Assembly: GCA_965153455.1 (NCBI GenBank)
Contig: OZ234493.1
Coordinates: forward strand, 3,286,001 to 3,350,000
Direction: 5' to 3'
Length of the DNA stretch: 64,000 nucleotides
From: Sphagnum compactum
Lineage: Eukaryota
Shown here: in pieces, positions 1 through 64,000 of the stretch
How positions within the stretch are numbered: position 1 is the first letter of the stretch
How the letters are laid out: the number at the start of each line of letters is the position of its first letter
Notes under the pieces: generated by a model
The model's database searches: none
Seen by the model: only the letters and a program-made list of their open reading frames with translations
What the model was told of the DNA's origin: nothing
Translations under genes and position numbers: made by a program

Positions 1-347
1 ATAATCCAGAGAGCTGCATAGTTTGAGCATCCAATTCCATAGCCATACCGATCATCCTGAAGCTAGTTGCATGGCGATGAAGAAAGGAGGCCGCCTTAAA
101 GGAATTGACCTAATCCTGAGCAGACTGAGGTTTGCAGATAAAAGCTCTATGACCGACAGAAATGCCCGGGTTATCATACGGGCAGTTCTTCGACAAGCTG
201 CTCTACTCTCAATTCTAGCTACAAGAACTTCTCACTATACTCGCTCTGCCACTGGAGTCGGAAAACACAGGATGCGGTTTCGTGATCGGAGAACTGGCAC
301 AGCAATGGTCAGGTACGAGAGGAACAAGGGGACGAAGGTGCACTTAC

Positions 348-467
348 AGAGTGATCAGACGCATGATCTGAAGCAGCCGGGCGCACAGCCTCCGGCGCGT
401 CGTCTGAATCTTCAGACTCAACACCAAAAAGAGTCTCCATCATCTCGTGCCGCTTCTCCTCCCCCAT
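348..467 (-). CDS. LEO1: First coding exon of a LEO1/VIP4-like PAF1 complex subunit (gene continues off the left edge)
   Basis: ATG at 467 gives MGEEKRHEMMETLFGVESEDSDD..., resembling the plant LEO1/VIP4 N-terminus as I recall it (MxxEKRxxMMxNLFG.xSE). It runs exactly 40 codons and ends at a strong TCT|GTAAGT donor at 347. Confidence 0.75.
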
Positions 468-784
468 CTCGTCAACCACCGCACGCACAAGACGATCACA
501 ACTCTGCAAGTTTGCTCCTCCTCGTCCTCGGTCCTTGGCCCAATCTTTCACAAACCCAAGGTACGAAGCCTCTCTCACAAGCAATGATTTTCTTCTCCAA
601 GGTAAGCCCAGTCTCTTGATATCTCAACGATTGCGACAATCGACAATGCAAACTACGACAAAGTTCCGCAGTGAGAGAGTCGTTCAACAAACCGTCTGTG
701 AATCAACGATGGTGAAACCCTGAGGCTACTACAGAGGGTCCCCAAAGCAGCAGAAAGCACAAAACCCACCCACCTATTTGGCAT

Positions 785-793
785 TTAGGGTTT
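785..793 (-). promoter_or_regulatory. Telo-box (AAACCCTAA) upstream of the LEO1-like gene, with a site II-like GGGCCCAA nearby (~956-963)
   Basis: TTAGGGTTT at 785-793 lies ~320 bp upstream of the ATG. Telo-box plus site II is a known plant housekeeping promoter combination. Confidence 0.4.
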
Positions 794-1814
794 AGGAGGA
801 CCTCACTCATGTCTGTTCATTTTCCCTCTCTTAAAGTCTAAAGAACTGGTCCATAGGGTAATGCCCGAGCCCATCGGCACTACTGAAATAATGGGGTTTG
901 ACTCTGTAGATACATAATTTTGGGGGTGGAAACAGGAATTTGGGGATGAAAAGAAGGGCCCAAAGGCAAGATTATTTTTTGCCCATAACTCTATTGCCTT
1001 AAGTTTGTTGAGGGTAAAATTTATTCTCATCAGGTATTTAGGTGAAAGCACTCATGGTGTAACAAGTTTGCCGGGTGGGTGTAATTTATCTATCTATTTA
1101 TTTATTTTTATTTTTAAACCCTGCGGGCCTTTGGAATGGGACATTCTCAAAGTTAGTCTCAAAATTCGAGCCCAAGTTCAGGTTTTGCCTTTGGTAGGCC
1201 CTCCTTTAAGTTATTAATAACATATTATTTGTTTTGGGGTCAATTGGTTCACATGTAAAATCATTGATGTCAAAGTGGGGATCAAGGCTTCAACCATTCA
1301 TATGCTTCTTCTTTTTTAATATCATTTTTTTCATGTTTGCCTCCTTTCTCAAGCTAAAACTTAAAAGTCAGACCACCATGGACGAGCATAGAACACAATT
1401 CTTCAAATTCTTGGATTTTACATGGCCATATCTGGAGAAAAAAAATTAAAAAAATCTGCCCCATCAGCACAGAAGCTCAACAAGAAGGAAAACAAGAAGA
1501 AGATATAGGGTTCACTTTTGGGTTTGCTTTGCCTTCGATATTTTGTAAGGTTCTTAAGAGTAGATTCATTGGTACGAGTATAAATGGTCAATAGATTAAC
1601 TTCAGATGACGTTTAAACTATGAATAGCATGAAATTGAATTTGGAAATATAAATATGCACAACATACTTTGTTTTGAAAAGGAAAGAAATAGGATTGATT
1701 TTGAACAATCATTCACAATGATTGGTTCATGTGATGACATTTAATTAATCCTCATTATATATTATTTGTACAAGCATTTAACCCCACCGTATCCCAACCA
1801 ACATCACTTGCCAA

Positions 1815-2360
1815 GCAATGGTTTTTTTTGGAATTTTGGTTGGTAGCCAAAGTTGCAATCATCCATAAAAAAATGTAGAAGAAATGGCTTTTATCCTTGG
1901 AAAGATTTATTCAAATGTGGTTATAAACCAAATATGAAGTGCAAATTTTTAATCATCATTCTATCTTTTTGGCTACACATTAAAAATCAAATATGAAAAT
2001 CTAGTGTTTTTTAATATTTTCCCCTCACTCTTGTTGATTGCAAACCCCCCAAAATCACTTGATTTTTGAATTTTTAAATTCAAAACTGTTTTTTGGGTGA
2101 AATTTTTCCCCAAAAAAAAAGGGTTGTTGCGAACATCTTCTTGTGGATGTTTCTATTTTTGGTGTGAGTGGGATAGAGTGGGACACAACCTTTAATTTAC
2201 TATAGAAATTTCATCCAAAAATGAATTAAAAAATTACAATGTGGAACAGAAGTGAAATTTGGGGTTTTCAATAATGAGAATTTGAAAAAAATGACCAAAA
2301 TTTCTCAGATTGAAAATTTTGGCTTTTATAAATATCAAAAAAATAAAGAAGAATGCTAAC
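1815..2360. repeat. Degenerate dispersed non-autonomous repeat(s)
   Basis: AT-rich and ORF-free, with motifs (GGTAGCCAAAGT..AATCATCCATA..; GGCTACACAT..AAATATGAAAATCT) that I recall from abundant moss dispersed repeats. The ends are not resolved. Confidence 0.3.
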
Positions 2361-3385
2361 ATATATATATCATGTTGTTTATACAATGCATGCATTCAAC
2401 ATTTCTCATTGTGGATCCTCTGATGATCAATGGAAATTAAACCTTCCATTCATTGATCACCAATTAGCCCCAAGAAAATTTGAAAGTGGTTAAATTTGTC
2501 TACATGAAGTTTTGGTGATAAAGTTGATAATTTGGTTGCTGGCTCCAATGTACAAGAGGTGAACAAGGTGACAAATTTAAAAATCTCGAATCATGTGGCA
2601 TTGCATGTCAATGTGTTTGGAGCATTGATGGTACTCTAGATTTGAAACAAGTCTTATAGCACTTCAGCTATCACCATAGATTGAAGTGGGAAAGGTTTCT
2701 GGAAATCCAATTTCTTGTCAAAGTTTTTTCAACCAAATTCTTTTGATGCCAACGATGCAACAACATGTTGTCCTTTAGTTGTGGATTCACTATCACACAT
2801 GTTTCTTTACAAACAATCGAAGTAATTGGTGTATCATGTAAAAACACAAGACACCCACTACGTGACTTGTTGTTTTCTAAGTCATTTACAAAATCATGGG
2901 CCATTAATGTGTTATGCTTATCTCCATTGAAGTAACAATGCTTAAATTGATATGTGCTTTACATATACTTCATGATCCTTCTAACAACATTGCAACGCAC
3001 ATCTTCTGGTTTGGCATAGAATTTAGGAATTACTTCCACAATAAATGCCATGTTTGGATGATTCCCTATCATTGCAAACATGACGTTGGCTGCCCACAAT
3101 TTGGTTTTTTGTTGTCAAGATGAGCATCCAAGCTTAAATTGGACATTAAAATCCACATGTGTAGCAATAGTGCTAACTATATTTCATAAGTGTTTGCAAA
3201 ATGTATTGGGTTTGTTCAATGAACATCATCCTCTATTCACAATTTTGTGTTATGTGTAAACCAACATAATAATATGTAGGCTTGTTGTTACTTCAAAAAC
3301 TTTGTTGAGGTGATCAACCACTTGATGTGACCTCTTTTTGTCTTGACAACTCCCAAGGTCATTATTTACAAAGATGACTTGATCA

Positions 3386-3642
3386 TGTGAAATGAATTAT
3401 TCATAGAAGTCATTATAGGGAATAATTTAATTCAAAGAAAAGAAAGGAACAAGGTATAAGCCACTTGGGTAGCAATAAAATAAAAACCTAAATGTGCATT
3501 TAACTACCAATTTAAAAAGATACTTAGCTTTTTATATTAATCTCAACCTAACATCTCTTTAATCATTAAATTATTTTAAGCTTCCAATTAATCTTGATTT
3601 AACATCTTGTTCATCACTAAGTTGTGAAAATAACTTTCAACA
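3386..3642 (-). repeat. 3' LTR of the inner copia
   Basis: TGTGAAAT...ACTTTCAACA, colinear with 11049-11307. A purine tract on the minus strand lies just inside (3643-3650). Confidence 0.9.
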
Positions 3643-5354
3643 CCTTTTCTTGTTCTTAGTTTTTTCTAGATAACTTATCATGTGTTAAATCAAAGTTTGT
3701 CCCAACTTGAATTTGATTTTTCCTAATGCCAAGTGGTTAGCATAACAATAAGCTTTTCAAATAGAAGAATGTATGTAACTTCAACCTTGCCTATTTCAAC
3801 CACTTGACAAGTAAAATGCCAATTCTTTTTGAAATGTCTATTTCATTCATGGAAAACAAGATGTTTTTTATCATTTGATTGCATTTTGATTATTGCAACA
3901 AAAAACCATGGGACATTATGGAGCAAGGTCAAATTTTGTCTATAGCTTCCAAAACCAAATGGCTTCACAACCACAATTTGAAAATGCCAATATTTGATTT
4001 CACAACTAGACCAAGTTGCGGTGGTTTGTTCCTTCAAATTCCATGAAATTGAAATCATTCTTAACATAAACAAATAAACACTTGTAAAAATGTGATTGTT
4101 AAGGTCATGTGTGAAATTAATGTAAGATAAACCGAAGAGATGATTTTCTTCCCCTTCTACAAAGTAAAGATTTAGTGATCTGTAATGATGTGGATAACGT
4201 AAAAGAACCTTCATAGATAAGATGCGGGTCATCTCATGAGCTTGCATGTATTGACTAGCAAAGCCAACAACATAATTAACAAGATGCAAATGTGTGTGAG
4301 TGAAAAACATTTCCATAATCACCATTACAAGGTGGCATCAACAAGCAAGGAATTCATGGAACAACAAAACATGATGCCATTTTGTGACAACACAAATGTA
4401 GACTGAGAATCTACCATGGTGGCAAGTGCCAAAATGCTATGGGCATACGAAGTCTAATGTAATATTAAATTGTGTGGTGTATGATGAAATTGTGCACCAA
4501 GGTAATGAGTATTTAAACCTAGGTCAATCATAACATATTTAGATTGAAGGTGAGTCTTGAGTTGATCTACCAACAAGGATTTATTGCCAATCAATAATAG
4601 ATCATCGACATACAATTACAATATGACAATGTTATATTATTGACAACAGTAATTAAAATTGTAATTTTCAACACTTTACCTAGAGATCTTGTCATTCTAA
4701 GAATTGAGTGATACAACTATACAAGCATGGGGGCTTTGGTTCAAGGTGTATAAGGCACACTTGAAAATGCAAACCTTGTGTTTAGCTCCAAGTTCCACAA
4801 ATATGACTGATTGCTCCATGTGAACTTCTTCCAAGACGAATCCATTCAAGAAAGCAGTTTGAACATTTAGATGAAGAATAGGCCAACCTTTGTGTGTCAC
4901 AATTGATGCAATCAATCACAATGTCCCCATGTCATGATAGGTGCAAAAATCTTATGATAATCCAAACCTTTTTGTTGTTCAAAACCATGCGTTACCAATT
5001 GAATCTTAAATTTCACTCCTTCATGAATAATTACAGGTTTGTGCTTAAACACCCACTTTGCCATAATGGGACACTTGTTTGGTGTTGGGTCAATAAGTAT
5101 CCACGTTTAATTAATTTTTATGGAATTAATCTCCAATTCCATCATAGCATGCCAATGACGATCATTATGGACATCATTACATGTTAGATTTCATTGTCAA
5201 TGTCATCAAATGACCCCATAGATAATTCAAAAGATAATTCATAGTTGGCAACATAATCCTTGAGATGAGTTACATATTGTTGTGTTCAACCCAAGTGATA
5301 AGAAACTATTAGGTTGGTGGGAATCACAACACCATGATATGTACATGAGATAAT

Positions 5355-5945
5355 CAGTGGGGTGAAAACACATTATGGGGGGTCATTTTAAGCAAGAAAA
5401 TGTTTTTATTTTGGGTACATTTTGTATTATTTTGGGGGTAGTTTTTCTTGATTTCATTTAGCGTTTCAATAAACGTATAAAATGGATTTTGATACAAAGG
5501 CCTCCAACATAATTCTTATTATTTTTCAAATGAAAGTAATTTTTCAACACACTTATGTTCATTTGAATGAAAAACTTGTCCACTTTGTTTTCGTGAAATC
5601 ACATGAGTTAAACTTTTCAATTGTAATTGAAATGGTACAATCAATTCATATTCAATATATAACTAAATACTTCATCAAATTTTGCAATTATTTGAATCAA
5701 TTTAAAAGTATATTTGCATTTTGCAGTATATTGTGAGAAAATCTATTTTCTCACAAATATATTCTTAATCATTTAATATTAATCAAATAAATAATTTCCT
5801 TTGAAAATTACATTATTTGAAAATTGAACTACCTTATTTTGAATATAGTTTATGAAAACCTCTTGTAATATTGGTTTGGTGGAATTGAAAGTTGTATAAT
5901 TTTGAAAAATAATATTTGTGATAACATTTTTTTGTCACCGTAGTG
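5355..5945. mobile_element. Small AT-rich TIR insertion inside the inner copia
   Basis: Left end CAGTGGGGTGAAAA versus right end TTTTGTCACCGTAGTG (reverse complement CACTACGGTGACAAAA). Very AT-rich interior between integrase and RT. Confidence 0.35.
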
Positions 5946-7136
5946 TGCTTTCACCTAGTGGTGAGCCAAATCTAAGTTGATTCAATGGTGATGGTGACAA
6001 TAATGATTTAAGAATAGTTTCACATTCAAATGACTCAATTGGCATTAGATTTGGTGACGTTGCAAATGTAGGTAATGGCAATGGAATTTTTGGTGAAAAA
6101 ACTTGCGACAAGGTAGGTCCATTAATAAGGTTTGGTATCTATTTAAGTTTGTTGTAAAAAATTGCACCATCTATTCCAATGGTTCAAACATCTTGCAAGA
6201 TGATAATTTGATAATGGATGTTTGGTAACACACATACCCATTCACCTAAGTATATCAATTGAATAAATGTAAGCTTTTGATCATAGTGTGAGTTTGTTAA
6301 GGTTTGGTTTGTTCAAATGAACATAAAGAATCAAAGATTCAAAATAATACAACATGTACATCTCCCCACAAGAATTGTGGTAAGTGCTTATTTAGTAATC
6401 AACAACATGTAATATCCATGACTGATCAATTACGTTTCTCTACAAGACCATTGTGTTGTGTTGAAACATTTTAAGTGTTGTGAATTAATTTCAAATGCCA
6501 TGGTCTTAAAAAGATTCAATGAAAACTTGTTGGGATATTTTCCATGATTATTTAATTTCAATGTAAAAATACGTTGTCCACATGTTTCAACTTCATTCTT
6601 GAAATTTTTGAATTTTGCCAAAACTTCATTTTTTCCATCATCATGTAAAACCATGTATTATGTGAATAATTATCCATAAAAGTAACAAAATATTTCACTT
6701 TTCCCAAGGATTGGACCTTGAAGGGCCAATAGATATCACTATGAACAAACTCCAAAAATTGCGTTGCAAAATGCATAATTTGTTTGGGAACTTTTTTATG
6801 TGTTTGTTTGCCTTGTAAGAAACATAAAAAAATGATTTTCCTTAGAAATCAAAGTGAAGGAAGACTAATGATAATATTCAATTTAATCATTCATTAGATT
6901 TTTTCCATGTGGAAATGACCCAAGCTCTTGTGCCATGTAGAGGTCGGATTTAGTCGGGCCATGTGGTGAGACCAAATTCACTTTTTTTTAAAGGATTGAT
7001 CATTGTAATGCCATGAAGTCGATAAAATCCTTGAACATTCTCCTAATGAACATAAATAATCAATTTTCGGGTATGACTATTCCAAACAAAACAACCTTTA
7101 GAGATGAATTATAAACTATGGTTTTAATATGCAACG

Positions 7137-9082
7137 TAACAACACATCTTGGGTTTTGCGATTAGGTTTTGCGACTATGTCCTAGTCAGGAAGGACATAT
7201 GCAACTAGTCACTCATGAGTTGCTAAACCCAAGTTGTTTCACCCATTTAGTTATAAAAGACATTTAATCACAATGCCCATTCATCTTATTGACTAGGGTT
7301 TTTTTTATTTGGTTTAATGTTGAAATAACATGTCATCAATGACTTTGGTATGATGTGTAAAATGCATGCCATTTCAACTTAGTCAGTTTATTTAATTTAG
7401 TGTTACAAAAGACGCCTTGATGGATGAATGACATGTGTCAAAAAAATCTATAAACACATTATGAATAATTACACATGACCAATAGTCAACCTAGTTTAGC
7501 CCATGTAGTTATAGCGTATCCAAAAGTCAACCTAACCTTACTTAGCTAGGCTAGGCAAACTAGTTTAGTTAACCTAGCCAAAAGTCAACTTAGTTAGACT
7601 AGCTACCTATGTTAAGCAACCTAAGCTACTTAATTTAGGCTAAGTGGCCTAGATTAAAAACAAACATCGAACTTTTTAGCCCAAAAAATTTAGACTAGGT
7701 TATCTAACTTGAGCCAAGTGGCTTAGGTATCATAAATAGCAAGAGTGAGGACCTAAACCCCTCACCTTCACTTTGGGGTTCAAGTCTTCATCCATTGCAC
7801 TACCACATTTTTTATACTAATTATATTTAACACAAAATTATAAAGCTCAAAATTTTTAGCCTTGAATTAACCTTGGCCACCCTAAGTTGACCTAGGTCAA
7901 CCTACCTACTACCTACTAACCTAACCTAGAGTTAGACCTCCCTAGGTTGATTTAAGATGAACTATTTGTCAACCTATATTACTTATTAGCTTAGTTTAGG
8001 TTAAAAAAAAAACCTAGGATAATTATGTCGCATCTAAACGCATCATAATCACATCTAGTTACACAAATTTGACGTGGTTACAAATTTGATAAAATATTTT
8101 GTAATGAGGCTACTTAGGTTGACTTGGCAAAAAACCTAAAGCGAGTAACCTAGGTTAATTTATTAGTAGGGTAACCTATTCTAGGTATGTTTAAACATAT
8201 CAAATGTAGTAAATTTATTATGTCTAGTTAAGTAACTTATAGGGTAGCTTATATTACGAAATAGGTTTTTACTAAATAGCTTACATACATAGGTTAACTT
8301 AATAAGTATGTTAACCTAAGCTAGTGTGTTAGGTAGTTAAAAGTCAAAGAATTATGTGTCACCTTTAATTTCAAAGCGACTATTAATATTGTAATCATAA
8401 TTATAATTAACAATAGATAGTTTAGTCCACATACACATGCATGTGAATTTACGATTTCAAAAACCTCATGGCATACAAAAAAAATGGCATGCCATGACAA
8501 ATATTGGTGCCATAAATTCAAAACACAAAAACTTATGGCGTCACAAAAAATCATGGATTGTTATGAAAATTTGTGACACCTTGTTGCCAAATGGCATGCC
8601 GTGTCATCATCACATGGAATATCAAATCATTATTAATTGCAAAGGACAACAATATTTTAACTAGCTAATAAATGAGATTAATTCATCAAATCAATGACAT
8701 GAATCATGATGTGAAGTTAATGTCACATGTCATGAGGTGTTGCGATTACTAGTTAACCGCGTTGCCATGTGGCATGTCACGTCAACATCACACGACCATA
8801 AGTTGTTATTATTCACCAAAAGTTGCAAGAATGAATGGAATTTTGTTATTACCTAATTTTGGATGATTTAAAATACAATTAAAATACATTAAAAAATTTG
8901 ACATTTGTGTATAAACCATCAACTCATGATATTGACTATAGTCGCAAAACAATAATGTCATGTGGCACGCACAATGTTTCTTACAACTACGTAGTCATTA
9001 ACATGAACTTGTAGTTACAATTGTAGTAAGAAAAGACAATAGTTGTTTTATTAACCGGTTGTAAAACCCAAGATGTGTTGTT
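7137..9082. mobile_element. Non-autonomous TIR element (~1.9 kb) inserted in the inner copia
   Basis: Inverted ends AACAACACATCTTGGGTTTT (~7138) and AAAACCCAAGATGTGTTGTT (~9063-9082). Non-coding interior rich in ACCTAG/CTAGGT motifs; copia pol resumes on both sides. Confidence 0.65.
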
Positions 9083-11048
9083 GGGTCCAAATTCTTCAAG
9101 GTGTACCAAAATCTTATGACAACATCACCTTTTTCTATCTTTTTTACCTAGTCTTTTTTTACCATGTAAATACACATTTATGGATGATTATAATGGAATC
9201 TAAAATTATAATGGTTTAAAATATAATCCTTCTAAAATTTTTAACAACTTTTGATTCATTATTTTTTTATGAGGATCAAAATATAGGGTAAAAAGGGACT
9301 ATAGTAAAGACACAACCCTTTTCGTCCTATGTGGTACACCTCAAAAGATTTTCATCTTGTTGTGCAAAATATTGCCCAAAAAGAAGATTATTTTTAAAAA
9401 TCATACAATAGACTACCTAAGGAATGTTTTTGATAGCTCCATCAGAAAACTAAAAATCAACTTTGTTAATACTAAAGATGATATGGCCTTATTTATTAGC
9501 CAAACATAAATTATTGCCATTCACCTATTGAAACAAAACAAAGATTATTGGGTTGCCATTCACATGATGAATGGCATTTAAATTGAAGTACCAAAATGTT
9601 TGCTGTTGTGTTGGTGATTCAACCAAGTTATGTTTGACCACACAAATTGAGTTAAATGAGAGTTTTCATTTGATTTGCTTTGTTGTGTTCTCCACTGGTT
9701 GATAATCATTTGCACAAAAGGAATAGCTATCAGCAGCCAATATGCATGTCGTGATGTTGTTATCCCATTAAACATATTTTCCCTCCCCTTCAGGTGGCTC
9801 CTTTTCAACTATTTCATCAATAACATGAACTTAATCTAAAACACCACGCTTTCCTTTTTCTTGAAGTTGAAACTTAAGGTCTTTCATGTGATCAATTATT
9901 GCCTTGATATCACATTCACGTTGTACATGACCTTCATTTCCACAAAAAAATTAATTTTTTGACCTTGGCCACTTTGTACCTAGTGGTAAAAAATGCAATT
10001 GATAATTCTTGGAGCACCTTTGGAATGTCCCATTATTGTTTGACGATTGGTTAAAGTTCTTCCCATAGTTGGAGGATTGACCAAAATTATTGCTTAGGCC
10101 TCCTTGATGTGCATAACATGAGCCATTAGATGATTAATTAGAGTTGTAAGCAAAATGTCAATCTCAGTCATAAAAAGTTTTCTTTCCTTAGGCAGCCAAT
10201 GCTTCTACTCCTTGATTTTCATTCTCCTTGGAGTTAAGAAGTAGGTCCTTCAACAATTTAGATTCCAACTCCTTGTAAGTTGGAAATTGTTTCTTATTTT
10301 GTTGCACCTCACAAAACACCTCATACTCCTTCAACAAATTTTTGATGGTGTACTAAACCACAATGTCCTTTAACAATGACATTAACCTTTGCCATCATGT
10401 CTGTTACATTCTTTACCTCAATGAGGTAAGCATCCATGGATATATTCTTAATCTTTCTAAGGTTAAAAACTTATCTATGAGGTAAGTACGTTTAATACCA
10501 ATATCATCCTTGTAACGGTGCTTTAATACCATCTAGCACATGTACAAATTAAAATAATGATTCAAACAACTTCAAGAGATGATTCTTGGAGTTATTGTGA
10601 ATTTAATTCAATTTTTTAGACCTTGCAATTGTCTTTGCTATAATCATGGGGGCAGAAGGAGGTGTCACATAGTTATCCTTGGAAAGCATGTGTTTGACAT
10701 GATGTGCCCACACTCCATAATTTGATGCACCCTCAAGGTGATAAATTTTTGGAATGTTTGCTGTCTCCCTCCTATTGGCATCATAACGACGTTCTATGAG
10801 GTTCTTATTGTCCTATTAATCATATGCATTCTTGCTCTACATCTTAGAGTGCTTGGGACATTAGCAAAACTTGCTATACTTTCAACTTCCTGATTCTCTC
10901 CTCACATCTTGTCAATACAACTAAAGAAATTATGTTTTATCAGTAATCAATGCAAAACAAGCATAAGCTCACTCTTCTCCTTGACTGGCAATCACCAAGT
11001 ATGAGAAAACACGAAGGAATAGGTTAGGCTCTTACAACTTTGATACCA

Positions 11049-11307
11049 TGTGAAATGGGTTACTCATAGAAGTCATTGCATGGAACAAAACAATTCAAAG
11101 AAAATAAAAGGAACATGGAATATAAGCCATTTGGGCAGTTGTAAAATACAAACCTAAATGTGAACTAAACTACCAATTTAAGAAGATATGTAGCTTTCTA
11201 TATTAATCCTAATCTAGCATCTCCCTAATCACTACGCTGCTCCAAGCTTCCCATAATCCTCATCTAACATCTTCCTGATCATAAAGCTGTGAGCATAACT
11301 TTCAACA
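11049..11307 (-). repeat. 5' LTR of the inner copia (PBS adjacent at 11038-11048)
   Basis: TGTGAAAT...ACTTTCAACA. The adjoining CTTTGATACCA is the reverse complement of the tRNAi-Met PBS. Confidence 0.9.
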
Positions 11308-14300
11308 AATCACGAGTGTGGGAGACTTGGTGCTGAAGTAAGCACAAGGATCTACTGATGCAGGTTGTAAATCATATTGGATTAGGAATTCATTGAATTG
11401 GTGTTCCAAGCACAACTTGTCTACTAAAATCCATAAATGTTTTTGAAAAGCCAATACACCAAATTTGATCTCGGACATGATTTCTTTGTTTCTTCAAAAC
11501 CTTTGGGCTGCTGCTCCATATAAATCTCCTCCTCCAAGTCCCCATGTAAAAATGTCGTCTATATATGAAACTGCAACAAATCTTATCTTTGACTGCAGCT
11601 ATGAACAAGATTGTCTTGATGGAGTCGAACTTGGTAAATGGTGAAAAAGTTTGCTCGTAGTCAAATTCCTATTCTTGAAAATAAACGTTGGCAACAACGA
11701 CAGCACTGAAGGGATCAATGCTACCATCAGATTTGCATTATTTCACCTTGTACACCCATTTGCTCTTCACAGCCTTTCTCCTTCTGGCAGCTCACAAATC
11801 CTCCAACTAGCATTCTTTCAGGGACTCAGATTTATCATTCATTGCCTTTTCCCACTCTTCTTTGTAGTCTGAAGCAATGGCTTGGTCATACGTTTGTGAC
11901 TCTTCTATCAACTGCTATACAAGCAAAAGACATGTAGGTCCCTGGCAAAGATAGCCAATCACCATACCAACTTGGTGGTCCATGTGACCATTTCCCAAGT
12001 ATCTCAGTACCAGCTCCATCTTCATGCATGGAATTATTGATACCTGGATCAACAACTAATTTGCCTGCACTCCCTTCTAGAATGGTGTCAAATGTTGCAT
12101 GAACCTGTAATGCTCTTGCTAGGACAGTGTCAAGTGTTGCTAATCCCTATGATGCTCATGTTGGGATAGCATCAAGTGTTGAACTGGTCTACGTGATACT
12201 CTTACTGTTGTCTCAATTAGCTGAGGTACATGTTCAATGAGAGGTATGAGATGAGTCTGCCAGTGTTTGGGTACTGCAACTTCTGCATGAACTTTGAGCA
12301 TTTTCATGAAAAATAACATCCTTGCTAATCATGATTTTGTTGTTCACTTTGTCCCAGAGCCTATAGGCTTTACTTTCAGTACTTTATCCAAGAAACACAC
12401 TCTCTGCTCTTAGAGTTCAATTTGCTCTGAAGTAGCTTTTTTGAATGTGCACATAACATCAATTCTAAAGACATAAAGTGTGCCCCATCAGGCTTCCAAT
12501 AGCGCCAAGCTTGTAGTCATTCCTTCTAGGGTTCATGAACATGTGTAATTTACACATAAACTGCAATCTGGACAGCCTTCGTCCCCCAAAATTTCAGAGA
12601 AATACTATGACCATGAAGCATGCATCTAACACTTTCAACAGTTCTATTTTCTCTTTCAGCAACTCCATTTTGTTTTTGAGTATAAGGTTTAACGAGTTTC
12701 TGTTTAACTCCTTCCTGTTCAAGAAAAGACTTCAATGCATTCCTAGTATACTCCCCTCCCCCGGCACTCCTATGTTTGAGAAGTTTGTTTCCAGTTTCCC
12801 TCTCCAAAACTTAGACATCATTTTCTTACAAAGAACTCAGATTTTTTCTGAATGCATAGACAAGTCTATATCCACTATAAGATTGTCCTTGGAACAAAAG
12901 AGGCTCTCTGTCTGAAGCTACACTCAGAGGACCACACACATCTGTGTGAGAGAATCGCCCTGGCTTTTTACCTTTCTGTCACTCTTGGTTGACAGGAAAA
13001 GACTGCTTGTGATTCTTACCATGTGCACATCCAGAGTTCTGGTCTGAAAACATTGATCTTGTGACCAAACCCTTCCTTTTGCATTTTTCTGATCATGTCA
13101 AAATGTACATGTCCAAGATGAAGAACAGGAAACAAGTCTACTGCAAAAGCAAGAAAAGAACCCAAAACAACCAACAATGTACTCACACCAATGTTCACCT
13201 AACAACAGTATATTCCTCCAGAAGAGAGAAGCACTGCTAGTGTTAAGGTAGGAATAGTGACTTGAATTCTTGTTGAAAGATGCTAACTAACCTACTTCAC
13301 AGAAATCCACTCAGAGTTGTCCACTGATCATTTATTGTCTACACAGTGCATTCATTGAACCCAGGCTACTATCCTTGGAATGCTAGTTATCAAATTTCTA
13401 GTTCTTTTTCAATTATTGAGTGAAGATTGTCATTCTCTGCAATTTTCTCAACTTGTTGGAACAAGTTTCCTGCTGTGCAAATTTTTAGTCCCAAAGTCTC
13501 TCTCCTAAGCTATTCTCATGATCTCTGAACATCTATATTTTCTTGGATTCATGGTAGAAAATGCTGAATATTTAGACCGGTCTACTACCACCATATAAGT
13601 TTCCCCCTATATTTCCAGACAATCCAAGGGCTGTGGAGACTGTCAGCTCATTCTTTCAACATTCAAGCTAAAACTAATCTTTGACAGTCTTGCCTGTGTT
13701 CTCTATTGGAATAGGAACTCATGAAATTTCATCCTTTCTTACCTTACTTTATGCCTGAGTGTCCAACTCAGATATCCTTGGTCTTCATAGTGTACCTGTA
13801 AGCTACTATTCTCAGGGCCTTCTTTATCCTCACACCAGATTTTCCACTCTCATGCCATGTATGACAGCATGTCACACTCTCCCAGATCCACAGTAGAGTA
13901 CTGCCAGAGAACAGCTAGATGCGACAATATACCGGACATCCACACTGCCCTCCACAGTCAGGTTTTTGAGCCTTGATTGTCAATTCTGCTGTGTGAGCCT
14001 GTGTGGGCCTAGTAGAATTCGCTGTTGGCAACCCAGTCACTGGCATCAAAAGCCAGAGAATGCCAGGGAACAAGGACAGAATTGGGACTGCTGCAGTGGT
14101 GCCAATGTGTCCACCAAATCCAGCCACACAGGAGCCTGAATAGGGGCCTCCTCCCCTGCCTTTAACATCATTGGTAGCCACCATAATCAGTTTTGGGTCT
14201 TCCTCTAACCTTAAACCACTACAGCTAAATATAATGCCTGTCCAATCAGAAGAAAACCATCTAGATGGCACTGCCAGAAATGTATGGAGACTAAAACAAG

Positions 14301-14697
14301 GGCTCTACAGCATTTCTGCATTCCCCATTCAGGCGATGAGAGCATGACAACAAGCAGCAAGAGGGCACTGATGATGAAGAGAGAGTCAGACATGCCATTG
14401 TTCTTCTGGAGATTGATATTGTGTTTGCTCACAAGTTTGCAATGATAGGAGTGAACTTGAACCATCTAGTATTTGCTTCCATGCTGTCAAGCACTAGTCT
14501 CTCAGCTGGCTGAGCACACTCTTCCACACAGCATCTAACCTTACTCTCTGTGCAAAATGCCTCAAGCAGGCAACCTTCTCTGCTGGAGACCATGCAGAGA
14601 ACACAAAAGAAAAAATGACAAAGTGGACCTACAATCTTTCCTGAAACAAAGCCATTGAGTACAAGACAACACAAATCATGTTTCTGGTCTTCTTTGT

Positions 14698-17600
14698 CTA
14701 TCTAAAATAGTCTGTAGCCCCTTCAGTATGTTCAGAGCTATTTAACAAGGTCCCTACCGTTGATGTGATATCCTCATTGAAATTACAATCATCCTCTACT
14801 TCTGGCAAATCAGATAGCCAGTGATTGAAGGCCTCCAAACTCACAGACAATGCTTGCATTGTTACAGTGTTCAACTGTTTGCATGGCAAGCCTACGGCTT
14901 GTAAAACCTTCTCTGCAACACTGTGCTTCTTTCTGTATCTGCCTTTTCTCCCTTTTCCATCACCCTGCATTATTGATCACACGAACCTTCCATGTCAGAT
15001 GCAGTCTAAACACTAACATAAGATGCTGATAAACTCTGGCAAGCAGAAAAACATGGATAAAATTTGCCAACATTTGGAGTTTGGAGGACATACCTCTCCT
15101 TTAGAAATGCCAGTCACAATGATGAGGTCAGACGTAGGTGGGTTTTGTCCTGCATGAAGCAGCCATGCCAGTAATGCCACTACTGTCCCAGAGCAATTCA
15201 TGTTCCTCACATCACATCTGCATCATCACACTCTGCATCTTAGCTATAGAACATCATTCATCCTCACTATGCCTGCTCTTGCTGTAATATGAAATCATTT
15301 GGTAAATCTGAAACCAAACTTGGAGTCTTGAAGCTCTAGACAATGTTGACCTCACCACTGGTGCATTTCAGATCTCCCCAACTATCTTACAAGTAGAATG
15401 CAAATAGCACCAGGAACTAAAACGTTTTTCATGACACCAGGCATTGCAGGAACAGAACCAACCACTATTCCAAGAAGTAGTCGACAGACTTGGCACACAG
15501 TAGTGCCTTCGAAAGACACGGGTGGAATTGATTCCACACACCCTGAACTCAAGCATGCTAGAATGACTGCCACTGACCTAGAAAGATCATCCTCAACCAC
15601 ATTTTTGAAAAAGCCTGTGGCCACTGCCTCTTCATACAAGCCTATTGCAGCTTCAATGCCTGGCATGAGCCCACATGCAAGATTTTGAGAGCAAGCACAC
15701 AAAAGACTTTCAAGGTGAGTGTCATAGGGTACATTCCATGAACTAGCATGTATGCATATTATTGAAAGCACCAATCTGTACAGTTGTGTCAGGGAGCCAA
15801 TTGATCCCACTCACCAGGGGTGATGTCCAGCTTGCCAGGTTCAGAAGTATTAAGGAAAACATTAGTTCCCTCCTTTCCAAAGCAAGCATCAAAGATGATC
15901 CCATATGACAGTGCTGTTGGTTGTTCCTGTAGTCAACAAAGCCTGTTAGACTTAGTCTGTCACTTAGTTTGTTGAGATTTTAAACCAATTCACAGGAGGA
16001 TAACATAAGTACCACCTCTCCACTTTGTTGCATCATGCGAAAAATGTCAATAGCATTTTGCCATTGCCCTGCTTGGCCATATGCTCCAATCAAAGCATGC
16101 TGCACAACCTGGGAAGATACACTAGTGGTGAGCCTTCAATTAAACAGAAGATACATATATCTTGTCCTTAGTTTTCATTTCCAATTGTCCATCTCAACAT
16201 CACTGAAATCTCAAAGCCACAATTCTAGGTTTTCTGTAGAAAAGAGCTCCTAGAAGACTCCTCACCTCCATTACCATGACAAAAGATGCTCAAAAATCTC
16301 TATGCTCACGATTAACCAGAACCAGGGGAAAAACTTGTAGTTTGTGCACAAACAGATAGTCATGGGAACTTGTGTTGTCTATTTGAACTTCCTAGGGTTT
16401 CAGAGTATTGCTTTTGAGGGTTGTAGTGCCTTATGGACCTCTGTGGTTTGATTCCCCTACCTGAAAAAACACTTGCTTTTAGCCACAACTGAAACAACAC
16501 AACACTTGACCCCCACCTGGGAACCTGGGTCATGGTGAACAACACTCATGCCATTTGCATTGATGGTAAAGAGATCTCCAACCTGATTATGTTTGATACC
16601 AAGTGATTCCATCTCTTCACTCACAGTCAGAGCCCTTGCAAGGTCTTTGCCTTGACCACACGCTGAGACCAATGTACCAAAGGTGATGACATCTGGTTTG
16701 TATCCAGCTTCTCGCATTTTTTTATACACCTGCACAGTGGCTTGTGTTCTTGTCACAACTCTCCAGAACAACTGTCCCCATGCACATCTTGTCTTCTCAT
16801 TGGAGTTCTATCTCTCTCTCTCTCTACACCAATCTGTAACGGTACTGTGCTGAAGCTGGCCCTCTTACAACCTCATGCAAAAGCTGTTGCCTTTGAGCAT
16901 TGAGATACTTGCAGTAAAGACATGAACTGCTAGCACATAAACATAGGAAACTTTGAAGTCATGACCAGCAGTCTCTAAGCAGACTTTACAATGGAAATTC
17001 CCCTATGGCTCTCAACTTTTTCCCACTCTGATCTTCATTGTACACTTGATACCCAACTTAGCAAACTTCAGTACAGTGCAATCCTATAGTATAGTCCATT
17101 GTATAACCAAGCAAAGTGTAAACCTGGAAGGCACTGTCAAGTCCCTCAGATTTGCTGGCAGATTGAATGAGTTTGTTGAAGGTGGAAGAGGTGACAGCTT
17201 TAGAGAATCCTGAATCCGTCATCAACTCGTGTGCTCTTAATGCTCCTGCATGGTCCCCACTCTTCATGCCACAATCCCACCCACATGAGGTTAAACATGT
17301 ATCCTCCAGGTTACCTCTCACAGAATACCTCCATGGGATCCAGGACAACCACAACCACATAATGCCTCACTTGTGATGATCTCAAGAAGTGGAGAGCTTC
17401 AACTGTGCTTAAATCCTGCACTTCATCCTGTACAATGCAGCAAAGCAAAAGGGTGCTGCCAACACTCCATCCTCACTAGAAGTGAAGACCTTTCAAAAGA
17501 TATCATTGCTTTGATAACCTCAATAGCAAGCTTTGGTACAGTTGTCACAAAAGATTTTCACATGTATAGGACAGGATTTTCATTGCTAAATCAACTGAGC

Positions 17601-20600
17601 CAACAGCAACACCAATCTGGTTTCTGGACTACCTACCTTACATGATGCAGTAATGAGATGATTGTATGTTTGGCCATTTGGAGATACATTGTCAATTGTC
17701 TTCATCTCCTCATACAAAGCCCATGCTTTCTCTGCCTGTGATCCTCTCCCACGTAGCAAACTCATTTGACACTTTCTGGCACTCAACACAATCGCCAATA
17801 TAATGCATCTGGATGCTCATTAGGAGCAAATAAAGTACTGCATTGGTTCTAGAGTTTTTGGAGAACACTTTCTGGTGTCAATCATTGCATTGTTATGCCA
17901 TACTCATGTTCTGGATGATGACAGGGGACAGATCCAACAGGACAACCCAGACAGATTGACTACAGTTACAGGTTGGATTCAATAATTATGGATAGATTAA
18001 GTGCCAGGAAACCACCCTCTCCAAAGGCTTGTTGTTCAGCATAGTATAGCAATATATTTTGCTGTTTCTAGATGTGATCAGACAACCATATAAACTGAAG
18101 TTAAGGAAGAGTACATTAGGGTGAGGAGCTGAAGCACAAGCTTCAATGAGGAAGTTGTAAGTGCTTGTTTGTGGTGCCACCCCAGCTGCACACATTTCAT
18201 TGAAGACCTCTAATGCTGCTTTTAAGCGGCCCCCAGACCCTGCTGACTCTAGAAGGATTCCAAATGTGAACTTGTTGGCTGTAACTCCGGCAGCAATCAT
18301 CATTCGATAGATCTCCTGCACTCCATAATATAGGCCACATTGCCAAGGATGACAACCTTACTATATCACATTGACAAATCTCTCTGTGCATATACATCAT
18401 GCATATGAAGTCATGATGTTCAGAAAACAGGACAACACCAGCAGAACACAGGGCAATTGAGGATCAAAATCTGAGATTGAAGAGCTAAACTAGTACCAGC
18501 ACTTTTCCTGGCAATTTTGCCTGTGCACCAGCAAACATGAGTGTGTTGAAAGTGATAGCATCGGGCCGGATAGAACGGTCAAGCATTTCCTTATATAATT
18601 CCAATGCCTTTCCCAGCCTAGCTCCTCAAATTGAGCAACAGGAGAAAAATGTTAATAGGACAATGTAGAATATTGACAGAACCCCAACATTTATGGTGCA
18701 ATTCTGCTAACAGGAGTCGAGTGTCCAGGCCATGACAGCAACACACATCTCCATGACATTCTGTTGGATTTTGTAAAAGAAGTTGAAAGAGAACATATAA
18801 AGTCATGCTTACCGCTGTGCAGGAGAAGAGCGACCACGGTATGGCCCTGTTTTCACAACCAATGCCATTAATGCTGTGTAAGTCACCACATCTGGCCTCA
18901 TTCCTGCTGCTTCCATTTCCGCCTGGACCCAGAGATGAGAAAAAAATTCAGCAGAAAAGCTTTGATATGCATGCTCTTTTGGTTTCAACTACAGTTAACA
19001 AGAAATGGACACTTCTCCAACATGAGAGAGTTGAAGCTATTATTGTTTAAATTGACTGCAGTTGGAGAAATTTTGGGATTGGAAATAGGGCACTAGAAAT
19101 AAGATTATAGCAGAGATCATTGAGAAAACCAGTGGACTTTGATTACCTTAATTCGGAAAGCATCCTCTAGACGCTTTGCTTGGTGGCAGCATGAGATGAG
19201 GGTGTTGTATGTCAGCATTCCTGGCTTCACACCTGCTTGTTTCATTGCCTGTACACAAGGAGAAGTACACAAAAAAGTCAACGAAGGAAAAATAAGAACA
19301 ATTCCAGCTCCCAGTATCCTATCCACATCCAAACTCCATTAGCATTTTTTACACTTGAACCCGGTCTGCAAAAGTAAAGTGTGGAAGTTTGCCCACTGTA
19401 GCTAACCTCATAGATGCTCAAAGCCCTTTCCCCTTGTTGTTGTCTCCTACAAACAGTGATGAGAGCGAGATATGTTCCTGAACACCACTTGACACAGTCA
19501 CATTACTCTAACCTCCCCTCCAGCTTGTACTCAGCAATTACTCCTGGCTTCTACTGTGGACAACAGGGCCTAGCAAGGGATGCACCATACCAATCACAAA
19601 ACCCATTGTCTCAATTGAACAACCCTCACAAACTTACTATTGAGAAGCTTGGGTTGTGACTCCATATATTCTAAACTCCAAACCAAAAATGAAACAATGG
19701 ATCCATAGGAAGAGGTTAAGTTTTGACTTTGTAAAGATAAAAGAAAACCTCAAATGCCAACCCCAACAACACAGAATCTGTTGTTGACTGATACAGTTTA
19801 GGGCTTAGGGTTCAGCATATGATCTCAGGTGTGAGCAAGGGTCCAGAATATGTACATACATGGAAGTACTGACAGTTTCTTTATACTTAAAACATAAGTT
19901 GACATGAAAGAATTGAGGGATCACCCTATACTACCATTATGGATATTTCAGATCTGACAACATATCAGCAAGAAATCAGCAAGCATGGAAAAAGGACACG
20001 CAAGCCTAAAGAAAAGGGAAAATAAGACCAAAAACAAAATTGAGGAGTGGTTCGAATAACAGTGATGGTCATATGCATGTTCAGGGACCTTGAACAGCAT
20101 CATGTATGGTAGGTGTACCATAACATCCCTGCCAATCTCATTGATGTTAATTCGCCTAATACTCAATCCTTGAATGTTGTCAGGTTAATTGTCCAACTAT
20201 CACAAGATGTGAAGAGGAGGGAAAGAGACAGGGATTATAACATCTGTCACCAAATGCACGCCTTCTGTTGAGGCAAGAAGACAGGTGAAGGTGACCCTAA
20301 AACCTGGACCTTGAAGCTAAAATCCAAATCCTGACTCCCTAGATTAAAGCACTGAACTAATCAGGATCTCTAGGCCTAGTGAGTTGTATTTACAGCATTT
20401 TCATGCCCAAAGAAATCAATCAACTTCAGTGTAAGGCCAATGCAGCAATATTGGTGTGTCTGCAGTTCCAAAAGTTTACATTTTAGGCTATGCTTCACCT
20501 CTCTAAGTATCTTTCATAAGAATAGAGAAATCTCCATTCTCACAATGAAGAAAAAACCCCAGCAAGGTTACCACTTCTGCAAGAAACCACAAAAAGATCA

Positions 20601-23600
20601 AGACCTAGGAAAGACAAAAACAAAACAAAACAAACAAACAAGAAACAAAAAACAACGGTATGAACCAAAGTGCCAGTCTCACACATGTTCAGGGACCATC
20701 AACAGTAGTATGTATGATAGTGACTTAACTACCACAACTTCCCCACTTACTTCATCAGCTCCCTACAGTGGGTAAAGGCCAGTGAAAGACACCAACCTGC
20801 GAACCGAGTTTCTGCTGCAAATCTGGAAGCAAGGGGAAGTCTCAGCCATACTACTAGCTAACAACAGACCAGAACACAAGGACAAGACAAAAAACAGACC
20901 AACAGAAATGGAAAAGCAAAACTTTAAAGGAAAGGGGACAGCAGGGAACAAACAAGGAACAAGTGGGCTTACAAGAAGCTCCCCACTTACAAGACTCTAA
21001 GCAAAATCGTTCTGAAAACTCCAAAAGCAGAAGTTCCAAAGAGGAATTTTTCTTTATTAAGCAACCCTCTAGTTCTCTTCAGAAGAATTTTTAAAGGGTA
21101 GCCTTTAACCTTCAGAAGGACAATAAGACTGACCATCTGAAAGACAAAAAACTTCTTACAACTACAAAGCCTACAAGAACCTGTAAAATTGACTATTGAT
21201 AACCCCAGCTTTGCAGTAATTGATATATTGGAATGAACATGAGGCATTCTAATCATTTCAATACCTGCATACTCTGGTTGAGAGCGTTTGTCAAAAATGT
21301 CACAGGAAAAACCTTGAGGACTTTGTTTCACAGCAAGATCTAAGAAATTACAAGAGAAGCCTTTAGACATACAATTCAACTCACAACATGTTTTTGGGTA
21401 TCTGCCACCACCAAAAGAGCCTTGGTTTAGGTACATGAAATTCTCAAAGCCTGGAAAGTCAGGAACCAAAAGATCATCCCCAAACCTATGAACCATGGAC
21501 AATCTATGAAGCACAACAGGACATGTGTTACTCTTCAAAGACGATTAATGAAATCAAACTCATAGGTAAAGATATAGAAGTTTACCAAATTGCACAATTA
21601 GTACCCATGGGATTACCAATGCATTGTCTATAAGCACAATGACCAATAAAAAACAACAAATTGTCTAACAAGAAATCCAACCAAGAGATCAAATCTGAAG
21701 CCTCTGCAACCTTAAAGCTATGAAGATTTTCAAACAAATTGATCTCTGCTTTATTTTTCAGCCACAAAAACCTAAAATTCAAACCTGTCTTTTGCACCAT
21801 CAAAGACTTAAACAACAAAGCTTAAACATCTGATGAAACGCTTTATTTATCAGAGCTCTCATCTGAGCTGATCCGTTAGGTCAAGTTTAGTATATAGAGT
21901 TGAGAAATCAAAAGACTGCAACACGATTGGGAAAGCTTTATCAACTTCTGATCTCAAAGAGTAAGTTTATTTATTACCTCCACCACTCCGTTAAGAGTCA
22001 TTGAGAATCCAACTACTAATACAAGGAACATCTGCCTTTTTGAGTTTAGACACCCAAGGGTCATTGACTGCAGGAAACATAGCTTTAAAGAAAGAAATCA
22101 GCCACTTAGAAACTTCAGTAAGAGAAGTAGAGCTGGCTGCACAAATAAATCTAGGTTTAATCGGATTTTATGAAACTTCCAAACAGCATAAAGAAACAGG
22201 GATGATGGCCACACTTTACACCATTAAAATTATGAGCCTTATTAAAAGAAAGATGAGATTTCAGGATATCAGACTGGGCAAGAATGGAGACCACATACAT
22301 ACCAGCAGGAGAATTAAGCTCAGAGAAAACAGAAGAAACATAGAACTTTTTACAAACAAACACAAAATTATTACTACAGTTATCCATGTAGGTAATAACC
22401 CAGGACCATTGGAGACTCTTTAGTTGATCCAAATCTCCTAAAGGAAGAGACAAAGAAGAATCAGAAGAGGTTTGAACGACAGAGGAAGCACAAGTTCTCT
22501 TCACCTCTCTAAGGTGTACCTAGTGCACTAATGATGCAGATCTGACAGAAATACAGTATGGCATACCTTCATTAGCAGAGTCAATACCAGCAGCCTTCAT
22601 TTCTTCAATAACACCAAGAGCTTCTGTCACAGAAGAACTGCGGCTGATGGAGCGGTTTATGCGCCAGATAGTTTGCTGCAATTTCAACAGCCCTGAAGCT
22701 GAGCGAGAACACAATTCGTCTGCATCAAGAATACACTACATGCAAGCCCCATCCATTCCATTGGACCCAGCAACCCTGCAATCAATCAGCTCTACTTCTG
22801 TGGTACTGCATATTTTGTAAAAACCCCAGCCATAAGCTGCTCAGGTATGTGGGACAACCCCTCCATACAAAGGAGGCTAGGAGTCTACCCTAGCAATTCT
22901 GGTGACACATGCTACATGTGTAGGTAGACAAACCACTTCACTTGGCTGCACCTCTATAACTCTTTGAAAATTTCTAGGCCACAAACTGAGCTACAAGACA
23001 CCATAGTCAAATTCCAGTACTTGCATATTATAGTCAAGTACTCATAATTTCAGGCAAGTGGACACAAGGATGCTGCAAAAAGACCATGTAGGAAATTCCC
23101 ATGTCTTGACATTCACCATATCATCAGATGATCAGCAATAACAGATATAGGCTCCACTATATCATGCACAATAGCTACCTCATTGGTCAGATCAATACCC
23201 TCCTGTTTCAACCATTCCAACCTGGGTGTATGCTGCTGCATCCACAACTCCCACATGATATCACAAGAAAGACAATAATCATCATCTCAAACTGTAGTTC
23301 ATTATGTGAGCCAGTTACAACTGGCATCATATGCTCTTCTTTTGATTCTACTACTCCAGTCCTTTGAAATGTATGTCAATAGAGAAAGCACAATCTGTCT
23401 ACAAAAACAATCTGTCTGTTCGCTTACAAAAATCCCAGAATATTACACTGTAGATAAGTTGCATGTAGCACATAAGAGGGTCATACCGGTTCCTTGGTGG
23501 ACTGAGATTTTTGGCGAGCTTTGACACGCTGACGGCCACCACCACCACCACCAACCCTCTGAGGCTTCTCACTTGTGTTGGGCTTTGCTGTCTCCAGGGC

Positions 23601-24240
23601 CACTAATTCAGTTTCCAGCTCTGCCACAACTGCTCCCAATCCATGTCTGCCATCACATGTAAATACTTTAATGACCAATCCACAATAACAACCATCAAAC
23701 AGAAATTCCGGATTGCCTTGGAGTATGGACACAAGAAATCTACTCACACAATGCTCAGTTACCAAACAATCCTGCTTATGTAAAGTCTTTGCCCTAGATA
23801 TTGGGAACAATTTGTTCCACATTCTGGTGGCCCATGAGGCTTGAAGATATGAGATACCAGGGCACAGAAACATATATGGATCAAATGAAAATCTGAACAA
23901 CATTCAAGCCCAAATTTTCCTGCTGGCCTGCAATGATGGCAGGGTATGACATAAAAGGCACATTGTAGAAGCCAGAAGGATGTCAAGTCATGAGACACAA
24001 ATCACAATGTACTTGGGAATTCAGGCAGTGGAGATGGACAGCCTTCAAAAGGCATACCACTTTGATATCTACTGTCTGGCAGAGAGGTTCTCAATTCCTG
24101 GAATTGCTCACACACTAATTACCACAGAGCTATGGAATTTCTGGCAAGAACTGCTGTGGGTAAGGACCTTACTCACCTAGCATATTGACCACTCTTGGGT
24201 AGCATGAAATGAAGAGTATGTGGCATCATAGATTCTATTC
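14698..24240 (-). CDS. Multi-exon P-class pentatricopeptide repeat protein with a C-terminal SMR-like domain (PPR-SMR); 5' end uncertain
   Basis: Frame-consistent GT-AG exon chain: 24240-24177, 23646-23487, 23232(or 23235)-23179, 22675-22567, 19477-19407, 19248-19147, 18922-18813, 18617-18497, 18315-18115, 17735-17637, 17261-17124, 16729-16583, 16108-16016(or 16013), 15926-15815, 15659-15578, 15217-15094, 14964-14698 (TAG). PPR motifs include TYNTLISCC, PDVVTYTALM, PDAITFNTLM, TYNFLIEAC, PDVITFGTLVSACG. SMR-like CDVRNMNCSGTVVALLAWL...LIIVTG near the C-terminus. Confidence 0.9.
20070..22510 (-). mobile_element. 5'-truncated Penelope-like retroelement (Naiad/Chlamys-type RT) in PPR intron 19478-22566
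   Basis: Frameshifted RT with PLE motifs VITYMDNCSNNFVFVCKKFY, QSFDFSTLYT, YRQCIGNPMGTNCA, TYEFDF, HRFGDDL, CNFLDL, FDKR, and a thumb ending KGYP..LLRVL* at 20987. No C-terminal GIY-YIG. The 3' flank has a partial direct repeat (~20071-20130 vs ~20681-20745). Confidence 0.8.
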
Positions 24241-25899
24241 CTGCAAAATCCCCCTTGCTGCTGACAGGGTTTGATGCACCTCTTACTCCCTAATTTCCCC
24301 AAATGGACCAACCAACTGTCAAATTTCAATTAACAAAGATGTCACAACTGCAAGACTTTCTCCTCATCATTGTGCTGGGATTATGGACAATCAAACCTGC
24401 CTAGAGTTTCACTTTGGCTGTCCTGTTTCTTGGAGGTAAAAGCACTTCCAAAGCAGAAACAAAACATCCAAATTCTAAAACCATACATAGGCCTGTAAAA
24501 TGGAGACAATCCCTGAGAGGATCACAAAAGCAATATGATACGCAGCAGGCCCAATAGTGGGTACTGCGTCAAATCAGGTCAGCAACTACCGAAGCAATTG
24601 GGCTTTTATCAGAGTAGACAATCAAATCTTCTACACCGATCCCAAAATTGTACCAAATTCCTGCCAAAGAAGAATAAACTCAATCTGTCTTGTTGCCACG
24701 CAAAGGCCGCAGCTTTAGGGAAGCTCTAAACTCAGGACGGAAATACCGGATTGTAAGAGAAGCCATGGAGCAGAGCTTGGGCTGCCATCCTCGCCACCAC
24801 TTTGGTCTGATCAACAATAATAATACTACGTGTACGCAGAGTGCATGCCCACTACTACAACAATTGGGATGCTGTCGTCCTGATCATAGCAAAAGAACAC
24901 TCTCGACTTCACATTCTATACCTGAACCTGGACCCCACGCTCACCGCTCAGTGACTCTACCACCCACACGTCATTCCGGTTTGGTTCGCACAAATCCAGT
25001 GACAGTACCCGGAGTTATATCCTGACATCTCTTTCTTGCGCCCAACGCTCCAAATCTAAACTTTATTGGTTCTGCCCTTCAGGGTAGAGACTAGAGACGT
25101 TGTGATGCACCCAGAAACGGGCAAAAATTTGGTATCCCTACATTTTCTAGGGTCATGTGGAGTGAACTATAGAAACATTTCCGGCATAACTGAAGGATCC
25201 ACTTGGGCTTTCACCATGCCAGTCACCATGTGTTTCCAATTTAGTATGTTGAATATTTATCATCCTTATGGATGTCATTGATGTCATTGAAAGGGGAGAG
25301 CCATTATGCAATGAGCCGCTTGTTTTTCAGAGGTTTAGTTGCTGTTGTGACTGTAGGTCTAATGGGGAATGCTCTTGTACTGGGTACTGCCACAGTTAGA
25401 GCAACAGTTTAAAGATGCCATGGTAATGCAGTGTCATCCATGTTAATAGTACACATGCCAGTAGCCTCTGCAATAGGAGATGTTCATATATACCTTTGTG
25501 AATTGGCATCTAGGGCTTCCATTCACATATAAAGCACTGGGAGGACTTTCCTAATGTATTTGGAGCGCAACTTATATCCATGAATGGCATGACCTTAAAC
25601 CCTAAAAAAGAGGAGGGATCTTACACATACTCCTTAAGAACAGGAGAGAAATTATGCTTACTTACAGGCAGAAAGGTAGCATCACACTTGGTGTTATAAG
25701 AGTAGGAAATAAGAACCCTCTTCCTCCTACAGCTCATAATCTACAAATGTTTCTATTCATGATAACAATGTTTATAAGTTCTACAAATGTTTAAGCTCAT
25801 GATCCCGTTCAACCTATGCTTTACAATGGATAGAGCCCTCAGGTGGGCAACATCCCCAAAATGCAGTGCCAGACTTGGCTACCTCTTTGTCCTGGGCCT

Positions 25900-27050
25900 T
25901 TATTTTGGAATAAACCTCCCCACCCCACCTTAGGGCTTTCTCTTATACTTTATCTGGACATCAAGGTTTCAATATTCTAATAAAGCTTGCTAGACACTTG
26001 TGTTCTTTCATAGTTGTCTCCTTCGAGGGAATGAGTGTGGCTCTCTATCTATACATCTTGGTTTTGTTTTATGACATCTCCTTGATGCTTGTGAAGTTAA
26101 AATGTTACATGGAAACTGCACAGCTACATGGTCTAGAACAAACTTCTGACATGGTTTGATATCTAATGCATTAAGTTGTGACATTTATGTGGTTGTGAGC
26201 TTTCATACAACATAATGTGCTTCACAAGGGATTCTGAGTTGCATGTAATTCATCCACTTAACCTATGAAAGCTTGGTGCAGATGGAGTGTGGAGCATGTG
26301 GGCATTGCAACAGTTAGCAACAATCAAGAGGGTGTTAATGTCTAGTGCTATCTAGTGTTTGAATATTCAACAAGCTAGTAGGAGAGATCAAAATTGTTCA
26401 CAACTTGGGGAACATTGTCCAATATTCAAGATTATTCTTTGAAACCAAGAACAATTCAGTTGGTCCTTCTAAGCTTGGGATGCTCATTGTTGCATGTAAT
26501 CAAATGTTTCTAGTCTTATGAAGAAATGTTTTTACTCTAATGGAGACAATGAAGTCCAGAATCTCATAATCTGGCAGATATAAATCTTCTCATCCATCCA
26601 TCCTTCACACATATAATGTTTCCAACTACAACAGGTGGCCAGAAACCCTAGGTTCCAGACAATATGAAGAAAAAGAGTTCTGTCAATCCAGAATACCAGT
26701 GTGATCATCCTACTACTTGTAACACCTACATGGAAATCATTCTTTCTTCATCAACCAAATGAGCACAAATATATTAGTAGTGTCATTGCACCTGTGTAGC
26801 CAGTCTTTCTTTGATTCTTCCTATTTTACCAATGTTGATCTTAAAGAATATTGGCAACCCTTGCTATGGGTGTTGTTCTAGGCTATCTTCTCATGCACCT
26901 ATCTCCTCTCTCTTGTTTCACCATTTTTGCCAAATGAAACCTATTGCTTCTCAACCATTTCAATGTTAGGTTCCAATTGTATAAAAGTGTGACTATTTTG
27001 ACCCATTAACTTCATAAACTCCTCCACTAACTCCTCGATTACATGTTGAA
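25900..27050 (-). mobile_element. Heavily decayed transposase remnant, possibly hAT
   Basis: Fragmentary minus-strand translations (AHMLHTP, FW..V-like) resemble plant hAT transposase motifs. No intact ORF or ends. Confidence 0.25.
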
Positions 27051-27820
27051 ATTTAACATGGGCATGGTGGGCTCTATATGTTGGGCTCAGACGAAGGCCA
27101 TTACAATTTCCTGATGCCCTTTTTATGAGCTGAAGGGCTCATTAATGCCCTTTTATGGGCATAAGAGCCCATTTTACTGTACTCTCAATCATAATAATAC
27201 ATGCTCCTTTTATTTAAAGGTTGAGCCTTACACAAAGTAAATCTCTTGGAGTGGGGCATTGTCGATATGTGGTTTGCTGCCCCTGGCTATTGGTTGTCTT
27301 CATTTGGGAATGCCCTGCTCCTGGAGCCTTACCTACCATATAGGTAAAGCTTTTCATATGGCCTTTTTTGTGTAGGGTAAAGCACTCGGAGCAGGGCATT
27401 TATGGCCTGGGACCACCCAAGGAGGGCCCATATGATGGGCTTTCCCACCTTTCCAGGCCCACCTTAAGGGAAGGTACTTCAGGAATGAAAGCTTTGCCTC
27501 CTGTGGTTATTATGTGTAGGGTAATGCCCAAGGAGGGAGGAGTTCCCAAAATAACTATCCTTGTGGGAGTCAAGGGTTGTTATTTTGGGAACTCCCTGCT
27601 CTATTATGAGGGAGTTACTAGGTGTAAAGTGTGCAACTTGTGCCCGAGATGGAGAATCACAACGTAATGGATGAAGAATTAAAATTTCTTGATAAAGAAA
27701 CAAGAGATCCCACAAGACATGATGAAGAAGTGGGAAATCCCTACGAAATTCATATTTGAAATTATTACTTGTAGTGTGCCCTCCTTAATTAGTGTACTTT
27801 TCTTGGTCAAGGGGTTTATG

Positions 27821-30254
27821 CTGGCCTCATAAGTTTATGGATTTGGCAAAAACCCTTATGGATATCCATAAACTAAGCTTCGGCGCCGTCCATAAACTAA
27901 GAAGGGTTGTTTTCCCACGGTTTCGCGTAGCACGGGTTGTGCACCGGTGCCGTTCACAATCATCGGTGCCTCGAAATGTCGAAGAAGCTTGCCACGCCAT
28001 TTCAGCCGGCGCATTGCCTCCAATTCGGACTGAAGATCGCCGAGGAGGCGAACAAGCGCGTCACGTCGGTGCGCTGCAACTTCTGTGCCTTCTTCGGCCG
28101 CGCTAAGCTCAAGGCTGGTGACGAGCACGCTGGCGAAAAGCGCCAGCGCAGCTCGCGCAACAACACCAAGTACTGGACGTCGTTCGCGCCGCAGAACTAT
28201 CGTAGTCACCACGAGTCGCAGCACGCCGATCTATGGGCCGAGTACAGCGCGTTGTCCAACGAGGAGAAGTGCATGCACTTTCATGGCAAGGCGAACTGTG
28301 CCAACACGCTGCACCGGTACGTTAACTTGGAGTTCGACTCGTTCAAGTTCCACGTGTCGGCGCCCATCGTCGATGTCATCATCTTCGACCTGTTCTTTCG
28401 GCCCGACGAGGTGCTCGTCGACTTTGACGACGACGACGACGAGGACGATGGCGGCGCGGCCGCCGCGATCGCCAAGAACGCCGCCGCTAAGGCCAAGCAG
28501 AAGACTCTGGCGCTCAAGCTGTTTGTCAAGGACGTGGCGAACGTCGATGAGGACGAGTATGTCGTCACCATCAAGGGCACGATGCAATACGAGCTGCCCA
28601 TGGACCATGTCTCGACGGGAATGTCGTTCCGCCAAATGGCGGCCGCGATGCAGCATACCAAGGAGCGCTGCAGCCTGTCCAAGCTGGGCGGCATCAATGA
28701 CACCATCGTCGGCCAATACGTTCGCGTCCGCGTCACGTTCGCCCTTCAGCGCATTGCCGACCTGTGCGTCGACGAGTCGATCTGGGTGCTGTCACTCGCC
28801 GGCGACAGCAGTACCCACCGCGGCCAACACTTCTTCAACCTCCGCCTACGCGTGTGCTACCGCGGCGTCCTGCTAAATCTTCACCTCGTTGCCATCCCCC
28901 AGTTTCACCGCCACACCGTGCTCAACACGTTCAACATGCTCGTGAAGTTCCTGGACGTGCTGTACGGCCTCTGGCGCCGCAAGCTAATCAACGTGGGCAC
29001 CGATGGCGAGCCGACCATGGTCGGGCGACTCAACGGCCTAGTGACGCGCATGGCCCGCGAGGCAGAGCATCACGTCCTGCGCATCTGGTGCCCGCCGCAC
29101 GAAATGGACGTCGTCGTCAAGGACGGCGCTGAGATGCTGTACGACGGCGAGTGGTCCAAGCAGGCCTGGTCGCTGTCGGTCTATCTACGGCAAACCTAAT
29201 CATGCGCATGAACGTGAAGTGCCCCAAGAAGACCAACCGTTGGCTCAGTCCGGGCGTGCTGCTCAACTTCCTCAAGCAGTACCGTCGCACCATCGTTCAG
29301 CACGTGACGGCCAATGCCAGCGACAAGCTGCTGTCGGATCGATGGTGGGTCATTGCTTACGCCATCGAGGAGATCAATAAGACGTTCGTCATGTTGTAGA
29401 GCCGCTCGCAGATAATCGCGCAACAAGAATCGCTCATCCAGACGCTCATCGGCACTCTGGTCGCAATGTTCGGCATCGTCCACGCCGGCGACGCCGACGA
29501 CGACGGCGACGAGTTCGAGACGTTCGAGCAATGGCGCATCGAGCGAGTCGAGTTCGTCCTCTACGTTAAGGACCAGGGCTCGTTCCCCAAGTTGTGCTAC
29601 AAGCGCCTGGACGCGCCAGCCCAGAAGGAGGTCATGAGCCAGTTCGCCCAGTACGCCATGTTCATCGTCACCGGGCTTGGCAACATCCGCGCTGAACGCG
29701 ACGAAAACAATGAGCCGTTCGAGCAAGATGCCCTGCCGGTGATGCCTAACCAGATCGTCAAGCTACGCCACGGCGACTTCATTGAGCAGGTGCTCGACCC
29801 GTACCGCGACCATCTCTCCAAGTTCTGGTCCGAGGAGTCCATCGACTAAGTCGAGGAGGGTCATCGCTACCTGCTCAAGATGTACAACGAGGACGCGGTG
29901 CTGCATGCCGCCTTGGACAAGCACGACGTGCAGACGACTTTCAACGACGCCTAGGACGCGGTGCCACAACAAGCGCAGGTCGAGCGCCTGCGCGCCTTCC
30001 TCGACGGATTGGCCACCGCCTTCGCCAACACGATTGCTGTCGAGTCCGACTTCTCCATTCTCAAGTGGGAGATGGATGAGTTCCGCACCTGCCTGATGCA
30101 CTTGTCGCTAGAGGGCATCTTCCAGACCAAGCAGCACCCCATCCTGCAGAGCTTGGAGTACTGATTCCTTGCGTCCATAAACTAAGCTTGGGTGGCGTCC
30201 ATAAACTAGCTTAGTTTATTTAGTTTATGGATATCCGTAAACTTACGAGGACTG
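27821..30254 (+). mobile_element. GC-rich hAT-superfamily DNA transposon, full length with TIRs and an 8-bp TSD
   Basis: Perfect TSD GGTTTATG (27813-27820 and 30255-30262). Imperfect TIR CTGGCCTCATAAGTTTATGGA versus reverse complement CAGTCCTCGTAAGTTTACGGA. Repeated subterminal CCATAAACTA motifs at both ends. Confidence 0.93.
27976..30164 (+). pseudogene. Disrupted intronless hAT transposase
   Basis: MSKKLATPF... with a Zn-finger-like CNFC...HHESQH, catalytic LAGDSST and GTDGE, CxxH (WCPPH), and C-terminal VESDFS. Frameshift at ~29195; premature stops at 29397, 29847 and 29952. Confidence 0.88.
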
Positions 30255-33200
30255 GGTTTATGCCTTCGTTTACTCCCCTTGCAAGGCATAATTGACAAGC
30301 CTTTGAGGGTTTAGTTGACCAAACCATTGTTGAAAATCCACAATGGGGGTTTTCAACAAATGACTCATCATGCAAATCATGAAATCCATTATGCTATAGA
30401 GCATGCCAAGTACAAGCCATTGTGCCTATTTCATTGCCCATTCAAATAATTTGGCTTTAAGGACTCAGCTCGCCCAAATTCCTCACAATCATTTCATTGG
30501 GCACAATAATATGTAATAAGTCATTAGGCATTTCGCAAAGCAAGGGTGTGTTACTTATAGTGTTTCATGGTAATTTGTTTTTACAAAGTAAAAATGTGTT
30601 GTGTTTTATGTGTTTTACATCGTGCAATGGCCTTGGGCCAAAAGGTTCTTGAAATAATAGGCCTTTAACCTCTAGCCTTAAGGGCGCACTATTTTGGGAA
30701 TGCCTTAGTCTTGGGGTGTTACCATAGGCATAAAAACTTGATTGTGTTCTCTAGGGCATTTGTAGGTACCTTACAAAAGGTGCAATCATTTGGGGTCACT
30801 TTATAAATTTGTAAAATGTGTTATAAAGTGCCTCTAAGGTGGGAAATTCAAATTATGTCAGTGTTTTATGTAAGGGAAGGGCAAATCAAATCAAGAGCCA
30901 TGTCATTATTAGAATTAGGAACTAGCGTTGCCATAATGCCACTCATGCCTTTGAACAATGAAAAAACCTTACCTATTTTTCTCTTTTGTATTTGCAAGTA
31001 TGTCCTTAGGGAGAATTGTTAACGGGTAGAAATATCTAGACTAGTTAGTTTCTTACCCAAGGGGTGAAGCTACCCAAGGGGTGAAGCTAGTGGGATTAGG
31101 TAGCCCAAGTTAGTGAGTGGTTGGGATAATTCACCTAATATTTAGAAGATTTTTAAGAAGGGATTAAGATAAGGCCTTATTTTTTAGGGGTCAATGTGTG
31201 CCTTGTGTGGTATGTGGGGAAGAGGGACTAGAGGAAGTGGGGGAGGATTGGGGAGGGACATTCGAGACTTTTGGAGTGGGACATTGGAAATGTAGGACTC
31301 TCATAAAGAAGGAAGGAAAGAATGAAAAAAGATGTATGTACTTTGTGTGTGATTTTAATGGAAGATGGTTGAAGGACTTGAACTTCTTGTGTTGTATTGG
31401 TATTCTAGTAAGGGTGGAAGGTAGAGTAGTTGATAATATACAAGTAAGATGTTTTTTTGAAATAATATGTTTACAATTTTTTTAAGACAAAAAGTAACAA
31501 GGCTTCCCATTGGTAGCTTTTGGAGCAATACGCTATTGGCTGCCGCAGGAAGCTAGCAACCAATCCTTAATGGAGGATAGCAAGGGGGGAAGACCAGCAA
31601 ATAACTGCTTGCAAATTGAAAGGTACAACAACATGCAGTAGGCACATGTTAACAGGGAAGGCAAATGGTTATAGATGGTAGAAAGTAGAGGAGGGATTTC
31701 TTGAAGTGATGTAGGCAGCAAACAAGGCCATAAGAGGACTTGCAAGTGTAGGAGAGAAGGGACAGTAGTGGTAGAAGGTTGGCAGATCTCTTAGATAACA
31801 TCTAGGGGTGTTGAAGGTACTGCAGAACTAGGAGAGTAGTTACTCTTGGGTTTTGCCCATTTCTCATGTTTCCCTTTTCTATTTTCTCCCCCTTACCCCT
31901 TGGTTTATATTACTTATTAAAGGGTAGGTTTAGTCATAGGTAGTAGACCTTTACCTACCTCATTCCTCTTTGTATGATTTCTTATTTATTACTTGAGTAG
32001 TTGTAGTAAAATAAGTTAATGAGGGTAGTTTTTTGTGTGGAGTAATAAGGTGTTGACCTTGTCTTCGAGTTTTACCCCTTGGAAAATGGTAATGATCGAA
32101 GGTTGCAATTTCACCCCTTAACAATAATTTTCATGTGCATTGAGGGGGCATTTTGTGAATTTGTAAAGTTTTCCTAGTATGTTTTTTCCTAATGCAAAAG
32201 ATTCATATTTAAAAATTATATTATCTTTTTAATGTAAGGGAAGGTTTAGGCCAATAGGCATTGGTTTGTCTATAGGCATGACAAAATAGGGTAATAGGCC
32301 TAAATGGGCATTCATTTGTTTTTAGGCAAAGAAATACATACCTCTATGCATAACCTATTGTTGTGGCCTTCTTTTACAAACAATGAATGTAATACCATAC
32401 ATATTTCAGCCATGGGCATTTGCCAATGTGACTTTTTTAGTGAACTTTTGTTTGTTTAACTCATTTCAAGCTTTTTGTTTTGTTGCAACTTTATTCTCAT
32501 GTGTTTATTCCCCACCATCAATTAAATGAACACATTATAGGCCCTCCTTCTTTAGTTCTTGCAACATTTAAATTCTTAACACCATAACTTCTTGAGACCA
32601 ACCTTTTAATCTAACTTCACAAATGTGCAACTTGCATATTAATGATTGATTTTTTTAGGTGTAAATGGTTACTTTCAATTGTAAATGTCACATGTGATTT
32701 GTTATAATGTCTGCTCGTTTTGGACAAGTTGTATAAAATTTTAATCGTAAAAAAATGATGTACCCATTTAGTGGCAACAATAATCACATCAAAGTGCAAC
32801 TAACATGAACTTTCCATTTAATTAACATTTAGCCAATGTGGAAGAATCATTTATGATTAGTTTTTATGACTAAAATGTGCAATCACATATGCTTATGTGA
32901 TACAACTATTTGCAATTAAAATGTGTAGTCATATTTGATATAGAAAATTAGAATGTACACATGTGACAATAAATAATACTTATTAATTAATCTGTATAAT
33001 AAAAAATAGTGTAATCATGATAGCTACCAAGTTTAAGCTAAAGTAGGGTAGCGAACCTATTTTAAGCTAAATTTGGTTATGATAAACAACCTATCCTAGG
33101 TTAAACTAAGGTATAATACACAACTTAGCAAAGTTTAGGTCGTTAGGTAAGTTTAGTATAGGGAAGTCTTGGGGGCGACACTTAGTGTAAAATTTGGGAT

Positions 33201-34209
33201 CTATGTGCATCAAACGACCATTTTTAAGGGGTGTATTAAATAATTGTTCAACTTATTTTTTATCACTCTATTATCATCTTATTTTTTAATATATACATAT
33301 TCAAGCCACCCTATATTAATTATAATCCATTCTTTCATATTATTAGGTACCTTATGTTATAATTAAATTAATTATTTGAATAAAATGTACTTTATTTTTT
33401 AATTAATTAACGTTTACCTAACAACCAATATATTGCACCCTATATTTTTATTCACGTATTTTCTACTTTAAAAAAAAATTAGTGTCCCCCCTAGGAGGGA
33501 AGTGGGTGTAGGTGATAGGTTTAAGTAGGTACATAAATAGGTAGGATCTTAATTTGTTTTTTGTTCATGGTCACAAGCTTTTTTGATTGGTTCATTTCAA
33601 ATGGCACATACACTTTGAATGTCCATAATGCACACCATGAGTAGTCCTTTCTTTCACATAATTATATATTTTATAAAATTAAAGTTGTAAACAAAGGATA
33701 TGAGGATAAATTTTAATAGAAAGGAAACACTACAACATTATGTAACTTAATACATCCTTTATTTTGTGCACAAAAACATTATCACATATTCACACAATAA
33801 AATACTTAGTGTTTAACTTACATATTACTTAGTCTATTTAATAATAAATTATTTAACTTACATAATTAATTAATTACCCTTTTATTTAAGGCTATTCTCA
33901 ATTATTTTAAGTTATTTCTACCTGTTGTTATAAAATATTATATGTTATTCCACCCTAAGATATTTTGGTTATTTTATGTTATTCCACTTTAAGGTATTCT
34001 AAGTTATTTTACCCTAGGTTATTCTTGATTATTATAGGTTATTCCAACCTAAGTTATTTTTGGCTATTTGAAGTTATTCCACCTTACACTATTTTTGATT
34101 ATTTAAAATTATTCCACCTTAGGTTATTTTAGGTTATTCTACTTTATTCCACCCTAAGTTATTTTAGGTTATTTTACCCTAGATTATTTTCAACTATAGG
34201 TTATTCCAT

Positions 34210-35741
34210 GGGTAAAAACACACTACAATAGACAATTTTGGAAATCACAATGGTAGTTTTTTCTGAGTGAGTAAAGTAATGTTGCATTGTATTCAAATTT
34301 ATTTGAAAAAAATTGGTAAAAATGAGATGAAAAAATTGAAACCTAAATTTTAATCTTTCAAACCCAAATTGTTTTTACCAAAAGGGTAAATGTTCAATTC
34401 AAGGTGGACTTTACAAAGGATGGTACATCTAATGTTATTGTCATAACCCTAGCTTGGGCCAAGGCAAGGGCTTGCAAAGGTGCGGGCCAAAAGTGAAGCC
34501 CGGGAGTCACATTTCATGCTCTCAAGAGTGTAGGAAAGTGTGAGGGAATGAACCTCTACATTCCCAAGTGAGCTCCCACTTTGGGAGTTCTAATCCCATT
34601 GGAGTCTCGAATTTTTAGAGAACGATTACAAGGGTCAAAACTCATTGAATTGAAAATTTTCTTATACCATTGTGAATCTCTTGAAACGTAGATGTGTAAA
34701 ATGGGGTCACATGACCCATTTAGGTACTTAAGACACAAGTTATGGCCAAAGAAAGGCGGGAGTCAAACGACCAATTTGACTTCCGACCACTAGAAGTTAG
34801 GAATCGTCCTGATTTACTTGTGTGCAGATGACGTGCCACATATCGTTAGAAAGTTCTCAATGAACGATATAACTTTGCTTCAGACCTCACTTCAATCGAA
34901 GGTTTGCACAAAAAGTTATGGGCCTCCAAAGTCGCGATAGTCCCAATTTAGGGAATTTTGGGACTCCCAACTTGGGAGTCTCAAGACAAAATGACATTTG
35001 GGTGTTGGCCTTGTGGCCAGGCACAAAAAATACTACAAGGGGGAAGGTGGTGGCCTCCCCAAATCCAGGCCGTGATGAATCTTATGAGTTCGTGTTTGCC
35101 CATGGTTCGTCCGTGCACCAGAAGTGCTCCAATTATGCATTATCTAATTTATTGTTTAGTTTGTGTAGGTCCATGTGAATAATTGACCCACTTGTCACTC
35201 GTCCTAGTCCCCATCTCGGAGCTCCAGCACGCCCTTCTACCCCCGAATTGTTGCGAGCCAGGGAGCGTACCGCAACTGTTTATCCTTTCGTTGTTTTCAC
35301 TTTTGGACTCGCAATTAAGTTTATCAAGGAGTTTGGGTGTGCGTTAGTCACAATCTAAACTACCTCCAAAAATTTATCATTAGATTTTTTTCTTCTAGTG
35401 GAGCTGAAAACTAAGTTTATAATTTTTTACCACCACACATTGAAATACCATAACATTTAAGATGAAAGAATAAGTAAAAAATAGTTTTTCAAAAAATTTA
35501 AGATTTAAAATGAAAACTTCAAATCCGTAAAGTCCATTTCGATATCTAAATTAATTTGTTCAAGGCCCATACTTCTAGAGGTTTTAAAACTAATTTAAAT
35601 TATGGTGGTATGAACTTGGAAATGGAAAAATGTGTTAATTTCAATAGCATTTAAATATATTTTTTGAAAAATCACTAAATGTGGATTGTAAAAATGGACT
35701 TTCATCTACCCTTTTTGGGTGAGCATAATGTGCATTTACCC
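34210..35741. mobile_element. Non-autonomous TIR element inserted in the minisatellite
   Basis: Left end GGGTAAAAACACACTA versus right-end reverse complement GGGTAAATGCACATTA. Flanked by CCAT on both sides. Confidence 0.5.
34439..35346 (+). mobile_element. Solo LTR (~0.9 kb)
   Basis: Begins TGTCATAACCCTAG and ends ...GTGCGTTA (decayed TCA). Flanked by GTTAT/GTCAC, a 5-bp TSD differing by two C/T changes. More GC-rich than the flanks, with no PBS or internal coding region. Confidence 0.7.
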
Positions 35742-38700
35742 CCATTTCAAATTATTTTACTCTAGGTTATTTTTAGTTATTATAAATTATTCTTGGTTAT
35801 TATAGGTTATTATGAATTAATCCACCTTAAGCTGTTTTACCCTAAATCTATTTTTGGTTATTTTAAGTTATTTGCCTTAGGTTATTTTAAACTATTATAA
35901 ATTATTCCATTATAAGCTATTCTAAGTTATTCTACCTTCGGTTATTATTTGTTATTTTAGGTTATTCTAAGTTAATTCACTTAAATTATTTTACCCTGTG
36001 CTATTTTTGACTATTTTATGTTAATCCACCTTAAGTTATTGTTGGCTATTTTAAGTTATTCCACCCTATGTTATTTTAATTTATTGAACTTGATTATTCA
36101 AAGTTATTCCACCTTAGGTTATTTTAAATTAGTTTTTGTTAATATAAGTTATTGTAAGCTATTCCACCTTAAATGGTTTTTGGTTATTTTGTTAAAGCCT
36201 AATATGAGTTATTTTACCTTAGGTTATTTTAGGTTAATTATCCCTAAGTTATTTCAGGATATTGCACCTTTAAATATTTTCAACTATTTTAGATTATTTT
36301 AATTAGCTAAATTGTTCTATTTTGGTTACAATAAGAAATTAATGAAGAAATAAAATACACAAACTATAATGTGCAAAGACCATATTTATAAATAACTATT
36401 ACATTGAAATTGTGCTTCATTGTAGAAAGTTTTTAAAGAAAATTAGACCACGAAATCCAATAATCCCATTTGTTTGGAAAAAACAATTTTGCACCTACAC
36501 ACAATTTTATTATGTTGAAATTTGAAAATGATGGTTCATTTTTACCCTTCTTAGTGGTCTTTTAAAAGTTTCACAAACCTAGCAAATTTTATTATATAGT
36601 TAATTATTTGTTCATTCAAGATAATTAAGAAAAAAATTCAAACAACAAATCTAGTAATTTTGTTAACCATAACATATTTTGTTTACATTTAGACACATGT
36701 ACATGTGCAACTATAATATATAGTCGCAATTCAACTTAAATAAAATGCCACGTGGTGTCCAGTCACCTATGAATCACATTACCAATCACGAAAACAATAA
36801 AATTTTCATCTATCATTAGATGCCAGTAGTTGTTGTATGATAAGACTAGATCTTTTTTCTTCATTGTCGTCCAAATTAGTAGTAGTCACAAGTCATAATT
36901 GCATATGCAATTTAAAACCATTTTGTAATTGCATATGCGATTACAATTTGTTTTTACCATGTGCCATGAAGGATAATTGCATTGACAATCACAAAAAATG
37001 GTTGATTTGGAGTCCTTATAGTGTATGTCCCAAATTTTGATTGGAACAAAAAAATGAGAATTACTACAAATTTATAAACATGAATGTAGTGGTCCAAGGA
37101 AAGACCTCTTGGTCCTAACCTTTGAAAATTACTCAAAAAAATATGGTTGCCTCAATCTACTATCTATTAAACAAATTAAAAAAAGGACTGCTTGAAGCCT
37201 TCCTAGAATTTAAAACCATCAAAAAAATGAAAAATTGTTTTTTTTTGTGTTTTGAACAAAAGGAACCCCAAATGTTATTTCCTTGAAACTTTTTTCTTGA
37301 CCACTCATTTGGAATATTAAAATTAAATTTTTTGTAAATTCAAGTGAAGTTTCAAATCCTACATGGGTATTCTTTTGATATAAAATTTGAAATAAGAAAC
37401 TTTCCGTAAATGAATCTTATGTTGTTTTGAAATTGGGTGGTTTTCAAAAATTTTGGGTGAGATGCTTTTAACAGGACCATGTAAGGATGGGTAGACCCCA
37501 AAAGGTTTCAATTGCACTACAAAAGTTGTAAGCTTCCACAATTTAAATTTGGGCGATAACTATTTGTTGGTTACCTTTTGACTTCCACTCCCATTACCAC
37601 CTTTGATGTTTTATTCGTGGTTGGTAAAGGATGTCTTCTATTTTATTTCATGAACATAGTGATTCACCATTTATTCATATTAAAGAGTGAATCATGGCAA
37701 ATCTTGCCTAGGTTTGATTGCTCTAAAACATGACATTATTTTGCTTCCTCTTGTTTGCCTTCCTTTTGTTTTCCCCTTAATTTGTCCTTGGAATAAAGTT
37801 TTGCAAGTTCACATCATGAATATAGTTCATTTGTCAATTCTTCATCTTCAAATCCTTTTATGACGATTTAAATCAACCTAGAATGGTAGAACCCTTATTT
37901 TCCCCCCTTTTCTACATGATGGTAAAAACCTTATCTAGGCTTTATCCATGGTGTAAATGCCTTGCTTTAAGGGCTTCACCTTTTAGAAAAAATTCTTAAT
38001 GTATTGAAAAGGCAACTGGAGAACTCAAGAACCTAAATAGTAGGCATAAGATCCCACCTAATATCACCTTGTGATTTACATATATTTATGATAAGTCCAG
38101 GATTTATTATCCACCTTAAAAAATATCAGATCCAATTGTTTCCATCATCATTTTCATTGTAGCCTTTGTAACAAAATAGATGCAAAATCCCGAAAGAAAG
38201 AAGATGTGTTTGATTGTTGAAATAAAAGTGAAAAGAAAGAAAATATTAAGGTTCGATTTTCAAACTTCAAACGTGAAATTTTATAGCTTCATTTATTGTA
38301 AACCTTTGCCTAGTTGGGGAAGAAAAAGAAACATAAAACATAGGTGAAAGCATAGTTAAGTGGATAGTTTGGATTGTTATATTTGTATTTTAAATGACTT
38401 ATAGATGAACTTAACATGTAATTCAACATTAATGTTATCAAATTGTCCATGTTGAAAATTTCTAGTTCAACAGTTACTTTTTTATTTCTAAAAATTTCAA
38501 CATATGTGTAATATATGTAATATAATTAATTAATATTTTAACGATATTGCATTGCGTTAGTGGTTAGATGGATGCAAAGTAATTAATCTGGTTAGGCAGG
38601 TCTTTAATTCAAAATTGGCTGGTTAGACATTGAATTCTATTAAAAAAGAAAACCATACTAAATTTTTGAAATTAAACACTTTCTCGATCATAAAATGAAA

Positions 38701-41159
38701 TTTGACATGTGGACTCAAAAAAATGTAACATCATATGAGGTGAGGTGTTTGAAAATAAGATGCATTGACACTTTATATACTATAGTACCCAAGTGGCTTC
38801 AACATAAATTAAATTACTTTCAATTTTGCCAAAATTTCCAAAAAAAATTCAACCTTTTTTTCGAAATTTTCAAAAGCACATTCGAGTTGCCAGCCAATTT
38901 TGGACCAATGGTTTGCTTGACTAAATCAGTTACATTACATCCATTTGACCACTTACACAATGCAATATTTTTAAAATATTAATGATTTTTATTACATATA
39001 TTACACATATGCTGAAGTTTTCAGAATTAAAAAGGTAACTATTGAATTAAAAATTTTGGATTAAATTAATTATTTGGCAAAGAATTTCCGAAGCCGCCCA
39101 AATACTATAATATATAGTTGAATAATGCATTATCAAGTTTTATTAATCTCATTCAAAACTTCATGCTTCATGTTTTACATCTTTTTTTTTTACCAAGTAC
39201 ATGTCGAATCATGCACACAATTGGATTACCAATTTTTTTGAATGGAAGCATAAGAAAATGAACATCAGATATATATCATATTATAGGAGTTTTATTAAGA
39301 ATAAATTGTGAACTCTCGTCATGCCAACTTTGAAACATTTGACTTTGCTTTTATGCACCTTACCTCCTTTCATGCACCACATAATTGCAAGCTTCAACCT
39401 TACTTAAACCTAAGACCATAAACCTTACCTAAACCTAAGATTTCAGACCCTTGTGAATTTTTTAAAAACTTGCCAATTAGTTATAATATAGTAAAGTTGG
39501 ATGTAACAATTGTGTGTGCCCTAATTTTTTGATGTCTATTTTTGAAAATTATATCAAATAAACTTTTGTTTAGAGGCTTGGCCCATCCTTGGAGGAGATA
39601 CAAGATTACAAAGTTCATTTTGGGACCTTTTATACTAGGTGTTAGTTATATTTTGAAAAATATTTATTTTTGCAAAAGTGATGAATTTTTGTTAAATAAA
39701 CATGTTATACATTGGAAAAACACATTTGTTCAAATTGTTTTTGAAAAAATGAAAAATATTAAAATTCTTGAAAAGCATATTTTTTAGGTGTTACATATTT
39801 CATCTTTGCCCAAATTATGTTATATTGATGAATTCCCAAAATAGTCCACATTTATACTTATTACAATTAAAAATAGTTTATTTTATTTTATTTGTTCGTC
39901 AAGTTGAGTTGTCCCAAATCATAATGCCCCCCACCATGTCCTTTCATACCATTGAAAAACCATGGATGAGTAGCTTGTGCGCTAAGGTGGTTTAGTGACA
40001 TTTAAAAATATGTTCTATGTGTATATGGTGTTTGATATACATAATGTTGGGTAAATGTAAGCGTAATTTTCATTTAAATTCATATACAAACTTTGGTGTG
40101 TAAATGTAATTAAAAAAATGACACATGCATTTATGCAATTTTACATAACATGTAAATAAACACCACACACAATGACATATGCAATATTGCATTTTCTCCT
40201 TTCAAAGAGTAGTTATTAAAGTGGAGTTGGTTTAACAATGAAAAAAAGGAGGAAAAAGGGAAATTAACAAATGGTAGGCATGAGGAAAGAAGGAGGTAGG
40301 TATGAGAGAAGAGAAGGTTAAGTATGGAGGAATGATATCTTGAAAAACTTCTTTCATTGTGACCTTTTGAGTTCCCCCATTTTGTTCCATTTTGTTTAAA
40401 GGTTGTGTGCAAGTGTAATTGGTGGTGTTGTTATCATTTTACAACTATTTGCATTGTTGAAAGCTTCAACAACAAACATGTTTCAAATGTGTTTTTTACA
40501 ATTTATTCCTAACCCTTTTGTTTATGTTGGACTCCCTTATTGTGGTTGTTTTGGAACTTTTTTCATTTTGGTCTTGCAAAAAAAGGTTCAAAGTTTAAGG
40601 TGAGTTCCCCCATGTTCTTCCTCTTCATTTGTAATTTTTGCAACATTAGGTGGTGGCATCATAATCATCTTATATTTCCTAACATAATTGTAAGTTTCAT
40701 TAATGACTCGTTACCCTCTTATCTTGCTTTCATTGTGGTCTTGTTTTTTTGTCTTAAAAACACACAACTACCAATGAAAAATTTGAAATGCAATATCCTC
40801 ATATTTCTGTAAATCACAATTTGGAGACATATAATGGGCTCATTTTTTTGCAAACCACAATTTGGAGACATATATGGTATTGCATTGTGATTTACACTTA
40901 CACAATAAACTATTTTACATGGTCTCGTGTAAGTGTATATTAGAAATATATACACACATGTCCTACAAGTGTAACTATAAATATTAAAATATACATGGCA
41001 TGAAGTGTAAATGTAGAAACTTTGTCATTTGAATGTAAATGATTCACATTTACAAAATTTTACACACACAAACTATTTACACTTACATGCACAACATTCT
41101 AATTTAGACATGTGGTGTGGGACTTATTAAATATTGAATAATTTATTCAAAAAAATGAT

Positions 41160-41432
41160 AAAATCAAAACTAAAAAATATAGGGAAATTGAGGTACAATC
41201 TTGGTACTATTAGAAAGCCCTTCACGAGTGGGATTTTATGGTGATGATTTCATAATTTTTAGACCTAAGGTGTGAGAGACATTAAATTTTGAGTAATTTT
41301 CTTCATTAGAAGTTAATTTAGAACTCTAAAATATTTTTCACCATTGAGCTCTATCATGAGGTTACTGTTCACACTTGGAGTAATTACATAATCATGTTCA
41401 CACTTGGGCCAATGGCAGAGGCCACACTATAT
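41160..41432 (+). repeat. 3' part of a Helitron-like non-autonomous repeat (same family as 54798-55617)
   Basis: Shares GGTA.T.TTGGAAAGCCC...GTTCACACTTGGGCCAATG.CA with 55410-55617. Ends in a GGCC..GGCC stem followed by a CTAG-like CTAT. Confidence 0.5.
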
Positions 41433-42515
41433 TAATAGAAAACAAAACCCTTGAATCTTTTAATGCTTTGTTTGCTTCTCCTGAGATTAGAGGGAGCACT
41501 CTGTGTCAGTGTCTTCAAGAATGCGGCGAAGATCATGATGCCGAGATATTAAGTACTTGTCCAGGGATCTGGCTGCTAGATTTTAAATCCTGTGCTAGAT
41601 AGGAGAAACCCTTATGTCCAGGGTTGCCAAGGCCAAGATACTTCAGCTTGAAGTGACTTACACAGGTACCTTGAGCTTCGAGAGTATCCCGGACGTTAAC
41701 CACCCCCTCCAACATTAGTGAAACCCAGTGGCAAAATTGTGTAGGTCCTCACAATGTCACCTAGACAAAGCTTGTTAGGGGTATTTAATGTGTTTCTTGC
41801 CAAAGAGCCATGTGGCACATATCAATGACATTTGCAACGTCTTGCAACAAGTGATGTCTCTTAGGGAAATATTAAACTGTATTTAACTCAGGAAATTTTA
41901 AATTGGAATCAGGGGACATGATTTAGTCTTGGAATGTGATAATAAAGGGGATATTAATTTGTTTAGAAAATACCAAAAGATTTGGGGTACTTCAACCAGG
42001 GTGCCACTGTAGGTGCTGTGCTGGCGCATCCAAGCAGGGGTTTTTTTTATTATTAAAAACACTTCCCTGGAGCCAGGGTGGCGAGCATGCACAGGCAGAT
42101 TATGACTTAACTGGCGACTTTATTTCAAAGGGACTGTTCAAACGTAGCCAGTATGTACACAGAAATGTGACGGCAGCCACTGCCTAGAAAAACAGAGTTC
42201 TGTCGCCTTTTAGGCGAATTCTTTTCAGAGAAAGGAAATTAATTACTGTGACAGACTATTCCGTTTTCAGAAAACTGTGTGGCCTTTTGGAGGTCTTTCG
42301 CCCAAAAGAAAAACAGACTGCACCCAAGGCTAACCGTACCACAAAGCTGTTGTGACAGATTCCTTGTGTTCTTAGTTATGTTATGTAGCTGGTATTCACT
42401 GAATTTGTGAAGAAAGTGCCTAAATGTGTTGGAGCCCACCGGCCCAGTCAGACGTATTATGTTTCAGAGACAGTAGAATGATGTGAACCTGCAAACACAG
42501 TACCATTTTTAATGT

Positions 42516-42951
42516 TTATCCTTGCAGGCGAGACGCTAAGTTCACCCCCCCCCCCTGGAGCACTCTCCGGCGCCCTTTCTGGGCCTGACAGTGCAGCCCT
42601 GCGGAGAACCGCGTGGTTCTGCTGCAGGGTTTGACTTTTTGTCTGTGGAAGTTATTCAAATAGAAAAGAAAACTTACACCCCATTGTGCTTGAATCTGTG
42701 CCAGTGATTGGTAGTTTGTTTTATACCTAGAAAGTTCTGGTTTCGAATCCTGTGAAGCTGCTGCAGCGCACGATAAAAATTAATGGACCGTTACTAAGTT
42801 GTTTTGCAGAATAAAAAGCAGATAGTGAACCATGCTGCATGGTTTTATGCAGAACCATGCAGGGGCAGAAAAACATGTGCAAGAAGACAATGAAAACAGG
42901 AGCCGGACAGAGCTTGATGGGGGTTATTTAGCGTCTCGCCTGCAAGGATAA
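42516..42951. mobile_element. MITE with perfect 24-bp inverted ends
   Basis: TTATCCTTGCAGGCGAGACGCTAA (42516-42539) and its exact reverse complement (42928-42951). About 0.44 kb, non-coding, possible TA target site. Confidence 0.85.
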
Positions 42952-45900
42952 CCCAGCATTCATGACTGTACAGCAACTTCTCAAGCACATTACTTCACTG
43001 TAATAGGTTAGCTCAGTTTATTGCATCATGAAGTCCCTGGCATATCCTCCAAACAACACAGGCTCCTTCAAGACCGTAATCTGCAATCATAGCCTAAGTA
43101 CTGGAATGGCATTGGAAAAGGTCGGGCAGCTTGGGCTGGCTCTGAATACTCTGAACTCAATTTTGGTGCACCTTGATCCCACTTTCAAGATTGAAGGACA
43201 CCCCATCCTAGCGGCAATACTACCATGGAGATTATTGAACAGTCTCAATATTCCTATACCAAATTCTTTTGGTGTAGGCAGGGGGGACACTGGAATGCAA
43301 TAAACCTGCTAGTATACTTGAAGAGTTGGCTGCATTATTTTGAGAAGCTATCTGTCCAACAAGGAAGGAATTGAAATTTGAAACCTTGGCTCCCCAATTT
43401 GTAGCTACCTACCTGGGTTGTATTTTCCCAGTCAATCCAATGGGATTTGATGCCATATAGGACATGATATGATACCAAATGGACATGCAAGGGATTGAAA
43501 CCTCAGCTTAGCAAGCTGGAGATACTTGTTATATTTTCCCAGTGGGTCTGTAGCCTAGGAGGGGTCCAGAACTATGATGATTAATTTCTGATTAATCCCT
43601 TCAAGCACATAGGTAGATTATTAAACATATTTCAAAACAACAGTTGCAATATTCGTCATTCACAGGATTTTCAACATCAAACTTTATACTCTTTTCAAAT
43701 AGGATCACCCATGTGCCTAAAGTCAGAATCTTTATGTGAAAACTACACCTCAAAGGAGTTCATTACATGTGTCTAAAGATTCTCCTTTATGAGGAAAATC
43801 TTTTGATAAAGGAGAATCTTTCATCATCAAAAGTTCTCTTTTCTGCATTCATTAACCAAATTGAGCAATTTTGTGACATTAGAAGCGCTAGGTAGAGGGC
43901 TACAACTTTTCTTTGATCTTCAAAAGTGAAAAGAAATGTGTGAGTATTCAACCTTCTTTAATTTCTTAAGTGTTCATTCACCAGCCTATCTACCCCTAAC
44001 CAGAAAAAGAAATCTTGAGTTCATGAAACTAGAATATGCTCAAGACTGGTGCTTATATATCCCTGGTGGAATCTAAAGGGTGGTCCTATGAAGTCCCAAC
44101 AGCCCTTGGTGGCCCCTCAATGTTGTAACAATAATTTATTTTTTCATAAAATCCACACCATTTTTCGGAAATTTCTTTATTTGATGTCGCCTGTCACTTC
44201 TTTATTTGGTCACTTTTAATTTTCATCTTTAATGATATAACAAAACAAATACGTAAAGTGAAAGCAAATGAAGGATGGAAGAGTTGGCTCCAACTGGCTA
44301 CATCTTGCCCTCAAGGACTTCATATATGACCTAATGGACCTTCAGCAAATCATTATTCTATTAAATAACTTGAGACCAAAGGACCATTAATGAGGGACCA
44401 AAAGTGCTCAACAATTACTCCCTTTACTGGCTCACATTACCTGGACTTGCCTCCTAGTGTAAAGGTTAACATGTAGGTGTGTGTTGCCTTCCGGTCTAGA
44501 ATTCCTCTTCCTTTCTTTTACTTTCCTTTCGTGGGGTTTCAGAGAAAGGGTACCATCCTAAGGAAAGGTCATCCAACATGGTCATGCTAGGCTACTGCTG
44601 TCTCACGATTATTCACAGTTCAGTTAAGCCAGCAAAAGACTCTCACCCACCGCTGTAACTCTGAGAACTTCATCATAAGCAGCTTGTTTGTTGCATTTGG
44701 ATCAATCCTCCAAGTGTATTAAATGCTCAATGATGCAGGTAATTTGGATCCGGCACAGACATGCATCACATAATGTCTCAACATCTTTGTGAATTAAGAA
44801 CCGTTGGCCTCAACAAAGATGTCAAATTTTTTAACTTTGTCTAATATGTCTCTCATTCATTCATGGCCTTTTGTCAATTATTTAAGACATCTTTGGCTTA
44901 ATTCTCTCGCATTCGAGTTACTTTACATAATAAGCTATCACTAGTGACCACAACTCAAAATGATTGCCTGAGCATTAAAGCACCGTCCAAATCTAGTTTT
45001 GTCACTAGCTTCAATTTTTAATTTCCAGGCTAATTTCTGTTCTCTTAAATTCTGATTTCATTTCTGTGGCTTGAAGGTCTTTGTCTGTCCATAAGATTGG
45101 ATTTGGTCGATAACTTGTAGCTGCCTCTGATCTGCACAGGAGAGAAAGAAGTGCGATCGAAGCTACGCGAGCTGCATGCCTGCAGGGGTTTGCAAGTAAA
45201 TTGCGAAGAGCTAATCAACCACATTTTACAGAGAAGGGGCCAGAGCTGATGGCTGCAGCACCTGGGTGCCCATGAGATCCTTGCCCACTGTCTATATTAG
45301 TGCTAGAGCCCTCACGTGCATCATGTCAGAAATGTACAAGGCCATGAATAAGAGAGAAATTAAGACAAGGAGAAGATAGAGAGCCGGAAAAGAGAGACAT
45401 TCGACATAGGACCACGAGTACACACATAGAGATTATCGAGTACAGCATGTGCAGCTGCTCAATAGAACTCAGGAATGTTCCTTTTAATAGCTGAGGTACT
45501 GGGCATGGATGGAGAGTTTTGGAGAAAACAGTTCTTGAGAGCTTGCTGATCAGAGAAATTGCTGACTTATCCTGCCACCCATCGTGTCCCCGGGACGTTT
45601 CTTCTTTACTAAGAGGAGTAGTCTCGGAGTCTCTACTCCTGTTGCTCTCCGACAGACCCAGGTTTGTAATGTGTATTAGATGATGAACGCTCGTGAATAT
45701 ATCCTTTGTCGGAACTGCCATGTCTTTTGAACAAACAAACTTGCTCCATTTATTTACATGTTGGTTGCTAGTTTATATCTGATCAGATCTTACATGTTCT
45801 CTGATATGAAAAATTGTGCGGCTTGAAATTGAATGGAGCTTGTGCAGGCTCAAAAGATCATACAAGTAGTGTTCTTGAAGTGCGGGAAGAGGCCGGCCTC

Positions 45901-46292
45901 GAAGCAGTCAACATCTACGCTCTCACTGGTGATCATCACTGCACTTCCTGGTAGCCGGCCGGGAGATTTGCATTCCTAGAACCCTCTTGTCCGGTGGAGG
46001 ATGTGCAGGTTTTCGCTGAGCGGGATGGGTTTACTCTGGGCTATGATCTGAGGGATTGTTCCGACAGCTTAGGCGACACCCAGGAACGATATTCATACTG
46101 CTGCAGGCCTCTGTGTTCCAACTACTGTAGCAATGATTTCAGCCAGCCTCCTAATGGTATGAAACTCAGCGACTCCTTCTCTACCTCGCCGCAAGCAGAC
46201 TGATTGGATCACAGGTTCCTTCAACTTCCTAGTTACTAAACCGTGAGAAACCACGGAATGCTGGCGGATCAGATTCCGAATCGTAAAGGTGT

Positions 46293-47885
46293 ATGGAAGC
46301 AGCAGCCTGGAATAGTCCAGTAAACCGAGAAAACTCCGTTTACGTCAGCCTTGGAGCTTTGGGACAGCAGCTGGAGCACGTAATTTTTTTTTGCAAGGAA
46401 ATCGTGTCCGGTACAGCTAGCTTGCTCTATAGAGATTCCAGACAATCTTCTCAAATGGTGGCTCAGTCTCTAGGCTTTGATCAAATGCTGAAAACAACAA
46501 GAAGTTCTAAGTTAATGTTCTGCTGCATCATATCGAGCCTAGTGGTAATTCTCATCACAACTTGGGCATGTCCCGAATCCCAAGTACTACTATCCACGCG
46601 TCCACATACTTTCGAGGAGCTCGTCACGAAGCCATCTGGTATCAATGATCCATGCGCCGGCAAGCGAATATACATGTACGATCTCCCACCCAAATTCAAC
46701 GTTGCGCTTCTGGAGCGTTGCGGGAAGAAATTGGTGAAGTGGATAGATTTCTGCCCACATATGCAGAATTATGGATTCGGGCAAATGGTGTCGAAATCGA
46801 CAGCTGCGCCATTGTTCGCCAAGGACTGGTATGGCACAGACGCCTACATGCTAGAAGTCATATTCCATGCACGGATGCAGAGATACAAATGTTTGACGAA
46901 CTCGGAGTCTGATGCCGACGCTTTCTTCATCCCGTATTTCGCTGGCATTGACGCGTTGAATAGTTTGTACACTGACAACCGCACAGAGACGCTAGGACCC
47001 GAGCTAGTGGCCTGGTTGCAAGACAACACCACAGACTCTTGGCAACGACACGGCGGGCACGATCACTTCCTAATCGCTGGTAGAACGGCCTATGACTTCG
47101 CCCGCCCACTCGAAGGCTCCTTCGATAACTGGGGCACTACGCTTCTAAACCTACCTGAACTAGCGAATATCACGGACTTAACACTGGAGGGCAGGAAGTG
47201 GTTAGGGATGGATCAAGCGATCCCGTACCCAACAGGTTTTCATCCAGCTACAGCCGGGAGCTTACGCAAATGGACCGATCAAGTTCTAACCGTTTCTCGC
47301 CGGTACCTTTTCGCGTTCTCAGGAGCCTTACGCCCCTCGATGACCACTAGCATCCGGGGCTCACTCTACGACCAGTGCTTGAGAGCAACCACTCGTTGCT
47401 CGCTGCTAGACTGCAGCAAGATCAAGTGTAGCCATAATCCAGTGCCGATTTACAGCAAACTTTTACTAGCCGAGTTTTGCCTACAACCCAGAGGTGACAC
47501 CGCGACTCGTCGATCGGTTTTCGACTCCATCATCGCTGGTTGCATTCCGGTTTTCTTCCACGAGGATACTGCGTACAATCAATATTCCTGGCATTTGCCC
47601 ACGACAGACCCGCAAAAATTCTCTGTGTTCATTCCCGAAGAAGGGATAAAAAACGGGTCGATTGTTGTGGAAGAGGTGCTTGGAAGTTACTCCAAATCGA
47701 GAATCAGCGAGATGCGTGATGAGCTCATTAAGCTCATTCCGGGATCGCTTTACAGACATCCCGATTCCAGAGATGCTGTGTTGACGGAGAAATTCCGTGA
47801 CGCTTTCGATCTGGCAATAGATGGGATGCTGAAGAAAGTAGCATCCTCCAAGCTGTCTAACGCAGCTACCACTGTCCGATCATAG
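46293..47885 (+). CDS. Exostosin-family (GT47 clade A) xyloglucan glycosyltransferase, MUR3/XLT2/GT19-like
   Basis: Uninterrupted 530-aa ORF with a type II membrane anchor (LMFCCIISSLVVILITTW) and GT47 motifs C.GKRIYMYDLPPKFN, WYGTDAYMLEVIFH.RM, FFIPYFAG, GGHDHFLIAGRT, FCLQPRGDTATRRS.FDSI.AGCIPVFF. The true start may be a downstream ATG. Confidence 0.95.
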   Translation: MEAAAWNSPVNRENSVYVSLGALGQQLEHVIFFCKEIVSGTASLLYRDSRQSSQMVAQSLGFDQMLKTTRSSKLMFCCIISSLVVILITTWACPESQVLLSTRPHTFEELVTKPSGINDPCAGKRIYMYDLPPKFNVALLERCGKKLVKWIDFCPHMQNYGFGQMVSKSTAAPLFAKDWYGTDAYMLEVIFHARMQRYKCLTNSESDADAFFIPYFAGIDALNSLYTDNRTETLGPELVAWLQDNTTDSWQRHGGHDHFLIAGRTAYDFARPLEGSFDNWGTTLLNLPELANITDLTLEGRKWLGMDQAIPYPTGFHPATAGSLRKWTDQVLTVSRRYLFAFSGALRPSMTTSIRGSLYDQCLRATTRCSLLDCSKIKCSHNPVPIYSKLLLAEFCLQPRGDTATRRSVFDSIIAGCIPVFFHEDTAYNQYSWHLPTTDPQKFSVFIPEEGIKNGSIVVEEVLGSYSKSRISEMRDELIKLIPGSLYRHPDSRDAVLTEKFRDAFDLAIDGMLKKVASSKLSNAATTVRS

Positions 47886-48849
47886 ATCATCTATCCAAAT
47901 AGTGCTTTTTTTTCTGGCTGAATTTCGCAGTGGAGATCAAACTTTTTGGAATTCTTTTTGTCATTTTAGTGCAAATTCAAAAGAAAATTGCCAAACATTT
48001 GGAAAAATTCGCCAAACGTTAGAAACCACAAAATTGAAAAAAAACCCAGATGCCAACTCCTAGCAAAGAATTTTCAATTTTCTATTGGGAAAGGAATTGA
48101 TTTTAAGGTAGAATGAATCTAAATACAATTTATTCCTGATAGTGCCTTGGGACTATTAGTGTGCTGAGCTAATTATTTTCCAAGTTCCAGTGCAAGATGA
48201 ATTTAGAGACTTGAACTTGGGAAGGTGTGCTGAAGATTTGGCAGTTCATATATCAACGAACTCCTCATTTAATCAAACCCAGAATTCACAATTGGGAACA
48301 CATATGTTTTGCCATTTGGAGAATTTTTTCCTCAAGACAGAATTGAGGAGGATGGATTTGGATTCAAGAATCCACATCACTGCAATCAATTCTCAGACTA
48401 TGCAATTCAGCTTCTGGCTTGACAAATTAAAGAGATCTAGACCCTGAGCTTCATGGATTTGCACACTTGGATACTAACTACTAGCAAGAAGGACAATGTA
48501 CTCATCTCTATCAACCAGGTGCAATTGAATAGCAGTTCATGAGCTTTGTTGGCCATCAAAAATTAAAACTATTGCTTTCTGCTTTTGCAACTGGCATTTG
48601 TTGCAACCATTAGAATGGCTTAGGCTTATCCATCTGCTTTCATCCAGTCTGAACAACACATAAAGAATTGACATTAAAAAAACCCATGGCAACAAACATC
48701 ACAAGACATACTAGATATGTACTTCCATTTTGTTGATTTCTTGACTAGTTGCAAAACCTACCATCTCACCTTGATGTGGATTGAAGAATCCGCATTGTTG
48801 CAATCATTTCTAAGAAGACCCAAATGAAACCAAGAATTTGCGTCCTTGT

Positions 48850-49172
48850 CCATTTCTTTTTTAAAAAATTGATTCTAGTTCCAGTTCTAAAAATCAAACC
48901 CAATTTTGGTCTGGTTCATACTTACCTAGATTGAAATCTGCGATTAATTACTGGTTTTAATCACTTTTCTTTTCAAAACTCTCAATTCCTGTTCCACACT
49001 TAAATACATCCAGGAGCCCAGTTCTAGGTCCAATACTTTAAGAAAATAAAATCAAGTTTTGGTTCCTCTTTTGGTTCCAAAATCAAACCAAGTTTCGGCT
49101 TGGCTCTTATTAGTTATGGAAATCAGAACTGGTGGTTCTTACCTGCCAAAGAGGGTACCTGCCCAACATTGG
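48850..49172. repeat. Degenerate MITE-like repeat with GGTTC-rich internal units
   Basis: Recurring GGTTC and AAAATCAAACC motifs. Right end CCCAACATTG (reverse complement CAATGTTGGG) resembles an hAT-MITE terminus. Confidence 0.35.
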
Positions 49173-50320
49173 TTCATACCAAGGAAGCAGTCAATAAAAA
49201 GTTGAGAACATAGAAATGCATATCAACCAAATAACATAAATCATCCTTAATGGCACCTTGCTTCCAAACTGCCCCCTAGATAGGGCTAAGGTCCTTTTAA
49301 ATCAGATAATCCTATAGAGAATTTTCTCTGTAAATGCACCAAGAGTGAACTCTTTGGTTTTAAGGTAAGAAAATTTTAGTGACGAGTAATCGAAATTGAT
49401 ATATGAGGGATTTTTTGAAATCTTTTGTATGGTCGGCCATGGATCATTCCAAAGACAATTTCAGAAATAACTATCTCATTTTCAAGTCTAACTATTTCAT
49501 TTCTTTTCGAATAATTGCCTCTTTTCCTATTTACTTTTTGAATAATTATCTCCCACTTTTTCTAATAATTATCTCCATTTTATAACTATCTCACTTTTTT
49601 CTCCTATCCCACCAACATGGATATGAAAAAACAAATCAACATGTGTTTTTTCATGTCCATGAAATATATATTATTTTAAATTAAACTTGACATTGACATA
49701 AATAATGATGAATTATTGAAAATCACATGAAAACATAAGGAAAAAATAAAATAGTTGCTTGTCATTTATAGTGCATAACAACTTGGAGCTCAAATTAATA
49801 AGCTAGATGCAAATGTGAGTCCTTTCATTAATTGCCTAATTACAAGTCCTTTAAATCCTTAATTAAAAATGATCATTATGTAGAGAAACTTAAGATATTC
49901 CTTCTATCTAATTACAAGATAAGTATTTAAGTTTGCTTCGTGCACCAAGGCTAGATTCGTTTTTCAATTGGCACTTCTTATAATAGTGGAACAAAACATC
50001 CCATATGCCAACCTTTGAAACATAGATCACAAATTAACAAAATGGTAGACTACCCACACAAGATACAATGTAATCTAGTCAGGTCAACTTGGCCATCAAC
50101 ATGCAAAAAATGACATCTGAATCTCTTTTCAACATTTGTTGGGGCAAGCCCATCATTTATTTTGTTGATTGGACATGAAACCAATTTACTATTACATCTT
50201 CCAAAAGTCGTCAATATCATGTTCCCAAGTTGTGTGCCTAAACCTTCATTGAGTGGATCTCATCTTATTGATAAAATCACAGTTTCCATTTTTGATGAAA
50301 TGAAATTGGATGTTCATTTT

Positions 50321-51140
50321 CACTAGTAGAAAAACCTCATTTTGCGACTTATTTTATGTGACATTTTTATTTGCATAAAACAAGTTGCAAAATGAAATTT
50401 TTCTATTAATGTTTTGGTTTTTGCAAAAGCTAGATCTCCCAGGATGTTATTTTAGAAAAAACTCCATATGTTGAACTTTTTCTTTGAATAAATATTGTTA
50501 ACTTCAAGGTAATTATCGACAACCTTCCTCAAGGGAAGGGTTGTGTTCTTGAATGTCAAAAACATTTTTTGTTTAATAATGTTAAATGTAATATAATTAT
50601 CACCTAATCACATTGAACTTAGAAAGAGTTGAAAATGGTCATAAGAATGTTTTGTGGCTATTAAGTGTTCCTCACATTAGTGTCTAAAGATGGTTTACTG
50701 ATTGCTAGGCCTTTTTCACATTAAAGTTAAAAGAGTAAAAACATTTGGCGTTCGTAGGGGGTTTCCTCATAGGAAATTTTAGAAAGCACATGGTAGCCAC
50801 CAAACATTTCCTCATATGAGATTCTTGAAAGTGCTTAGTAGCCATCAAGCATTTTCATAAAAGGTTCTTAAGAACACTTAACATCCATTAAGGGGTTTTC
50901 TTAAGAAGTTTTTGAGAACATAAATTGACAGTCATTAAGTGTTTCTCACAAGAGACTCTTGAGATTGCTTAACGGCCACCATATGTTTCTCATAGTAGAT
51001 TTTTGACAATCCATAATGACCACCTAACTTTTCTCACAAGAGATTCTTGGGAGTACCTTATGGCCCCTTGGTTTTTTTCCCAAGAAATTTGTGAAAATGT
51101 TTAACAAATGCTAGGTGTTTCTCATTGGAGATTCTTGAAA
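50321..51140 (+). mobile_element. CACTA-type terminus followed by a ~45-bp degenerate tandem array
   Basis: CACTAGTAGAAAAACC at 50321. About ten units of TTTCTCA.AAGAGATTCTTGA.AGTGCTTAATGGCCACC at ~50600-51140. No matching right end identified. Confidence 0.5.
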
Positions 51141-53889
51141 AACTTATATTCTAGCTAATGTGTTGTAAGATGTTTTAATGGTTATGGAGGACTTATGAAA
51201 CTTGAACTGCCACTTCAATTATGTGTTGAAATTGATTGTTTTCTTGAGGTGGTGTGGTTGGAGGGTAGATAATCAAACTATAGGCACAAAAAGAGAGGTG
51301 GTTTTTGTGACGTTAGATATTTGTTGTAACATATGTACATACATTGAAAGAGAAATAAAGTCATGAGAAAAAAATAGAGTCACAAATTTGAGAAAAGTGT
51401 ACACTTTTTGAGTTGCAATATTGATTGTGAAAAATAAATAGGCAAATGCACATAGATATTATTAAGTAGATTTAAACATACACACACATTTATACATAGA
51501 TAGATTTCTTGATTTACCTTACTTGGATTAGGTGTTTAGTTGTTTCATGTCCATTGCATACATCTTTTGTATTTTTTCTCCCAAAAAATACACGCATTGT
51601 TTGGTTTGAACAAACAAATATTCACAAGTGGTGTGTTTATATTTAGTATCAAAATTCAACTTTTAAAATTTCACACTAAATTTCACATTTCAATTTGCTT
51701 CACTTTGATTTTGAATTAAAGTCTTCAAATTGGTATTTATGGTTCATCTCATGAAATTTGAGGAAACATATTGGTATAACACTTCAATAGATCAATCTTT
51801 ATACATCCAATTATGCAAGTGTACATGATGTAGTGTATGACTTGGTAGTCCAATTTTGTTTATTACAATTTCAATCAAATGTTCAGGTTAGCACTAGAAG
51901 AAACCCCCCCCTCTTACAGCTACATTTTCAACTAATGTTCAACTACAAACCAAGTCGAAAACTACACATATAGTTGCAATTTATTTTTTGCAATTGTTGA
52001 CCAATAATGTCAACAAGTACAAGTTGAGAGTGAAATTACAATCGAAAGTGTATGCCACGTGTCAACACCACAACAATATCCACTATTTGCCAATTTAGTT
52101 GAAAATTGTTCTACCATTATAGTCGAGGGATGTTGTCAACTACATTCAACTAATGCATGAACTTCATCCGTTGACTAAACATGACATCAACCAAAAACAT
52201 AATTACAATTTCAACTAGGTTGTAACTATGTAAGTTGAACATTTCGACTATGTTGCAACTATGAAAATTGAACATTTGGTTAATGGTTTGGTGACACGTG
52301 GCACATTCATAAAATATGGGTCAACTGATAGTTAAATGATATGTGGCATGCTCACAAATTTTAGGATCAACAAATAGTTAAATGACACGTAGCACATCCA
52401 CATCAATAGGTTAGGCCACATAGTGCCTAAGCATAGGTTAAATCTAAACCTAAGCACCTAGGTTAAACCTAAACATAGGCCATTTTAAGTTAGGGCTAAA
52501 CCTAGGCACCTATGTTAGGCCTAGACTTAAACCACATGGCAATTAATAAATGACATCCTATTTCATTTGGTTTAGCCTTTAAGGTTGAACCTTTTTTATT
52601 GGCTCATCCCAAATGGCTATTACATTTTCATGTTTATTGTGTTTTCCAACAATCCTAGTGCATTCCTTTATATAATTTAGATTCATGGAATGGAAACCAA
52701 ACAATATGGGATAAAGATTTAGTTATAACCTAGGGTATACACACCTATCATTGAACACTTAACAATGGATCATTATAACTTTCTTATCCATGGTCTTTCC
52801 TTTTAAAACTTCAAACAATTTTGTCGTCCTCCACCTGGCGTATCCAAATCTATAAAAAACGCTACAATCTAATGGAAAATAAGCAAGATATGCCATTTCA
52901 AAATGAAGGGGATTGTGCTTTGGTTTTTTCATAAGTGTTCAATATGATTTTGAACTTTAGGCTCTTCAACTATTGTTCTTTTGGTTTTTCACTCTCAACA
53001 AGTTTTATAGATTTTGAGATAACGCATTTGTAGCCTTTGAAATCGTTTAGAATGAATGAGAAATGAGTAAGATATAGTTGTTGGAAGTAAAGGAGGTTTA
53101 AAGACAAAATATCATTCTTTCTCTTCTTGTATTTTATGCTTTCTTCTTTTGCTTTTGAGGTTTAAAGAATATTTGTAGCTCTCTATTTTGTGCTTCCAAT
53201 GACATAAAAATTGTTCAATTTGGTTTTGAAATGAAAGAAACCTTGAAAGTGTTTGGTGATAGAATACCACTTGGTTATAAGCGTGTCTACCCTAATTATA
53301 ACCCAATTGTAACCTAATTGCAATTCAAATAGTTGTAATCTAGTTTTACAAGCTAGGCCTAGACCTAAACTAATAATCTATTTAACCTAGGTCTAGTTAA
53401 TTACCTTAATTACTTATAATAATTATTCATAAACTATTTTTAATTGTATAGTTGTAAAATTAAACAATTAAACAGATTATCATCATTTATTAAATAATAT
53501 GGTGATTAGTTTTTTTAATCAGAAATTAAATTAAATTATCTATTAAATAATTAATTGTCACTAAATATTTTTTTAATTCCAAATTCATTATAAATTTTTA
53601 TTCACATTTCATAAAACAAAGAATTAACTCAAATATAAATATTCAATAATAAATTTTAGATGAATTTTAATTATAGTTTTTATTATAATGTTGTGATAAT
53701 TAATAATTGATTACAATTACAACAACAACATTAATAATAATACTATAACTAGTTGTTAAGTTAGGCTAGTTATTTAACTATTTTTATTCATATTTTTATC
53801 TAACTTGTTGGAACTATTAAATGACCTAGTTTAATAAAATGAAAACATTATTGGAACTAATAGCAAAAATAAAATATTAATTGTGCATC

Positions 53890-55910
53890 ATGACATGATA
53901 TGTTGTAAACTAAAATTGAATCTACATGGAAATAATAAATTACAGATGTATTGAACATATTCCAAAAAATATTAATTAAGTATCATTTCTTGATATGTTT
54001 TAAACTAAAATTGAATTTACATAGAAATAATAAATTATGCATGTATTGAACATAAACATTATGAAATTGAATTATATTTTAGAATTTCTTTAAATTTTAT
54101 TTTCAAATTAAAGTGTAATATGTATATGCACAAAACAATTCATCATACATGTAATCATTCATGTATACAAAAAACATTTACATGTACCTTAATAATTAAT
54201 GAATTTTTATTGTAATTTTAAAAATATATTAAAACATCATACGTATGAAAATGAATAAACATTAAAGTTCCACAAAATTATGAATTATGTATCATTATTT
54301 GATTTGTTGTAAATTAAAATTTGATTTACAAAGAAATAATAAATTATATTGAACATCCATTATTACAAACTCATATGTCAGAATTTCCTTAAATTGTATT
54401 TTGAAATTAAATTTTAGTATTTATATGCACAAAATGTTTTTGCATCATACATAAACATTCATTTGCATAAATAGAATTTACATGTAGTTTAATGTTTAAT
54501 GAATTAGTATTGAAATTAAAGGGAATATTGAGATATCATGTCTATAAAAATTAATAAACATTAGAGTTTCACAGAAAATATTAATTATGTATCATTATTT
54601 GATATGTTTTAAATTAGAATCTAAATTACATATAAATAATAGTTAGGTGTATTGAACATGCACATTATTACAAATTTATATTTCAGAATTTCCTTAAATT
54701 TCCTTCAATCAAATTTTAATAATTTGTATGCACAAAAAAATAATTACATCATACCTAACCATTCATTTTATACAAATCAAATTTACACATAATTTAATAT
54801 ATTAATGAAGGTAGATAGTTTGTTTTGTTTTACTTTATCATGTTGAAATTTCCCAAACCAAATTGCTTCATATAATGCTATTGATATCTTTGAAAACCTA
54901 ACAAGTGACTGGGGTTGAAAGTTTTTGGAGCTACAATGCAAAGGTTATTGATTATTAAACTATTTTCTTAATAAAAATTAATAAAATCATAAATAGAAAT
55001 TTTATTCGAATCCAGAGGTGTACTTGGTGTTGTTGAAAGTAATTGCTAAGTTAGATTTAATAAAATTTATTTCATAAGTTTTGTACTTATAATGTGGAAG
55101 ATATTGATTTTTGTATGAATTTAGTTGTTGAAAATTCAAACAAATTACAACGTATTAGGTTTAGAAGGGAAAATGAGTTGAATGTGTTCACACTTGGGGC
55201 AACAACACATGTTACTTTATCTATCCATGAAGGAAGGTAGTTTGTTTTGTTTTGTCATAATGACATTTCCCAAACCACGGTGTCTTAGGTTATGTTATGG
55301 AATTGATCATCAAAAAGTTTTCAATGAATAAGAATGCAATGACTTGGTTTATAATGTTTGGAGCTACAGTGTGGAATTTATTGATTATTGAACCATTTTT
55401 TCATCGGGGGCATTCTTGGTATTGTTGGAAAGCCCCACCAAGTTTGATTTAATAAAGTTGATTTCGTAATTTTGAGACTTAAAATGTGAACAATATTATT
55501 GAATTTTTGATGGGTACTTATTGTTTTTGGAAATTCAAACAAATTGCAAAAAGGGGTTTGGAAGGAAAATTCAATTGAATGCATTCAAACTTGGGCCAAT
55601 GACATAAGGTACATTAGTGTTTAATGAATTTTTATCATAATTTTAAACAATTATTAAGATATCATGTGTATTAAAATGAATAAAATATGTTTCATTACTT
55701 GATATGTTGTAATGGTCTACATAGAAATAATAAATTACATGTGTATTGAACACAAACATTAGTATTACATATATTTTAAATTTTCTTAAACTTTATTTTG
55801 AAATTAAAGTTTAATATTTATATGCACAAAAAAACCATTCATTTATACAAATGAAATTTACATGTAATTTAATGTTATCATTATTTTAAATCAATATTAC
55901 AATATTATAT
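53890..55910 (+). repeat. ~300-bp AT-rich tandem repeat, interrupted at 54798-55617
   Basis: The unit marker GAAATAATAAATTA..TATTGAACA recurs at ~53930, 54025, 54330, 54630 and 55725. Confidence 0.7.
54798..55617 (+). mobile_element. Helitron-like non-autonomous insertion (two head-to-tail ~400-bp copies)
   Basis: Inserted between A and T of the host unit (TTTAA|TGTTTAATGAA) with no TSD. Two copies start ATGAAGG..AGTTTGTTTTGTTT; the element ends ...CATTAG (decayed CTAG). Confidence 0.55.
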
Positions 55911-58074
55911 GTATAAAATTAAAGTTGCCTATTAGTTGTTTAACCTAGTTGAAAGAGATAGTTGGAAACAAGACTATATTTCATCCATCTTCTAGTACAT
56001 TTTATCATCCAAAATAGTTGAACATTAGTCAATGTCTTCACTGTGTGCCAACTAAAGAACCTTAGATGTTAAGAATATTTCAAAAATGACCCTTTAGTTG
56101 AAACATGCTTCACATTCTTTACCAACACAATTGGAAGTTCAACTTGGAGATGTTGTTGATATCAAGAATATTCTGCAAATGACCACCCAATTGAAAAATC
56201 TTTTCAACTATATACCAATATAGCAAACAAGTCAACTTAATTAGTAATTGCCATAATTTTATTTAAATTCTTTTAAAATCTAGTTGAAACATAGTTGCAA
56301 ATCTCATGTAGTCGAAAATTTTTGGTTAAAAAAAAAGGTTTTCTGCTTAGTGTAACACATCAAATGTTAAATTGTGGGTCAATAAATATGAATGTAAATC
56401 TCAATGGAATTGTAAAATAGTTGGGTTTATCAATTTAAAGATTAAAATTCATCATCTTCTTATCAATTATAGAAGGAAGATTTCTAGGGCATAAGCATGG
56501 TAAAATATACAAAAAAGTGAATGTTTTCATTTTTATTGTATTCATGGATATAAATACAATAAAGTAACATCAAAATGGATGGAAGTATGATAGGATACCC
56601 TTGGTGCCCTATCTCACATTTGTAAGAATCTATTTCCAAAATATTAAGAATAAATAAATTCTAAAAATAGGTAAAAAGTATCCCCATTTATTGCATGGTA
56701 AATTTGTGATTTGGGAATCCTCAATGAAACATACTGATACTAGGTAAGGATATAAATATCATTATATTTTTAAGGTCCCCATAAAAACTTAGTCCACTTT
56801 TTATTTGTTAGAACCTACTTACCACATACTTTACAAAAGTTCACAATGGAAAACGTAGATGAAAAGTAAATTGCAAAATCTATTTCTATTTTTAAAACCT
56901 ACTTTTGACCTACTTTTACAATGTGGAGTTTGAAAGTTAATGCACAATAGTGAAGAACTATCTTGTTTTTATCATTCAAGTAAAAATATTCCACATATGA
57001 ATGGTTTATGATGGATTTTGTTATTATTTTCTTTCTACTTGTCAAGTAGACTACCGAGGAGATTTAGTTGCCTACTATATCATGCTTGCGCCCCCTAGTA
57101 ACCAATGAAGTTAACAAATAAACATTCATTTCGTAACAATAATTGTAAAATAAATTTTCTCTTAAAAACTTGAAGATCAATTTGCTTTTGTAATTTATGT
57201 GGAAGGTGCAAGTAGGTTTGAAAAGATCTATAGCAAGAATGAGTGATCCATTCATTGAACACAAAGAAATTAGAGAAAAATTGGTAAACACTAAAAAGCA
57301 CATGTTATAATTAATGTTGGGTGGGTATATGCATTTTTATATATCAATTGAGAAAGTAAATAAAATATATATATTAGTTAAGTAAAGGTAAATAAGCTAA
57401 AATTTTTCCAAACTAAGTAAGGGTAAGGGTGTAAAGGCTTTCAAAATCATCAATGCTAGTAAGGGTAAAGATAAGTGATGAACATTTACCCTATTTGCAA
57501 GATAAAGGTAGGGGTAAATCTCTCATCATTGGATACCATGTAAGTATCGATGGATAAACATAATGTAAAAGATATTTACACAAGTATGGCACATTTCAAA
57601 ATGAAGAAATACAATTGTATTTTGTGTTATTGGCATTTTAAACATGAACACATGAAAACCCATAGTGAAAACAAAATGGTTGTTCACAAATGAAGGAATA
57701 ATTGCACACTATAACATGCATGCCAATTGCACTACAAAAAATTTAAGAGGTTTTTAGGTTGAAATAAAAGATTGGCAAGTTATTTACATCATCTTTTCCA
57801 TTTGAAGGTCAGTTCACATTTAGGGATAAGCTATAATTTTATTTTATTTCAAAGTTTAATTTAAATAATTAAGGTTTACTTTTAAGTTAGTTAGGTTACC
57901 TTTTAGGTTAATAGCAATAGCTACCACTATTGGTTATTGTTGTTCACATTAGGCACTTTAGGTAAGGTAGGTAGGACATGTGTCATATTACTGTTAACCC
58001 CTTGTTCAAAGACTATAGATGCACTTAGTGTGAAATAAGTTCCTTCTCTACTGGCTCACTTGCATCATTATGTT

Positions 58075-60120
58075 TTTTTTGTGTGCAAAGCTCTTTCGAG
58101 CTTTGGTCAAGTAACTCCTCCTTGCACTTGACTTTCATTTTTTTGTTTTCAATTGTGAAATTATTTTACGTTTTCTTTGTGTGCAAAGCTCCTTCGAACT
58201 TTGGTCATGTAGTGTTTTCTTGTTTTCAACTTTCATTTTTTTGATTTTGATTGTGCTATTCCTCTATTTATTTCTTGTGAGCAAAGCTCCTTTGAACTCT
58301 AGTTGTGTAACTCCTCCTTATTCCTAACTTTCATTTTTTTTTTATTGTGAAGCTCCTTTATGTTTTTTTTATGTGCGAAGCTCCTCCGAGTTTTGGTCAT
58401 GTCACTATAAGAGAACAAAATCTTTTTTATTAGGAAAATTGGTCAAAAAGTACTCCAAATGACCCTTATATGACTTCTCATTTTTGACATGGCCATTTTG
58501 ACTTGGCCTTTCTGGTCGATTTTTTCACTGTCTTTCTTATTAGTCAACAATATGTTGACAATTATATATGATTGAATTTTTAATAATTTTTATATTTTAT
58601 ATGATTATAATCTTATTTATTTATTTATTAAATTTATTAGTTAATGAATTAAGTTACTTACATTACCTAATAATTACTGTACAAAATAAATTAAAATAAT
58701 TTACATACCTACCCTATTTAGCCTAGGCTAGTTATTTAAGCCATGTAAAACTTAAGTAGCCTAGGTAACAAATGTTGTATGTGTGAGGACTTGAACTCTT
58801 CACCTCTACTTTGAGGAGTCAAGTTTTTACAATTAGACTACCAAAATTTCAAAAGATGAAAACTTTTGTCATCATAAACTTGATGGAATTTTTGGTTTTG
58901 ATGTACATATTGTAACATTCATCAATGAACTTCAACATTTTTGTATTACTTATTTAAGTAAAAGGTTATAACATGTACCAATTATCTACCTAGATTACAT
59001 GTAGGTATTTACATCTAATCTATTATTAAGTACTACATGCTATTAACTCAATTAAAAAATAATTAATAAAAATAATAGCGATGATTGATTAATTATTATC
59101 AATTATAAATAAATAAATAATATCAATGATTAATAATTAATATTTCTTACGAATTATTAATTATTAACTATTAATTATTCAATATAAATGGCTGATATCG
59201 AATATTTCTTAAGAAGTATTAAATATTAAACATTAAATAATAATAATTTAATTTTAATTACTAATTTTTAATTACCAATTAATGATTATTTAATCAATAT
59301 TGATTATTTAATAATTATTGATTATTGATTATTGATTATCTATTATTTAGTACTAATTATTGTAAATTACTATAAAATATTAGCCCAAAAAAAGATGAAA
59401 TTGATAATTCAATAATAATAACGAATCAATTAACAAGTTGATGGATAAATTAATTATTGGTTATTAATAAATATTTGTTTGTTGATTAATTAATTACATA
59501 AAATATTAATCATAAATTATTGATTATTAATTATCAATTATTAAATATTAGTTAATTAATGTACTAAGGTTAAATACCTACATGTGCCCAGAGGTAGCAA
59601 TGCCTATTAAACTTTATAAATATCTGCTAGATGTAATATGTCTAACCTAGGGCCAACTAACTATGAATTTAGGTTTTGTATGTACCCCAAGCAAAATAAA
59701 CTTGTGGGTTAAGTAGCTAAATTAGTATGGTTGATTTGATTAAATGTCAAATTAGAATGGCCAATTTCACTAATTGTAAATTACAATGGCCATTGAGTAT
59801 GGTCAATTTTACTAAACCTTGTTCATATTGATGGACCTTTGGCCTTTTTGATTAGATGTTTGGTTTGTCGCATGGTTAAAAAGGTTACTTTAGTCAAATG
59901 TTTCAATCAAAAATAATTTGTGTCTTCCATGCCCCAAGCCTTTAGTCAAAATGACCATCCCCTGTGGTCCATATGGACATTTTAATCAAGTTGGACCTTT
60001 TGAAAAGTCATGTTTTCTTGTAATGTGTAATTCCTCTTTGCTCCTAACTTTCATTTTTTTGTTTTCGATTATGAAGTTCCTATGTTCTTTTCACGTGCAA
60101 AGTTCCTCCAAGTTATGATC
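58075..60120 (+). repeat. ~100-bp tandem repeat (GTGCAAAGCTCC..TTTGGTCATGT..ACTTTCATTTTTTTG), split by a CACTA insertion
   Basis: Units at ~58081, 58180, 58278 and 58372. The fourth unit resumes at 60026. Confidence 0.75.
58403..60025. mobile_element. Non-autonomous CACTA element
   Basis: CACTATAAGAGAACA...TGTTTTCTTGTAATG with a perfect 3-bp TSD TGT. The host repeat rejoins across it. Confidence 0.8.
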
Positions 60121-60249
60121 ATCTTTACATTTTACAATGCGGCCACTAAAAGCGGTTCTTCTTGCATAATTTTTGCAAGACATTTTACAAATTCAAGGTT
60201 TGATTTCACAAGGTTTTGACACAACAAAATTGAACCTTTTGTCTGAAAC

Positions 60250-62530
60250 TCAAGTGCCTCCTCCAAAAGATGTTTGGTTCGCTTTTGAGACAATTCATCA
60301 CAATAGTTCTACACCAATATTGGTCTTGTGTGTGTAATATATTTTGGGGAGTAAAGAACTTGGTGACTGGGTTAAGGTGCGATTAACCATCTAGTATTCA
60401 CACTTCTTGATGATGTAGTATAATGACCTCAGGTGGAACACTTTTGTGTTAGTAGGCATTTTGTTCATCGCTTGACAAAGAAGTTAAAACCTTTCATGGA
60501 AAAGGACATGAAATTTCGAGTTGTTATCCCTGTGAGTATCAGTGTTGCCTGTAGTTGGAAAAACTTGTGCATGCATCAAGTACTTGCATTGTTTTGAATT
60601 ATTTACTATCGAGAAGTCAACCTTGTCCTGCATGAATTCATGTGCGCATTGAATTTGACTTTGAAAAACAAGTTGAAATGGCCAAAGGCAATGATTTGAT
60701 TGAAATCATGGATGGGTTCAAGGAATTATGTGGCATGTTAACAATCCATGGTGCCATAGATATAACACATATTCATGTGTAAAAGCCAAAAACCTAGGTT
60801 TTTGCAGTTGACTTTTATCACTAGAAAAAAAATTGTCCTTTGTAACCAAGAAATTAATGATTAAATGTTCTAAACAATTAATAGGATATTACTTCAAATC
60901 CTACGTGTAAAAAATTATTATCAAATATTAGTGGTGCATTTGATTAGTAAACAATATCATGGTAACAAGAAAGCTTATGTCGTTTTTTCATTACAAGTTT
61001 TCATCCAATGTCATCCGTGATTGATGACAAAACGACGTGGATGTCCAAAATATCATATGAAACTGTGATTAGAATAAAATCATTTCAAATATAACTAAAA
61101 AATGACTATGCAAATGATGTAAACAAAATAATGTGTCATTACATACACAATGTGATCATAAAATTACTTTACAATGATTCAAATGATTATCAATATAAGT
61201 TGACACATTATGAATTACGACATGTAGGGAACTAATTTCAACTAATATTATTCATATAAGTAATATCAAAACTTTAATTATATTTTTCTTGAATATACTT
61301 GATATATGATCCATTGTAAAATATTTTATATGAGTAAATTAATTATTACACATTGAAATAAATTTTACTAATAAAAAGTGATACACTAAATTTATTATTA
61401 TTATTATTTTTGAAATCAAATAGAATGTAAGATATGGTAAATATATATTTTATTTTTACATTAAATTTGTATCATCAATTTAAGTAAAAAATTATATATG
61501 TAATAAATATTACACAATTATATTAAATTATGTGTAAAATTGAATAAAATTCATAATTTTAGAAAATTATTCAATAAAACAATTCAAATATTTTTTTGAA
61601 ATGAAGTATGGTCTAAATAAAATAAACACTAGATTGTTTACACAATAAGTGGGGTGGTTTGGTGGTAAAGGAGTGTAATTCCATCCTGGGGGTCTAAAGA
61701 TCAATTTCACAAATGACATTGTTGCGGTCAACGATGGACTATTGACCGAATATTCCAAAGATTACCTAAGTTAAGTGCCTACCTAGGTAGATTAGGTGGT
61801 CTACTTAGCCATTTAAACTAGTTTTAAACTTAATTTAAATGATAACACATGTCAACAATTGATACGATGAAAAATAATGAAATTAAAAATAATGGAAATA
61901 CAAATATATCTTATATACATTATAGTAATATAAATTATTATAATTTGTAATAATAAAAAACAATTACACAATGATTAAACAATGACTAACGATTTCACAT
62001 ATGTCCTTTATGATTAATGAATGAAATGTGCTACATCATTGACACATCGTGTCTTAAATGACTATTGTTTTCAACAATTCATTCGTAATGACTTTATGGC
62101 TATTAGTCATTTTTGTCCTTTATGACTAAAATACTAGTCATAAACTCAATATATACTTCAAGATTTTTTCTAATGTATTCCTTCAAATTAAAAGGTAATA
62201 CCATTCAAATGCAAGTTGTTGTGAACCATCGAAAGAGGCTTTGGGATGTGTATCTTGGGATTCTAGGTTTTGTTGATGATGCTCGAGTTTTGAAGATGTC
62301 TTCCTTATACCACAAAGCCATTAAACATAATTTGCTTGTTATTGAACTTAAACAAGAAGGTATCAAACCTTACATTCTAGGGGACAAGCTGGGCAATCCT
62401 TTATTACCATGGCTGATGGTGCCACATAAATAAATAAGGGTACGTTAAACAATGCTTGAAATTTTGTACAATTGACATTTATCTTATGGCAGAAGTGTGG
62501 TTGAATTTTTTTTTGAAATCCTTCAAAATG
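60250..62530 (+). pseudogene. Decayed PIF/Harbinger (HARBI1-like) DDE transposase, split by a CACTA insertion
   Basis: IHGAIDITHIHV (~60740-60780), then VDFY|SFKLKGNTIQMQVVV..G.VDDARVL..YILGDK.G.PLLPWLMVPH, and an R.VVE..F-like segment at ~62490. Stops and frameshifts throughout. Confidence 0.8.
60819..62175. mobile_element. Non-autonomous CACTA element
   Basis: CACTAGAAAAAA...TTTTTTCTAATG with TSD TAT. Removing it restores the Harbinger reading frame locally. Confidence 0.85.
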
Positions 62531-64000
62531 TTGTTCAAGGGGTTGAAGTCATGTTTAAGGAGCCAAAGGCACCAAGGTAAAAAGTCCCTTTTTAGTGGCT
62601 ACACATGACATGTGTCATTTTTACGTTGGTTATAATTTAAAATTTTACATTTCAAATACCCCATTTAACATTACATTTTAGATATAAAAACATTTTGACT
62701 ACAAATTTATTTTATATCATATATATTATGCATTTATGCCCTTTAACACATATATATCACAAATTTTGTTAAAGCCACATTTTCAAAATTCATAATTTTT
62801 AAGGTCAAAAACACTTTTGAACCAAATGTATTCAAATGGGTTTTTAAAATTAATTTTCATTAATTCAAGTGCTTTTGCCCTTCTAATCATCAATGTTAAA
62901 ATCCTTTCCCATTTTCAAAAAGAATAGTGAACATTTGGTAAAAAAAAAGACATTTGAAAAAAACAAAGATTGTCCATTCTCAAGGTTTGAGTGCTTTGAA
63001 CATGCAAAAACATTTTTGATTTGTGTCAAGTTTTGAACATGTAAACTTTGCAATTAATAAAAAATATTCCAAAAAAAGTTATGATAATTCAGACTATAAT
63101 GTTTCCTTTCTAATATTTCAAACATATAAAACTGTAGTTTTAAGAAGTGTCCATTCACTTGGGTGGCTCCTCTGATTGTGATTTTACCTAGGGAGCTCTT
63201 ACAAAAGATTAACTTAAATATCTTTTTTTTGTTGGATGCTATTGTTTACTACTATATGTTACATAATTCGATCCTCAATGGCATAAATGACGTTGTTGAA
63301 TCCTTGATGACTTAATTGGAAGTTGAGAATCATGAACAACTAGCTCAAGTTGGAAAGAGGGATGAAAAAAGAAATGTAAAGGTAGGTGTTGACATTGATG
63401 ATGAACATGTTCCTTTACATGTTGATGAAGTTTCTGGAAACACATAATAAACAATTTTAAAGCAGTATCTTGGAACTCGTAAGCCACAAATTTGAAGATG
63501 AATTTGGCCTAATGTTTTGAAGATTTCATGAATATGAAAACCACGAATTTGAAACTAAAAAAATTGGAACTGAAAAATGATCTACTCTACATGTTTTCCT
63601 TGATGATTCAACTGGCTTCATCATCACTAACAAGAATGTTGGTTGGTGGATTTTCATCTTGTGATGAATAAGAAAAAATGTTTATTGGTGCTGGCATTTC
63701 AATTTTAACTTGAATGAAACCGTGACACATTACGATGCTCAAATTGGCTAGAACATTCACCATGTTTTTACTTGTGTGATGAATTTTTTTTATCTCTGGA
63801 TTTCAATTATTGCAAATGTTATTTGGTTTTATGCTCCTAAGTTTTGCTGCAATGTTTTTCAATCTTGAGCTATGTCACATTTATGCGTTCCATCGCATTA
63901 AAAAGCATTTTTTTGTTCTTGTCTGAAACTTCTAGGATTGAGGAAAACACATTTGACCTCTTGTGCTTGACATTTATGTTCCCAAACGTCAATAATGTTG

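Follow-up and report, generated by a model that had tools for sequence, protein, structure and literature searches.

A 64,000-nucleotide stretch of the peat moss Sphagnum compactum (contig OZ234493.1, positions 3,286,001 to 3,350,000 of the forward strand; hereafter the window) carries one block of DNA whose base composition is alien to its surroundings, which raises the question of what this block is and how it came to lie in a moss genome. An earlier note on the window had read it as a hAT transposon and a candidate for horizontal transfer from a high-GC microbial eukaryote. We consider it likely that the block is a dead autonomous hAT copy, and that its family entered Sphagnum on at least three occasions, through horizontal transfer from, or exchange with, oomycete-like eukaryotes.

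The block is a complete hAT-like element of 2,434 bp on the forward strand, running from position 27821 (CTGGCC...) to 30254 (...GGACTG). Nucleotide similarity to other copies begins at 27812–27825 in 13 metagenome copies (L001–L009 and L017–L020) and ends at 30243–30248 in the 11 whose locus includes the 3' end. Identical 8-mers, GGTTTATG, flank the element at 27813–27820 and 30255–30262 as a target site duplication (TSD); by an arithmetic estimate, a perfect 8-bp match at the junctions would arise by chance with a probability of about 1.5e-5. The 22-bp terminal inverted repeats (TIRs), found by a repeat search, lie at 27821–27842 (CTGGCCTCATAAGTTTATGGAT) and, on the reverse strand, at 30233–30254 (reverse complement CAGTCCTCGTAAGTTTACGGAT), and are complementary at 18 of 22 positions. 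Within the window a 20-mer of these repeats occurs at the two ends only, where shuffled sequences give an expectation of 0.01, and the left terminus recurs in L001, L003, L004, L017 and L018. Internal to the TIRs are a 5' subterminal region (27843–27975), in which CCATAAACTA and TTTATGG motifs are repeated (repeat families D4, D11, D15, I3 and I18), and a 3' subterminal region (30165–30232) with the same short repeats (D4, D11, D15, I3 and I22). A Mutator-like reading with a 10-bp TSD, GGGTTTATGC, was dropped because the two letters beyond 8 bp belong to the element itself, as its first C and its last G, and because relatives show 8-bp duplications. None of the tandem or long direct repeats in the window is related to the element.

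Between the subterminal regions lies a transposase frame of about 730 residues, now in two pieces. The N-terminal part (P0001, 27976–29196) is an open frame of 407 codons containing a CxxC...HxxxH finger, both catalytic Asp residues and a CxxH motif; the C-terminal part (P0002, 29199–30164) has 321 codons and a TGA stop, and holds an SVESDFS-type motif with the catalytic Glu. Both pieces align end to end with 730-residue relatives and are free of introns, so the compact, intronless 2.43-kb element with a perfect 8-bp TSD described earlier holds to the exact coordinate, and the motifs its author named are present in the sequence. The earlier count of one frameshift and three stops also stands, although it missed a 12-nt in-frame deletion after 29359 and a 3-nt insertion at 28432. 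The frameshift (29188–29190) is a private 7-nt deletion after 29188, where 8 of 8 other aligned copies have seven more letters. The in-frame stops are at 29397–29399 (TAG), 29847–29849 (TAA) and 29952–29954 (TAG), and the last two are likewise private, the corresponding codons being CAA in 8 of 8 and TGG in 7 of 7 other aligned copies.

Both states of the insertion site can be seen in short-read contigs. Contigs from a same-species run (X2), which may be the very sample behind the assembly, cover 27300–27910 and 30216–30800 with no differences, and one of their loose ends reads through the site of the 7-nt deletion. The empty site is found in two runs under other species labels, X9 (one contig) and X14 (one contig, depth 46.4), which join 27811 directly to 30254, a joint that skips 2,442 nt with 10 letters ambiguous; over 428 nt, 32 differences and 3 gaps separate the X14 flanks from the window. 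In read contigs of X9 and X14 the depth of the element's termini is several-fold above that of its interior. Insertion of the copy thus postdates the split of its host species from two related ones in which the site is still empty. The composition break is abrupt at both ends, as it would be if the GC-rich block were an assembly chimera or contaminant read-through with no true insertion. The perfect TSD and matching TIRs, the same-species contigs across both junctions, the exact empty site under two other species labels and the presence of the same element at other sites with TSDs of their own make such an artifact exceedingly improbable.

The composition that first drew attention to the block is extreme. 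The element has a GC content of 0.586 and a CpG observed/expected ratio (o/e) of 1.265, and the GC content at third codon positions (GC3) is 0.853 in the N-terminal part and 0.860 in the C-terminal part, which bears out the claim of G/C-rich third positions and CpG richness. These GC and CpG values are not approached anywhere else in the 64 kb: in 567 windows of the same size the means are 0.349 and 0.292, and the maxima are 0.487 and 0.906 (the window starting at 45601, which overlaps a GT47 gene). Set against the recipient, the side of the comparison for which there are figures, element GC3 is 0.85–0.88 versus 0.565 for one host gene and CpG o/e is 1.27 versus a window mean of 0.29. Of the 12 open reading frames of at least 150 residues in locus flanks, 11 were scanned for host genes, and the sole matches were to a reverse transcriptase and to an endonuclease domain. 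Outside the element, Pfam matched none of nine among ten reading frames of at least 130 residues, and the tenth is the GT47 gene. This neighboring GT47 frame shares 97% identity with a protein of Sphagnum magellanicum, in keeping with a Sphagnum host.

Sequence methods fail to place the protein in hAT: Pfam assigned no family to the window's two pieces, searches of 5 and then 38 relatives gave sub-threshold touches only, and sequence searches of the PDB, whether with the protein itself or with a profile of 38 rows, returned no transposase. The fold was predicted for P0003, a relative to which P0001 is 64–65% identical (P0001 is 87% identical to P0184), in place of the broken window protein, and the AlphaFold model built from a 38-row alignment has a pLDDT of 88.6. 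In a Foldseek search of the PDB, the best 11 matches listed are all to the Hermes transposase of the house fly (2bw3, 4d1q, 6dww, 8sjd and 8edg), with E values of 1.6e-10 to 1.6e-7, target TM scores of 0.50–0.64 and about 500–566 aligned columns at 12–13% sequence identity; the next among the matches listed, ISCth4, has an E value of 7.8e-4. As in Hermes, the RNase-H-like core of the modeled protein carries an Asp on its first strand, a second Asp after the fourth and a Glu on a helix near the C terminus, with a large insertion of helices between them, and both elements have short TIRs and make 8-bp duplications. All 38 sequences compared share D270, D336 and E691, which the window copy keeps, and C365 and H368 of the CxxH motif, which reads WCPPH in the window copy, are nearly invariant in the same set. 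C32, C35, H72 and H76 are conserved with a long spacing, and one of the 38 relatives touches zf-BED below threshold (E = 0.05); two of the 38 touch Dimer_Tnp_hAT (PF05699), also below the cut-off (best E = 0.058). Perfect 8-mer TSDs flank relatives L001 (CTGTAGCA) and L017 (CCATTGTG), and that of L004 matches at 7 of 8 positions. The Hermes-like fold of the model, taken with the 8-bp TSD and the TIRs, supports the earlier assignment to the hAT superfamily, and because the relative's model matches Hermes only, at such low identity and with no significant Pfam or PDB sequence match, the element is best described as a divergent member.

Unlike Hermes, the present family has a longer N-terminal region with an acidic run of Asp and Glu. 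A second group for comparison is that of the Buster-type elements and their domesticated kin (ZBED5, FAM200, GTF2IRD2 and EPM2AIP1), which are marked by the domain PF27073 (FAM200-ZBED5_RNase-like). ZBED5 and FAM200 derive from Buster elements. In two lists of relatives, precomputed annotation assigns PF27073 to 5 of 14 and to 6 of 49 entries; however, the local Pfam copy gave no match to it, and DUF4371 and Dimer_Tnp_hAT go unrecognized in this family. Atlas feature neighbors scoring 0.89–0.93 carry PF27073, DUF4371 and Dimer_Tnp_hAT and are leads rather than alignments. The plant Ac/Tam3 elements belong to the same superfamily and resemble the present family in their 8-bp TSD, in the short repeats near their ends and in a motif of the S-x-E-x-x-F-S type toward the C terminus, which the Ac transposase also carries. 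The present family differs in that no Ac-like plant protein is found among the relatives and in that the base composition of the window element is far from the host's.

Taken together with analogy to Hermes, these features suggest how the element would have worked. Its transposase combines a CCHH finger with a DDE core of the RNase-H-like type, which, as in Hermes, is interrupted by a large domain of helices. The enzyme would recognize both the 22-bp inverted repeats and the subterminal repeats, cut the element out and insert it elsewhere, duplicating 8 bp of the target. Once in place, the copy gathered changes of the kind left by plant CG and CHG methylation with subsequent deamination, along with the 7-nt deletion and the three stops.

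The element is far from alone in these mosses. The 13 metagenome loci are 84–92% identical to it per blastn segment, with similarity confined to the element, and the same subfamily, at 88–89% nucleotide identity, is multi-copy in several Sphagnum species and in moss metagenomes, and so are two or more further deep lineages within the family; host copy number is known here from read contigs. The earlier description of the element as foreign to this genome is therefore apt for its composition but not for a family that is multi-copy across the genus. Nor does the claim of a fairly recent invasion hold as stated, since the window copy differs from its subfamily consensus at 98 of 2,344 sites (4.2%), mostly by methylation-type changes: 61 of the 98 are C>T or G>A, with 29 in CG, 21 in CHG and 9 in CHH contexts, the context of the last 2 being unclear. 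Among the other 8 copies, the share of differences that are C>T or G>A is 76–94%. GC3 is 0.88 in the consensus, 0.857 in the whole window copy and 0.77–0.81 in the others. The copies have decayed from a GC-rich, CpG-rich ancestor with a GC3 of about 0.88, mainly by C>T changes at CG and CHG sites. At least one lineage retains intact frames of 723–729 residues (L015, L016) and, judged from its sequence, might be active. Given the multi-copy family and the 4.2% divergence, repeated invasions at the level of the genus are a better reading than one recent event.

It is also conceivable that the family is an old vertical resident of the Sphagnum lineage, its patchiness due to loss and poor sampling, with some process of host or element keeping GC3 and CpG high; examples would be codon selection, a lack of methylation on active copies, or gene conversion among copies with a bias toward GC. 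The family is indeed diverse and abundant in Sphagnum, in three deep clades. Furthermore, moss-like flanks (at least 1 kb, AT-rich and CpG-poor) surround the element in 47 of 80 metagenome loci, and these loci, which span 36–87% identity to the window copy, have transposase GC3 of 0.69–0.84 and CpG o/e of 1.01–1.35, a contrast with the flanks that also counts in favor of transfer. Every such lineage is GC3-rich, and something in Sphagnum could therefore keep these elements GC-rich; 6 loci with short flanks have GC3 of only 0.42–0.61. Against such a keeper, inserted copies demonstrably shed C in CG and CHG contexts, which sets the moss's own mutation pressure against a high GC3.

The distribution of relatives also bears on the question. 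Of 49 relatives of P0003, 16 are named and comprise 10 from Sphagnum, 4 from oomycetes, 1 from a diatom and 1 from a lamprey. Peronospora matthiolae (68–73% identical) and the chytrid Batrachochytrium salamandrivorans are further named relatives, and 10 further cluster representatives yield a single organism label, a marine transcriptome record. Hosts of copies include Aphanomyces astaci, A. invadans and A. euteiches, Peronosclerospora, Fragilaria and Lampetra. The best and largest Atlas cluster has 86 members, with Oomycota the commonest phylum among the 80 for which the phylum is known. Sphagnum supplies the only land plants among the 16 named relatives and among the names from other relative look-ups, a named minority set against 1,629 related clusters mostly without names, on which the vertical explanation can draw. 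That the named relatives lie outside other plants agrees with what the earlier note had said of this transposase type.

Trees of 58 and 27 rows, built from protein sequences for the oomycete, diatom and lamprey copies, both show three Sphagnum clades, each beside oomycetes. One of these clades is nested within Aphanomyces, branching after A. invadans and then A. euteiches (supports 100, 87 and 94), and a second has Peronospora as its sister; the 58-row tree places Peronospora in an unresolved polytomy with Sphagnum copies. A single Sphagnum clade, a group chosen for the AU test after the first tree had been seen and on trees rooted by a chosen outgroup, is rejected, with a log-likelihood lower by 802.85 (p-AU = 2.8e-7). 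The sequence data thus support a tree grossly incongruent with organism phylogeny and a patchy distribution among named hosts. In light of the rejected single clade, the interleaving with Aphanomyces and Peronospora and the lack of other named land plants, we regard long vertical residence as unlikely.

Transfer could also have run the other way, with Sphagnum as donor to oomycetes and others, or all hosts could have drawn on an unsampled wet-habitat source such as a protist or a virus. Peat moss, the oomycetes, the diatom, the chytrid and the lamprey mostly inhabit fresh water or its surroundings, which would suit a shared source, and both the polytomy that holds Peronospora and the rooting by a chosen outgroup leave room for a reversed direction. 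The Sphagnum clade nested in Aphanomyces suggests movement from oomycete to moss for that lineage, however; Oomycota prevail in the largest cluster, and the GC- and CpG-rich ancestor is unlike moss repeat DNA. Searching viral contigs for two conserved motifs produced 64 pattern matches, none of them a relative, which is weak evidence against a viral vector. We judge this alternative quite unlikely.

Horizontal transfer between oomycete-like microbes and Sphagnum is thus our best reading of the sequence comparisons, and the family has probably crossed kingdoms, with transfer best seen as genus-wide and repeated rather than as one recent event. The family would have entered Sphagnum from, or in exchange with, oomycete-like microbes at least three separate times, and if so the GC- and CpG-rich look of the element is a composition that the moss genome has yet to erode. 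More specifically, there may have been at least three invasions of peat mosses by oomycete elements, Peronospora-like and Aphanomyces-like, each a GC- and CpG-rich burst that was then methylated and eroded, a scenario we hold tentatively and at somewhat short of an even chance. P. matthiolae itself is no recent donor, given its 27–32% protein divergence, and its assembly may be contaminated.

Horizontal transfer of hAT elements has documented cases in hobo of Drosophila and SPIN of tetrapods. The present family resembles these in its patchy hosts, host-incongruent tree and copy bursts from one founder, but its hosts span kingdoms (bryophyte, stramenopiles, chytrid and vertebrate), its protein identity between hosts is moderate (45–73%) rather than near-identical, and its tree implies that it entered a single plant genus several times over. 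Transfer of transposable elements between distant eukaryotes is well documented in animals and much less so for plants. Titles and abstract openings in the literature yielded nothing on transfer from an oomycete to a bryophyte, and no such case is described in the part of a 2025 Plant Cell review covered here (PMC12448838).

A single plant genus thus holds several independent lineages of one transposon family beside oomycete lineages, and the family comes with a built-in clock, as its copies begin GC- and CpG-rich and are eroded via CG and CHG methylation. Through this erosion the timing, number and direction of transfers become measurable once oomycete DNA is compared, and the copies are a natural record of the pace at which silencing and decay overtake a newcomer element in a moss genome. 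If the proposal is true, Sphagnum and its parasites or bog neighbors would constitute a recurring route of cross-kingdom transposon exchange.

The hAT-like element lies on the plus strand at 27821–30254 of the window (2,434 bp; 5' CTGGCC, 3' GGACTG), exactly where the earlier note had placed it, and the same 8-mer, GGTTTATG, flanks it at 27813–27820 and 30255–30262 as a perfect target-site duplication. A 10-bp reading of this duplication was dropped, as the two additional letters common to both sides belong to the element itself, being its first and last bases. The ends form 22-bp inverted repeats (18 of 22 positions complementary), the terminal-repeat 20-mer is found within the window at the two element ends only (0.01 places expected from shuffles), and the short subterminal motifs CCATAAACTA and TTTATGG are repeated close to both ends. 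Among metagenome loci that carry copies of the family, an 8-bp duplication is also present at L001 and L017, with 7 of 8 positions matching at L004. Eight short-read runs from organism A, the same species as the window, contain 0.31–0.91 of its words, and in one of them (X2, possibly the assembly's own sample) contigs on 27300–27910 and 30216–30800 cross both element ends with no differences, so both junctions are bridged. An empty site is carried by run X14 of organism D, where a 428-nt contig (depth 46.4) covers 27624–27811 and then 30254–30494, its flanks differing from the window by 32 differences and 3 gaps over the 428 nt; one contig of run X9 (organism B) has the equivalent joint, and none was found in X2. 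The window copy was therefore inserted after the host lineage split from organisms B and D, and the bridged junctions and empty sites together exclude an assembly chimera. Just downstream of the element's flank, the 1-kb bin at 31001–32000 shows a strong positive GC skew (+0.37).

The composition of the element is as extreme as the earlier note had described. Its GC is 0.586, its CpG observed/expected ratio (o/e) is 1.265, and G+C at third codon positions (GC3) is 0.853 and 0.860 in its two frame pieces; among 567 windows of the same size from the rest of the 64 kb, none approaches it (means GC 0.349 and CpG o/e 0.292; maxima 0.487 and 0.906, with the CpG o/e maximum over the GT47 gene). That gene, an intronless 532-codon ORF at 46287–47885 (+) with an Exostosin GT47 domain (E = 1.3e-69), is the one clear host gene in the window and serves as a single-gene baseline: over codons 46455–47882 its GC3 is 0.565 and its CpG o/e 1.02, and no other part of the window besides the element has a CpG o/e near 1. 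Its protein is 97% identical to one from Sphagnum magellanicum, followed by other Sphagnum paralogues and mosses, and as judged from these matches the host is a Sphagnum. The stretch at 10001–27000 (GC 0.36–0.45, steadily negative GC skew, very low CpG o/e of 0.10–0.29), whose six ORFs of at least 130 aa have no Pfam match, probably consists of repeats that are old and have decayed heavily, and a 300-bp tandem repeat (2.8 copies, 53960–54809) sits in the window's most AT-rich part (GC about 0.20).

The transposase frame starts at an ATG at 27976 and runs for 407 codons to 29196 (+; piece P0001); it resumes after a shift at 29199–30161 (+; P0002), with stops at 29397, 29847 and 29952. The one frameshift and three stops read from the sequence earlier were thus correct, and aligning the window copy with eight other copies places them. 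The shift is a 7-nt deletion after 29188 and, like a 12-nt in-frame deletion after 29359, is private to this copy, which also has a 3-nt insertion at 28432. Two of the stops, those at 29847 and 29952, are likewise confined to this copy (the others have CAA in 8/8 and TGG in 7/7), while the third, at 29397 (CAG to TAG), is common to L001/L002 and L008 and is TAA in L009. Each of the three is due to a C>T or G>A change. The CAG codon at 29397–29399 is converted to a stop in copies of different subgroups, reflecting repeated deamination of a single CHG site or else an old founder polymorphism.

Sequence methods are nearly blind to this family, and structure decides its assignment. Pfam finds no match on the two frame pieces, Dimer_Tnp_hAT touches 2 of 38 relatives (best E 0.058) and zf-BED one, and the 38-row profile finds no transposase among PDB sequences. 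A predicted structure (pLDDT 88.6) of P0003, a 730-aa relative 64–65% identical to P0001, returns Hermes transposase for all of the best 11 PDB matches listed by Foldseek (E 1.6e-10 to 1.6e-7; target TM 0.50–0.64 over about 500–566 aligned columns), the shared feature being the fold; the next listed match is ISCth4 (7.8e-4). D270, D336 and E691 are invariant across the 38-row alignment, C32, C35, H72, H76, C365 and H368 are nearly so, and the window copy retains all nine. In the model, one aspartate lies on strand 1 and the other follows strand 4; a long helical region stands between this pair and the glutamate, which is carried by a C-terminal helix. On this predicted structure and the 8-bp duplication, the element is a divergent hAT transposon, in line with the earlier note. 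PF27073 (FAM200-ZBED5_RNase-like), which occurs on some relatives (5/14 in one set, 6/49 in another), hints at the Buster branch.

The element is one of many. Four runs were compared (X2, X9, X14 and X19, one labelled a moss metagenome), and all contain many pieces of it at 88–99% identity (132 in X2, 37 of them at ≥99%; 366 in X9). In X9 and X14 depth at the termini is several-fold that of the interior, and loose ends common to both runs, at 27988 and 30189, mark an exit after the first ~168 bp and re-entry ~66 bp before the end. Together these indicate internally deleted derivatives, which suggests a short non-autonomous family in these related species. A metagenome scan yielded 80 loci of the family, 13 of which (L001–L009, L017–L020) match the element at 84–92% per blastn segment, with similarity beginning at 27812–27825 and, in the 11 of these 13 whose locus includes the 3' end, ending at 30243–30248; none of the 13 has an intact frame.

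Nine independent copies were aligned, leaving out L002 because it and L001 represent one insertion. The window copy is 87.5–89.6% identical to each of the others (84–94% among themselves) and differs from the majority consensus at 98 of 2,344 sites (4.2%). C>T or G>A changes make up 61 of these, beside 17 reverse transitions and 20 transversions, and fall at 29 of 492 CG, 21 of 233 CHG and 9 of 589 CHH sites (2 unclear). The other eight copies differ at 3.3–7.2% of sites, 76–94% of C>T type, and such changes are also frequent among differences between the runs and the window copy (X2 104/221, X9 291/480, X14 266/430, X19 305/499). As the consensus is itself GC- and CpG-rich (GC 0.60, CpG o/e 1.21, GC3 0.88), the subfamily derives from a GC- and CpG-rich founder, from which the window copy has eroded less than most (GC3 0.857 versus 0.77–0.81). 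Each copy decays independently, probably through methylation of CG and CHG sites, as in plants, and subsequent deamination, a mechanism suggested by the pattern of changes. The earlier note had proposed a foreign newcomer; the foreign composition stands, but the scale does not, as this is one eroding copy of a multi-copy, Sphagnum-wide family.

Related clusters number 1,629 at E up to 0.001. Organism names are attached to 16 of 49 relatives of P0003: ten Sphagnum (fallax 3, jensenii 5, magellanicum 1, balticum 1), four oomycetes (Aphanomyces astaci, A. invadans, A. euteiches, Peronosclerospora sorghi), the diatom Fragilaria crotonensis and the lamprey Lampetra planeri. Further relatives occur in Peronospora matthiolae (two fragments, 68–73% identical), Sphagnum balticum (99 aa, 85%) and the chytrid Batrachochytrium salamandrivorans, and in the best Atlas cluster (86 members, phylum known for 80) Oomycota is the commonest phylum. 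The microbial-eukaryote kin suggested in the earlier note are therefore present. No land plant besides Sphagnum is among the named relatives, which are a minority and include none of the last 10 representatives checked; with few relatives named, absence from other land plants is weakly established.

Trees of 58 rows (quick search) and 27 rows both contain three separate Sphagnum clades. The first holds the window copy, S. jensenii a and c and moss-metagenome loci, with P. matthiolae inside or sister (support 99–100); the second holds S. fallax, S. magellanicum and L015 (sister to an S. magellanicum protein) in a polytomy with the lamprey, diatom and A. astaci; and the third, which unites S. 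balticum and S. jensenii b and d, is nested above A. invadans and A. euteiches. When the 11 Sphagnum/moss rows are constrained to a single clade, the log-likelihood falls by 802.85 units (LG+G4; p-AU = 2.8e-7), for a group that is taxonomic but was tested after the first tree was seen.

AT-rich, CpG-poor flanks of at least 1 kb surround 47 of the 80 loci, and the N part of the transposase in these has a GC3 of 0.69–0.84 (median 0.74) and a CpG o/e of 1.01–1.35 across 36–87% identity to the window copy, so every deep lineage in moss-like DNA resembles it; six loci with short flanks only have a GC3 of 0.42–0.61. This fits repeated entry from GC-rich donors. Some moss-side process that keeps the family's elements GC-rich would also fit a richness shared by every such lineage. 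The measured decay of copies towards T argues against long residence in moss. Horizontal transfer of the family is likely, and its direction, donor and date are inferences. No publication on this case was found among titles and abstract openings, and the part of PMC12448838 consulted describes no oomycete-to-moss transposon transfer. Intact frames of at least 680 aa are present in six of the 80 loci (L012, L013, L015, L016, L033 and L042). Those of L015 (3989–6178, 729 codons) and L016 (3989–6160, 723 codons), in AT-rich, CpG-poor moss-like flanks, belong to a different lineage, 48–50% identical to the window copy, and judging by their frames may still be active. The family has probably spread through the genus Sphagnum after several transfers.
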